A DNA stretch of 64,000 nt. Origin: Selaginella moellendorffii (taxonomy: Eukaryota > Plantae > Lycopodiophyta). The stretch covers positions 219,477 to 283,476 of the forward strand of contig NW_003314359.1 of NCBI RefSeq assembly GCF_000143415.4, given 5' to 3'. The position numbers and the translations under genes were made by a program. The notes under the pieces are model-generated. The model did no database searches. It was given only the letters and a program-made list of their open reading frames with translations, and was not told the DNA's origin. Below, piece by piece: positions 1 through 64,000 of the stretch. Every line of letters begins with the position of its first letter. Within the stretch, counting starts at the first letter, position 1.

Positions 1-1158
1 CTCCCACCCAAGGCCCCTCGGCCCCAGTCTCAACCTCAAGTCAGTTTGGAAGCACCACTGGAGAGTTCCTTCAAGACTGGTTCCTGGACCTCACTATCCC
101 TATTATACTTTTGGAACCCCCTGCAGCCCCCCCCCCCGGGAAAAGCACGCTTTGGGCTTNNNNNNNNNNNNNNNNNNNNNNNNNNNNNNNNNNNNNNNNN
201 NNNNNNNNNNNNNNNNNNNNNNNNNNNNNNNNNNNNNNNNNNNNNNNNNNNNNNNNNNNNNNNNNNNNNNNNNNNNNNNNNNNNNNNNNNNNNNNNNNNN
301 NNNNNNNNNNNNNNNNNNNNNNNNNNNNNNNNNNNNNNNNNNNNNNNNNNNNNNNNNNNNNNNNNNNNNNNNNNNNNNNNNNNNNNNNNNNNNNNNNNNN
401 NNNNNNNNNNNNNNNNNNNNNNNNNNNNNNNNNNNNNNNNNNNNNNNNNNNNNNNNNNNNNNNNNNNNNNNNNNNNNNNNNNNNNNNNNNNNNNNNNNNN
501 NNNNNNNNNNNNNNNNNNNNNNNNNNNNNNNNNNNNNNNNNNNNNNNNNNNNNNNNNNNNNNNNNNNNNNNNNNNNNNNNNNNNNNNNNNNNNNNNNNNN
601 NNNNNNNNNNNNNNNNNNNNNNNNNNNNNNNNNNNNNNNNNNNNNNNNNNNNNNNNNNNNNNNNNNNNNNNNNNNNNNNNNNNNNNNNNNNNNNNNNNNN
701 NCAGCCCCCCCCCCCCTGGGAGACGCACGCTTTGGGCTTTCACCCCTTGACCCGTATTAGTATTTGGACTTAGTCTCTGGCTCGGTCTCGGACCCGATTT
801 CGGATCCGACTTCGGATTCAGTCTCGGACTCGATCTCGGACTCGATCTCGGACCCGACCTCGGACTCGACCTCGGACTCCGTCTCGGACCCGATTTCGGA
901 TCTCGGACTCCGTCTCGAACTCGGTCTCGAGCTCGGACTTCGTCTCGAACTCGGTCCCCGAGTCGGTCTCGGACTCGTTTCGAACTCGGTCGCCGAGTCG
1001 GTCTCAGACTCGTTTCCGGACTCTATCTCGAACTCGGTCCTAGAGTCGGTCTTGGACTCGATCTTTGACTTGGTCCCATCCGATGAACTCTTTGTCATTT
1101 TGGTCATGCTTTTGGGGTTCCTTTAACCTACGACACCTCGACGAGTTGGTTCCTTACA
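1..1158 (-). repeat. 3' LTR of family A element (partial; contains N gap 160-701)
   Basis: Near-identical to about 7010-7593. Begins TGTAAGG on minus, directly after the PPT GGGTGGTGGAGT (1159-1170). Contains a poly-C tract and TCGGAC-type hexamer arrays. Confidence 0.95.
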
Positions 1159-1942
1159 ACTCCACCACCCATAGAAGAAGTTCGATGCCCACATCGAACG
1201 TCTTGTTTTATCCTACGATTTATTGACCATGTCTCCGGGGGCATCCCCCCACTTAGCGGTGTGCCTAAGTTAGCCTCCCCGGCCAAGAGCCCATGACAAT
1301 GGAATATAGGTGTCCCTATACCCCTCACGTCACCACGCCCTAGTATGGGGTCGGGACTTGAACCCAGCCTTGCTTTACTAGGGGTTTGGGACTTGAACCC
1401 AACCTCCGTAGAATACGTCTACGGATGCGACATCCCCGCGGGGAGTCAGGCGTAGTGCCCTACGCCTGGTCGACCTATCCAACCCATGCTAACTAGTTAC
1501 CTTCGGCGCGCTTTCGGGTCCCAACATATGCCACTTGCTCAACTTTGCAAATTGATATTTTTAATTGAACTTTGCATAAGTACATAGAGTTCTGCCTTGC
1601 AGAAATTCCTCCACTAGATCTCGCGTGTTCGCTAGGTTCTCCTCCGGTTCCCATGTTGCTTCGCAGTGTGGAAATCCTTTCCACTTCACATGGAACTCTC
1701 TCACCTCGCGTCCTTGTCACTTGCTCTTGCGCGCATTGAGGATGGCCTCGACTTCGTATTCCTCTTCCCCTTGGATAACCTCAGGTAATGGTCTCACTTG
1801 GTCCTTGTGAAGCAGATCCTCAAAGTATGGCTTGAGTAAGTTCAAGTGGAACACTGGGTGCATCTTCCCCATCTCTCGAGGAAGTCGGAGTCGGTAAGCC
1901 ACTTTACCGATTCGTGCCTCAATCTCGTAAGGCCTCGTGAAC

Positions 1943-1994
1943 CTGCTTAAGGAACTCAAGATCAATTCATTTACAGGAATACATGCATCTTTAC
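1943..1994 (-). other. 52-nt GT-AG intron-like insertion just before the GPY/F-like motif of integrase
   Basis: CAAAG|GTAAAG...TTAAGCAG|GTTC. Removal gives KLTQRFTRPYEI. Confidence 0.85.
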
Positions 1995-2412
1995 CTTTGG
2001 GTCAACTTTCGGCTGATCCCACTTGGTAGTCTGAGGTTCTTGGTGTTCAGCCACACCTTCTCCCCAGCTTGGAACTCTACATCCCGACGCTTCTGGTTCA
2101 CGTATTTGGTTTGCCTTTGTTGAGCCCGTTCCAAGGAATCCCTCACTAGATTCCAAATGCTGAGTCTTTCCGCCGTGAATGCCTCCACTCCGGGCAACTC
2201 TCCATGATACTCGGCCACGCCGAGTTCCACAGGACCTTCAATAGCTCGCCCATTGATGACTTCCCATGGACTCACCCCGATACTCGAATGTGGTGAGTTG
2301 TTATAACACATTTCTGCAAGTCCCAAATGACTTACCCAATCGGTCTGGTCTCCCGAGACATAGCATTGCAAATAATCCTCCAGCTGCCTATTCACCCTTT
2401 CCGTTTGTCCGT

Positions 2413-2458
2413 CTGTCAAGAAGTGTTAGTGCCAACAACTTGACTTAATACCCCATAC
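2413..2458 (-). other. 46-nt GT-AG intron-like insertion in integrase core
   Basis: ACAG|GTATGG...CACTAAC...TTCTTGACAG|ACGGA. Removal gives YHPQTDGQTERVN. Confidence 0.85.
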
Positions 2459-5400
2459 CTGTCTGTGGGTGATAGGCTGTGCTAAATTTCAACTTGGTGC
2501 GATACTATTCCAGGAGAGTCCTCCAGAACCTACTGGTGAAGATCTTATCTCGATCTGAGATGATCTTTTCTGGTCTTCCCCGCACTCGAACCACTTATTC
2601 GAAGAATAGCTTTGCCACACCTTCCGCATCCACCTCCGTTGTGGTGGGTGTGAAATGTGCCATTTTCGAAAATCGGTCCACCACCACGAATATTGCATTA
2701 AACCCCTCGCTTGGGGGGAGTCCCGTGATGAAGTCCATCGTAAGACATTTCCACGGACGATCTGGAATTGGGATGCTTTGCAACAAGCCCCCACTAGCCT
2801 TAGTCACGGCTTTTACCTGCTGACATGTTGGACATGTCTTTACATAGTCTTGGACGTCCTTAGCCATATCTGGCCAATGGTACTTCCTCTTGAGTAAGCC
2901 CATCGTCTTGGGCACTCCACCGTGTCCCGCAAGAGGTCTGTCATGACACTCTTCTAAGGCCACCTTCCTTAGTTCCCCTTCTGGAACATACACCCTCGTT
3001 TGCTTGTAATAGATGAGTCCGTTGCATTCCGCATAGCCCGTTTTCTCTTTCGTTGGCAGCTCACCTCTTTGGTGAGCTTCCCATGCCTCTAGATTCCTCA
3101 GCAACACTTCTTGTGCTAGACCATCATTCTCATATACTGTCTGCACATCGTCCTAGAAGGTTGCTGTTGCGCTGGATATTGCCAACCTCAAGCTCGCTTT
3201 TCGACTTAGCGCATCCGCCACGATGTTGCTCTTCCCAGGCTTGTACAGAATCTTGCAATCAAACTCGGCCAAGGCATTGGCCCACCGACCTTGTTTCCCT
3301 CTTAGGTCGGGTTGTGACAAGAAGTGTTTCGTTGCCACATTGTCCGTCTAAACCTTGAAGTGTCTCCCAAGGTAGTGTCGCCACTCCTTGAGCGCCTTGA
3401 CCACCGCAAACAATTCCTTCTTGTGGGCAGGCCACTTCCGTTGAGCCTTGTCCAACTTCTTCGAGAAGAACGCTACCGGATGGTTGTCTTGCTTCAAAAT
3501 TGCGCCCAACGCAAAGTCCGAAGCATCTGTTTCTACCTCAAAGTCCTTACCAAAGTCTGGTAATGCCAATACAAAAGCCTTCCTCAACTTCCCTTTGAGG
3601 TGGACGAATGCCACCTCGCATTCCGCTGTCCACACCATCTTCCCTTTTCTTGTTTGGTCCGTTAAGGGCAGGGCTACTCTCGAATAATGTCTGATAAACT
3701 TTCGATAGTAGTTGCATAGCCCCAGGAATGCCCTCAACTCGTGTACATTCGATGGTCACTCCCATTCCTGGATCGCTTGGACCTTCTCCGGGTCCACCTT
3801 GAGCCCGTCCTGGCCCACCACATGCCCGAGAAACTTTACCTCTTGTTGAGCAAAGTCACATTTGCTCTCTTTAGCATACAGTTTGTGTTCCCTTAGTTTC
3901 TCAAACACCTTCGCCAAGTGTTCGGCATGCTCCTCTAGCGTCTCGCTATAGATCAGGATGTCGTCGATATAGACGACCACGAAGTGATCCAGATAGGGTA
4001 CAAAGATGTGGTTCATTAGCGCCAAAAACGTTGCCGGCGCATTACATAGCCCGAAGGGCATCACCAGAAACTCAAAGCTCCCATACCTCGTTCGACAGGT
4101 TGTCTTCTCGACATCTTCCTCGGCTACCCTGATCTGGTAGTATCCTGACCTTAGGTCAATCCTCGAGAAGTATTTTGCCTTTCCCAACCTATCAAACAGG
4201 TCCTCAATCCTTGGCAAAGGGTATTTGTTCTTCTTTGTATACTTGTTGAGCAACCGATAGTCCATGCACATGCGCATAGATCCATCTTTCTTTTTCACAA
4301 ATAACACCGGCGCCCTATACGGCGACTTGCTCAACCTAATATACCCTTTTTCCACCAACTCCTCTAGTTGGCACTTGAGCTCCTTGAGTTCTTTTTCGTT
4401 CAAACGATAAGGGGGACGAACCACCGCCTCAGCACCCTCGACCAGCTCAATCTTATGTTCTATCGGTCGTGCTGGGGGCAGCCCCGCTGGTAGCTCCTCC
4501 GGCATGGTATCCTGGAATTGGTCCAACACCTACTGGATCACTAAAGGTACTTCTTCCGTTCCTGTCTTTTTGTCACTCTTCACCGAGAGTAAGCACAAAA
4601 AGGCTGCCTTAGTTCCTTTAGTGAGTTGTCCTCTCGTGGACACCAGGTTTAAGCAGGAATCTTTGGCCTTGCTTTGCCCTACCTTTAGATCTTGGGCCTC
4701 CACCCTAGATCTTCTTCCTTGGGCATTCGCCAGTACCACAAGGTTCCTACCTTGTCCATGCAAGGCTACCACGAACCGATTGAACCAATCCATTCCGAAG
4801 ATCACGTCAAACCCCGCCATGTCCAACACAGTGAAATCCATGTCTACCTTCCAAGTTCCCACTTCGACTCTCGCTTGTCGAAGTACCTCATTGGTGCTTT
4901 GGCTACCTTGAACAAACTCTATAGTCCTTGGTTCGCCTAGCCGCTGCACCGTTAGTCCGGCTTGCCGGACTATGTCTGCAGCCACAAAATTATCCAAAGC
5001 ACCCGTGTCAATAAAGATCTTAACAAAGCTACCTCCGAGCTTCCCTCGGAGGGCTAGTAGATGTCGCGAACGACTCTCTACCAAAGTTGCTCGTGTAATG
5101 AATAACTTTGAGTTAGGGACTGGATCACATATCTCAGTTTGGACTTCACCCGACTTGATGGCCATATTAGCTCTGGCCTTCTTCGGGTAGGGACATTCCC
5201 TCGAAAAGTGTCCCGCTTCACCGCAGTTGTAGCATACGTTGTTTCCCACGCTGCTATATGACTTGACCTTCTTATCCGTGGGTTTGTCTCTTTTCGCTTG
5301 ACTCCCCCACGTACTCGCTCGCTGGCCACCGGATTTGCCTTTCCGGAACCTCGAGGACTCATTCTTAGAGAAACTCTTCTTGAATTTCCCTCTGCTAAAT

Positions 5401-6375
5401 GTTCCCCTTGGTTTGGCCCCTTTGCTAAACGTGGATCCCGACTTCGTCGTGTTCCCCTTTCGCAGGTTATCGTTGAAATGCACCTTGATGGCCGCATCCA
5501 ACGCTTCCTTGTAGTTAGTCGGGTTCCACCGCATCACTTCACCGCGAGCCCAGGTTTGCAAACCTGATATGAAGGCATGGAACGCATCTATATCCCCCAT
5601 GTCCGTGACAAGTATCCTCTTTGCCATAAACCCATTCACATACTCCTGAATGGTTCCGGTCTGCTTCAGCCTACTCAGCTCATCCTTTAGATGCAGAGTA
5701 GCATTCGGAGGAATGTAAGTTGCGCGGATCCTCACCTTCATCATTTCCCATGTGGCCACCAGTCCTTCGTTGGCCTCTGTTGTTCTCCACCAAGACTTGG
5801 CATTATCTGCCAAGTATGGTTTTGCACATGGGACCTTCTCCGAGCTCGGTAATCGCAACGCTCGGAAGTAGTCCTCCATATCATAAAACCAATCCTCCAC
5901 CACATTATAGTCGTTCACTCCCTTGAAAACCAGTGGGGGCTTTGGTTTGTACTTGGGAACTGCCTGAGGGATTAATTCCACTTCGGTCTATTCGACCTTG
6001 TCTGGTTTTGCCTTAGTCCCTGCCGAAGGGTCCGCACCTTCTGCGCTGCTAGCATCCACAGTCTTTCGCTTTTTCTTCCGCTTCTCATCACGCTTTAGCT
6101 TGTGTACGAGAGTCTCCAGCAGGGCATTGGTCTGTGCCAATTGTCCTTCTAGAATGTCCAATCAAGCCTTGGACAACCGAACCTCACCATCAGACTCCTG
6201 TTTGGAAATTGCCTCACTGGAGTTCTCCTTATGCAAGGGTTCCTCATCCATAGCCTTTTGTTCGACCGGAGGCTCCAGCTCTGGAGGAGGTTCCGTCTTT
6301 GCCTGGGTTCGCTTATGTCCTGCCCTTGCCATCTCCCAGCAATCCGCCTCTATCCTTCGCTAGAACTGAGGAAGA

Positions 6376-6388
6376 GGCTCCAATACCA
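6376..6388 (-). promoter_or_regulatory. primer binding site, initiator tRNA-Met type
   Basis: TGGTATTGGAGCC, 3 nt inside the 5' LTR; resembles the common TGGTATCAGAGCC. Confidence 0.75.
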
Positions 6389-6391
6389 AAT

Positions 6392-7593
6392 TGTAAGCCA
6401 CAAATTTTTCCTTTCCAATTTGCCAGCTTACCTCGTCTATCCGACCAACTCTGCCTTGGCTTGTGCTAAGTTCCCTCGCCAAGGTTCCCGCCTATGGTAC
6501 CAGCTCCTACTTGGTCCTACTTGGTTTCAGCTACTCACTGCACGAGCAACGGAGTGTTAGCCATCCATCTACGGATTCCCAAATCTCTCCCAATCCCCCT
6601 CCTCGGGTTAGACTGGACTTAAGGTTTGGCTACACTCCCCGCAGGCACAAGCAGCCAAGCACACCAAGCCTCTAAGTTCCTAACACCCCTTGGGACCACA
6701 AGACTTGATTATGGGACCCTCTAAATCCCAAGTCTTGGGTGCAGCACTTGCTTCGGGACGTCGGGGCGAAACACCGTGGCCTAACGGCCCAGTATGGGTA
6801 CCTCTACCCCCCCACTTCCATCCCAAAGGGAAGGCCCAAGCCCCTAGGAAGGGCAAGGACTAATGAGCCACAAGGTACTCAAGTGGGGCACCGCTCCACA
6901 TGAGCCGGGAGCACCGCAGTCAGTTTCCCTTTCGGGAGTGGGAGCTGCTCTTGAGCACTTCCTTGGGTGGCCCCTCCGGCACCACTCAAGCCCATGCTCA
7001 CTCCCACCCAAGGCCCCTCGGCCCTAGTCTCAACCTCAAGTCAGTTTGGAAGCACCACTAGAGAGTTCCTTCAAGACTGGTTCTTGAACCTCACTATCCC
7101 TACTATACTTTTGGAACCCCCTGCAGCCCCCCCCCCCCTGGGAGACGCACGCTTTGGGCTTTCACCCCTTGACCCGTATTAGTATTTGGACTTAGTCTCT
7201 GGCTCGGTCTCGGACCCGATTTCGGATCCGACTTCGGATTCAGTCTCGGACTCGATCTCGGACTCGATCTCGGACCCGACCTCGGACTCGACCTCGGACT
7301 CCGTCTCGGACCCGATTTCGGATCTCGGACTCCGTCTCGAACTCGGTCTCGAGCTCGGACTTCGTCTCGAACTCGGTCCCCGAGTCGGTCTCGGACTCGT
7401 TTCCGGACTCTATCTCGAACTCGTTTCCGGACTCTATCTCGAACTCGTTTCCGGACTCTATCTCGAACTCGGTCCTAGAGTCGGTCTTGGACTCAATCTT
7501 CGACTTGGTCCCATCCGATGAACTCTTTGTCATTTTGGTCATGCTTTTGGGGTTCCTTTAGCCTACGACACCTCGGCGAGTTGGTTCCTTACA
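6392..7593 (-). repeat. 5' LTR of family A element (1202 bp)
   Basis: TGTAAG...CTTACA terminal inverted repeats; homologous to 1-1158 and, inverted, to 44497-45659. Confidence 0.95.
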
Positions 7594-10249
7594 TCCGTCC
7601 CCACAAAGTAAAGAAGGCCATCNNNNNNNNNNNNNNNNNNNNNNNNNNNNNNNNNNNNNNNNNNNNNNNNNNNNNNNNNNNNNNNNNNNNNNNNNNNNNN
7701 NNNNNNNNNNNNNNNNNNNNNNNNNNNNNNNNNNNNNNNNNNNNNNNNNNNNNNNNNNNNNNNNNNNNNNNNNNNNNNNNNNNNNNNNNNNNNNNNNNNN
7801 NNNNNNNNNNNNNNNNNNNNNNNNNNNNNNNNNNNNNNNNNNNNNNNNNNNNNNNNNNNNNNNNNNNNNNNNNNNNNNNNNNNNNNNNNNNNNNNNNNNN
7901 NNNNNNNNNNNNNNNNNNNNNNNNNNNNNNNNNNNNNNNNNNNNNNNNNNNNNNNNNNNNCATATATTTGAAGCTTTAAACTCATCAAGCAAAAAAAAGA
8001 AATTTTTGCCTGCAATTTTCAATAAGACCTAGATATTGATTGAGGGCAAACTTATAGAGAAATCTGCAAGTCACTAGAAGATCAACACAAGAAACCATGG
8101 GCTTATGTCTATGAAATAGCTATGTTTTCAAATCCTCACCTATTACACTTTGGTGTATCCAAAGTTACAGGGGTAAGATTAATACAGTTGAATGTCATAT
8201 ACAAGTCCCTTTTGCCAGCTGAATCACACCTGGACTCCACTCCCTACTGGCCAACATATCCACTTCCTTACAGAATATGCTCCAGTAGCACTGGGTAAGC
8301 TTTGGCAAAAGTGCCCATCAATCATTCTTCTTGCTGTTATGAGCTTTGTCTTGAGCACAAATGCCTAGTTTCAGCTGATCCTTACAATTGTAAGTATCTG
8401 GAAATATCATCTAGCATTTTGACTTTCACATTCAGTTTTAGCTAGCATTTGACTAATAGATAGGTCAACATTGTCAACTCGATTGTCGAAGACTATCTTA
8501 AACATCGGATTGGCTCCCACATGTGGGGCACTCAACATGGGTGAAGTCAAATTCATGGATCCATCTAGAGGTTGTTCGTGTGCAACTTGGCGACAGATAA
8601 CATACATACATGGGATAAAGTTCCTGCAAAACCCTGTGATTGAAAGAGCTACTAAATATACAATAGATGACAATTTCTAATTGGCTATGATGAATTAGGT
8701 AAATATTCTATGTTCAAGTTTCATAAGTATTCATATTTTCATGTAAAAGTTAGTTCACTGAACTGATAGTATGCTGACATCCTTAACTCCACGCACATTG
8801 ACATGAACATTATGGGTAGAATTGTTGCTCACACTAGGATAAACATTGAGAACACTATAAGTTCTACCATCATGAATACCATGGAAAAATGCTTAGGCAT
8901 CCTGATATATCACATCCCTACTTCAAGGTTAGTAAATAACTTCCAAGGGGTTATTCCTTTTCTTGAACCTCTTGTTTCAGGTCTACTGTATCTGTTGATC
9001 AACACATGAAAGTAAAACAATTGATATTTCTGGAGGTATTGCTTGTTGATTTGTCCTCCCAACGCTACATTAACTTTTGTTGACTCATTTGTAGAATTCA
9101 ACATGCGAAAATTTAAACCCAGAGACAGTGTCATAGATCAGCTCACCCCCAACGCGACACATACTGCAGTGTGCGGTGTTGAATGCATGTTTAATCCTAA
9201 GTAACTGACAGCTAGTTTCAGCCATAACATTGCTAAGCACAAACCCATCACTTCGAAGAACAAATTTCTTCCGAAAGCTGAAGAGATGTTTGCTCCATAA
9301 TATTGTCATGAAGAATGCGTAATAAACAACCAATGTTGATGTGGCGCTCCACGTGGGTTGGCAGCGCGCTACGTCATCGGCTACCATTTCTTAAGTTGTT
9401 TGGGCAGATCTTTCTCTTGAAAATGCTTTGTTGATTCTCCGAGAAATCACTTTTTTGTAGATCTGTTGCACCAAAGAGCAAGCGATACAAGACTAACCCA
9501 GCAAGCTGGACGCCGAATTCCGCACTGGGAGCTCGATCAAGGACCGCGACAACCTGTGGCGCGGGCAACAAGAGCAGCTCCCAATCGAAGCAATGACCAG
9601 GGAAACACTTTTATAGCTCATTGATCCGGGAGGTGCTGGGACAGGAAGCGCTTCTACAACTCGTGCATCGGGGAATCGAGAGATTTCTCCAGAGATTTCT
9701 CGCTGGTGCTCGCGGCATTCAAGGCTTGCAGCTGGTGCCTCGGGCGGTGCTCAATGTTTCTTTTTGGTTGTTACATCGGCAGATGGAGCTTGTGATTCCC
9801 AAGTTAGGGCGGATGAAAAAGCGCATTCGGAGCCTTTTTCTGCGGAGAAGCATTAGCACAGCAATCACGCAGGGCCGATTGTTTGCGCCACTAGGTAATG
9901 TTGATATTAACTTCGCTTTTTGCATTGCATGGTTTGGCACAATGGATGAAAATGGAAAACCAAGAAGCTTGAATGGATTAAAGTACCATAATTGGGGAGT
10001 AAACGATGGTCAAGCAGGGCACAGAGCTCATGGAACATGGATCCTAGGGCAAGCGGCGCACTGCGGGATCGCTCATCCATTCACGAGGTAAGAATCATCT
10101 TTAGCTTGGGTGGATTTGGCGCTGGAGTGTCTTGTTTAGCTCACTCTAGGAGAAACCATTCGGTCTCTCTTGCGACTTCTTTTGCTTAAGACGCGCTCAT
10201 ATTTTTCTTTCCTTCTCTTGTGTAGCTTAAAAAAAAATGGAAGACTCTG

Positions 10250-11953
10250 CTAGCATGCATCGTCAACAACAGCAGCAACTTTTCTCGTCAAGCTGGGCCT
10301 CACCTCCGCACTGTAGAACTTGGCGGACCTCAAGCTGAGAGCCACGGCGATGGCACACCCAAACAAACAGGTGGCGCCCATGACGAAGAACGTTTCCCTG
10401 TAGCACTTGGCACCGTCGCACAAGAGCGAGGCCTCCAGCGTGTCAGGGCCCCGGTATCTCCTGGCTTGCCGATCGTAGAACACACCCGCAACTTCCACCG
10501 ACAGGACATACGTCCCAATCCCCTTTGCAACGTTTGGGAAGCTCTGGAGAACTCCATAGTGCTTGAGCCCGAAGATCTCCGCGATGATGGTCGACAGCAC
10601 CGCCCACTGGCCTCCGGTGGCGAGCCCGATGATGGTGGAGCCGATGTACAGCGCGCCGGGAAGGCCCAAGGCGATGAGCAAGTTGCCGAGCGCTAGAAAG
10701 CCGACCACCGCAGCGAACACGAACGGCCGTCCAATGCCAAACTTGTGGAGGAGTATCTCGGACACGAAGCCGCAACCGATTGCTCCCAGGAAGTCCCAGA
10801 GGTTGAGGAGAGCCACGAAGATGTTCATCCTTGCGGTGGAGTATCCCAGGGAGGCGCTCAGCTGGCCCAAGTTGTTGTAGAAGGTGGACACGGTTCCCAG
10901 GCCGCAGGAAGTCGCGATGAGCATGAGCCACATATCGATGCTCAGCAAGGCGTGGACGAGTCTGTAGTCCTTCCCTCTCGCTGGAACTTGGAACCATCTG
11001 TGGATGCCAGCGCCGGAAGCTTGAGAAGGAGAATGGTCGACGACTTGCAGAGAAATAGGCGTGGAATTCATATCCGCGAGCTGAGCTTCAGAGTTATGAG
11101 ATGGCGGTATGCTTTCGACAGCACCAGCACTGTTCGAATGTGATCGAATCTTAGCTCGGACAACCAGAGCAACTGGAAGTAGGACGATGAGCAGCATCAA
11201 ACCAAAGAACACCAAAGGCACCGAGTCTGGAAGCCTGCTTGTCATGCTCCCCTCGATGACTGTGATGACGAGGAGATAGGCAGCTAAGGCAAAGGTGGTG
11301 ACGAGGAACGAGCGGAGAATGGACTTGTCGCTGGACTTCTCGATGACAGGCACGGGCCCGAGGAAGAGGCCAAGCAGCAGATACAGGAACGTCGGTAGCA
11401 GCCCCAGGAAGAGCAGAAAGGAGCGAGCGTGGAACTGGAAGAAAGTCTGGAACACAACCGCGAATGCGGTTGCTCCCAGGCCATTGCTGCCGTCGAGCAA
11501 GCTCAGCAGCATCCCCTGGTGGTGTTTCGGGAAGTTTGTGGCACAGGTGGTCAGAACAGCCGTGACTGCAAAGCCTACAGAGGCGCCGACGAGAAACATA
11601 TAGAAGCTCATTTGCCATGCCGGTGGACGAGCAATCTGGTGAGTGATGGCGAGCCAGGCCATGGTGTAGCCGAACAGGTTGAGCAATGCGGAGACGAACA
11701 TGGTGAGACGGGGGCCGACTCTCGCATTGAGCAAACCGGCCAGGAAAGCCATGCTAGTGCCGAGATCCTTGAAGAAGCTGATGGTATTGACGGACTCTTG
11801 CTTGTAATGCAGGGAGATTTTGAGCTCCTGTGAGAACAAGCTGAAGCTGGTGAGCGTGCCTCCGGTGATTGCTATCAAGTAGAAGCCCGAGACTGCGACG
11901 ATCCAGCGATTGCTAGCGATGGAGAAGAGTTCCTTGGCCATTGCTAGCGCCAT
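10250..11953 (-). CDS. nodulin-like / NFD4-family major facilitator superfamily transporter, copy 1 (567 aa, intronless)
   Basis: Many hydrophobic helices. Motifs FSLFSQELKISLHY.QE...FFKDLG, TCATNFP, EIFGLKHYG and C-terminal CDGAKCYRETF. First ATG at 11953. Confidence 0.92.
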   Translation of the reverse strand: MALAMAKELFSIASNRWIVAVSGFYLIAITGGTLTSFSLFSQELKISLHYKQESVNTISFFKDLGTSMAFLAGLLNARVGPRLTMFVSALLNLFGYTMAWLAITHQIARPPAWQMSFYMFLVGASVGFAVTAVLTTCATNFPKHHQGMLLSLLDGSNGLGATAFAVVFQTFFQFHARSFLLFLGLLPTFLYLLLGLFLGPVPVIEKSSDKSILRSFLVTTFALAAYLLVITVIEGSMTSRLPDSVPLVFFGLMLLIVLLPVALVVRAKIRSHSNSAGAVESIPPSHNSEAQLADMNSTPISLQVVDHSPSQASGAGIHRWFQVPARGKDYRLVHALLSIDMWLMLIATSCGLGTVSTFYNNLGQLSASLGYSTARMNIFVALLNLWDFLGAIGCGFVSEILLHKFGIGRPFVFAAVVGFLALGNLLIALGLPGALYIGSTIIGLATGGQWAVLSTIIAEIFGLKHYGVLQSFPNVAKGIGTYVLSVEVAGVFYDRQARRYRGPDTLEASLLCDGAKCYRETFFVMGATCLFGCAIAVALSLRSAKFYSAEVRPSLTRKVAAVVDDAC

Positions 11954-12495
11954 TGCTGCCAGCTTTGTGGACCGCACAAGGTAACGAGAAAGCTCTTCAG
12001 AATCATGGTTTTCATGCCTTTATATCTTGTTATAATTGCAGTCCATGTGACGCTCTGACTCGAGCCGTCGCTTGCTCTTTGAAATGGCAAGCTTCTTCAA
12101 GCAGAGAGTTTAACATAAACTTGGCAATAACGTAGTTTCGTGGCTAAGTTTTCTATGCGCAGGTCAACTAAGTTGAGCGTTGACTGCATTTTCCATACCA
12201 GTGACAGATTAGCGTCCGCATTTGGCCCCAGATGCGAACGCTAATCTGTCATTGAGGCGGAAAAGTCTACAAATTGGTCTTGAATGGAGGCGGATCCATG
12301 GAAAGTTCGTGCAAATCGTAACGATCTTAAATTCGTACTGCCAAATAGAAATCTTAGTTTTTTGCAACTATATAAGCAGGGCACTGGAAGGACACTGATA
12401 TCCGCATCTCAAAGTTGAGAAAGCCTAGCATCCAAGCATACATTTCCATTTCCATCTTTCGTCTTCCAAGCTTTCTTGCTTACACAGTCCCATCC
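11954..12495. promoter_or_regulatory. bidirectional intergenic promoter of the MFS / 2OGD pair (repeated at 20459-20998 and 26515-27054)
   Basis: About 540 bp between divergent ATGs. CTATATAAG near 12368, W-box-like TTGACY motifs near 12162-12185, and a 50-bp inverted repeat at 12202-12251. Confidence 0.6.
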
Positions 12496-14808
12496 ATGGC
12501 TGGCATCAAGGCATTTGTTGACAGCTGCAACGGGACACTGTCGAGCGTTCCAGAGAGATACATGATGCCGAATGGAGCTGCCGATGTCTCCCGGTACGCG
12601 GTGCTGCCGATAGTCGATGTGGCGAGCGAGAGCTTCGAGAGGGATCTCGTTGACGCTTGCACAAAGTACGGAATGTTCTACGTAAGTTTTGATGAGGTGT
12701 CTTTTTCCTGTAGTACATGTTTGCTAAGTTGTTGTTCTTCTGACTTGCAGCTCAAGAACCACGGAATTCACACCGAGGATGTGATGAGGTGCGCTCTCGA
12801 GTTCTTCAACTCGCCCAGCGAGGACAAGATGCGGTACTACACCGAGGAGATCTTCACACCCGTCCGCTACTGCACCAGCATGATGCCTTCGAAAGAAGAG
12901 AAGCTCGAGTGGCACGACCACCTCCAGATGTGGCTCAAGGAAGAGTCCCTCGGAGCGCACCCCTGGCCCGCGTTCCCAGCCAGCTACAAGTCAGTTTCTC
13001 GCTCCTTGATTATGGTATTGCTCTAGATTGCTGACGCTCTATATGCAACAGGGACGTTGGATCCGAGTACGCCAGAAACATCTTCAAGCTCGGGAAGAGG
13101 ATGCTGTTGGTCATGTCCGAGGGACTTGGCCTCCGCTCAAACCGTCTTCTGGAAGCATTCGCAGAGATGGTTCTTCTGACGAGAGCAAACTTCTATCCGG
13201 CTTGCCCAAACCCGAGGCAGGCCTTGGGCATGGAAGGCCACACCGACAGCGGCGGCCTCACGTTTGTGCTCCAGGATGGAGTCGGGGGATTGCAGCTGAA
13301 GCAAGGCGAGGATTGGTACAACGTGAAGCCACTCGAGGGAATGCTGGTGGTCAACATGGGCGATCAGCTAGAGGTACGAGCAGTCGAAAAGTTTGTGGAA
13401 TGATCCTAATGTTGTCCTTGGTTGGTGATCTCAGAAGCTGAGCAATGGGAGGTACAAGAGCATATTGCACAGGGTGATGGTGAACTCGAAGAGTTCGAGG
13501 CTGTCCGTCGGGGCGTTCCTGGGGCCGTCACTGGATGCGGAGATCAGCCCCATTCCAGAGCTGGTGAGCCAGGAGAGTCCGGCAAAGTACCGCAGCAGGA
13601 CTTACAGGGACTACATGCCCACCAAGCTCTCGTATTTCGACAATATGCGGCAGCTCCAAGCAACAGCCAAGGTGCTCTCCATCACAAAGGTAGCGAGTGA
13701 GTTTTCTAGCTAGGATGTTTAGATGAAGTCCTCTCCTCATTCTCCAGGATTCTGAGCGAGTAGCCATTGTTTCGGATCGGACAATCTTGTATCCTCAAGG
13801 AGGTGGACAGCCCGGGGACAGAGGCTCCATTTCGAGCTTGAATGGAGACACTACATTCCAAGTTCAGGACACAAGGATGAAGAATGGAGTTGTAAGTTTT
13901 CGTTGTGTTTCTTCTCAGAGGATTTACTGCTTCACTCTTGTGCTGTCTGTAGGTCTATCACTATGGTGTCTTTGAGCCATCAGACTCTACTTTCGAAGCT
14001 GGCCAGGAAGTCAGCCTGAGAGTTGAGTCGCAACGCAGGGAATTACACTCAAGGTGCAACACAATCTACAAGCAAACCAGTACCTATCCAGTTTTTCTTT
14101 CTTTATTTTTTCGAGAACAGGTTGCACACCGCGGGGCACTTGATAGATGTATGCATGAAACTTGTGGGACGGACTTTGGAGCCGGCAAAAGGAAACCATT
14201 CTCCAGAGGGGTATGACTTTCGATTCTCAACTTTACACTTTGCAAAGCTTTTCTTTCCGGGATAGAGCTTTTGTCGAGTACATAGGAGCAATTCCGAGCG
14301 GTGAGATAGAGTCGACTCGTGTTGCCCTGCAGAAAGAAATTGATCGTTTGATAGCAAGTGGTGCTTCGGTGAGTTGTGCTATGCCGATGCTTTGTGTTTG
14401 TTCTTATTCTTTTTGGTGCCAGTGTATTTATTCGTGCTAGTACTACAGGTAAATGCATCTGTGCTACCTTATGACGAGGCTGCTGGCTTGTGCGGCGGGA
14501 GCCTTCCCGATTACATATCCAAGGTATACACTATGAATTGGATACAACTTATGATCTTTGTATCTGACCTCCAATGTTCAAATGCCACAGGATAGCAGTC
14601 CCAGAATCGTGAGGATCGGAGATCACACGGGATGCCCCTGCGGTGGCACTCATGTCGACGATGTTAGCTCACTCACGGGCTTGAAAGTAAGCGACTTCGA
14701 AAGAAAGAGCGTCAAGAGGTTTTGAGCTTACATATGTTGCGCGCTTCACAGGTGACGCAGATCAGAGTGAAAAAAGGAGTGACAAAAGTTAGCTACACGC
14801 TGAAATGA
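12496..14808 (+). CDS. chimeric 2OG-Fe(II) dioxygenase :: AlaX tRNA-editing domain fusion (predicted 555 aa, 11 exons)
   Basis: Exons 12496-12681, 12751-12989, 13052-13373, 13435-13689, 13748-13891, 13953-14053, 14121-14210, 14266-14368, 14449-14523, 14591-14686, 14752-14808, all with GT-AG introns. Junction reads YRDYM|PTKLSYFDNM in frame. Confidence 0.72.
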
Positions 14809-15344
14809 TCAGAAGCAACCGGCAAGATGTTTCGGAGATATTTGAATCGTGTTACAGTAAGCTCTGTGCGGTTTCGTGTCATGGTTTCTTGTGTTGATCT
14901 TCTCGTGACTTGCAGATTTCTCTATGATTCTCGAGAGCTTCGCCCTTGATCAATATCTCCTCCGGGTTTCAGGTCTTGCTGAAAACCGCAGAGATATTTC
15001 TCTCAGTTCGCTATTGATGCTCACAAAATCAGATTTTAAGTACTTTTGCTGATAGATGGCATTGTGATTCATAGTGTCGGACTTACTTGATCTGCCGTGC
15101 AATGACGCAGGCACCGACGCACCAAAAGCACTCTGTGAGATCTAAAAGAAATGGAAAGACAGAGAGTGGACACCTGCTGGAAAAGACTAGTCGCTAGTGC
15201 GTTTCGCTCAATTGCTTTTCGTGTGTTTGGATAGCAAGCCTGCTACTTTTTACTCCACAGTTCTTACGATGAATATAATTCCTTGTGATAGTCATACACA
15301 AGCATCATTCTGGGTATAATCGTGCAATTCTATATTAAACCATA

Positions 15345-16440
15345 TAATCATCCCAATCCGAATGCTGAAAGTTCATATACTTCGCGATCATCCTTTTGAA
15401 CATTCGAATGAATTGTTCCACAAGACTATCTGATTGTGGATGATAAGCACTCGTGAAAGTGTGGCGTATCCCCAACTGAGATGTCAAAACATAAAATGCT
15501 TTAGCCATAAATGTGGGATCATTATCCTAAAGAATTTGCTCTGGATAAGAATGCTAGAACACCACTCGATTAAGGAGGAAGTATCTAACAACAGTTATAA
15601 AGGCACTAACAAAAGCACCAACTTCCACCCAATGAATCAAGTAATCAAAAGCAATAATAATATCTCAGGTGAACAGCCTGAGGCGAGCTTATCAAAGGCT
15701 TTTCATGAACAGTGATGAAAATGCTGGAGGGATCGACATTACTAGCAATTGACCGTGGAAAAAGTCCCATAAGATCAAATGCCACCAACTCAAATGGAGA
15801 AATTGCAATTAACTCTAATGGTCCTTCTGGAGCACGAAGGAGAGTATTACAAACTTAACACCAAACGCAATTATGCATATACTAGATAATATCACGTTGT
15901 ATTTCTAGCTAATAGAAAAACCTATGTAGCTTGTCAGTTACACGACGATGTCCCATATGCCCACCTAAAACAAGAGAATTGTGGTAGGCATAGAGAAACC
16001 GCAAAATAAAGACAAAAGACACTACCAATTGTAAATGATCATCAGAATCCGTCCCCACAAAGTAAAGAAGGCCATTTTAAAGGCGATACTGAGAATGTAA
16101 ATGTTAGAATGGCAAGTCATCAGCAAGTCATGTAGGATTCTCAAACCCATCTCGAATCCTTCGCATCCATAGCTCACGTTTTTTAGCCTCACAAACCTCA
16201 TCAAGAAAATGTAGATTTTGCTCTGCACCTTGCGGACACTGAACGTCGAGTATAACAACCGTCAACAGCATAGAATCCTCGTTTAGAAAATTTACAGACG
16301 CCAAAACAATAAACTCATTAAAAACATAAAAGATAGTGGAAAAGGAAGAAGAGCTCGAGAAATGGCATTAGCATTAGCCATGAAACTCCCAAAGCAATTA
16401 ACAACATCAAAATCATATATTTGAAGCTTTAAAATTTATC
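15345..16440 (-). mobile_element. degenerate gypsy fragment (RNase H end and integrase N-terminus) of family C
   Basis: Aligns by eye with about 41240-42200, with many G>A/C>T changes. The same fragment reappears at 7594-7622 and 7961-7990. Confidence 0.85.
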
Positions 16441-18754
16441 AAGCAAAAAAAAGAAATTTTTGCCTGCAATTTTCAATAAGACCTAGATATTGATTGAGGG
16501 CGAACTTATAGAGAAATCTGCAAGTCACTAGAAGATCAACACAAGAAACCATAACACAAAACCACACGGGCTTATGTCTATGAAATAGCTATGTTGGTCG
16601 TATAGTTCAAATCCTCACCTATTATGCTTTGGTGTATCCAAAGTTACAGAGGTAAGATTAATACAGTTGAATGTCATATATAAGTCCCTTTTGCCGGCTG
16701 AATCACACCTGGACTCCACTCCCTACTGGCCAACATATCCACTTCCTTACAGAATATGCTCCAGTAGCACTTGGTAAGCTTTGGCAAAAGTGCCCATCAA
16801 TCATTCTTCTTGCTGTTATGAGCTTTGTCTTGAGCACAAATGCCTAGTTTCAGCTGATCCTTACAATTGTAAGTATCTGGAAATATCATCTAGCATTTTG
16901 ACTTTCACATTCAGTTTTAGCTAGCATTTGACTAATAGATAGGTCAACATTGTCAACCCGACTGTCGAAGACTATCTTAAACATCGGATTGGCTCCCACA
17001 TGTGGGGCACTCAACATGGGTGAAGTCAAATTCATGGATCCATCTAGAGGTTGTTCGTGTGCAACTTGGCGAGCTATCAGATAACATACATACATGGGAT
17101 AAAGTTCCTGCAAAACCCTGTGATTGAGCCATTCAGTGATCCTACTACAAGAGCTACTAAATATACAATAGATGACAATTTCTAATTGGCTATGATGAAT
17201 TAGGTAAATATTCTATGTTCAAGTTTCATAAGTATTCATATTTTCATGTAAAAGTTAGTTCACTGAACTGATAGTATGCTGACATCCTTAACTCCACGCA
17301 CATTGACATGAACATTATGGGTAGAATTGTTGCTCACACTAGGATAAACATTGAGAACATTATAAGTTCTACCATCATGAATACCATGGAAAAATGCTTA
17401 GGCATCCTGATATATCACATCCCTACTTCAAGGTTAGTAAATAACTTCCAAGGGGTTATTCCTTTTCTTGAACCTCTTGTTTCAGGTCTACTGTATCTGT
17501 TGATCAACACATGAAAGTAAAACAATTGATATTTCTGGAGGTATTGCTTGTTGATTTGTCCTCCCAACGCTACATTAACTTTCGTTGACTCATTTGTAGA
17601 ATTCAACATGCGAAAATTTAAACCCAGAGACAGTGTCATAGATCAGCTCACCCCCAACGCGACACATACTGCAGTGTGCGGTGTTGAATGCATGTTTAAT
17701 CCTAAGTAACTGACAGCTAGTTTCAGCCATAACATTGCTAAGCACAAACCCATCACTTCGAAGAACAAATTTCTTCCGAAAGCTGAAGAGATGTTTGCTC
17801 CATAATATTGTCATGAAGAATGCGTAATAAACAACCAATGTTGATGTGGCGCTCCACGTGGGTTGGCAGCGCGCTACGTCATCGGCTACCATTTCTTAAG
17901 TTGTTTGGGCAGATCTTTCTCTTGAAAATGCTTTGTTGATTCTCCGAGAAATCACTTTTTTGTAGATCTGTTGCACCAAAGAGCAAGCGATACAAGACTA
18001 ACCCAGCAAGCTGGACGCCGAATTCCGCACTGGGAGCTCGATCAAGGACCGCGACAACCTGTGGCGCGGGCAACAAGAGCAGCTCCCAATCGAAGCAATG
18101 ACCAGGGAAACACTTTTATAGCTCATTGATCCGGGAGGTGCTGGGACAGGAAGCGCTTCTACAACTCGTGCATCGGGGAATCGAGAGATTTCTCCAGAGA
18201 TTTCTCGCTGGTGCTCGCGGCATTCAAGGCTTGCAGCTGGTGCCTCGGGCGGTGCTCAATGTTTCTTTTTGGTTGTTACATCGGCAGATGGAGCTTGTGA
18301 TTCCCAAGTTAGGGCGGATGAAAAAGCGCATTCGGAGCCTTTTTCTGCGGAGAAGCATTAGCACAGCAATCACGCAGGGCCGATTGTTTGCGCCACTAGG
18401 TAATGTTGATATTAACTTCGCTTTTTGCATTGCATGGTTTGGCACAATGGATGAAAATGGAAAACCAAGAAGCTTGAATGGATTAAAGTACCATAATTGG
18501 GGAGTAAACGATGGTCAAGCAGGGCACAGAGCTCATGGAACATGGATCCTAGGGCAAGCGGCGCACTGCGGGATCGCTCATCCATTCACGAGGTAAGAAT
18601 CATCTTTAGCTTGGGTGGATTTGGCGCTGGAGTGTCTTGTTTAGCTCACTCTAGGAGAAACCATTCGGTCTCTCTTGCGACTTCTTTTGCTTAAGACGCG
18701 CTCATATTTTTCTTTCCTTCTCTTGTGTAGCTTAAAAAAAAATGGAAGACTCTG

Positions 18755-20458
18755 CTAGCATGCATCGTCAACAACAGCAGCAACTTTTCTCGTCAAGCTG
18801 GGCCTCACCTCCGCACTGTAGAACTTGGCGGACCTCAAGCTGAGAGCCACGGCGATGGCACACCCAAACAAACAGGTGGCGCCCATGACGAAGAACGTTT
18901 CCCTGTAGCACTTGGCACCGTCGCACAAGAGCGAGGCCTCCAGCGTGTCAGGGCCCCGGTATCTCCTGGCTTGCCGATCGTAGAACACACCCGCAACTTC
19001 CACCGACAGGACATACGTCCCAATCCCCTTTGCAACGTTTGGGAAGCTCTGGAGAACTCCATAGTGCTTGAGCCCGAAGATCTCCGCGATGATGGTCGAC
19101 AGCACCGCCCACTGGCCTCCGGTGGCGAGCCCGATGATGGTGGAGCCGATGTACAGCGCGCCGGGAAGGCCCAAGGCGATGAGCAAGTTGCCGAGCGCTA
19201 GAAAGCCGACCACCGCAGCGAACACGAACGGCCGTCCAATGCCAAACTTGTGGAGGAGTATCTCGGACACGAAGCCGCAACCGATTGCTCCCAGGAAGTC
19301 CCAGAGGTTGAGGAGAGCCACGAAGATGTTCATCCTTGCGGTGGAGTATCCCAGGGAGGCGCTCAGCTGGCCCAAGTTGTTGTAGAAGGTGGACACGGTT
19401 CCCAGGCCGCAGGAAGTCGCGATGAGCATGAGCCACATATCGATGCTCAGCAAGGCGTGGACGAGCCTGTAGTCCTTCCCTCTCGCTGGAACTTGGAACC
19501 ATCTGTGGATGCCAGCGCTGGAAGCTTGAGAAGGAGAATGGTCGACGACTTGCAGAGAACTAGGCGTGGAATTCATATCCGCGAGCTGAGCTTCAGAGTT
19601 ATGAGATGGCGGTATGCTTTCGACAGCACCAGCACTGTTCGAATGTGATCGAATCTTAGCTCGGACAACCAGAGCAACTGGAAGTAGGACGATGAGCAGC
19701 ATCAAACCAAAGAACACGAAAGGCACCGAGTCTGGAAGCCTGCTCGGTATGGTCCCCTCGATGACTGTGACGACGAGGAGATAGGCAGCTAAGGCAAAGG
19801 TGGTGATGAGGAACGAGCGGAGAATGGACTTGTCGCTGGACTTCTCGATGACAGGCACGGGCCCGAGGAAGAGGCCAAGCAGCAGATACAGGAACGTCGG
19901 TAGCAGCCCCAGGAAGAGCAGAAACGAGCGAGCGTGGACCTGGAAGAAAGTCTGGAACACAACCGCGAATGCGGTTGCTCCCAGGCCATTGCTGCCGTCG
20001 AGCAAGCTCAGCAGCATCCCCTGGTGGTGTTTCGGGAAGTTTGTGGCACAGGTGGTCAGAACAGCCGTGACTGCAAAGCCTACAGAGGCGCCGACGAGAA
20101 ACATATAGAAGCTCATTTGCCATGCCGGTGGACGAGCAATCTGGTGAGTGATGGCGAGCCAGGCCATGGTGTAGCCGAACAGGTTGAGCAATGCGGAGAC
20201 GAACATGGTGAGACGGGGGCCGACTCTCGCATTGAGCAAACCGGCCAGGAAAGCCATGCTAGTGCCGAGATCCTTGAAGAAGCTGATGGTATTGACGGAC
20301 TCTTGCTTGTAATGCAGGGAGATTTTGAGCTCCTGTGAGAACAAGCTGAAGCTGGTGAGCGTGCCTCCGGTGATTGCTATCAAGTAGAAGCCCGAGACTG
20401 CGACGATCCAGCGATTGCTAGCGATGGAGAAGAGTTCCTTGGCCATTGCTAGCGCCAT
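18755..20458 (-). CDS. nodulin-like MFS transporter, copy 2 (567 aa)
   Basis: Intact ORF nearly identical to copy 1. Confidence 0.92.
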   Translation of the reverse strand: MALAMAKELFSIASNRWIVAVSGFYLIAITGGTLTSFSLFSQELKISLHYKQESVNTISFFKDLGTSMAFLAGLLNARVGPRLTMFVSALLNLFGYTMAWLAITHQIARPPAWQMSFYMFLVGASVGFAVTAVLTTCATNFPKHHQGMLLSLLDGSNGLGATAFAVVFQTFFQVHARSFLLFLGLLPTFLYLLLGLFLGPVPVIEKSSDKSILRSFLITTFALAAYLLVVTVIEGTIPSRLPDSVPFVFFGLMLLIVLLPVALVVRAKIRSHSNSAGAVESIPPSHNSEAQLADMNSTPSSLQVVDHSPSQASSAGIHRWFQVPARGKDYRLVHALLSIDMWLMLIATSCGLGTVSTFYNNLGQLSASLGYSTARMNIFVALLNLWDFLGAIGCGFVSEILLHKFGIGRPFVFAAVVGFLALGNLLIALGLPGALYIGSTIIGLATGGQWAVLSTIIAEIFGLKHYGVLQSFPNVAKGIGTYVLSVEVAGVFYDRQARRYRGPDTLEASLLCDGAKCYRETFFVMGATCLFGCAIAVALSLRSAKFYSAEVRPSLTRKVAAVVDDAC

Positions 20459-20998
20459 TGCTGCCAGCTTTGTGGACCGCACAAGGTAACGAGAAAGCTC
20501 TTCAGAATCATGGTTTTCATGCCTTTATATCTTGTTATAATTGCAGTCCATGTGACGCTCTGACTCGAGCCGTCGCTTGCTCTTTGAAATGGCAAGCTTC
20601 TTCAAGCAGAGAGTTTAACATAAACTTGGCAATAACGTAGTTTCGTGGCTAAGTTTTCTATGCGCAAGTCAACTAAGTTGAGCGTTGACTGCATTTGCCA
20701 TATCAGTGACAGATTAGCGTTCGCATTTGGCCCCAGATGAACGCTAATCTGTCATTGAGACGGAAAAGTCTACAAATTGGTCTTGAATGGAGGCGGATCC
20801 ATGGAAAGTTCGTGCAAATCGTAACGTTCTTAAATTCGTACTGCCAAATAGAAATCTTAGTTTTTTGCAACTATATAAGCAGGGCACTGGGAGGAGACTG
20901 ATATCCGCATCTCAAAGTTGAGAAAGCCTAGCATCCAAGCATACATTTCCATTTCCATCTTTCGTCTTCCAAGCTTTCTGGCTTACACAGTCCCATCC

Positions 20999-22167
20999 AT
21001 GGCTGGCATCAAGGCATTTGTTGACAGCTGCAACGGGACACTGTCGAGCGTTCCAGAGAGATACATGATGCCGAATGGAGCTGCCGATGTCTCCCGGTAC
21101 GCGGTGCTGCCGATAGTCGATGTGGCGAGCGAGAGCTTCGAGAGGGATCTCGTTGACGCTTGCACAAAGTACGGAATGTTCTACGTAAGTTTTGATGAGG
21201 TGTCTTTTTCCTGTAAGTTGTTGTTCTTCTGACTTGCAGCTCAAGAACCACGGAATTCACACCGAGGATGTGATGAGGTGTGCTCTCGAGTTCTTCAACT
21301 CGCCCAGCGAGGACAAAATGCGGTACTACACCGAGGAGATCTTCACACCCGTCCGCTACTGCACCAGCATGATGCCTTCGAAAGAAGAGAAGCTTGAGTG
21401 GCACGACCACCTCCAGATGTGGCTCAAGGAAGAGTCCCTCGGAGTGCACCCCTGGCCCGCGTTCCCAGCCAGCTACAAGTCAGTTTCTCGCTCCTTGATT
21501 TTTCGTATTGATCTAGATTGCTGACGCTCTATATGCAACAGGGACGTTGGATCCGAGTACGCCAGAAACATCTTCAAGCTCGGGAAGAGGATGCTGTTGG
21601 TCATGTCCGAGGGACTTGGCCTCCGCTCAAACCGTCTTCTGGAAGCATTCGCAGAGATGGTTCTTCTGACGAGAGCAAACTTCTATCCGGCTTGCCCGAA
21701 CCCGAGGCAGGCCTTGGGCATGGAAGGCCACACCGACAGCGGCGGCCTCACGTTTGTGCTCCAGGATGGAGTCGGGGGATTGCAGCTGAAGCAAGGCGAG
21801 GATTGGTACAACGTGAGGCCACTCGAGGGAATGCTGGTGGTCAACATGGGCGATCAGCTAGAGGTACGAGCAGTCGAAAACTTTTTGAGAAACTGTGGAT
21901 TGATCTTTGTCTTGGTTGATTGTCTTGTATCAGAAGCTCAGCAATGGGAGATACAAGAGCATATTGCACAGGGTGATGGTGAACTCGAAGAGTTCAAGGC
22001 TGTCCGTCGGGGCGTTCCTGGGGCCGTCACTAGACGCGGAGATCAGCCCGATTCCAGAGCTGGTGAGCCAGGAGAGTCCGGCAAAATACCGCAGCAGGAC
22101 TTATAGGGATTACATGCACGAGGTGTACACGGAGCACTTCTCCGGGAAGAATGTCTATGTGGCTTGA
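20999..22167 (+). CDS. 2-oxoglutarate/Fe(II)-dependent dioxygenase (DOXC class, DMR6/DLO-like), copy 2, 326 aa
   Basis: Exons 20999-21184, 21240-21478, 21542-21863, 21934-22167. Motifs NFYPACP, HTD...HRV iron triad, RLS 2OG-binding, LKNHGI. Confidence 0.92.
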
Positions 22168-22926
22168 GTCTTGGGTAGTCAAAGGTACCAATTTTTTTCT
22201 CATTCTCAGAAATAAAACAGTTGCAAGAAATGTTTGCTCACAAGGATCTTAGTTTGATAAGCAAAGATTTTATCACAATATTATATGGAGGTACGAAATT
22301 TCATAGCAAGCCGACTGTGTGCTGCGTAGAAGATCGTAAAAGTTTAACAATCTGGGAGGAAGTCCAGCAATGTATTGTTAAGCAATATAACTTTTTAAAA
22401 TCACAATATGAAAGACATATGAAGCTTCTTATTATATAAACTCTCATCATTTTTTTAAGGCAGCGAAGAAGCTTTGAGGTACCAGAATGATATGACTAAG
22501 GTGAAAGTCCTCACCAAAAGCAGTGGTTTTCCAGCAGGTGTCCATTCTTTCTTTTCATTTTCTTGAGATTTTCAGCTGCCATCCCTCAGCAACTTGAACT
22601 TCGATAGATAGTTGAGAAATTTTTGCCTGCAGTTTTCAGCAAGACCTAGATATTCATCAGGGGCGAACTCATAGAGAAATCTGCAAGTCACTTGAAGATC
22701 AACACAAGAAACCATGACATAAAACCACACGGGCTTATGTCTATGAAACAGCTACGTTGGTCATAGCTTGTTGAAAGTATAGTTCAAATCCTCGCCCGTT
22801 ATGCTTTGGTGTATCCAAAGTTACAGAGGTAAGATTAATACGGTTGAATGTCGTATACAAGTCCCTTTTGCCGGCTGAATCACACCTGGACTCCACTCCC
22901 TACTGGCCAACGTATCCACTTCCTTA

Positions 22927-24926
22927 TGCCAAGTGCTACAGGGAAACGTTCTTCGTCATGGCCGCCACCTGTTTGTTTGGGTGTGCTCGCCGTGGCTCTC
23001 AGCTTGAGGTCCGCCAAGTTCTACAGTGCGGAGGTGAGGCCCAGCTTGACGAGAAAAGTTGCTGCTGTTGTTGACGATGCATGCACTCGCAAGAGCGACC
23101 GAATGGTTTCTCCTGGAGTGAGCTAAACAAGACACTCCAGCGCCAAATCCACCCAAGCTAAAGATGATTCTTACCTCGTGAATTGATGAGCGATCCCGCA
23201 ATGCGCCGCTTGCCCTAGGATCCAGGTTCCATGAGCTCTGTGCCCTGCTTGACCATCGTTTACTCCCGCCAAAGTTAAAACCAACGTCATGCTGGAAAGC
23301 ACCAAATATGGTACTTTAATCCAGCTGCAGATACCTTATTCAAGCTTCTTGGTTTTCCATTTTCATCCATGCAGTAAAAAGCGAAGTTAACAACCTATTG
23401 GCGCAAACAATCGGCTTGCTAATCTGCGCGCTTTTTCATCCGCCCTAACTTGGGAATCACAAGCTCCATCTGCCGGTGCAACTGTAACAACCAAAAAGAA
23501 ACGTTGAGCACCGCCCGAGCAAGCCTTGAATGCCGCGAGCACCAGCGACGTCTGGAGAAATCTCTGGATTCCCCGATGCACGAGTTGTAGAAGCGCTTCC
23601 TGCCCCAGCACCTCCCGGATCCATGAGCTATAGAAGTGTTTCCCTGATCATTACTTCGACTGGGAGCTGCTCTTGTTGCCCGCGCCACAAGTTGTCGCTG
23701 TCCTTGATCGAGCTCCCAGTGCGGAATTCGGCGTCCAGCTTGCTGGGTTCGTCTTGTATCGCTTGCTCTTTGGTGCAACAGATCTAGAAAAAAGTGATTT
23801 CTCAGAGAATCAACAAAGCATTTTCAAGAGAAAGATCTGCCCAAACAACTTAAGAAATGGAAGTGCCACATCAATATTGGTTGTTTATTACTCATTCTTC
23901 ATAACAATATTATGGAGCAAACATCTCTTCAGCTTTCTGAAGAAATTTGTTCTTCGAAGTGATGGGTTTGTGCTTAGCGATGTTATGGCTGAAACTAGCT
24001 GTCAGTCACTTAGGATTAAACATGCATTCAACACCGCACACTGCAGTATGTGTCGCGTTGGGGGTGAGCTGATCTATGACACTGCCTCTTGGTTTAAATT
24101 TTCGCATGTTGAATTCTTCAAATGAGTCAACGAAAGTCAATGTAGCGTTGGGAGGACAAATCAACAAGCAATACCTCCAGAAATACCATTTGTGTTACTT
24201 TCATGTGTTGATCAACAAATACAGTAGACCTGAAACAAGAGGTTCGAAAAACCCCTTGGAAGTTATTTTACTAACCTTGAAGTAGGGATGTTATATATCA
24301 GGATGCCTAAGCATTTTTCCAATGGTAGAACTTGACATCGTTAAGTCCACGCACATTGACATGAACATTATGGGTAGAATTGTTGCTCACATTATGGCAT
24401 ATCAGTTCAGTGAACTAACTTGTACATGAAAATATGAATACTTATGAAACTTGAACATAGAATATTTACCTCATTCATCATAGCCTATTAGAAATTGTCA
24501 TCTTTTGTATATTTAGTAGCTCTTGTAGTAGGATCACTGAATGGCTCAAGCACAGGGTTTTGCAGGAACTTTATCCCATGTATGTATATTATCTGATAGC
24601 TTGCCAAGTTGCACACCAACTACCTCTAGATGGTTATCCATGAATTTTACTTCATCCATGTTGAGTGCCCCACATGTTGGAGCCAATCCGATGTTAAGAT
24701 AGTCTTGGACATTCGAGTTGATAATGTTGACCTATCTATTAGTCAAATGCTAGTTAAAACTGAATGCGAAAGTCAAAATGCTAGATGATATTTCTAGATA
24801 CTTACAATTGTAAGGATCAGCTGAAACTAGGCATCTGTGCTCAAGACAATGCTCATAACAACAAGAAGAATGATTGATGGGCACTTTTGCCAAAGCTTAC
24901 CCGGTGCTACTGGAGCATATTCTGTA
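22927..24926. other. about 2-kb inversion carrying the MFS copy-3 3' end and its downstream flank
   Basis: Sequence is the reverse complement of about 16750-18917. Left breakpoint CCTTA|TGCCAAG. About 65 bp of filler follows the right breakpoint. Confidence 0.9.
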
Positions 24927-24991
24927 CTGTATGCAGCTGTTGGACATTATATGTTTGGGCCATAGATGAACATCTTGGACATGAAGTCAAT

Positions 24992-26514
24992 CACAAGAGC
25001 GAGGCCTCCAGCGTGTCAGGGCCCCGGTATCTCCTGGCTTGCCGATCGTAGAACACACCCGCAACTTCCACCGACAGGACATACGTCCCAATCCCCTTTG
25101 CAACGTTTGGGAAGCTCTGGCTTGAGCCCGAAGATCTCCGCGATGATGGTCGACAGCACCGCCCACTGGCCTCCGGTGGCGAGGCCGATGATGATGGAGT
25201 CGATGTACAGCGCGCCGGGAAGGCCCAAGGCAATGAGCAAGTTGCCGAGCGCTAGAAAGCCGACCACCGCAGCGAACACGAACGGCCGTCCAATGCCAAA
25301 CTTGTGGAGGAGTATCTCGGACACGAAGCCGCAACCGATTGCTCCCAGGAAGTCCCAGAGGTTGAGGAGAGCCACGAAGATGTTCATCCTTGCGGTGGAG
25401 TATCCCAGGGAGGCGCTCAGCTGGCCCAAGTTGTTGTAGAAGGTGGATACGGTTCCCAGGCCGCAGGAAGTCGCGATGAGCATGAGCCACATATCGATGC
25501 TCAGCAAGGCGTGGACGAGCCTGTAGTCCTTCCCTCTCGCTGGAACTTGGAACCATCTGTGGATGCCAGCGCTGGAAGCTTGAGAAGGAGAATGGTCGAC
25601 GACTTGCAGAGAACTAGGCGTGGAATTCATATCCGCGAGCTGAGCTTCAGAGTTATGAGATGGCAGTATGCTTTCGACAGCACCAGCACTGTTCGAATGT
25701 GATCGAATCTTAGCTCGGACAACCAGAGCAACTGGAAGTAGGACGATGAGCAGCATCAAACCAAAGAACACCAAAGGCACCGAGTCTGGAAGCCTGTTTG
25801 TGATGTTCCCCTCGATGACTGTGATGACGAGGAGATAGGCAGCTAAGGCAAAGGTGGTGATGAGGAACGAGCGGAGAATGGACTTGTCGCTGGACTTCTC
25901 GATGACAGGCACGGGCCCAAGGAAGAGGCCAAACAGCAGATACAGGAACGTTGGTAGCAGCCCCAGGAAGAGCAGAAAGGAGCGAGCGTGGAACTGGAAG
26001 AAAGTCTGGAACACAACCGCGAATGCGGTTGCTCCCAGGCCATTGCTGCCGTCGAGCAAGCTCAGCAGCATCCCCTGGTGGTGTTTCGGGAAGTTTGTGG
26101 CACAGGTGGTCAGAACAGCCGTGACTGCAAAGCCTACAGAGGCGCCGACGAGAAACATATAGAAGCTCATTTGCCATGCCGGTGGACGAGCAATCTGGTG
26201 AGTGATGGCGAGCCAGGCCATGGTGTAGCCGAACAGGTTGAGCAATGCGGAGACGAACATGGTGAGACGGGGGGCCCGACTCTCGCATTGAGCAAGCCGG
26301 CCAGGAAAGCCATGCTGGTGCCGAGATCCTTGAAGAAGCTGATGGTATTGACGGACTCTTGCTTGTAATGCAGGGAGATTTTGAGCTCCTGTGAGAACAA
26401 GCTGAAGCTGGTGAGCGTGCCTCCGGTGATTGCTATCAAGTAGAAGCCCGAGACTGCGACGATCCAGCGATTGCTGGCGATGGAGAAGAGTTCCTTGGCC
26501 ATTGCTAGCGCCAT
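24992..26514 (-). pseudogene. MFS transporter copy 3, pseudogene
   Basis: 1-bp insertion near 26270, a 14-bp deletion near 25120, and a C-terminus detached and inverted to 22927-23085. Confidence 0.9.
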
Positions 26515-27054
26515 TGCTGCCAGCTTTGTGGACCGCACAAGGTAACGAGAAAGCTCTTCAGAATCATGGTTTTCATGCCTTTATATCTTGTTATAATTGC
26601 AGTCCATGTGACGCTCTGACTCGAGCCGTCGCTTGCTCTTTGAAATGGCAAGCTTCTTCAAGCAGAGAGTTTAACATAAACTTGGCAATAACGTAGTTTC
26701 GTGGCTAAGTTTTCTATGCGCTAGTCAACTAAGTTGAGCGTTGACTGCATTTCCCATATCAGTGACAGATTAGCGTTCGCATTTGGCCCCAGATGAACGC
26801 TAATCTGTCATTGAGACGGAAAAGTCTACAAATTGGTCTTGAATGGAGGCGGATCCATGGAAAGTTCGTGCAAATCGTAACGATCTTAAATTCTTACTGC
26901 CAAATAGAAATCTTAGTTTTTTGCAACTATATAAGCAGGGCACTGGGAGGAGACTGATATCCACATCTCAAAGTTGAGAAAGCCTAGCATCCAAGCATAC
27001 ATTTCCATTTCCATCTTTCGTCTTCCAAGCTTTCTTGCTTACACAGTCCCATCC

Positions 27055-28214
27055 ATGGCTGGCATCAAGGCATTTGTTGACAGCTGCAACGGGACACTGT
27101 CGGGCGTTCCGGAGAGATACATGATGCCGAATGGAGCTGCCGATGTCTCCCGGTACGCGGTGCTGCCGATAGTCGACGTGGCGAGCGAGAGCTTCGAGAG
27201 GGATCTCGTTGACGCTTGCACAAAGTACGGAATGTTCTACGTAAGTTTTGATGAGGTATCTTTTTCCTGTAAGTTGTTGTTCTTCTGACTTGCAGCTCAA
27301 GAACCACGGAATTCACACCGAGGATGTGATGAGGTGTGCTCTCGAGTTCTTCAACTCGCCCAGCGAGGACAAAATGCGGTACTACACCGAGGAGATCTTC
27401 ACATCCGTCCGCTACTGCACCAGCATGATGCCTTCGAAAGAAGAGAAGCTTGAGTGGCACGACCACCTCCAGATGTGGCTCAAGGAAGAGTCCCTCGGAG
27501 TGCACCCCTGGCCCGCGTTCCCAGCCAGCTACAAGTCAGTTTCTCGCTCCTTGATTTTTCGTATTGATCTAGATTGCTGACGCTCTATATGCAACAGGGA
27601 CGTTGGATCCGAGTACGCCAGAAACATCTTCAAGCTCGGGAAGAGGATGCTGTTGGTCATGTCCGAGGGACTTGGCCTCCGCTCAAACCGTCTTCTGGAA
27701 GCATTCGCAGAGATGGTTCTTCTGACGAGAGCAAACTTCTATCCGGCTTGCCCGAACCCGAGGCAGGCCTTGGGCATGGAAGGCCACACCGACAGCGGCG
27801 GCCTCACGTTTGTGCTCCAGGATGGAGTCGGGGGATTGCAGCTGAAGCAAGGCGAGGATTGGTACAACGTGAGGCCACTCGAGGGAATGCTGGTGGTGAA
27901 CATGGGCGATCAGCTAGAGGTACGAGGAGTCGAAAAGTTTGTGGAATGATCTTGATGTTGTCCTTGGTTGGTAATCTCAGAAGCTGAGCAATGGGAGGTA
28001 CAAGAGCATATTGCACAGGGTGATGGTGAACTCGAAGAGTTCGAGGCTGTCCGTCGGGGCGTTCCTGGGGCCGTCACTGGATGCGGAGATCAGCCCGATT
28101 CCAGAGCTGGTGAGCCAGGAGAGTCCGGCAAAGTACCGCAGCAGGACTTATAGGGATTACATGCACGAGGTGTACACGGAGCACTTCTCCGGGAAGAATG
28201 TCTATGTGGCTTGA
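27055..28214 (+). CDS. 2OG-Fe(II) dioxygenase, copy 3, 326 aa
   Basis: Exons 27055-27240, 27296-27534, 27598-27919, 27981-28214; same motifs intact. Confidence 0.92.
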
Positions 28215-28314
28215 GCCTTGAGCAGTCAAAAGCGCCAAGTTTTTCCCATTCTCATGAATAAAAGCGAATGAATTTTTTTGTTAACGCTAATGTTAACGCT
28301 GAGCTTCCGCGACA

Positions 28315-28419
28315 ATCATTCCACAAACTTTTGAACTGCTTCTACCTTTGGCTGTGATCTCCCATGTTGACCACCGGCACTCTCTCTAGTGGCGCCACGT
28401 TGACCAGTTCTCGCCTTGG
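28315..28419 (-). pseudogene. inverted degenerate fragment of 2OGD exon 3 / intron 3
   Basis: Reverse complement reads CAAGGCGAG..TGGTCAACGTGGCGCCACT...GGTGGTCAACATGGGAGATCA...AAAAGTTTGTGGAATGAT, matching about 27848-27950. Confidence 0.8.
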
Positions 28420-28650
28420 TTGTGAGAGGTGTCTTGAAGAAGCTCCCTTGGCCGCTGCCTAGAAGGTGGTAAAAAGAGATTTGTTAGAAAAGAAATGTCT
28501 GTTAGAAGGATCTTAGTGGAACTCTATGTCAAGGACTTACGAAAGTTCATAAGAAACTCCCTTGACCGTGCCCAGGAGGTTCTTAGCAGTCCGGGAAGAA
28601 CAGAGATGGGTTCTATTAGGGCGTCACTCGTTTGCTGCTTGGCAAGAAGC

Positions 28651-29864
28651 ATGGCGGAGGCGGTCGTGGCGGCGGCAGCGCAGCCCACCAAGCTCTCGTA
28701 TTTCGACAATATGCGGCAGCTCCAAGCAACAGCCAAGGTGCTCTCCATCACAAAGGTAGCGAGTGCGTTTTCTAGCTAGGATGTTTAGATGAAGTCCTCT
28801 CCTCATTCTCCAGGATTCTGAGCGAGTAGCCATTGTTTCGGATCGGACAATCTTGTATCCTCAAGGAGGTGGACAGCCCGCGGACAGGGGCTCCATTTCG
28901 AGCTTGAATGGAGACACTACATTCCAAGTTCAGGACACAAGGATGAAGAATGGAGTTGTAAGTTTTCGTTTTGTTTCTTCTCAGAGGATTTACTGCTTCA
29001 CTCTTGTGCTGGCTGTAGGTCTATCACTATGGTGTCTTTGAGCCATCAGACTCTACGTTCGAAGCTGGCCAGGAAGTCACCCTGAGAGTTGAGTCGCAAC
29101 GCAGGGAATTACACTCAAGGTGCAACACAATCTACAAGCAAACCAGTACTTATCTCTTTTTTTTTTCGAGAACAGGCTGCACACTGCGGGGCACTTGATA
29201 GATGTATGCATGGAACTTGTGGGACGAACTTTGGAGCCGGCAAAAGCAAACCATTCTCCAGAGGGGTATGACTTTCGATTCTCAACTTTACACTTTGCAA
29301 AGCATTTCTTTCCGGGATAGAGCTTTTGTCGAGTACATAGGAGCAATTCCGAGCGGTGAGATAGAGTCGACTCGTGTTGCCCTGCAGAAAGAAATCGATC
29401 GTTTGATAGCAAGTGGTGCTTCGGTGAGTTGTACTATGCCGATGCTTTGTCTTTGTTCTTATTCTTTTTGGTGCCAGTGTATTTATTCGTGCTAGTACTA
29501 CAGGTAAATGCATCTGTGGTACCTTATGACGAGGCTGCTGGCTTGTGCGGCGGGAGCCTTCCCGATTATATATCCAAGGTATACTCTTATGAATTGGATA
29601 CAACTTATGATCTTTGTATCTGACCTCCAATTTTCAAATGCCACAGGATAGCAGTCCCAGAATCGTGAGGATCGGAGATCACACGGGATGCCCCTGCGGT
29701 GGCACTCATGTCGACGATGTTAGCTCACTCACGGGCTTGAAAGTAAGCGACTTCGAAAGAAAGAGCGTCAAGAGGTTTTGAGCTTACATATGTTGCGCGC
29801 TTCACAGGTGACGCAGATCAGAGTGAAAAAAGGAGTGACAAAAGTTAGCTACACGCTGAAATGA
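28651..29864 (+). CDS. free-standing alanyl-tRNA editing protein (AlaX / tRNA_SAD family), 8 exons
   Basis: Exons 28651-28755, 28814-28957, 29019-29119, 29176-29265, 29321-29423, 29504-29578, 29647-29742, 29808-29864. Motifs PTKL.Y.D, YPQGGGQP.D.G, HTAGH and CGGTH. Confidence 0.92.
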
Positions 29865-31159
29865 TCAGAAGCAACCGGCAAGATGTTTCGGAGATATTTG
29901 AATCGTGTTACAGTAAGCTCTGTGCGGTTTCGTGTCATGGTTTCTTGTGTTGATCTTCTCGTGACTTGCAGATTTCTCTATGATTCTCGAGAGCTTCGCC
30001 CTTGATCAATATCTCCTCCGGGTTTCAGGTCTTGCTGAAAACCGCAGAGATATTTCTCTCAGTTCGCTATTGATGCTCACAAAATCAGATTTTAAGTACT
30101 TTTGCTGATAGATGGCATTGTGATTCATAGTGTCGGACTTACTTGATCTGCCGTGCAATGACGCAGGCACCGACGCACCAAAAGCACTCTGCGAGATCTA
30201 AAAGAAATGGAAAGACAGAGAGTGGACACCTGCTGGAAAAGACTAGTCGCTAGTGCGTTTCGCTCAATTGCTTTTCGTGTGTTTGGATAGCAAGCCTGCT
30301 ACTTTTCACTCCACAGTTCTTACGATGAATATAATTCCTTGTGATAGTCATACACAAGCATCATTCCGGGTATAATCGTGCAATTCTATATTAAACCATG
30401 GGCCTAGGACAATATAGCACATTAGATTTAACTAATCACGATCCACTGTGAGACTGGAAGTAATTATTTGGCAGGGCGTTTGGCTGGAAGTCAATTTTTG
30501 AGGCGTTGATCTGTCAAATCGCAGCCGCCCGCTCCCTCCATACGTAACGGGCATGTCACGCCATGGGAAAAAAGTCCGCGCGGGGGTTTTTACTCGTGGG
30601 TTAAACGCAGTCCACGTGGATTCACCAGTCCCATTTTTCCGTTCGATGGTCGACATGTAAGCACGTTATTCCTTTAATGTGGCACGTTTTGTCCAAAGCC
30701 GGCGATGGGGACCGTCGATGCTGTCAATCCGACGGCCGCAGCGCCCGGGCGTACGTGTTCGTACGGAATCGCGTTTTGCTTAGTGGTTTTGTTGTAGTTC
30801 TTAGGTAGGTGGAGTGGAGGCCAAGGCGGAGGCGCGGGCGCGGGCGCGGGCGCTACAGCGATTCCGGCGAGCGGCGGCCGTGGCCGTGAATCTCCGGAGA
30901 ATGCCGCTGCGATGATCCGCGCAGCGGCGCCTTGATCGCTTCCCGGGCGTGCGAAGATCGCTGTGCATTGTCGAGGTGAGCATTTTGGGGACAATGTGGA
31001 TTCGCCGCTCGAGTGATGTGCATTTCTAGCTAAATCGCGCATTGGAATTAGCTTAGCGATGAATTTCGGTGGAGATATAGATGTGTGCGTTGTGAGCTGC
31101 TGGATTTGCACTGAGCGAGTTGTGGAACTGTGCAGCGAGTCAGGGGAAACGCCTTCCAA

Positions 31160-32884
31160 ATGGGGAAGAAGAAGTGGTTCTCTGCCGTGAAAAAGGCATT
31201 TGGATCGCCCTCCAAAAATGAAAAGGAGAAAACCGACACCTCGTCCGTCAAGGAGTCGGAAAAATTAGATAACAATAATGTGAGTTGGATCTTTTATCTG
31301 ATTCTCATCTCGAGCACTAACACACTTCCTCCTCGTTTCAGAGAAAACAGATCCAGGATGAAAACCAAAACCAAAAAAAATGGAATGGTGCAACGGATGA
31401 TAATTCGGTACTTCAAACCGAAGACGAGCAAAGCAAGCATGCGATGGCTGTTGCTGTTGCTACTGCTGCGGCGGCCGAGGCTGCTGTTGCTGCTGCTCAG
31501 GCGGCCGCTGCTGTCGTTCGACTTACTGGTGGACGACCGTCTGTCCATGGTGGAAAACCGAAAGAGGAGTGGGCCGCTGTGAAGATCCAGACTGCCTTTC
31601 GAGGATATCTGGTGCGTGTTTTTTCTGTGGATCTTAGTCTTCATTTGTTTCATATTTGATCAACCAGGCTCGACGTGCACTGCGTGCCTTGAGAGGTCTG
31701 GTAAGGCTACAAGCTTTGGTTCGCGGGCATGCCGTCCGTCGTCAGGCAACTATGACGTTACGATGCATGCAAGCTCTTGTGCGCGTCCAAGCTCGGGTAC
31801 GTGCAAGAAGAGTCAGGATGGCGGAAGAATCTCAAACTCTGAAGAATCAAGTTTGGCAAAAGCGACTCGAGGAACAAGAAGCGCTTCCTGACGTACGTAT
31901 TTTAACATAGCTTTCCAGCTGACTAGATTTCGTTTGTCTTTTGGTTTCCAAAGGTTGAGGCGAGTGTGGAAGTTTGGGATCACAGCGTGAAGACTGCCGA
32001 GGAAATTCAAGCTAAGATGCAAAGCAAACAGGAAGCTGCCATGAAAAGAGAGAGAGCTCTGGCCTACGCTTTTTCTCACCAAGTAAGCTTACGCCTCCAG
32101 TCTCAGAACTACATCTTTCTTCTTATTGCAGCTGTGGAGATCGGAACCAAAAGATGCTTCTGCTATGTATCTGGATGGCGATCCAGAAAAGTCACACTGG
32201 GGATGGAGCTGGTTAGAGCGGTGGATGACTGCTCGGCCGTGGGAGGGCCGTGCTATGGAGAAAGATGCTCCCGATGGCTTCTCTCTAAAGAGCAACGAGG
32301 ACGTGGTAACTAAAATACTAGAGGTTGATTCCGGGCGGTTTAGTTCAAGCGGCAGGCGGAAGCAGGAAAACGAGCTGAATAGTCCCAGTCTCACGAACAA
32401 AAGCAACGGGAACCACACACCATCCGCGAGAGGAATGCTTCACTCGGCCAGTCCAAGAAGTACGCGTTTGGTCGACGACAGGACGCCCCGAAGTACAATA
32501 AACAATAGCTTGCCAGCTATTGCTGTGAAACATCCCAACAATTCGAGCATTTCAAGTTCAGTCAGGGATGACGAGAGCCTTGCGAGCTATCCTTCGGTTC
32601 CAAGCTACATGGCACCGACAGAATCCACAAGAGCTCGGTCCCGCTCCAGCAGTACTCCCAAGCAAAGGCCTGCAACTCCAGACAAGGATGCAGCGAAGAA
32701 AAGACTCTCATATCCTTTGGCTGACGGCGTTGTTCCAAACTCCGGACCTTTACGTTCTACCAGAAACAGCGGAATCACGCAGAAGAGTCCGGGACTGAAA
32801 GGCAAGCCGACAGGGATGTCTCTTCAGGATAGCATCGGCTCGGATGCTCCACTGCTGGGAGAGGACACGAAACGTTTTAGATGA
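31160..32884 (+). CDS. IQD: IQ67-domain calmodulin-binding protein with DUF4005
   Basis: Exons 31160-31279, 31342-31611, 31668-31892, 31954-32082, 32132-32884. Motifs [62 protein letters not shown]. Confidence 0.95.
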
Positions 32885-33168
32885 AGAAGAAAAAGAAAAA
32901 CATGACGCGGTAGTGCTCGAGGTGATGCAGCCAGGAATAAAGTCTTGGGCTTGCGGAGGTGAATGCCGAGATTGGGAAATGTTTACTGTAAAGCTTCTGC
33001 TTTCTTTCACTGCTTTCCTATTTTGCTAACAGTGTGCAACTATCATTTGTTCTTACTTTTGCTTTCTTACTTACCTCAGGTGACTAGAAGCGCTTGAACA
33101 ATGGACGGTATGTATGACTGCATAATTTTGTTTTTCTTTCTGATGGGTGTGTTTCTGGATCTGCAGGT

Positions 33169-33840
33169 TTAAAGCCTCCAGAAATTGAGCTGCTTCTTTG
33201 GCGATGTGCTAGACTTTGGAAAAGGTCGGAAGAGCTCGCGACCACCTCTGTAGCACCTGGTGTCTGCTATCTGGACGGGAGAAGCAACGGAAAACTTTGA
33301 TGGACTGGAAAGTTTGGGAAGCTTCTGACGTCCAGGACTCAGGATAGGAAGCAAGTGATCATCCACCGACCCAGCCGAGAGTTGAGATTTTCTGGACAAG
33401 GCGTCGTTGTTGCTGCTGCTGACGAAAGACAACATTCCGGAGCTCGCGGCGTTGTGATATGACACGACTTTTTTCCTCGGAGCGTCCCCGGACTTTGGAG
33501 AAGGGAACTGGAAGAGTTTTGCTCCCTTCGATCTGGAGTTTCTGAGAGAGCTGGATCTTCCCAGTGCGTCCTTGCAGCTTGTTTTGATGACACCGGGACT
33601 ACGTTCTGTACATGATCCCGACTTCATCACCGGTGAGCTCCTGTTACCTCTTGCGTTGCTTGCAAAGTTTCCGCAGTAGACTGACACAGCCTCGTTCCTG
33701 ACCTGCAGCTGAGGCGCAGCGAGCTTGATTGTTTTGGAGCTTTCCTGGTGGAGCTGGAGCTCTTTCTCCATAAGTGAGACGATGGTCCCCTTGGCTCCAA
33801 TTGCAACTGGTCCAGCCTTGTCGTCGATGGAGCTCTCCAT
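33169..33840 (-). CDS. uncharacterised plant protein, 223 aa, Ser-rich
   Basis: Single ORF. N-terminal PVAIGAKGTIVSLMEKEL resembles a conserved plant PVxxGTRGTxGSL..KE motif of unknown function. Confidence 0.7.
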   Translation of the reverse strand: MESSIDDKAGPVAIGAKGTIVSLMEKELQLHQESSKTIKLAAPQLQVRNEAVSVYCGNFASNARGNRSSPVMKSGSCTERSPGVIKTSCKDALGRSSSLRNSRSKGAKLFQFPSPKSGDAPRKKVVSYHNAASSGMLSFVSSSNNDALSRKSQLSAGSVDDHLLPILSPGRQKLPKLSSPSKFSVASPVQIADTRCYRGGRELFRPFPKSSTSPKKQLNFWRL

Positions 33841-35108
33841 AATGTTCCCACACCAAAGATACGCTCCTCTCAGCTTCTTCCACTGCTCAACTTACCGTGA
33901 GTTCCTTTCCAGTTTTTCCTGTGGATCCCCCGCTGTTGCCAGGTTGCCCCCGGCATCTACTGCTGTCTATTCCGCGGAGTGAAGAGCAGGGAGGAAACTT
34001 TCAACCAGCGGAATAATGGTGTCACAGGAAGAACACTCTCGGCAGCAAAGCAACACACTCAGCAGCAATCAAGTCGATGATATAGTGGAAGTAAATGCGG
34101 AGCTGCAAGGACACACACACTCACAAGCCACAGTTCAAGCGCTCTTTTAGCTACTGATGACTGAGCTCTTTCCCGAAATGCACGCCATACCAACCAGCAA
34201 CAACGAACTCTTCCGCGCTAGCCGAAGGGATATGAAAGCGAAGTGTGAGCAGAGGTCGCAGCTCTGGAGGAGGAGGAGGTGTAGAGGAATCAAATCACTC
34301 GCATTGCAGGCTTAGCTTATCGCAGCAGTGCAGGGGACAGGGTGACAGAGGCGGACAAGAAAAACAAAGCGCGCCGAGGCAAAACGAAGCACAGCGCGGC
34401 CAAGGCAAAGCGAAGCTCGAGAAATCACATGCAAGGCCTTTCGGCCCAGCGCGAAAGCGAGCTTTCTCCTTGTCGCTACTTGTGGCAGATTAAGCGGAAG
34501 ATGGGATTGAATAGAAGCGAAGTTTTCAAGCACCATGGCAAGCGCTCCAAATACAGGTTGGTTTTATTTGGGGTGGAAGATTTTTCTTTGCGTGTTGCTT
34601 TGTTTATGAAGCACAAGGGCCCTGTGAATAGCGATCTCCTCTCGATTCGATGGATTAGTATCGGTATAAGTTTTCAAAATTTTATAAAATTTTATTTTTA
34701 TAAAGGTAAGCAAACTTTATTTATTTTATTTCGTATTTTAAGTAACTATTTTGCATTGCTCACACCAGTTGCGCTTGACAAGGAAAGAAGCGTTACAGCA
34801 TTAATCTATGCGTGAGAATGATGGTCAAATCGGTCAAGGCGGCGAGACAACGACCAAGAAAGGCCATGCAAAGTTGGCGGCGAAGCCATGAAGGAAGTTC
34901 TTTCTTGGCTTGCTGACTTGGCAATGGTAGGTTTTTACTCTTGACGTGGCACTCGCTTTCGCGGCAAGGAGGTGAAAGGGCGTTTTCCTTGGAGAATGGC
35001 GGAGAAAGGAGGAGGTAAGCAGTGAGACGGCTAATGGCCCCGCCGCCCGGGTGTGGCGAGGCAGCCATCGACAGGCACTGGTGGTGGTGGGCGAAGTGGT
35101 GGTGATTC

Positions 35109-36858
35109 ATGGGAAGCCTTTCCTCTCGCGATCACCACCAGCAGGGCTTTCATCTTCTCGCGAACAACAGCTCCACCCAAGAATCCACCGATCGATCCAG
35201 CTACAAGAGGGACGGAAGCAAGCCGCGAGCGGAAGAGCTTGTCGAGTCTGGGCGATGCACGGATTCCAGGGCCTGCCCGTGCGTCGATTGCTTGAGCGAC
35301 AACGCTGCTCAGCCCGGCCACTCCACCTTCTTCCAGGCCACCATCAATGCCTTCGTCTTGCTCATCGGTAAGCCTCTCCTCTTAACTCTTTCTCTGCAAT
35401 GCATAGATCTTAGCTCTCTCTCTCTCTCTCTCTCTCTGTCTGGGGATTGCTTCATAGATCTAGCTTCGCTCTCTATCCCTGTGTGTGTGTGTGTGTGTGT
35501 GTCTATCTGTCTGGGATTGATTCATAGATCTAGCTTCGCTCTCTATCCCTCTCGACCGATCGACCACCTTTGCTGTTGTTTGTCTTGCAGGGCTGGGAAC
35601 CCTGTCGTCCGCGTACGCGGTGGAGCGGTGCGGCTTTTTGGGCCTGGCGGTGCTGTGCATCACCGCCACCTTCTTCTGGATGGGCTCCAAGCTCGTCTGC
35701 CTGTGCATGGAGCCCGACGAGAGCCTCCGCAACTACCAGGACGTGGCCGCCAAGGCCTTCCCGCGCTGGGGCCGCCTCCTCATCACCACCTTCTTCTACA
35801 TCGACATTTTGGGCAGCCTCGTCGGCTACATGGTGTCCATGGGCGACACCATGCTCCTCATCTTCCCCCGCTCCCACCTCCGCGTCCTGGGATTCACCGG
35901 CAAGACCATCTTCACCTGCATCGCCTTCCTGGTCATCCTCCCCACCGTCTGGTTCCGCAAGCTCAGCACCATCTCCTACCTCTCCTTCTGGTGCGCCATT
36001 AGCATCCTCGTCACCATCGTCTGCCTCCTCGTCGCGGGCATCAAGAACAACATCGGCTTCGACCAGGACGTGGCCGTCTTCCGCCCCCGCAACGTCCCCA
36101 TCGCCACCGGTGTGTACACCTTCACCTTTGGCGCCACCGCGGTTCTTCCCAACGTCTACCGCTCCATGAAGTCCCCCGGCAGATTCTCCGAGGTACTACT
36201 CCATCCACTGCCACTGCCACTGCCACACAAAAACTTCCTCTAAAGTGATCATCGGTAAGTCTGTGTCTCACTAGATGCAAACTTGAGACTGGGCTGACGA
36301 ACTTTGCAGGTTCTGACGCTCAGCTTCGCCATGGCGACGCTGCTCAACGTGATCGTGGGCATAATCGGCTCCGTGATGTTTGGAGCGCAGACCAAAGCCC
36401 AGGTTCACCTCAGCATGCCGCCCAATCTCCTGGCGTCCAAAGTGGCCATCTGGGCAACGCTCATCACCCCCGTCACCCAGTTCGCGCTCTTCCTCTCGCC
36501 CATCTCGTGCGAGCTCGAGGGTGTGCTGCTGCCGCGGCTGCCGTGGAGGAGCGACTCCAGGCTCGTGCACGCCGCCTCCATGGCGCTGCGGACGGCGCTG
36601 CTGCTGGGCATCACCCTGGGCGCGCTCGTCTTCCCATACTTCGCAAACATCATCGAGCTCATCGGCTCCTCTGTGAGCGTCACGCTGTGCGTCGTCTTCC
36701 CCTGCGTCTTCTACGTCAAGATCTTCTACCGGAGCTTGATCCAGGCGCAGCAGCGGTGGAGGCTGGTGGGGATCGTGGGGATTGTCGTGGTCAGCGCGCT
36801 GGCTGGGGTCGCGGGCACCGTGGTTTCCATCCAGGACTTGGCGCGCAAGAAGAACTAG
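35109..36858 (+). CDS. amino acid transporter (Aa_trans / AVT1-like), 469 aa
   Basis: Exons 35109-35367, 35591-36192, 36310-36858. Motifs STFFQATIN...IGLGTLSSAYA, NYQD.A..AF, PNVYRSMK.P..F, FPC.FY.KI. Confidence 0.9.
35414..35502. repeat. (CT)n and (GT)n microsatellites in intron 1 of the transporter
   Basis: Direct reading of the sequence. Confidence 0.9.
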
Positions 36859-37047
36859 GAAGTAGAGAATTTTGGATTGAGCAAAAAAAGAAAAAATGCG
36901 TTGACGTTGACGACTTGACCGTTGACGGCATAGGACAGCATATGCTGCATATGCTTAGAGGATCTTTCCTTTCTTTTGGATCGACGACAGGACACATGTC
37001 CGCTACGGATTGACAAGCTCTGTCTGGGTTTTGCCGAGCAGCGAGCG

Positions 37048-39769
37048 ATGGCGGCCGCGATCGCATGCCATGCCGCCATTGCGGCCAAGGCGGGCGGCGG
37101 CGATCCAGCTCCCGGAGCGCCCAAGACCGCTGTGGCGGCCGTAAAAAGCAAGAGCTTCAATGGGAGAGCGAGCTTTTCCTCCACGAAAAGGTTTGGGAGT
37201 TTCTTTAGTTTCCATGGTTTTTTGAGATCGTTGTGATCTCTTCTAGGCCAAATTGCCGTGCATTGGCTTCCCAGACCGCGACGAAGATCGGGGGTAAGAT
37301 TCCTTTTCTCCTTGCCGAGACGATAGAGCAATTTGTTTCTTTTCTCCTTGCCGAGACGTCGTGTAGGTGCCGGGGAGCCAGCAGCAGCATTGGAACTCGA
37401 CTCCCTGCGAGACACGATACTTTCTCGATCCGACCTTAGCGAAACCAGCCGTCGCGCGAAGACTCCTTTCAATGTGGTGATCGTCTCGTCCGAAGCCGCG
37501 CCATACTCCAAGACTGGCGGCCTTGGCGACGTCTGCGGCTCGCTACCAGTCTCGCTTGCTCGCAGAGGCCACCGCGTCATGGTTATAACACCTCGCTACC
37601 TCAGCGCAGCGACGCAGCACTTGTACAAGGCAGCGGTCGACGCGCAGTGCCGCATCAAGGTGGGATGTTTCGGAGCCGAGCACGAAGTCGCGTTTTTCCA
37701 CGAGTATCGAGCGGGTGTTGATTGGGTGTGGAACTACTCTCTTCTTTCTCAAGTTTTGATCAGCTCCTTTTGACAGGTTTTCGTGGATCATCCCTCGTAT
37801 CATCGCCTTGGAACCCCGTACGGAGACACGCGTGGAACTTTCGGCGATAACCAAGTACGCGCAGTGTTTGTCGATCGATTTTTCGAGCTTTTGCGAATGT
37901 GTTTTCTCTTGGCAGTTTCGATTCACTCTTTTGTGCCATGCCGCGTGCGAAGCTCCTCTGGTTTTGCCTCTCGGTGGCTGCGTATATGGCGATAAGTGTT
38001 TGTTCATTGCCAATGACTGGCATGCCGGTCTGGTTCCAGTGTAAGTGGTGGTATGGTTTTTCTTCCTTGTTTGCGACTTACGGGATACATAATGTAGGCT
38101 GATATCTTCCAAGTACCGTCGAAACAATGTGTACAAAGACTCCCGCTGCGTGCTTGCCATCCACAATCTCGCACATCAGGTGGATCCAAACCTCGATTTC
38201 CTGGTTTTAGTTTGAGCTGACTGACCTTGACACGCACCAGGGAGTTGAGCCATCGACAACGTATGGAAACCTCGGCTTGCCTCCTGACTGGTATGGAGCA
38301 TTGGAATGGGTGTTTCCACACTGGGCGAGGGCGCATGCTCTTGACAAAGGAGAAGCTGTCAACCACTTGAAAGGTGGCATTGTTACTGCAGATCGCATCC
38401 TCACAGTCAGCCAGGTTCTCGCCTTTTGGCCATTTCTTTCTTCAACTCTCAGGAATTTTTTTTTCGTTGGCAGGGATATGCTTGGGAGATGACCACCGCG
38501 GAGGGTGGATTCGGTTTGGACGGTCTCCTCCGTAGCAGGAACTCAGTAATTAATGGTGACACTTGACACTTTGGCCTGTTCTACTTCGATGTTTTGAGCT
38601 GGTTCTAAGCGTTTTTATCATAGCTATGTGACAGGTATAACAAACGGGATTGACGTTGATGACTGGAATCCAGCGACAGACAGGAACATCGCTTCACAGT
38701 ATACACTTGACGACTTTTCGGGAAAGGTGAGGCGATAAAACGCAGAGTTCACAGGGTTCATGCTGTGGTTTTTAAGTCCAGGCTCAGTGCAAAGCGGCAA
38801 TTCAAAAGGAGCTGGGGTTGGCGGTGAGGCCGGATGTCCCGCTGGTACGCAAGAAAATTCTGGAGAGTCTCTTTATCTCGAATCACTTGGTTTCACTTCA
38901 CAGATTGGGTTTATCGGACGTTTAGACTACCAGAAAGGTCCAGATCTTATCCAGGAAGCATTGCCAGAGCTCTTGTCCGACGACGTGCAAATGGTACACT
39001 CGGAATGATGCTTCTACTTTCAAACTTCATATAGTCATGTTTTGCAGATAATGCTGGGCTCTGGAGAGCCTTCTATCGAGTCGTGGATGGTGTGGGCCGA
39101 GGTAAATTACAAAGAAAAGTTTCGAGGATGGGTTGGTTTCAACGTGCCGGTTGCGCATCGGATCACTGCCGGGTAACGATTGTCCGCTGCTGTTCCTTGT
39201 TTCTCGTATTTGATTGTTGATGTTGCAGGTGTGATATCTTGCTGATGCCTTCGCGATTTGAGCCTTGTGGACTAAATCAGCTCTACGCAATGAGATATGG
39301 AACTATACCCGTCGTTCATTCAACCGGGGGCCTTCGGGTGCGTGGTCGTGATCATTTCAACTCAATAACACTCATCTCTTTGGTTTTTGCTGTCACTGCA
39401 GGACACAGTCGAGGGCTTCAATCCATTTGCAAATGGTGGACTAGGTGCTGGGACAGGGTGAGCAAAGCTCCACATTTTCCTTTCCTTACCAAAACGTTTG
39501 CTTTCCTCTCTTACAGATGGACTTTTTCTCCATTGTCGAAGGACGCCATGATGGGAGTAAGTTGACATGGTTGTGTGTTGTGATCCAAAGAACAATTTTT
39601 CTCTTCTGTGCAGGCGTTGTTTACAGCCATTTCAACGTACAGGAACCACAAAGAGTCGTGGAATGGGATAATCAAGCGCGGCATGTCGCAGGACTTCTCG
39701 TGGGATCGAGCGGCACTGCAATACGAGCAAGTCTTTGAGTGGACGATGATGGATCCCCCTTACGCTTGA
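37048..39769 (+). CDS. SS1: soluble starch synthase I (GT5), multi-exon, with transit-peptide-like N-terminus
   Basis: Motifs [73 protein letters not shown]; C-terminus MDPPYA*. Confidence 0.95.
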
Positions 39770-39869
39770 TGGGTATGTTTACACACACGGCTTGATCTAA
39801 TAAATCTTTTTCCTTCTCGTTTCTCTCACAGATAATAAATGTCAAACTAGAGCTAGAATCTGGGAACTC

Positions 39870-40362
39870 TCATTCTTCCTCGAGGTTTATGGAGTCCTTG
39901 AACTTGGCGTAGAGCACCCGCTTGAGCTCGTTCATCTTGGACACGACCTCGTCCTTCTCCTCCGCCAGCCGCCCCAGCTCTCGATCGCTCTCCTCCTTGA
40001 GGCACTCGAGCTTGCTCTCAATCTCCTCCTTGCTCAGGTGCCCAAACACCTCGCCAATCTGGTAGCGCACAACCTCCTCGTCGCTCAGCACCAGCTCGTT
40101 GCTTGCGTCCTCGAGATTCTCCGCCAGCTCCTGGTTGCGCAACCAACATTCTCTCAAAACCGCGACGAGAGCAAGCAAGAGTTACGTGCCTTTTTCGCCT
40201 TGATCTCGTCCTCGAGGTCGTGGAACTTGGCGTTGAGTCGCCCAAACGCGTTGATGTTCTGCTGATCCTCCCATGTCACCTCCGTCTCCACGCCCTCCCC
40301 CTGCCACGCCAGAGAAAGGATGAAACCACAGCGCGAGCCACAGCGCTACTTGCCTGCTGCAT
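39870..40362 (-). CDS. PFD4: prefoldin subunit 4
   Basis: Exons 40362-40354, 40300-40190, 40130-39870. Reads MQQG...[15 protein letters not shown]...[14 protein letters not shown]. Both introns require GC donors. Confidence 0.92.
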
Positions 40363-40673
40363 CGCTTTTGCCCTAAATGGGTAAAAGGATCTTTTTAGGG
40401 CATAAATTATATTATGATTACGTATATAATTTAATATGTTACAAAATACAAATAATTAATTATATATGTGAGTGCATGGAATATGGAAAGGGAATACAGA
40501 AATGTGCATATTAATTAGCCCAAAAACCCTAGCTTATATACAGGAGCGAAGGGTCCGAATTGAAACCAATTCGACGGCTACTAAAATCCCATTATGCTAA
40601 AATTAGTATACAGCATTGTAGCCGTACACTTGGCCCTCACATCATCCCCTCTTCTCGGAATAATGGAAGACTA

Positions 40674-43600
40674 TCAAAGTTCTCTTGTAGACGGGCCGGG
40701 ATCTGGAGGAACATCAGGAGGAGGCATCGGCAGATTTGTAGATGGTATTAATCGCTCCTGATCCCTTTGTATGAAGCGTTTCAACTGCTGCACATGCACA
40801 ATCTCTGGAGGATCGGCTTGCTGGACGTCATGCCGAACCTCATAAACTTGTGGTCCAACTTGCCACAACACTTGATACAGTCCTTTCCACTGTGTAAGGA
40901 GCCCCTTAGATAAACCACGTACTGTAAGATGGGGAAAACGGACTAACACCAAATCATCCACTTTGTACTTTGCAAGTGGACGATGACAGGAGTTGTAACG
41001 CTGTTGTTGTCCCACTTGTACGCGGCCTAAGTATTCAGCAGACTTTGCTCGGACAAGTGGAAGAATGCTTGTCAAATATTGATCCCATGACCTAGCATCC
41101 GCAGCTCGTGGCAATCGCAAAGGTAAACCTAACTTCATTGGTAATATTGGATCATGACCATATAAGAGTTTATATGGTGAAGCATCAATAGAACTCTGCA
41201 CCCCAGTGACATATGCATACCGAAGAGATATCAAATAACTATCCCAATCCGAATGCTGAAAGTTCACATACTTCGCAATCATCCCCTTGAACATCTGAAC
41301 GAGTCGATCCACCAAACCGTCTGATTGTGGATGATAATCATTTGTGAAAATGTGGTGAATCCCCAACCAAGACGTCAAAACATGAAATGCCTCAACCATA
41401 AATGTGGGACCATTATCCGAAAGAATCCGCTCTGGACAAGAATGCGGGAACACCACTTGATTGAGGAGGAAGTATCCAATAGCAGTTGAAGAGGCGCTAG
41501 CAAGAGCACCAACTTCCACCCAATGAGTCAAGTAGTCAGAACCAATAATAACATATTCATTGCCAGCAGTCGACCGTGGAAAAGGTCCCATAAGATCAAA
41601 CGCCACCAACTCAAACGGACGGGAAACTGCAATTGACTCCAACTGTTTTTCCGCAGCCCGAGGGGGAGTATTACGAGCTTGGCACCAAACGCAGCTATGC
41701 ATATACCGGATAATATCACGTCGCATCTTTGGCTAATAGAAAGACCTGCATAGCTTCTCGATTATACGACGATGTCCCATATGCCCACCTAGAACAGGAG
41801 AATCATGGTAGGCATGGAGAAACCACAGAATAAAGATAGAAGGCACCACCAGCCATAAATGATCATCAGGATTTGTCCCCACAAAATAAAGAAGGCCATC
41901 TTCAAGATGATATTGAGAATGTAAATGCCGGAAAGGCAAGTCATCAGCAAGTGATGTAGAATTCTCAAACCCATCTCAAAGCCTTTGAATCCATGGCTCA
42001 ATCTTTTGAGCCTCACGAACCTCATCAAGCAAAGGTAGACGTCTAGAAAATCCACAGATGCTGGAATGACAAGCTCGTCAGAAACATGAGAAGAGAGTGA
42101 AGAAGGAAGAGGAGTTTGAGAAAGGGCATTAGCATCAGCTATAGAACTCCCTAGGCGGTGAACAACATCAAAATCATATATCTGAAGTTTCAAAGCCCAC
42201 CGAGCAGTACGACCAACCAGGTTCTTCCGCTTTAATAACAAAGTAATAGTAGCATGGTCACCTTCAAGTAATGTCTGAGAGCAATGTAGATATGCATGAA
42301 GTTTCTTGAAACCCTAGATTGCTGCTAAACACTCCTTTTCTGTCGTAGAGTAGTTCATTTCTGCTAGTTGTAATGTACGGCTTATATATGCAATGGGATG
42401 GCGCTGACCAGGCACACTCGAGCTCTCTTGCATTAACACACATTCAAGACCAATGTCAGAAACATCCACGCGCAAAATAAAAAGTCGAGTGTAGTCAGGA
42501 TATGCCAAAACCGGAGGAATTGTCAATAACTCTTTGAGATCCCCAAACGCCCGCTCACAACCCGGAGACCAAATGAAAGATGACGTTGATGATTTCAGCA
42601 ATGTTTGCAATGTTGCAGTGCGATCAGAAAAATGATCCACAAAACGCCCGAGATATTGCACCTTGCCCAAGAAGCGCTGGACATCATTCACACACTTCAG
42701 AGTAGGGAACTTCAGAACAGCCACAAGTTTGTCAGGATCAACTTGCAAACCCTCATGAGAAATACAGTACCCAAGATAAGTTGTGTCCTTGGATCCAAAC
42801 ACGCACTTTGACCACTTCAGCTTTAAACCAACATCATGTTGCCGATCTAACACTTTGCAAACATCACGAATGTGCTCCTCCCACGTCCCCTCCGAGTGGA
42901 TCAAGACATCATCAGTGAAGTCAACAGTCATCTCTAGCATATCGCAAAGAACCTTATCCATTATCCGTTGAAAAGTTGCTAGAGCATTGTTCAAACCAAA
43001 TGGCATCACCAAGAACTCATACAAACCAAATGGTGTACGAAAAGCAGTCTTAGGAATATCTTCTTCGGCCATCGGTACTTGGCAGTACCCAGAAGCAAGA
43101 TCTAGCTTGGTGAACCAACGACTTCGCCCCAGACGATCCAAGAGATCAACAGTGTGAGGAAGAGGGTACACATCCAGGATCGATAGTCGATGCAGAAACA
43201 AATACTCCCATTAGGCTTCATCACAAGATGAGGTTCACATGCCTAAGGACTCCGTGATTTCTGAATAACACCCTTCTCCAACATCTCCTTGACATTTGCA
43301 CGTAAAATCTTGATCTCCTTTGGTGACTGATGACGAACAGGAACCTTGATTGGACGAGCATCCCTAGTTGGAATCGGATGATGTGTGGCAATCTTGGCTC
43401 CAGACGATATGTCAAAGTCAAAGAGATCAGAATACTCCTTCATAAGCCGGTCAACTGCTGCAACACAAAGATCGTTGAAGGGATGGAAAAGGGAAGAGCA
43501 GAACAAGATAGAAATATAGGAGGAAAGAGTGGGGAAACAAAAGTAATGGAAGCAGAGGTAGAAGTAGAGGGACAAAGAGGTACGGAAGTGAGAGGAATGG

Positions 43601-44490
43601 ATGAAATGTAAGGAAGTATAAGACAAGGGGGAGAAACCTCAAAGTCACACTTGGCATGATTGCGCTGCAACCAATTCATACCAAGAATGAGGTAAAAAGC
43701 TTGACTTGGCACCACCCGCAATGACTGCAACTCAAGCTTGAGATCGCCCACACGCACAACCAAGTCTGCCTCATCCCGTGCACATGCATGTGTACGGCTG
43801 TTGCCATAAAGAATGAAAACTGGTTTTGCCGCACAACACAAGTGTAGACGACAACGTGTGGTAACAGGTCAAGCAATAGAAGATAAACTTGAACCTGTAT
43901 CAACCAACACAGAGAGAATAATAGGAGACTTCTTATTATAAAGATGAGCTTGGAAAGTAAACACTGGATGAACTGGTGCCGAGTGAACCCTTTGATGATA
44001 CTCCCGAAAGAAGGATGGAGGGGTCACTGGCTTATTCGTGCAAGGTCCCTCCGTTACTCGCGCGACTCCTCGTTTCCCGGATGCATCTCGGTGTCCAAAC
44101 CATCCATTGCAGCAGCACCAATGGGATGTTGCTGACGCTAAGGTCTCCACCCAGGAAATGGAGGTCGCCAATCCGGAAAACGCTGACAACGCCGATAAGT
44201 ATGACCAACTTCATCAGATGCCCAACAGCAAACATCACGGCCACAACCACGTCCTCGCCCTTGAACTTGGACTCGAGTAGCAATAGCATCAACCTCCATT
44301 GGAACAGGACCATCACCCACAGGAAGTGGAGCTGAAGGACATGCAACGAAAAGTGGAAGAGGCAATGTCTCATAACGTTGTGCCAAGCGAAGAGCATTGT
44401 CAAGGGTGGCGGGAGCAAGTGCATGCACAAGTCCGACAAGATCTTGACGAAGTGCTGGCCACAACATTCCTTGCTTGATCCGCTTCGACA
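40674..44490 (-). pseudogene. decayed gag-pol of family C element
   Basis: Integrase ORF 40674-41726 (FDLMGP, SDNG, YHPQSDG). RT/RH 42314-43201 (KLDLASGY, MPFGL, FTDD). Protease LVDTGSS near 43890. PVPMEVD and a degenerate knuckle near 44200-44300. Stops and frameshifts throughout. Confidence 0.92.
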
Positions 44491-44496
44491 TATTTG

Positions 44497-45659
44497 TGTA
44501 AGGAACCGACTCCCCGAGATGTCGTAGGCTAAAGGATCCCCAAAAGCTTGACCGAAATGACAAAGAGTTCATCGGATGGGACCAAGTCGAGGATCGAGTC
44601 CAAGACCGACTCTAGGACCGAGTTCGAGATAGAGTCCGGAATCGAGTCCGAGACCGACTCGGGGACCGAGTTCGAGTCCGAGTTCGAGACCGAGTTCGAG
44701 ACGGAGTCCGAGATCCGAAATCGGGTCCAAGACCGAGTCCGAGGTCGAGTCCGAGGTCGGGTCCGAGATTGGGTCCGAGATCGAGTCCGAAATCGAGTCC
44801 GAGACCGAATCCGAAGTCGGATCCGAAATCGGGTCCGAGATCGAGCCAGAGACTAAGTCCAAATACTAATACGGGTCAAGGGGTGAAAGCCCAAAGCGTG
44901 CGTCTCCCAGGGGGGGGGGGGGGGGGGGGGGGGGGCTTCAAGGGGGCCCCAAAAAGTTAGTAGGGATAGTGAGGTCCAGGAACCAGTTTTGAAGGGACTC
45001 TCCAATTGGGCTTCCAAACCGACTTGAGGTTGAGACTGGGACCGAGGGGCCTTGGGTGGGAGTGAGCATGGACTTGGCTGGTGCCGGAGGGCCATCCAAG
45101 GAAGTGCTCAAGAGCAGCTCCCACTCCCGAAAGGGAAACCGACTGCGGTGCTCCCGGCTCAGGTGGAGTGGTGCCCCACTTGAGTACCTTGTGGCTCATT
45201 GGTCCTCGCCCTTCCGGGGGCTTGGGCCTTCCCTTCGGGATGGAAGAGGGGGGGTAGAGGTACCCATACCGAGCCGTTAGGCCACGGTGTTTCGCCCCGA
45301 CGTCCCGAAGCAAGTGCTGCACCCAAGGCTTGGGATTTAGAGGGTCCCATGATCAAGTCTTGTGGTACCAAGGGGTGTTAGAAATCTGGAGGCTTGGTGT
45401 GCTTGGCTGCTTGTGCCTGTGGGGAGTGTAGCCGAACCTTAAGTCCAGTCTAACCCGGGGAGGGGGATTGGGAGAGATTTGGGAATCCGTAGATGGATGG
45501 CTAACACTCCGTTGCTCGTGCAGTAAGTAGCTGAAACCAAGTAGGAGCTGGTACCATAGGCGAGAACCTTGGTGAGGGAACCTAGCACAAGCCAAGGCAG
45601 AGTTGGTCGGATAGGCGAGGTAAGTTGGCAAATTGGAAAGGAAAATTTTGTGGCTTACA
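44497..45659 (+). mobile_element. solo LTR of family A
   Basis: TGTAAG...CTTACA, inverted homolog of 6392-7593. Perfect 5-bp TSD ATTTG at 44492-44496 and 45660-45664. Confidence 0.95.
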
Positions 45660-45819
45660 ATTTGGCTCCGCACGAAGAAAAAGGCTTCGGAAACGAACAC
45701 CAAATTGCATCACTGACTCAGATGGCCCTTAGCGAAGACAATGCAATTGTTGGAAAGCATCATCACAGTCATCGGCATATCCGAAGGCGTGTTTGAAAAC
45801 ATCCAGAAGAACACTCTAA

Positions 45820-48800
45820 TGTAAGCGACTAATTTTTCCATTCTACTTTAGTCACTTAACCACACATTTGACCACTTGGAGGGGTCTCATTCACAACCTC
45901 CTGAAGTCCAATTCAGGACTTGGGACTTGCTAGCCCCGAGGATGGCATCTATGCCACTCATCCCTTGCACTTAGTCCAAGTGCTCCACATGTCTGGTCCC
46001 AAGACTGACACCCAAAGGTACCACTGACATATTGGCCCGTTATGCTAAGGCTATGCCCATTCACCTTTGCACTAGTGGTCCAATACCACTTGCATCACAA
46101 TCCCGTCTCTCCAAGACTGGGCCAACCATCCGTGAGTGGTCATCCCAGATCCACTCCTTAGCATCCTTAGGATGCCTATTGACAAGGGGAACAACCTTCC
46201 CCAATATCCCTCTGTTAGTCCCCACTAGGTCCCGTTTTGCCCTTGGACGTGTTTGCCAACACTGCCACTGGATCGAGGCCCACAGGCCTGACCACTAATT
46301 CCCATGGTCCTCTAGGACTTCCTCACCACATGACCGTATCCTTGGCCACCACACCAAAGGACTGCTCCTTTCCCTTTCCATAGTCTGGGACTTGGGGACA
46401 ACACTTCAGAACACTGTGGCCTTATGCAAGCCACCTGGGTACTCTCCCCGCCTTCTGCCTTTGGGTGCTCTAGCCATGGGCTTAGAGCAAGGTTCCGTTG
46501 AGCCACGCTTGGTATCCAAGTAGGTAGTGCCACCCACACTTGGACTGGGAGCATCGGCCAATCGATCTCCCGGGGGAACTAGAGCCAGCTCTTGAACACT
46601 TCACCAAGCTACCCCGCTTGTCAGTCCGTATTCACTCTAGTCTTGGACTTCCCAGTGGTCAGTTCATCACCCAACACTGGGTCTGGCCTTCCTAGGCCAA
46701 ACTGGCCTTTCCTGGCCAAACTGACTCCACTGTAATCCTCCCCCTTACTATACTTTTGGAGCTCACCAAACCCCCCAGGGTCTGGGAGACGAACGCTTTG
46801 GGCTTTCACCCTCTCAGACTCGGACTCGGACTCGGACTCGGGCTCGGTCTCAGCCTCGGCCTCGGTCTTGGTCTCGGTCCCGGTCTTAGTCCCGGTCTCG
46901 GTCCCGGTCTCGGTCTCGACCTCGAACTCCATCTCAGGTCCTTCTCGGACTCCATCTCGGATTCCATCTCGGGTCTATCTCGGACTCCATCTCGGGTCCA
47001 TCTCGGACTCCATCTCGGTCCATCTCGGACTCCATCTCGGACCCCGTCTCGGACTCCATCTCAGACTCCATCCCGGACTCCATCTCGGACTCCATCTCGG
47101 ACTCCACTTCGGACTCCATCTCGGACTCCACTTTGGACTCCACCTCAGACTCCATCTCGGACTCTGTCTCGGTCCATCTCGGACTCCATCTCGGACTCCA
47201 CCTCAGACTCCACCTCGGACTTCATCTTGGACTCCAACTCGAGTCCATCTCAGACTCCATCTCGGACTCCATCTCGGACTCCATCTCGGACTCCAACTCG
47301 GGTCCATCTTAGACTCCATCTCACACAGTTCCACATGTCATGTGTTGGTCCTTTTGGGTCCCTTTTTGGAGTCTCACTTATTGCTCTCTTCGTGCTTGTT
47401 CCTCGAGCACTTTGTTGGAAGTTCTACTCCCGCTCTCGACCTTCCAAGTCGGAGCTTTTAGTCCAAACGTGTTACGCTTGTTTGGCTTTCATTTCGGCCA
47501 CTACCATGTGGCACCCTTTCCAGCTCCACTTTGGGACCTAGGGATTTTGTGTCTCACAACTCCACCACCCATAGACGAAGTTCGATGTCCTCATCGAACA
47601 GTAAACCCTTTTATAAAGTAACACCCGCAGGTATTACCATTCCCATCCTTGGCACCCGGCCAATATTTGTCTATGGTTTGACCCCGAAGGCTCACCATGC
47701 CTTGTCCATCCTCTAAGGAGGATAGTCTCTCCAAGTTAGAGATTGATTGGACCACTTGTGTTGGTGGTTTTTTCCTTTTATTGGTTTAGTTCTCGCTAAA
47801 CTTGTTAGAGACACCGTCTCTATCTCAATCCCACTACTCCATCTTGAGTAGTTTCAATTTTCATCGATATAACCTTTGCACTTTGGAACGTTTACTTTTG
47901 ACTTCTTGAAGTCAATTTTCCTAAGCGTCTCCGACACCTTACATTGCACATATTGTGCAAGTCCACTTCCCTATCCTAGGAAGTTCTTTACTTGAAGGCA
48001 CCATCATCCTCTTTTCTATTTTGTGCCACCCTTGGCACTACATTCCAATTATCATCATTTGTGCCAGGGCTGTCTACGGCCCTATCCTTTGGCTACTTTG
48101 CCGCTCCTCACTTGGAGCTTTTACTTCGCCAAATTGGAGCACTTGGGAATCTATCCTTGGAAGTCCACTTCCTTTTCCGCAATCGATTAGCATCAAACAC
48201 ATTTGTGTTCCTTGGCTAACTTTGCCATTTGGATTCCTTCCCATGATTCCCATGGCTCTTTTCTTGGCCACTAGTCTTTTGCTCCTATCCTTGATTGTTG
48301 CACCCAGCAACATAGGATCGCTACCTCCATTTTTGAGGTTTCCTTTCGATTCCATAGCAAACACTTTGCTTTGCCAAGTCCAGAGGGTGTTCACCCCTAG
48401 TACGTCTCTTTAGCATTTTCTGTTGTGGGCTCTATCCACGGCCCAACTTTTTGAGACCCTCCCTTGGATCTCTTATAGAGACTACTTTCCTTGGACTTAC
48501 TATGCCATAGCATTGACATAGCTCATTTCCCTTAGGTGTTCTTCCCACTTGGTCACCTCGACCAAGCCACACCTTTATCAATAGTTCAAATTAACACTTT
48601 GAACTAGGAATGATATTCCTTAACCCAAATAAAGACTTTGTCCTTGTTTAGCCACAAAATCACCTAGTGATCTCATCTTGACCCCTTAATAGGTCTATCA
48701 ATAGGAACTAGATCTTCCAGACCCTTCTAAGTTGTTGACTATGACCCCGAGGGCATCCCCCACACTCGGCAGTGCGCCCAAGCCAGCCCTTTCAGCCAAG

Positions 48801-51800
48801 GATCCATAGCAACTGAGACTTGGGTGTCCCCATCTCATTCACCACGTCCTTGGTGCCCTTTGCACCAAAGTGTTCAAGTTAGATATGCCGAGCTTTCACT
48901 CTAAGCAATCTAACTGTGCATCACGACTCCGAGGCATCCCTCGCTTGGCGGTGTGCCCAAACCAGTCCCCTCACTGAGAGTCCATGACCACCGAAATATG
49001 AGTGTCCTCATATTCCAAACCATCACCACGCCCTAGTGATTTGGGACTCGAACCCAAGCACTAGAGGGTCGGGACTCGAACCCAACCTCCGTATATGTAT
49101 CTACGGACGGCATCACCCTAGATGTCTGGTGTGACTCCCCACGCCGGTGCACCAACTTATACTTAAAGTGCGTTACAGATCACAGCTTAGGAACCTAGTT
49201 CCTCCACATTGCCAAGTCCTCTCACTTGACAAGTCCGTGATCATGCATGGACTCCTCCATGCTTGGCCCCATGGCCCACCCTTTTTGAAGTAATCACCTT
49301 CAACTAGGGTATTCGTTCCCCTGACTTGCCAATCTCGTTTGGCAAGTCCTCCGACCACTGTAACATGGTTCCTGCATAAGCGTGAAAGTCTTTGACCATC
49401 GACTTTCGTTCAAAGCCCTCTCTTTGAACACTCGGGAACTACTTCCCTAACCTTGATAGCCTTGCCTCATGGCAAGCTTCAAGACCACGCTTCTGCTGCG
49501 CCACTCTGATTTCGTGCGTTCCATGAACCATTTACACTTTGCCTTTCTAGGTACTAAATTACCTAGAATCATCTTTGGGAACCTTGAAGGAACTTTGTCC
49601 CTTAGCTTGCTATGGCCTCCCTTTTCGCAAGCTTTATAGTTGCTATATAGTCTAATATGGACAATTCCATATTTTAGACTGTCCATGGCCTCACAGTTGC
49701 TAGCAACAACATCCTCGAGCACCCTCTTGATTCTCCACTCCCAACTTGCATAACCACCATTGGATATGCCCTTCAATTTCTATGGTTTAATTCTATCCCA
49801 ATACTACTTGCCTTTTGGCCCCATATGTTTCCTTTGGTTATTCTCCTCCAAACTAGGAGGATAGCTTTGCACATTTTACTATGCCTTAGCAAGTATGCTT
49901 AGGGATGAACCTACCCGATAGCCTAGGGAGTGGTTCCTCAATCTTGGGCATGCTCACTTTATAATCCCACACACCGGGGTTAATGTTACTGCTTATGGGC
50001 CTTTACATGCCCATCACTAGCCTTGCCAAAATTCCATTTTTGGCTTTGTCCAATTCGGGTAGACAGTCTTCTCTTGTCTCCACAATATTGGACATTTGGA
50101 TAGCACCTTCTATCCATCATTCATTAAGGACTTAGTCCCTTGGGCCTTATCTATTGCCCTTGCGACATGAAACACCACCTCCTGGTGTTCTAGAGTGTTT
50201 GGGTGTCCCAATGATGGCCTCCGGACAATGAGCATTCCCGTTTACGACATTGACTTACTATATCGCAACATAAGCAATTTATCCTCTGTAAGGGTATATT
50301 TAACTTCCTTATACCATTAAGAAGTCTTGAGTAGCTACCTTCTACCCGTTTAACCAATTATATTGCACATCTTGCTTAGTTGCCTCATAGCTGTCAAGTC
50401 CTACAACTCATTGCTTGGTGCTTCCACACCTCCATCATTATCTGGGTCACCACACTTCAACCGCATGCCTTCCAGCTTAGGCCATGCCTTTCCCGCTTCT
50501 GTTGGGATTCCCTTGGCAAGGGGTTCTTATGAACCCACCATCATAACCTCAAGGTATCACACCTTGGCATATTTGGTGTCTCCACACCATCGGCCCCACG
50601 AGCCTACCCTTATGACACTACTTATTAGTGTCTAGATCTTTGCCAAGACCAATATAATTGTTCCTCATACTAACTATTCGTTAGCACTGCACTATAGTGC
50701 TTGTACCCAACTCTGGGCCAAAGTTGCTTTTTTCTGGGAACATCTTTCCCACAACTTTAGTATGGCATATTCGGCCATTAATGAGATACCTACTATTCTC
50801 ATACTTGGATCTTATGATCCTCCCCATACCTCATGGGGCACCATACACCTTAGTCAAATGCTTCAACCAATCCTTTAGGACCATTACCTGACTCCGCTTG
50901 AGTCATCTAGCATTTTGGACTTTGCTAATCCAACAAACTGTGAGGTTTCAGTCTTAGAGGTGCCAACTCACTGGAATACAACTTCTTGTATTCATGTCCT
51001 ACTCATAAGAACAATCTTTGCAAGTGTTACTCTGACACTTGATGATTTTCTTGGGGCTAACCTTTGCCCCTTAGGACCACTTGTCCATGTGATGAGAATA
51101 CCAACTCATCCTCTAAGTACACCCTCACCTCCTTGGGTTGTTCTAGCATTTATTAGAGGTAGCTCCGACTACCATTTCAAGGACTTGTGTCCTTTTCCGT
51201 ATTTGACCTCTCGCGGTCATTACTTCTGGTCTCACATTCATGAGCACCCACCTCAAATATATGAGGATAATCTTGTGACTCTTTTATTGTTTTGGAGTCT
51301 TTATCTTTCCCGTGATCCTAACTATAGTTGTTTACCACAATTACATTAGCCAGTTTGCAAAGTCAAATCCTCATCTGGATCACATCCTCAACTCTATGAA
51401 GAAACCTTTATACTGTTCCCAAGATCCCAAAGTTGTTCCCTTACTGGCCCTTTTTCCATCCACCACATCGTGCGCAAGTTCATGCATGAACTTGAGTGGA
51501 GAGCCATGTCTTTTCGACATGCTACTCCTCGAAGATAGGTCCATATCTAGGACCCTCCGATTCCAATACAAGCAGTGATATACTTGGCCACTAATAAGAG
51601 TCAGATTAAGGAACAACTCCGATACCAAGTTATAAGCGACTAATTTTTCCATTCTACTTTAGTCACTTAACCACACCTTTGACCACTTGGAGGGGTCTCA
51701 TTCACAACCTCCTGAAGTCTAATTCAGGACTTGGGACTTGCTAGCCCCGAGGATGGCATCTATGCCACTCATCCCTTGCACTTAGTCCAAGTGCTCCACA

Positions 51801-53212
51801 TGTCTGGTCCCAAGACCGACACCCAAAGGTACTACTGACATATTGGCCCATTACACTAAAGCTATGCCCATTCACCTTTGCCGCACTAGTGGTCCAATAC
51901 CACTTGCATCACAATCCCGTCTCTCCAAGACTGGGCCAACCATCCGTGAGTGGTCATCCCAGATCCACTCCTTAGCATCTTTAGGATGCCTACTGACAAG
52001 GGGAATAACCTTCCCCAATATCCCTCTGTTAGTCCCCACTAGGTCCCGTTTTGCCCTTGGACGTGTTTGCCAACACTGCCACTGGATCGAGGCCCACAGG
52101 CCTGACCACTAATTCCCATGGTCCTCTAGGACTTCCTCACCACATGACCGTATCCTTGGCCACCACACCAAAGGACTGCTCCTTTCCCTTTCCATAGTCT
52201 GGGACTTGGGGACAACACTTCAGAACACTGTGGCCTTATACAAGCCACCTGGGTACTCTCCCCGCTTTCTGCCTTTGGGTGCTCTAGCCATGGGCTTAGA
52301 GTGAGGTTCCGTTGAGCCATGCCTGGTATCCAAGTAGGTAGTGCCACCCACACTTGGACTGGGAGCATCGGCCAATCGATCTCCCGAGGGAACTAGAGCC
52401 GGCTCTTGAACACTTCACCAAGCTACCTCACTTGTCGGTCCGTATTCACTCTAGTCTTGGACTTCCCAATGGTCAGTTCATCACCCAACACTGGGTCTGG
52501 CCTTCCTAGGCCAAACTAGCCTTTCCTGGCCAAACTAGCTCCACTGTAATCCTCCCCCTTACTATACTTTTGGAGCTCACCAAACCCCCCAGGGTCTGGG
52601 AGACGAACGCTTTGGGCTTTCACCCTCTCAGACTCGGACTCGGACTCGGACTCGGGCTCGGTCTCAGCCTCGGCCTCGGTCTCGGTCTCGGTCTCGGCCT
52701 CGGCCTCGGTCTCGGTCTCGGTCTCGGCCTCGGCCTCGGTCCCGGTCTCGGTCCCGGTCTCGGTCTCGGTCCCGGTCTCGGTCCAGACCTCGGACTCCAT
52801 CTCGGGTCCTTCTCGGACTCCATCTCGGGTCCATCTCGGACTCCATCTCGGGTCCATCTCGGACTCCATCTCGGACTCCATCTCGGTCCATCTCGGACTC
52901 CATCTTGGACCCCATCTCGGACTCCATCTCGGACTCCATCCCGGACTCCGTCTCGGTCCATCTCGGACTCCATCTCGCACACTTCCACGTGTCATGTGTT
53001 GGTCCTTTTGGGTCCCTTTTTGGAGTCTCACTTATTGCTCTCTTCGTGCTTGTTCCTCGAGCACTTTGTTGGAAGTTCTACTCCCACTCTCGACCTTCCA
53101 AGTTGGAGCTTTTAGTCCAAATGTGTTACGCTCGTTTGGCTTTCGCTTCGGCCACTACCATGTGGCACCCTTTCTAGCTCCACTTTGGGACTTAGGGATT
53201 TTGTGTCTCACA
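45820..53212 (-). mobile_element. non-autonomous LTR element (family B, LARD-like), related to family A
   Basis: LTRs 45820-47558 and 51631-53212. TSD TCTAA on both sides. PBS TGGTATCGGAG at 51617-51627. PPT identical to family A at 47559-47570. The 4-kb interior has no recognisable pol, only a possible eroded gag knuckle near 49330-49375. Confidence 0.92.
46816..47321. repeat. 6/12-bp GC-rich tandem array (GACTCG, GGACTCCATCTC) in family B LTR; shorter variant at about 52630-52977
   Basis: Direct reading; source of the low-complexity pseudo-ORFs. Confidence 0.9.
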
Positions 53213-54611
53213 TCTAATCCCTGCGAGTGGCTGCTCCCAAACCGTTGTACCACTACAACGCTGTCCCTTGGAGACACATGGGAAACTCACACAAACGTCA
53301 AGCATCATCCCAAGAATGATATGTGGCAATCACCGTAAAGTGATTGAACCAATGGTACACATCATCCCCAGGATTTCTGCGAAAGAACTCCATCCAAACG
53401 TAAGGATTGGCACCAAGAGCAGGATGAGTTGTACCATGTGCCATGAATGCCGCTATCAATTGAGTTTAGTTGTTCAATTGCAAGCGCATAGCATCAAGCA
53501 ATTGTACCAATTGCTGCTCCAGAGTCAAAAGAGGAGATTGTTGATCTGCCATAGAGACGAATGAAAAAGAAAGAGCAAAAGAAGAGAAATGACAAAAAAG
53601 CTAGAAGGAAATGGTAGATCTAGACAATGCAAAAAGCTAGATCTAAACCAAAGTTCTGAAAGGAAAGAACAAAAGAAAGGAAATAGAAAAAACTAGATCT
53701 AAACAATACAAAAGTTAAATCTAAACTAAAATCCCAAATCCAAACACTCCCTAGGGACAATCAAAAGTGCCCCTCACCTCCACCAATGTGAGTGCATGGA
53801 ATATAGAAAGGGAATACAGAAATGTGCATATCAATTAGCCCAAAAACCCTAATTTATATACAAGAGCGAGTGGTTCGAATTAAAACCAATCCGACCGCTA
53901 CCAAAATCCCACTACACTAATATTAGTATATAGCATCGTAGCCGTACACTTAGCCCTCACATGTAAATATATTCTTAAATAAATAAATAAATAAATTACA
54001 ATCGATTTGAATAATAAGCAATATTAATTAATAACAATCCTTGAGGTCCAATTTCACAATTATATATTATCAAATTACCATTATTTATTAAAATAACTAG
54101 ACAATGTTCATAGTAGTCATTAAACTAAAAATAAACCTAAATACGTTAATACTAAGTTTAATGAATTCTTTTATCATAAATAAAACATAAATAAACTTTT
54201 ATATCAATTTACAAAGATGGCAATATTAATAACATGCATATATTTACATTATGTTTTACAATAATTTTATATTTATTGCAAATTTGTGAACTATGTTTAT
54301 TGTGATGTACAGATTAAAGATGGTTTTGCATGATTCTATTTGCGTAAACCATGTTTATGTTAATTGTGAACAAAATGTGAACCATCGCAATTGTAAAGGT
54401 GGCATATTGCAAATTAACATATGTGTACAAACTATTATTAACATATTGTCGAACTAAATTTCTAAATATATTTGCATCAATTTACAAGGATACTTTAATT
54501 GGACAAAAATATTTTCAAATGAGTTATGTTTAGGTTTATATGATTAAATTAAAATTTAAAAACAGTGCATTGTACATTTATGTATGTTCCTGGATCAGAT
54601 TAAAGATGAGT

Positions 54612-54858
54612 AGACGCAATGATGGATCCGCCTATGCTTGATGGGCACAGCTTGATCTAATAGTTTTCGTTTTCTTCACAGCTAGTGTCAAAATTGAGGG
54701 AACTATAATGCAAACCGGTACCTCCTCATCGCTCAGCACCCGTTGCTCGCTTCCTTTTGCCTTGAGCTCGTGGAACTTGGTTTTACTGATCCTCCCATGT
54801 CACCTCCGTCTCCAAGCCCTCCGGATGAAAAACCAGCTCGCAGCCGCCCTTAAAAAGA
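54612..54858. pseudogene. deletion-eroded duplicate of the SS1 3' end and PFD4 locus
   Basis: Collinear blocks ATGATGGATCC..GCTTGATGGG, GCTTGATCTAATA, CCTCCTC.TCGCTCAGCACC, TCGTGGAACTTGG and CTGATCCTCCCATGTCACCTCCGTCTCCA match 39740-40390. Confidence 0.8.
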
Positions 54859-54873
54859 ATGAGCCGGCATAAA

Positions 54874-55336
54874 CTAATCCACGCAATTGCGCTTTCGTTT
54901 CTTGGAATGCCAACTCATGTGTCCAATGCACTGCCTGCTCTCCATGAACTTCTTCCTGCACGTCACGCATTCGAACGCGCCACCACCTTCCACAGCCTCC
55001 AAGCTCCTGAGCTCCCGGATCTTCTCTCCCAGCTCCAAGTTGGCTATCACGTACTTCGAAGCCGCCTCGAAAGTGGGCCACGACGTGCCATCCGGGCTGT
55101 AGAGGAGGAGCTAGTTTACTTACAAGCGATGGAATCGATCGGGCAAACACTTCCTACCTTCGAAAGTCGCGGAATGCCAAGAAGTAGCGCCCCTGATCCT
55201 TGCGCAGCCCTGCCACCACGGACCATCCCTCGGGGAGGCCCTTGGCCGCCACCACCTTCTCGCGTTTCGCCGGCGAGATCCAAGTTCCTCGCATCCGGAG
55301 AATGTGCTCCGCCAGGGCCGCCGCCTCCTCCTCCAT
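54874..55336 (-). CDS. small MBD-like domain plus C2H2 zinc-finger protein (133 aa, MBD8-like)
   Basis: Exons 55336-55158 and 55096-54874 with a 61-nt GT-AG intron. Reads LPEGWSVVAGLRKDQGRYFLAFRDFRSPDGTSWPTFEAASKYV, then FECVTCRKKF...IGHMSWH, then KKRKR. Confidence 0.78.
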
Positions 55337-55441
55337 GGTGACTTGCCCTAGGATCAAAGAGTGTCCAAGTTTAGAACGCGGAATATGCTACTGACAGTTA
55401 ACGTCCGTACCGTGGAAGATCAACCGTACGCGTTCTATCAC

Positions 55442-57259
55442 ATGAGCCGGAAGAGCAGGGTGGATTGGCTGGCCTCCACCCTGCGATCGTGTTCCAGCGC
55501 CCGGGATCTGGCCAGGGGGAGAGAGATCCACTCGCGGATCCTCGCCAGCGACGAGGACAGGGGCAGCGTCTACCTCGCCAATCTCCTCGTCCAGATGTAT
55601 GGCAAATGCGGGAGCGTGGAGGAGGCCCAGTCGGCGTTCGACGCCATCGCGCAGCCCAATCGCTTCTCCTGGAACATCCTCCTCCAGGCGTATGCCCACA
55701 ACGGGCACCACGACCGCGCGTGCGAGATCTTCGACCGCGTCGCGTCGCCCAACTCGGTGTGCTGCACCAGCATGATCACCATGTACGCGCAGCTCGGGCG
55801 AGTCGGCGACGCGCAGGCGGTCTTCAATCGCCTGCCCAGCCCGGACTTCGTCTCCTGGAACGCGCTCCTCGCGGCATATGCCTCCAACGGGCATTTGCAG
55901 CGGGCGGTGGAGGTGTTCGCGAGGATGGGCGAGCACAGCGTCGTGTCGTGGACCACGCTGCTCCAGGCCTACGCCCTCTCCGGCCGGATCGACGAGGCCG
56001 GGCGCCTCTTCGACGCCATGCCGGAGAGGAACGCCATCTCCTGGAACGCGATGCTCGCCACCCAATGCCGCGGCGACGACCTCGAGCGATCCAAGGCGAT
56101 TTTCGACGCCATGCCGCTGTGGAGCGCGCGATCCTGCAACTGTATGATCACTGCGCTCTCAGACGCCGGCTGCGCCGATCTCGCGCAGTCCCTCTTCGAA
56201 GCCATGCCCGAGAGGACGACGGTGTCGTGGAACGCGCTCATCGCCGCATTCGCCATGGCCGGGCGGGCCGGCGACGCGAGGGCGTGCTTCGACGCCATGG
56301 CGGAGGAGAGAAACCTGGCGACCTGGAACTCGCTCCTACTAGGGCTCGTCCAGGCGGATGATCGCCTCCACGACGCGCGGGGGATATTCGACAGGATGCC
56401 GCGGCGGGACGTGGTGGCATATACCACCGTGATGTCGGGATATGCCCGCGCGGGAGATTTGAACGAGGCTGGGGCGGTGTTCGATTCCATGCCCGAGCGG
56501 GACACGGTGGCCGGGACGAAGCTGATGGCGGCATATTCCCAGAACGGGCGTGTGGACAGCGCGGAGATCCTCTTCCGTACCATGCCCGCCCGGGACATTG
56601 TCTCCTGGAACACACTGATTGGGGGGTACGGACAGAACGCCAGGGCCGACGACGCGCGGTCGGTCTTCGATCGGATGCCCGCGCGGAGTAGCGTCTCCTG
56701 GAACGCGATGATCGCGGCGCTGGCGCAGATTGGCCGGTGCGGCGAGGCGCGGGCTGTCTTCGAATCGATGCCGGGGAGGGATTCCCTGTCTTGGAACGGG
56801 ATAATCTCGGGCTACTCTAGCTCCAGCGATGGTCGCCGCGGCGCGATCGATGCGCTCCGGGGCATGGCGCTGGACGGATCGCGGCCGGACAGGGTCACGT
56901 TCTTGGCTGTTCTTGGCGCTTGCACAAGCTCGGGGTCGCTGGGCGAGGCGCTAGAAATATTTGGGTTGATCCGGGATCACGGCCTGGATCCGGCCCCGGA
57001 GCACTTCTCGTGCGTGGTGGACATGCTGGGGCGATCGGGGCGGCTCCGCGAGACGCAGGATCTGATTGAGCAGATGCCCGATTTGCCGAGCCAGTCGCAG
57101 TGGGCAAGCCTGCTCAGCTCGTGTACCATCCACCGCGACGTCAAGCTCGGCGAGATCGCGGCAAGGAGAGTGTCGGAGAACGCATCGGAGGCAGGCGCGG
57201 CACGGATTTCTCTGAGGAACATCTACGCGGTGGCTGCCACTTCTCTCCAATCACGGTAA
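55442..57259 (+). CDS. PLS-class pentatricopeptide repeat protein with E-type C-terminus, no DYW
   Basis: Intronless ORF of repeated A..FD.MP.R..VSWN.MI motifs, ending EHFSCVVDMLGRSG...W.SLL.SC..H.D. An alternative upstream ATG lies at 55385. Confidence 0.93.
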   Translation: MSRKSRVDWLASTLRSCSSARDLARGREIHSRILASDEDRGSVYLANLLVQMYGKCGSVEEAQSAFDAIAQPNRFSWNILLQAYAHNGHHDRACEIFDRVASPNSVCCTSMITMYAQLGRVGDAQAVFNRLPSPDFVSWNALLAAYASNGHLQRAVEVFARMGEHSVVSWTTLLQAYALSGRIDEAGRLFDAMPERNAISWNAMLATQCRGDDLERSKAIFDAMPLWSARSCNCMITALSDAGCADLAQSLFEAMPERTTVSWNALIAAFAMAGRAGDARACFDAMAEERNLATWNSLLLGLVQADDRLHDARGIFDRMPRRDVVAYTTVMSGYARAGDLNEAGAVFDSMPERDTVAGTKLMAAYSQNGRVDSAEILFRTMPARDIVSWNTLIGGYGQNARADDARSVFDRMPARSSVSWNAMIAALAQIGRCGEARAVFESMPGRDSLSWNGIISGYSSSSDGRRGAIDALRGMALDGSRPDRVTFLAVLGACTSSGSLGEALEIFGLIRDHGLDPAPEHFSCVVDMLGRSGRLRETQDLIEQMPDLPSQSQWASLLSSCTIHRDVKLGEIAARRVSENASEAGAARISLRNIYAVAATSLQSR

Positions 57260-60200
57260 CATTTAGATGACAATGGAGTCTCGGCTGCCGCTTCAAGGTA
57301 TTAAGCAAGCACAAGAATCCATGGACGATCAAGGAGACACGGATTGCAGATCACAGCAGCAGTAATGCACCAGGTGAGCTCCCCATTCCCATATTTGGAC
57401 AAAAGAAGCTCCTGGCTCCTTTGTCACTATGGAGTTTTTAAACTTTTGCAAAAGACGTGAGTGCAACCTATAGTGGAAGTGCAGCACAAGTGGCTCATCA
57501 ACTTTGTTAAAACTTTGAGTCCCCTGTTTTCTAATCACTATAATCTTGCAGGTTTGATTGCTTTCAAAGTGTTAACAATTGAAAGAGATTTTAACCAACA
57601 AGGTCCCCCAGAAAATACGAGGATGAGCATTGCCAACTCAACACGAGATTGCCAGATCGGGAGCGGATACAGCAAGCAGTGAGGAAGCCCTGGAAGGCAA
57701 CAGGTTTCACGGCCATACTTACGTGATATTGGAGATCCGGATGCACAACCATGAGGGTTCAACCTCTTGCTCGCGGGGGTACATCTTGGCTTGCACTCGG
57801 TGGCCAGCATAGTTGGTGTATTCTGTCCCAGTGCCGCACCTTGTTAGTTCCTCGGGAACAGGGAACATGCCTTTTACCAGGGTGATATCCTGGTCAGTGA
57901 GTGCTCTTCAGAACAAGGCGTGGTGTGTTGCCATCTCACTTTTTCGTGTAAAATCTACAAGACAACAAGACAAAGATAATCTAGGTTATTTTTACTAGGC
58001 AGCAGTTTTTTAATTAAAGTGTGTGATATATTAAGTTCTGCTCAAATGTGAGTAATCAACCCATGCTTTTGTGCAAACAAATCAAAGAAGAATGAGCATT
58101 TAGCATAGAGGCACAGGGTGAAGGCTACAGAAATAGCAAGCATGTGATGGTAAGCTTTTGGGGATTTTATTTAATCATTCATTAATGGAGAGTAGATCCT
58201 TTTTCAAGTCCTAGGTAGCAAAGTGTCTTTTAAAATTATCAATAATTCTAGTTGAAGAAGCAGTGTGGTTTTCATAGTGCTCTGAAATAAAGAAAAATCT
58301 CAGTTACAACATTTCACATGAAGTGCAGGTTGTCATTTTATATTGAGTGAGGATTTACATGCAAGATATAAGTTTGATTTTTTTTCCTTTTCTTCCTAAT
58401 ATACCACAATGCATATCATTACTGCATTTACAATTAGTGCCACTTATTCATTTAATCATAGTACTTAAGGCAATGAGAATCTTGGTGATTACACCCTCAA
58501 TCAATAGATGTAGGAGGAAATAACTACATGTATAATGGTGATGGCCAGCAAAAGCCTATTCTTCACTAGCTTTTGGTCAAGGAGATAACTTCAGGGGTGT
58601 GAGAAGATAATATGATTTATCAATTTTATTTTGTGATATAATGGAATAGCTTAGAGAGTTCAACTTCAAGAGCATAAACATCCTATAATGGGATATACAA
58701 AAAAATAGCAAAAATGGTATACATCCCTACTGATTCAAGTCCATTGCTTTTTGCAAACTAATACTAAGTAAAGATACTATTGTTTGAACATGTTAATCAC
58801 AATAACAAAGAAGGCTTTTAACTTTTAAGGTACTATTTTCCATTGCATTACAGTTAATATGTAGACTGATGTAATAAAAGTCATTAGGGGCCATGCATGC
58901 TTACTTTGAATAGGTACTTTGTTTATCAAGTTCTTGTGTGCTTAGTAGTTTTTCTCTCTTCTTTTGTTTTCAAGTTAAGGTCAATAGCATAAAAAGAAAA
59001 TGAAAAATACTCATGGAAAGGCCACCAAGCATCTTACACATGAGGTTCATCTCTTAATGTTTTTCTCTCTTTCAATAGCTTTAGCATGTTGAAAAGTCCA
59101 AACTAGGAAGATGTTGCTACTTTACCTAGTGGTAGGACAATTGACTTGCATGGGTTTAGCACATCTATTTGCTGTAGCAAGAACCCTCAGTAGTGAGAAA
59201 AGTGAGTTAAGTTTTGTACAAGTACAAATTGTCACATTTAGACTTTATGCAAGTAAGAGAATTATTGCACCACAAGTTTATGATCACAATGGTGATATCT
59301 CATTATGCAACGGTTGAGGAATTTAGACTTGGAGGATGAAAATGTGTTTTGGACCAGGCTTCCACCACCAAAAGGTGGCACACAGTGTTCACATAGAGAA
59401 AAGATTACTCATGAGAGAGAATTACAACCCACCAGGAAGCATTATTGCTAACTTTGAAATGTTTGTCTAAAATTTAAATATAAAATAAAATTTTAAGTAA
59501 CTTTAAGAGTTAGTATTATAATAATTCATCAATTTTTTATATATAGATAGCGTTTTTATAATTATACATCAAGCTTAAAGTCTCCATATTTATATCTAAT
59601 ATTTAACTATAAATATTCTGGATATATCAAGTTTTAAACTTGCAAATTTGTAGAAATTTGATAGATTGAAGGTAATGGATATTTTATATAGTTCTGGATG
59701 TGCTACACAAGACCAAGTTCATCAATCTAACAAAGATTAAACAAACAATTTTCTTTCTTTCTGATGCCAATTGTAAATTTTTGAATTTAGACTTTTTTTT
59801 CACTCAACTTAGTATTATTCAAATCCAAGGATATTTAACCCTAAATATCCTAAGACTTGGTGGGTGGACTCTTTTTTATGGGTCATTTCCTTTTCTAAAG
59901 TTATTCTCTTTATTTTATTATATTTAGATAGAAAAAATTGTTAATTTAAAAAAATAAACAATACCATATTTCATAACTCCACCACTTTGAGAGTTGTCCA
60001 TGCTTCACATAATACTTTATAATACTTTAGCTACTCTCAAACACCAATAGTACTAATACCTTATTCTTTACTATATATAAAGGAAGCAAACTTTTTATAA
60101 CAAACTTGGCAAGCCTACTTTTGAGCATCTTCTTGTCTATTAGTTTAATTTAGTTGAGGCAATAATTACAAAGTAGGATTCACTCCTTCTAATTCTAATA

Positions 60201-61371
60201 AGTCAATTTGCTCCAAAAGGGGTGAGTCCAAAGTGTGGACACTGCTTGGCCATCACAAATCGTTGTTCTTGGTTTGTTTCTAGATCTCAACCACAAAGAA
60301 AAAACTTATCTTTATGAATCTTTGGAGGAAAATATTTTCACCCCAATTTCTTGAAAATGTGAGCTAACAAATCTTGCAGAAGGCTGTCAAAACTCTGTTG
60401 TCTAATGTAATAATGATGCTGAATAAAAACCTTTGAAAGCAAATAAAACTATAGTTTATTAATGGGATTGGGAATGAGGAAATGAAAACAATAAATAGAT
60501 CTTCAAAGTATCGTGAAAAGAGAAGAGTAGCATTTCCTCCATCACAATGCATCTCAACTCAATCCAAAAGCCTGTGCTCTTGGCACGAAGTAATGGGGAG
60601 TAATATATATATATGTATGTATTAGGAAAAAATACCTATATTCTATTTCTTGAAAGGATCTATTCAAAGGATGAGACTATGGTATTTGTAGATTGAAAGG
60701 TAAGCACTGCCCCTCATCAACTTTGTTAGAAACGTTGAGCAATGTCCTCCCTTGCTTTCTCACTATAGCAGCTTTCTTCTTGCAAGTTTGATTGCTTGTA
60801 AAGTGTTGCATTTTTGTAAGCTTGATCTAAATCTAGGGGTGGAACTTTTGCTTGTTTAATTACTTGTGTTGTAAATTTTAGGACATGTATGCTACAGCCT
60901 AGAAATTTCATGAGTTCTAAGATGTACATCAGCAAGGAAGACATATTAGTGAGAAGAGGAACTCTAGATTGATTTCAAGGAGTAGGCTATAAAGATGGTT
61001 TGTTCTCTTGTTTTGGAATATAAGAGTTTGCAAAAAGAGATGCACATTTACCTAGACCTTCAAATTAACTTGTTTCTCTTGTCACGTGTCTTCCAGACCA
61101 TGGCAAAAAGCACAGTAACTAAAACAAAAGAAAAAATTAAACACCATCAAGCTTGTGGGTTATTATTTGAAAAATAGATTATAGGTAATAGCAATGATTT
61201 CTTTAGAAAATATTTTAATTATTTTTAACTTTAAAAAACTTAAAGGTGGTAATAACTGAAGACTAAATATAAAATTGAAACTAAATTAATAATTTGCTGT
61301 GTGTTGTATGCAACAACACTTGGTTTGCTTAATAGTAGTGTTATTTCTATTTATTAATCTAATTAATCAAA

Positions 61372-61540
61372 TGGAAGTTTATAATTATAAATATGTTTAT
61401 AATTTTTAAACACAAGATTAATCTTATTGAATATTAACCATCAGATAGTAGAATAAACTAGAATATACTAGGAAGTGTTTAGGGAAGTTTATAAATTATA
61501 AACATGTTTATAAATTATTAAAACAAGATTAATCTAATAT
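61372..61540. repeat. about 55-bp AT-rich direct repeat, two copies
   Basis: GGAAGTTTATAA(A)TTATAAA.ATGTTTATAA...ACAAGATTAATCT near 61372 and 61482. Confidence 0.7.
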
Positions 61541-63163
61541 CCAAGAATATTATAGATATATCCATTACCACTTCACTCCCCCTACAGGTTTGCTTGAGCA
61601 AACCAAAAAATGATAGTGATAGAGAATGATTTTGATACTTATATTTTAATATAAGATCTTAAATTTCTTTTGGAAAACCAAAAACCAACTCAGCTGTATA
61701 ACTGTTGACTAAGCTTGAGAATCAGGTTTTTAGTGCTATTAAAATTTTCATTTACTAATATATGTTAACACAGTTAGTACAAGACAATTAGAGAAAGTTT
61801 AAGATCATTAAACTACAGCTGGATAAATATCGTAGAATATACTTAGATATCAAGGCAAAAAACAGTTTAACTTTATAGCTTAAACTATTTACATTTAAAA
61901 TAAAAAAGACTTAGAGATTTACTTCATCATCAGATGAGAAAATTCAGGCATCCTATCCTACTCATTGCATTATTCATGACTTTTCTACATAAAAACTATC
62001 TAACATCTAGAGCTGAGTGAATCCCAGGACATGGTTACACTCGCTCATCCATTTTACGAGGAAACATTTTCAAGAATCTGACACCAAAAAGGAGTAGATT
62101 AATCTAATGTGAGGTCAGCAAAAACTCAATATCTCTTTCTTGTGATTATGGCTCCTGATTGCTTGCTAGAAGTTTCAAGCAACATAACAGATGTTAATAG
62201 CACCAAGTGAGTTTTCCTGCCGTATTATCTACATGTTGGTCCAGGTCGAACGCTGTGGTGAGAAGCACGTTACTGCGGTTGCGGCACACTGCTCCCAGCA
62301 CTCCCCTTATCTTGATGCTAGTCTGCTCAATCTCCACCATCTCAAATCTTCCGCAACTTCTGGCAAAGCCCTCCCCGACCACCATAACTCCATTTTCGTT
62401 TCCAATGTGGGGATTAAGCGGGAGGTACGTCCAAACGCGAGGGTTTGGCAGGCACTTGGAGTAGAGGAAGCTGAAGGACATATACGTTTGATTGCATGTA
62501 AGCGAGAAGAAGCCGCAACTCTGGACAATTGCACATGATATTCCTTCTATTCTTCTCTTTTAAAGCACATTTGAGCTTTACCTTTGCGAGTGAGATGAAC
62601 ATAAGTGGTAGCAGTGCAAATTGATACCTCCAGCAGAAAATTGGACCCATGGTTTTCTTTTCCTTTTTTGCATAGAACGAAGTTATGTAGCCCAACCCCT
62701 AGCAAAAAGACAATGAACTTAATCCGTCGTTTTCCCATAGCTTCGCGCTTTATACTTTCGGTCCACAAGGCATTTCTTCCTTGCAAACCCGGCATCTGGC
62801 GTCACGGCCATGCATTTCTGAGAATCGGTACACCTCTCTCAAGCAAAGCAGACATTACAAAAAATTTGATGATTATTAAGTGTGGCTAGAAAATGTGTCT
62901 TCTTCATCGTCCAAAGAGAAAGAACTAGGTCGATTCTCCTGCCAGCAAAAGAAGCCGGTTTAATCACTGGCGCTTCTCCAGATTGCTGGAGCTTGTAGCT
63001 TCAAACAGTTTTGAGAAACATGAAAAGCAAAGAGTTCCTAGTTTTGACAAAGAACGACACTCCAAAGCTCACAGAATTAAAACCAAGAACAAACCAAAAG
63101 CAAGGACGAGAAACCACAAGAAAAATGCCCACAGAGGAGGAGAAGAGAGGAAACTTACCAGCA

Positions 63164-63550
63164 TTACGAGGCCAAGGCTTCGTCGCCGGCAGCGGCGGCG
63201 GCAGGCTGGGGGATCTTGAGACCCACCTTGGCCTCCTGCTTCTCCTTCTCCATCTCCATCTCCAGCTGCTGCATCTTCCACACCCGCGCGAGATAGAGGT
63301 AGTACTGGCACTTTTCGAAGCTGTGGCGGAGCTCCACGCATCGCCACGGCAGGTAGTAGTTCTGCTGCCGGCACTTGTTGAGCGGGATGAGCCTGTGCGC
63401 GCATTGATCCCGCCACTCGAGCGGCACCCGCGCGCGCTCCATCTCCTTGTTGCTCGCCTTCATCTTGAGCAGATACTCGTAGCTCGCCTTGGATTCGTCC
63501 ACAAAGCGCTCATCTTCTTCGTGCAGCACCTCCCCCTCCTCGCCCCCCAT
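63164..63550 (-). CDS. NDUFB7: NADH dehydrogenase 1 beta subcomplex subunit 7 (B18)
   Basis: M.AS..EM..ARVPL..RDQCAHRLIPLNKCR...YLPWRC...RH.FEKCQY with twin CX9C. Confidence 0.95.
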   Translation of the reverse strand: MGGEEGEVLHEEDERFVDESKASYEYLLKMKASNKEMERARVPLEWRDQCAHRLIPLNKCRQQNYYLPWRCVELRHSFEKCQYYLYLARVWKMQQLEMEMEKEKQEAKVGLKIPQPAAAAAGDEALAS

Positions 63551-63809
63551 TCGCTCCCTACTCTCTGCCCTAAAACCCCAACCAATAGAGAAGAGAGAGA
63601 GAGAGAGAGAGAGGTTTCAAACACTTCTAGCCGTCGATTCGAATGTTCTTTTTCACTATTTCTCCTTTCACGGGGAATCTCCACCGTTTGTTTGTTTTTA
63701 CATGCTTCGTCCCCGCTCTGCGAAGAGAGTAAACCATGGACTTTTAAAACACTTGAAAACCACGGAACTTACTTGCCCCCTCTTCGCGGCGAAATTTTTT
63801 TTTTTCTCA

Positions 63810-64000
63810 GCGGAGTAGCGCCGAGAAAAAAAAACAGCATCGATCCATTTCTTCCTGTGATGAATACATGGAAGCATTGTATGAAGATCAAGAGGGTGAT
63901 TGAAAAGGAGTATCTTACCTCCTGTGGCTTCTTGTGCAAAAGCCACGTCCTGCCAGCACTGGTGGTCTCATTCGCTACGAGGAACTGTGAGCCACTTACC
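63810..64000 (-). other. probable 3' exons of a gene continuing beyond the window
   Basis: Two GTAAG...CAG intron-like segments (63999-63950 and 63918-63855) flank a 31-nt exon; product not recognisable. Confidence 0.4.

Follow-up and report, generated by a model that had tools for sequence, protein, structure and literature searches.

Loss of introns is a textbook mark of retrotransposition and forms the basis of standard reporter assays. The stretch of DNA analysed here (the window; 64,000 nt from Selaginella moellendorffii) contains an LTR retrotransposon with two short, AT-rich inserts in its integrase coding region, each bounded by GT...AG in the sense orientation. This locus raises the question of whether the inserts are introns, whether they belong to the element's family or only to this copy, and how they might have been kept by an element that replicates through RNA.

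Structure of the element and state of the window copy

The element occupies positions 702-7593 of the window on the minus strand, with a coding span of 6332-1561. Its Pfam domains are arranged as gag-PR-RT-RH-IN-SH3-chromodomain and lie between LTRs accompanied by a primer-binding site (PBS) and a polypurine tract (PPT), the organization of a chromovirus of the Ty3/gypsy class. Its features, in the order in which they would be transcribed and followed by a related solo LTR, are as follows.

6392 to 7593, minus strand: 5' LTR, TGT...ACA, about 1.2 kb, with tandem repeats of 12-nt period and a 12-G tract
6376 to 6388, minus strand: primer-binding-site-like sequence of 13 nt, which we take to be of the tRNA-Met type
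2459 to 6332, minus strand: exon 1, encoding gag (CCHC), protease, RT, RNase H, the integrase zinc finger and the first two catalytic Asp residues
2413 to 2458, minus strand: insert 1 (candidate intron 1), 46 nt, phase 1, GT-AG, with CTAAC, a TAA at 2447 and the boundary repeat GACAG
1995 to 2412, minus strand: exon 2, encoding the catalytic Glu and the remainder of the integrase core
1943 to 1994, minus strand: insert 2 (candidate intron 2), 52 nt, phase 2, GT-AG, with a NAGNAG acceptor, a TAA at 1993 and the boundary repeat AGGT
1561 to 1942, minus strand: exon 3, encoding the SH3/GPY-F region (PF24626, 1.2e-13) and the chromodomain (PF00385, E 1.4e-12)
1159 to 1170, minus strand: polypurine-tract-like sequence directly ahead of the 3' LTR
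702 to 1158, minus strand: 3' LTR, interrupted by the assembly gap 160-701
44497 to 45659, plus strand: solo LTR of the SM1-Galahad family (see below), 5.4% mismatch to the 5' LTR, ATTTG on each side

The initial annotation of this locus had described the inserts, of 46 nt (2458-2413) and 52 nt (1994-1943), as GT...AG-bounded in the sense orientation, of length 3n+1 and each containing an in-frame TAA, and all of these observations were confirmed, the stops lying at 2447 and 1993. It had also called the inserts the only frame breaks of the gag-pol gene, which holds for frameshifts but not for stop codons, as nine further in-frame stops are present, eight in exon 1 and one (1719) in exon 3. Because of these nine stops, the window copy could not itself have produced an integrase-bearing polyprotein; it is a dead relic, and the mechanism proposed below concerns the family while it was active. 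Two of the nine, the stops at rows 2597 and 3154, fall within the 40 variant sites listed out of 468; they differ from approximately 99% of the family's sequencing depth and are, therefore, private to the window copy.

The two LTRs of the element differ at 13 of 457 positions, only slightly less than either differs from the solo LTR (17/416 and 19/416). The 5-nt ATTTG on both flanks of the solo LTR, which together with these flanks covers 44492-45664, is what an insertion made by integrase would leave, with the caveat that the bases following the LTR in the element itself also start with ATTTG, so that one coincidence is involved. A simple motif search of the 5' LTR for TATA and poly(A) signals found none. 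The LTR arrays of 12-nt period (755-1079 and 7177-7505) differ in copy number and can be read through in several frames of both strands, and an LTR piece at 1-159 duplicates the sequence at 702-740 across the gap of Ns, representing either a poly-G assembly overlap or a second LTR copy.

Several other repeats share the window. A second LTR element on the minus strand (~45790-53300), with approximately 4% mismatch between its LTRs, has the PPT region and a 3'-UTR-like sequence in common with the element under study; no gag-pol was detectable within it (278 proteins compared by tblastn, lowest E 3e-4), and it is probably a non-autonomous relative. A decayed Gypsy element (~40674-44600), with the solo LTR at its upstream end, has an open integrase core without such inserts. 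Three tandem copies of a block, 98-100% identical and including inverted pieces, extend over ~8100-30000 and carry what we take to be single-exon transporter-like and 2-oxoglutarate dioxygenase-like genes, while repeats of 93-nt period at 55637-56806 resemble a PPR-type gene.

Family identity and distribution of the inserts

A 2012 survey described SM1-Galahad, a Galadriel-related Ty3/gypsy chromovirus of Selaginella moellendorffii, with hundreds of copies of 95% mean identity and a multi-copy consensus (PMC3350952). In that survey, the element is ~7.5 kb long, with LTRs of >1 kb, TG...CA ends, a tract of 11-25 G and a 13-nt Met PBS, and its consensus comprises ORF1 of 3885 bp (1295 aa) without a chromodomain, a second ORF of 316 bp and a third of 309 bp with the chromodomain (PMC3350952). 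The window element comes from the same host, in line with a neighbouring host protein whose cluster has five members, three of them named as S. moellendorffii proteins, and it is of similar build (7.6 kb, LTR of 1.2 kb, G12 with G26 in the solo LTR, and a 13-nt PBS). Its first ATG opens a frame of 3885 nt (1295 aa) that ends at the TAA of insert 1, an ATG-started ORF ending at the TAA of insert 2 spans 318 nt, and the last ORF spans 309 nt. The agreement of 3885/318/309 nt with the published 3885/316/309 bp implies that the SM1-Galahad consensus carries both inserts. By these features, rather than by comparison with the consensus sequence, the window element is SM1-Galahad. The treatments differ in that the survey reads the gene as three ORFs, and its text contains neither of the strings "intron" and "splic" (PMC3350952). 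The family is already named, and what is new, within the literature searched, is the intron reading of its ORF breaks; no description of introns in SM1-Galahad or in any LTR-element integrase was found in the open-licence literature.

DNA depth provides a second and independent line of evidence. From one DNA run (X1), which is not necessarily the source sample of the window, 62,212 contigs were placed on positions 1200-6500. Relative to the median, depth was 0.985 in the bin containing insert 2 and 0.986 and 0.897 in the bins containing insert 1, compared with ceilings of 0.71 for the former and 0.85 and 0.89 for the latter had the inserts been private, although the bin 2439-2615 is a weak test (0.897 observed vs a private-insert ceiling of 0.887). 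Depth inside insert 1 was 217,223, a figure that is not a copy number, as against 214-683 for the listed joints made by one or two contigs. Of 106 joints, the 15 with the strongest support include no 46- or 52-nt skip (joints being under-counted), and neither of the two indels of at least 5% share is such a skip (differences likewise being under-counted); the listed joints extend to single contigs at a depth of 214.

Across the 4.8 kb of coding span there is one common indel, a +1 variant located in insert 1 and carried by 17 contigs and 7.7% of depth; exons 2 and 3 contain no indel of at least 5% share in this run. The chance of a +1 indel landing in insert 1 is 0.02 over the coding span and 0.095 if everything beyond the first TAA were free to vary. 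This tolerance of an indel in insert 1, with none of that share in exons 2-3, was counted in support of the intron reading.

Both inserts are, then, family-wide on two independent lines, DNA depth and the published consensus ORF lengths, and they have accordingly survived the amplification of the family. The initial annotation had set its intron reading against insertions private to this copy and acquired after integration. The degenerate state of the window copy and its position between assembly gaps would suit such insertions, or assembly artefacts, but the flat family depth, the 17 contigs sharing a variant inside insert 1 and the matching ORF lengths are contrary to them, and this explanation, which we regard as extremely improbable, was rejected.

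Splice signals and the integrase junctions

On the sense strand, insert 1 reads CAG/GTATGG...CTAAC...TTGACAG/ACG with a GC content of 0.41, and insert 2 reads AAG/GTAAAG...TAAGCAG/GTT with a GC content of 0.35. In 50-nt windows the coding span has a mean GC content of 0.50, and windows as GC-poor as the inserts make up 6% (insert 1) and 0.3% (insert 2). The branch-like CTAAC reported earlier for insert 1 is present, with its adenosine just 14 nt before the 3' end. Only one register of each insert has GT-AG ends, out of 6 (insert 1) and 5 (insert 2) equivalent registers. When random inserts with target duplications of 0-5 nt were simulated and GT..AG was allowed in any register, a single insert had GT..AG in some register in 0.9-4.9% of cases and both inserts did so with a probability of 9e-5 to 2.4e-3; for GTR..YAG in both, the probability was at most 9e-5. 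By this simulation, the splice signals are far beyond chance expectation.

The introns of the host offer a standard for these signals; 17 of them were picked out visually from two regions of the window. By a small matrix made from them and applied with leave-one-out, the donors of inserts 1 and 2 outscore 11 and 15 of the 17 host donors, respectively, whereas each acceptor outscores only 2 of 17 and is weak, yet within the host range. The inserts share the hallmarks of U2 introns, namely GT...AG ends, host-like donors and acceptors, AU-richness and restoration of the frame, with the acceptors at the weak end. The earlier description of the inserts as close to host intron size was generous, as the host introns span 54-80 nt (median 61, n=17) and all exceed both inserts; given this, 46 nt may be near the size limit of splicing.

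Direct repeats at the insert boundaries measure 5 nt (GACAG) and 4 nt (AGGT) and were weighed as target duplications. Host introns already show repeats of 0-4 nt, a range that the inserts barely exceed, so that these repeats carry little information on the origin of the inserts. The two inserts have no similarity to each other, and no match of >13 nt, and no donor sequence, was found for either in the rest of the 64-kb window. Introners are transposon-derived repeated introns that occur as many near-identical copies in unrelated genes.

Exact removal of the inserts fits the integrase frame. Insert 1 lies four codons ahead of the catalytic Glu, and without it the second Asp and the Glu are 35 residues apart (from separate translations of the exons), which is the exact D-35-E spacing. 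Of the homologous integrases that span all three segments, 103/105 have a single residue, the split codon, between the parts corresponding to exons 1 and 2, and the motif HPQ[TS]-DGQxE occurs in 77/150 homologues, none of the 77 having a residue inserted. At junction 2, three residues separate KL from an aromatic residue in the window element as in 43/48 homologues, and protein alignments place the junction within -2 to +5 residues in 102/105 homologues, a figure that is blurred by the alignment ends. Profile scores relative to the median of 105 intact homologues were 1.02 for exon 1, 0.94 for exon 2 and 1.06 for exon 3. Exons 2 and 3 are, as far as these scores tell, without decay, although recent inserts would equally predict this.

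Related DNA bears on the age of the inserts. Among 84 related loci with 41-56% identity, obtained in part from a metagenome scan covering 5 of 64 parts, junction 1 has no extra bases in 76, is shifted by 1-2 nt in 2 and is uncovered in 6, and junction 2 is in frame in 55 (-15 to +6 nt) and uncovered in 29; an insert of 40-60 nt was found in 0/78 loci covering junction 1 and 0/55 covering junction 2. Since the covered sites of relatives lack such inserts, the inserts were gained in this lineage, and apparently they are not ancient. Searches for further family members found none with the exon 2 protein (0/205 longer and 0/25 near-length candidates) and none as DNA, with 0/161 metagenome stretches and one weak viral locus that was discarded as spurious. 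With the integrase piece of exon 1, identity did not exceed 51% in the top 120 of 864 proteins or 56% in the top 150 of 42,836 proteins, none of them a family member. The closely related sister family, SM2-Galahad, is described as having hundreds of copies, intact and intron-free, with TGT...ACA ends and one uninterrupted ORF of 1577 aa that includes the chromodomain (PMC3350952).

The existence of SM2-Galahad allows a different history, in which the inserts are frozen lesions, or introns that have ceased to be spliced, in a non-autonomous master copy that obtained its integrase in trans from the sister family. Such a master copy would make its own Gag, protease and RT, an intact and intron-free helper is at hand, and the 2012 survey reports no intact copy of SM1-Galahad (PMC3350952). 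The probable non-autonomous relative in the window, which shares the PPT, makes mobilization in trans plausible, a precedent is offered by BARE2, described as a parasite of its sister family, and the absence of intron-free copies would be explained without any extra mechanism. Against this history stand the low probabilities, given above, that two inserts of non-intron origin would both have splice-like ends, the common indel in insert 1 with none in exons 2-3, and the scores of exons 2-3, which are those of intact integrases. We regard it as unlikely, though it is the strongest of the alternatives.

Retention of the inserts and possible consequences of splicing

The reading that we favour, with moderate confidence, is that the inserts are real, weakly spliced introns, which were retained because it was the unspliced RNA that was replicated. 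Unspliced RNA would yield the Gag-PR-RT-RH polyprotein of 1295 aa, with an integrase that ends ahead of the catalytic Glu. By arithmetic, if only intron 1 were removed, the product would measure 1431 aa, with the catalytic core but without the SH3 region or chromodomain, and removal of both introns would give 1557 aa and a full-length integrase. A minor spliced mRNA would then be the source of full-length integrase, while reverse transcription would proceed from unspliced RNA. Because the introns are very short and their acceptors weak, we propose that splicing would be inefficient and that most RNA would remain unspliced and be packaged. In three RNA runs, of which ~12% each was used, 11, 3 and 0 reads fell on the element, too few to list junctions, and no spliced read was observed.

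Since the PBS and PPT would be retained in spliced RNA, intron-free copies would be expected to arise and spread. None were seen among the joints listed for the DNA run, and a mechanism that excludes them is therefore needed. In an alternative reading, the introns are real but passively retained, with splicing being rare, spliced RNA being copied too and a few intron-free copies perhaps supplying integrase. The weak acceptors and very short introns are consistent with rare splicing, and the under-counting of joints, of which 15 of 106 were listed, leaves room for rare intron-free copies. However, the listed joints include no skip of either length even at the single-contig level, and an intron-free copy would look intact, yet none was found by the 2012 survey (PMC3350952). 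Passive retention consequently appears improbable to us. Under the favoured reading, in which unspliced RNA was the replicated form, spliced RNA may have been kept from replication as in barley BARE1, through separate translated and packaged transcripts.

A more specific proposal, which we hold tentatively and somewhat short of even confidence, is that splicing acted as an integration gate. Unspliced RNA would build particles and cDNA with a dead integrase, singly spliced RNA would provide an untargeted integrase and doubly spliced RNA a chromodomain-targeted one, while spliced RNA would go unreplicated.

Known systems contain parts of this arrangement. In the Ty3/gypsy element Ogre, an intron in the spacer between the PR and RT ORFs is removed in some transcripts to give the full polyprotein (PMC6317226, PMC12786077). 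Ogre resembles the present element in that a retained intron must be spliced to complete pol, and differs in that its intron lies between the PR and RT ORFs and not within integrase. An Ogre-type intron was considered for the window element and rejected, as it has no PR-RT frameshift or spacer and its inserts sit in integrase.

BARE1 and EVADE/copia are likewise plant LTR elements with alternative splicing (PMC3735527, PMC12786077). In BARE1, the RNA that is capped, spliced and translated has no R region, packaging is confined to the unspliced pool, and a spliced DNA copy could not be amplified (PMC3735527). As these elements are described, their splicing removes pol and favours Gag and their unspliced RNA encodes complete enzymes; the logic of Galahad is reversed in comparison with BARE1, the broken integrase being encoded by the unspliced RNA. 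For plant LTR elements, a 2025 review names just two notable exceptions to intron loss, Ogre and EVADE (PMC12786077).

Outside of plant LTR elements, Penelope-like elements also keep introns after retrotransposition, but they are not LTR elements, have no DDE integrase and use another replication mechanism (PMC8557442). Cer1/CERV of C. elegans, also of the Ty3/gypsy class, is reported to make an essential protein from spliced RNA while the unspliced RNA serves as genome, but the part spliced out is the coding sequence of other genes and not a dedicated AT-rich insert in integrase (PMC10309623). Ginger/GingerRoot is described as an integrase-like DNA transposon with terminal inverted repeats and without gag or RT (PMC6839031), and this identity was rejected for the window element, which has direct LTRs, gag and RT. 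Among viruses, foamy virus makes pol from a spliced mRNA and uses unspliced RNA as its genome, the part spliced out being the coding sequence of other genes.

For annotation, families of this kind appear as "non-intact" or as several ORFs, as SM1-Galahad did in 2012. If the proposed reading is true, splicing would add a level of control over integrase dose and targeting, and the selection between translated and packaged RNA pools would be directly measurable by two junction assays. More broadly, an LTR element would be able to gain introns and to hold them, even in the catalytic core of its integrase.

Follow-up and report, generated by a model that had tools for sequence, protein, structure and literature searches.

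Does an open reading frame that runs from a 2OG dioxygenase gene into an AlaX tRNA-editing domain, in one repeat of a tandem array of Selaginella moellendorffii, represent a new enzyme, a by-product of the rearrangement of the array, or a fault of the genome assembly? The window, i.e., the whole stretch of 64,000 nucleotides analysed here, corresponds to scaffold GL377663.1:219477-283476 of S. moellendorffii v1.0 (GCA_000143415.2). When the window is compared with itself, three repeat units appear, which overall are 97-98% alike: unit 1 (7961-13618) matches unit 2 (16414-22117) with 97.5% identity, and the part 10419-13618 of unit 1 matches 24992-28164 of unit 3. In every unit a minus-strand gene for a nodulin-like MFS transporter and a 2OG dioxygenase gene are arranged head to head, and another two units lie directly upstream of the window. 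The only N runs in the window are 160-701 and 7623-7960, which places units 1-3 in a single contig.

In unit 3 an intact dioxygenase gene is followed by intergenic DNA, which contains an inverted dioxygenase fragment (28315-28421), and then by an intact AlaX gene. In unit 1 the 520 bp that correspond to 28165-28684 are absent, and the dinucleotide GC (28163-28164 and 28683-28684) is common to both edges. Unit 1 reads GGGACTACATG/CCCACCAAG at 13607-13626, with a left half that in longer form is ...GACTACATG, and the letters GGACTACATGCCCACCAAG span the join at 13617/13618. In unit 3 the shared left half, ...TACATGC/ACGAGG... at 28164/28165, continues as CACGAGGTG... into the dioxygenase tail, with a stop ending at 28214, while the shared right half, ...GCGCAGC/CCACCAAG at 28684/28685, is preceded by ...GCGGCAGCGCAG. 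Exon 4 of unit 1 is translated as ...RTYRDYMPTKLSYFDNMRQLQATAKVLSITK, with the peptide ...RTYRDYM/PTKLSYFDNM... across the join; in unit 3 the dioxygenase ends with ...RDYMHEVYTEHFSGKNVYVA before its stop, and AlaX starts with MAEAVVAAAAQPTKLSYFDNM.... The exons of the model in Table 1 sum to 1668 nt, i.e., 555 codons, with no internal stop, and its ten introns are of the GT..AG type with lengths of 55-80 nt. All ten are seen at their modelled positions in spliced contigs from three RNA-like public runs. Both parent genes are identifiable and the frame is continuous across the join, so that an in-frame, open dioxygenase-AlaX chimera is present in unit 1 of the assembly.

Table 1. Positions of the fused copy, its parts and its relatives in the window.
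Feature	Position	Strand	Remark
Nodulin-like MFS transporter gene, unit 1	10250-11977	-	Head to head with unit 1 dioxygenase; within the amplified unit
Open chimeric frame, 555 codons, 11 exons, 10 introns	12496-14808	+	Dioxygenase residues 1-310, then AlaX from PTKL to its own stop
Exons of the chimeric frame	12496-12681, 12751-12989, 13052-13373, 13435-13689, 13748-13891, 13953-14053, 14121-14210, 14266-14368, 14449-14523, 14591-14686, 14752-14808	+
Dioxygenase exons 1-3: DIOX_N and first part of 2OG-FeII_Oxy with HTD	12496-13373	+	Pfam; PDB relatives; X2 RNA contig identical to unit 1
Fusion exon	13435-13689	+	61 dioxygenase codons (H, RLS), then 24 AlaX codons
Left junction, GC microhomology	13617-13618	+	Contigs of all four runs end or diverge here
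AlaX-derived segment, 1727 bp: exons 1 (partial) to 8, 3'UTR, downstream DNA	13617-15343	+	Copy of 28683-30399, 97.9% identity
Right non-homologous junction, AlaX segment/spacer element 'D'	15343-15350	+
Unit 2 dioxygenase, 326 aa, EFJ09361.1	20999-22167	+	Tail intact, no AlaX behind
Intact dioxygenase gene of unit 3, 326 aa, a parent arrangement	27055-28214	+	Public annotation and translation
520 bp missing in unit 1: dioxygenase tail and stop, intergenic DNA, AlaX 5' end	28165-28684	+
Intact AlaX gene of unit 3, annotated with 271 aa	28606-29864	+	Frame open from 28495

The dioxygenase tail is kept in unit 2, in unit 3 and in 13 further copies on four scaffolds, i.e., in all other copies fetched, and from this it follows that the fused state is derived. 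The open frame by itself is no evidence of selection, since two coding regions that are joined at random will be in frame by chance in one case out of three.

To see what the fusion brings together, consider the two halves of the frame separately. Domain and structure searches were run exon by exon, and exons were joined only for the frame, the stop and the pN/pS counts. Exon 2 matches Pfam DIOX_N (PF14226) with 31.6 bits (cut-off 27.3), and exons 3 and 4 match 2OG-FeII_Oxy (PF03171) with 66.1 and 26 bits, respectively (cut-off 23 for both). The HTD motif lies at 13239-13247, with LHRV and RLS in exon 4, and the residues H205, D207, H261, R271 and S273, which make up the iron triad and the 2OG-binding RxS, are invariant or nearly so in the family alignment. 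The solved structures closest to this half in the PDB search are JOX2 (6lsv), ACC oxidase and ANS, and the dioxygenase copies carry the NCBI names 'flavanone 3-dioxygenase 2' or 'DMR6-like'. They belong to a Selaginella-specific, recently amplified group of 32 proteins with at least 90% identity on four scaffolds. In a confident structure model of an intact paralogue (pLDDT 89) the terminal helices span 306-315 and 320-323. The fusion point, after residue 310, falls inside the first of these, so that the C-terminal helices of the chimera are incomplete. The earlier note had counted 16 lost dioxygenase residues and described introns, exon lengths and catalytic motifs as intact. The count is correct, but 'intact' is too strong for the dioxygenase, for according to the model the 16 residues would comprise half of helix 306-315 and the last helix. 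None of the residues that are invariant or nearly invariant in the family alignment lies in the lost tail, and the break in helix 306-315 may harm the folding of the dioxygenase.

In the AlaX half, exon 10 matches Pfam tRNA_SAD (PF07973) with 26.5 bits (cut-off 24) as well as residues 170-194 of the AlaX-M structure 2e1b. Exon 5, taken alone, scores 28.8 bits against tRNA-synt_2c (PF01411, positions 483-525), just below the cut-off of 30.3, and it matches residues 29-54 of 2e1b with an E value of 4.9e-5; PF01411 is also carried by public models. The AlaX exon lengths are equal in units 1 and 3, and so are the zinc motifs HxxxH/CxxxH, present as HTAGH (14125-14139) and CGGTH (14639-14653). By alignment offset, the fusion point is at about residue 1 of the archaeal 2e1b, and from this it follows that the conserved AlaX module is complete. 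How much AlaX has lost at its N terminus depends on the true start codon. The 11 residues given in the earlier note are one option, and the loss would be 26 or 63 residues if translation normally starts at ATG 28606, as annotated (271 aa), or at ATG 28495, up to which the frame is open (308 aa). A contig of one RNA-like run (X15, see below) extends 191 nt upstream of the junction point. On its right side the AlaX segment borders on the spacer element 'D' (15344-16413), which has relatives at 41232-42039 and in the other haplotype, where it lies behind an ordinary dioxygenase 3' flank.

Several claims that the earlier note had made from the letters alone thus agree with the present analysis: the open frame of 555 codons joined near 13617, the absence of 520 bp between two GC dinucleotides, the retention of ten introns, of the exon lengths and of the catalytic motifs (HTD/H/RLS, HTAGH and CGGTH), the derived state of the fusion and the names of its domains.

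The explanation that we favour, with moderate confidence, is that the fusion is a real, young and haplotype-specific structural variant, and that the chimera is redundant and most likely a selectively neutral by-product of array rearrangement. In this case, the promoter of the unit 1 dioxygenase would drive a transcript which, as the join happens to be in frame, stays open through the AlaX exons to the normal AlaX stop. This transcript would cross the junction, and the expected product would be a protein of 555 aa, in which a dioxygenase without half of its last helix precedes a complete AlaX-M module. Both parents persist (AlaX in at least one intact copy, the dioxygenase in over 15), which makes it most likely that the chimera is redundant and neutral. 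The join is real in the assembly, while the hybrid protein is a prediction.

The prediction that the transcript crosses the junction can be compared with public reads. These were available as Logan contigs of four runs, one DNA-like (X1) and three RNA-like (X2, X15 and X12). Since Logan contigs drop minor paths, and the listing leaves out 228 records, an absent bridging contig is weak negative evidence. The earlier note had looked to reads across the junction for confirmation, and no contig that bridges 13617/13618 is among the contigs listed for the four runs. At the junction, the loose ends of these contigs consist of the 5' end of AlaX itself in every run and, in X1, X15 and X12, also of the unfused dioxygenase tail. 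Among the listed AlaX positions that separate units 1 and 3, those at which a run differs from unit 1 are 13815, 13822, 14014, 14122, 14130, 14172 and 14514, and at all of them the whole depth has the non-unit-1 letter. AlaX RNA of the unit 1 type is accordingly not seen at the listed discriminating sites (13815 to 14514), and DNA-like X1 has a single AlaX contig, of the non-unit-1 type, at all of them.

The dioxygenase side of run X2 gives a different picture. A contig of 765 nt (contig 22), spliced at introns 1-3, has no mismatch to unit 1 over 12751-13532 and includes 13327A, a letter that only unit 1 has among 16 copies, and a second X2 contig has the private 13551C. The dioxygenase part of unit 1 gives rise to RNA that is correctly spliced as far as exon 4. 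No unfused dioxygenase tail is found among the X2 contigs listed. The X2 contig of AlaX, 511 nt in length, ends exactly at 13617 without loose letters, and the 5' end of AlaX itself is on a separate X2 contig, whereas the AlaX contigs of X15 and X12 continue straight into that end. A break at base 13617 is the pattern expected if a second sequence path enters at the junction, and a unit 1 transcript that crosses the junction is likely. There is also a loose contig end before 12379 which is absent from the window and probably has its source in other copies or in an upstream exon.

An alternative that shares the real junction is that unit 1 is effectively a pseudogene, in that its transcript is mis-spliced, truncated or unstable, no chimeric protein accumulates, and the copy is a dead end of array turnover. 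The public gene models bear on this. A GenBank dioxygenase model of 344 aa (window 12496-13713) crosses the junction but retains intron 4 and stops at 13713; another public model, of 354 aa (13230-14808), also crosses the junction and combines 2OG-FeII_Oxy with tRNA-synt_2c; and the RefSeq product for the 5' part of unit 1 has 153 aa with intron 2 retained, which hints at imperfect processing. The fusion is in this sense already partly annotated, by three models that are mutually inconsistent, and no description of it, or of AlaX in Selaginella, was found in the literature searched. The two intron-retaining models, the lack of unit 1-type AlaX letters in the RNA contigs listed and the terminal helix that, by the structure model, would be cut are all compatible with a pseudogene. 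Against it stand the unit 1-identical X2 contig, correctly spliced at introns 1-3, and the splice sites, which are all intact. Furthermore, the frame ends at the stop normally used by AlaX, with the intron of the 3'UTR beginning only 48 nt behind it; nonsense-mediated decay is therefore not expected under the usual rule of 50-55 nt. We regard a pseudogene as doubtful, though as the most serious competitor of the neutral but expressed chimera.

The latter also presupposes that the junction exists outside the 2011 Sanger assembly, and is not due to a chimeric or deleted clone or to a mis-join among repeats of 97% identity. The assembly, a scaffolded draft of some age, has gaps near the locus, unit 1 begins right after the gap 7623-7960, and the units are similar enough to be confused; in addition, the contigs listed in the four runs show unfused ends rather than a bridge, and the DNA-like run has its single AlaX contig of the non-unit-1 type. 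A mis-join of repeats is, however, expected at homologous sequence and not at a microhomology of 2 bp, and two such junctions, at 13617 and at 15343, would be needed. The AlaX piece differs from that of unit 3 by about 22 substitutions and 2 indels, and the unit 1 AlaX is therefore a separate locus. The X2 contig graph breaks at the exact junction base, and weak side paths are removed in Logan contigs. The earlier note had named misassembly as one finding that would undo its claim. With the junction base-exact in a gap-free contig, an artefact appears improbable.

The arrangement of the haplotypes points in the same direction. The second haplotype has been assembled separately on GL377569.1, and the flanking genes GT34, aldose epimerase and SRP54 are common to both with an identity of about 96%. 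From this it follows that unit 1 is not a misplaced allele, and the idea that it is the other haplotype falsely set in tandem was rejected, since the haplotypes were assembled apart and the sequence between the units is free of gaps. GL377601.1 was considered as the allele and rejected in favour of GL377569.1, because its identity of about 90% and its different neighbours mark it as an older paralogous locus. AlaX DNA is absent from the loci L001, L002 and L004-L009 that were fetched, and exact-protein look-ups for the AlaX of the other haplotype gave no match.

In the array the head-to-head dioxygenase/MFS-transporter cassette is tandemly amplified, and behind unit 3, the last one, lies the neighbouring AlaX gene, which is single-copy. 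If the neutral variant is real, its origin would be that a 1.7-kb AlaX copy, without its promoter and first codons, was joined to the unit 1 dioxygenase at codon 310. This could have happened by duplication followed by a 520-bp microhomology deletion. Alternatively, 28683-30399 could have been copied in one step of repair or replication into a dioxygenase of the unit 1 type, at its 3' end; the copy would have taken the place of the dioxygenase tail, of the flank behind it and of the first ~500 nt of spacer, with a microhomology junction on either side. The deletion proposed in the earlier note is consistent with the sequence, but a one-step templated insertion is possible on equal terms, because a non-homologous junction, at 15343, delimits the AlaX piece on its right side as well. 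Over the 67 nt to the left of the junction there are three differences from unit 3, two of which are common to distant paralogues, over the 83 nt to the right there are none, and in the tree the unit 1 dioxygenase is not the nearest relative of the unit 3 dioxygenase. This pattern hints at a single event. The two AlaX copies agree letter for letter over a stretch of 560 bp (14577-15135) but differ by about 2% in its flanks, which points to a later gene conversion.

The age of the fusion and the selection that acts on it can be judged from the differences between copies. The dioxygenase half of unit 1 has just three private changes among 16 copies (the conservative R234K, one silent and one intronic), and by this measure the fused copy is young, in line with the earlier note. 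The comparison of dN/dS in both halves, which that note had recommended, was made as pN/pS between units 1 and 3. The ratio is 0.22 for AlaX (5 replacement and 7 silent changes; p = 0.011) and 0.11 for the dioxygenase (4 replacement and 10 silent changes). When the AlaX changes are polarised with the expressed AlaX type from the RNA contigs, 2 replacement and 5 silent changes fall on the unit 1 branch, and 3 replacement and 2 silent changes on the unit 3 branch. The unit 1 copy thus appears undecayed; the counts are small and the divergence may largely predate the fusion, so that they amount to no demonstration of selection on the chimera.

The last alternative is a functional, selected bifunctional enzyme, with an oxygenase tethered to tRNA(Ala) editing, or with AlaX placed under a dioxygenase promoter of the stress or defence type. 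We know of no biochemical link between DOXC enzymes and tRNA editing. In favour of such an enzyme are the open frame of 555 codons, in which every motif and splice site is present, the branch counts of unit 1 together with ratios below one in both halves, and the fact that in mammals the AlaX module tolerates an N-terminal fusion, to the p23-like CS domain in Aarsd1L (PMC9496497). The counts are tiny, however, the parents are intact and expressed, the alternative-haplotype copies nearest to unit 1 are unfused, and the terminal helix of the dioxygenase is cut in the model. Moreover, the combination of DIOX_N, 2OG-FeII_Oxy and tRNA_SAD, which the earlier note suggested looking for, was not found in the protein collections searched. 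The fusion exon of 85 aa, compared with 1.84 billion representatives, retrieved only dioxygenases that match the query to residues ~60-80 and none that reaches its AlaX end, and no 555-aa entry is among these matches. When a full-length paralogue was the query (candidates of 180-574 aa), AlaX domains occurred in none of the best 120 listed. The speculation that amino acid modification is coupled to tRNA proofreading finds no support, in that the parent genes remain, the architecture was not found elsewhere and the dioxygenase group is species-specific (PMC8839085).

A selected bifunctional enzyme is, on balance, very improbable, and slimmer still is the chance that S. moellendorffii makes a stable 555-aa protein which keeps the two activities, or has gained another, and that selection acts on it. 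If this were so, the birth of a bifunctional enzyme that links specialised metabolism to translation quality control would have been caught in the act, with, for example, AlaX proofreading induced together with a dioxygenase that responds to stress or defence. The fusion at present bears on no open question of tRNA editing or dioxygenase function. Its interest is that of a clean, datable lycophyte case where a tandem array has yielded an in-frame chimera, with both parents adjoining and both breakpoints base-exact, and in which one can conveniently ask whether a fusion of recent origin is transcribed, translated and tolerated.

It remains to place the chimera among known systems. AlaX-M is a free-standing enzyme that acts in trans and deacylates Ser- or Gly-tRNA(Ala). 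With the AlaX-M of Pyrococcus horikoshii (2e1b) and with plant AlaXp, which is also reported to stand alone (PMC7564348), the chimera has in common a probable AlaRS-type beta-barrel piece, tRNA_SAD and the HxxxH and CxxxH motifs. The AlaX of unit 1 differs from both in that it has neither its own promoter nor its start codon, has lost 11-63 N-terminal residues and, rather than being free-standing, is fused to 310 foreign residues of an oxygenase.

Closer in form is mammalian Aarsd1L, in which a p23-like CS domain is joined to an AlaX domain (PMC9496497), so that here, too, an AlaX-type module has received a foreign N-terminal domain from upstream exons. Aarsd1L is, however, a conserved and regulated isoform with a demonstrated co-chaperone role, while the Selaginella fusion is a recent rearrangement in one haplotype and has another partner. 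As regards the dioxygenase half, a passage of PMC8839085, citing Kawai 2014, notes species-specific DOXC groups. Unit 1 has the domains and motifs of the plant DOXC dioxygenases (DMR6/DLO/F3H-like), i.e., DIOX_N and 2OG-FeII_Oxy with HxD...H and RxS, but it belongs to a group that has been amplified in Selaginella specifically, and it is without the last 16 residues.

Young chimeric genes arise when neighbouring genes are joined, either as conjoined or read-through genes or by deletion fusions, as in the jingwei-type cases of Drosophila. The unit 1 fusion, known from sequence, resembles them in its identifiable parents nearby, its continuous open frame, its upstream promoter and the microhomology at the joint. 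In this light it is probably a true chimeric gene of recent origin and of a familiar kind, for which transcription is probable and redundancy likewise.

Between unit 1, the repeat unit with the dioxygenase-AlaX fusion gene, and unit 3, in which the two genes are separate, there is a stretch of 560 bp at 100% identity (14577-15135 in unit 1 and 29633-30191 in unit 3), which spans AlaX exon 10 to past the 3'UTR and has flanks that differ by about 2%. This identity is probably the mark of a gene-conversion tract. In unit 2, differences from units 1 and 3 are densely clustered in intron 3 and exon 4 of the dioxygenase gene (21871-22086), a patch that includes two short insertions and agrees with the version found in most other copies. 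In sequence, the copies of the array are mosaics, made up of two types of intron 3.

Towards the upstream end of its repeat, unit 3 has about 2.1 kb inverted relative to units 1 and 2. In the intergenic DNA between the dioxygenase and AlaX genes of unit 3 there is also an inverted dioxygenase gene fragment of about 108 bp, which has about 80-82% identity to the reverse strand of 13299-13404, and which is the scar left by an older rearrangement at the edge of the array. Elsewhere in the window, two assembly gaps are surrounded by retrotransposon-like repeats, and a second, unrelated segment is duplicated, with a short-period repeat inside it.

Repeats, rearranged segments and assembly gaps (window coordinates)
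Feature	Position	Counterpart	Orientation	Basis
Inverted upstream part	unit 3, 22927-24926	unit 1, 8269-10412	opposite	window comparison
Inverted dioxygenase gene fragment	28315-28421			
Retrotransposon-like repeats	1-7622; 44497-45665			
Assembly gaps	160-701; 7623-7960			
Second duplicated segment	45822-47171	51633-52977		
Short-period repeat	about 46812-47322			

Upstream of the ATG at which the earlier note placed the start of AlaX, the frame is open for 52 codons (28495-28651) and includes two further candidate start codons, the ATGs at 28495 and 28606; RNA contigs extend to at least 28492. It is possible that AlaX has an N-terminal targeting peptide, which the fusion, in that case, would have removed. 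At the other end of AlaX transcripts, a 59-nt intron (14857-14915), beginning 48 nt past the stop, is spliced out of the 3'UTR; the replacement seen in the RNA-like runs X15 and X12, at 14838-14921, is a different one.

In some of the RefSeq models of the dioxygenase (P0155 and P0281), the first exon is an upstream one, which at 11900-11981 lies antisense to the MFS transporter gene at its 5' end. The head-to-head dioxygenase and transporter genes therefore overlap in transcription.

The AlaX contigs over 13700-14650 from the DNA-like run X1 and the RNA-like runs X2, X12 and X15 differ from both unit 1 and unit 3. The RNA-type AlaX has seven sites in common with unit 3 and five with unit 1, and the AlaX of X1 carries additional private letters; by sequence comparison, at least four AlaX types can be distinguished in the data for the species. 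In X1, one contig joint leads from 13734 back to 13184 with AGA in between, and there is a skip from 13245 to 13330 (AC..GC) with GCGTG in between. Together, these joints within 13184-13734 suggest that the sample of X1 contains further rearranged dioxygenase/AlaX fragments.
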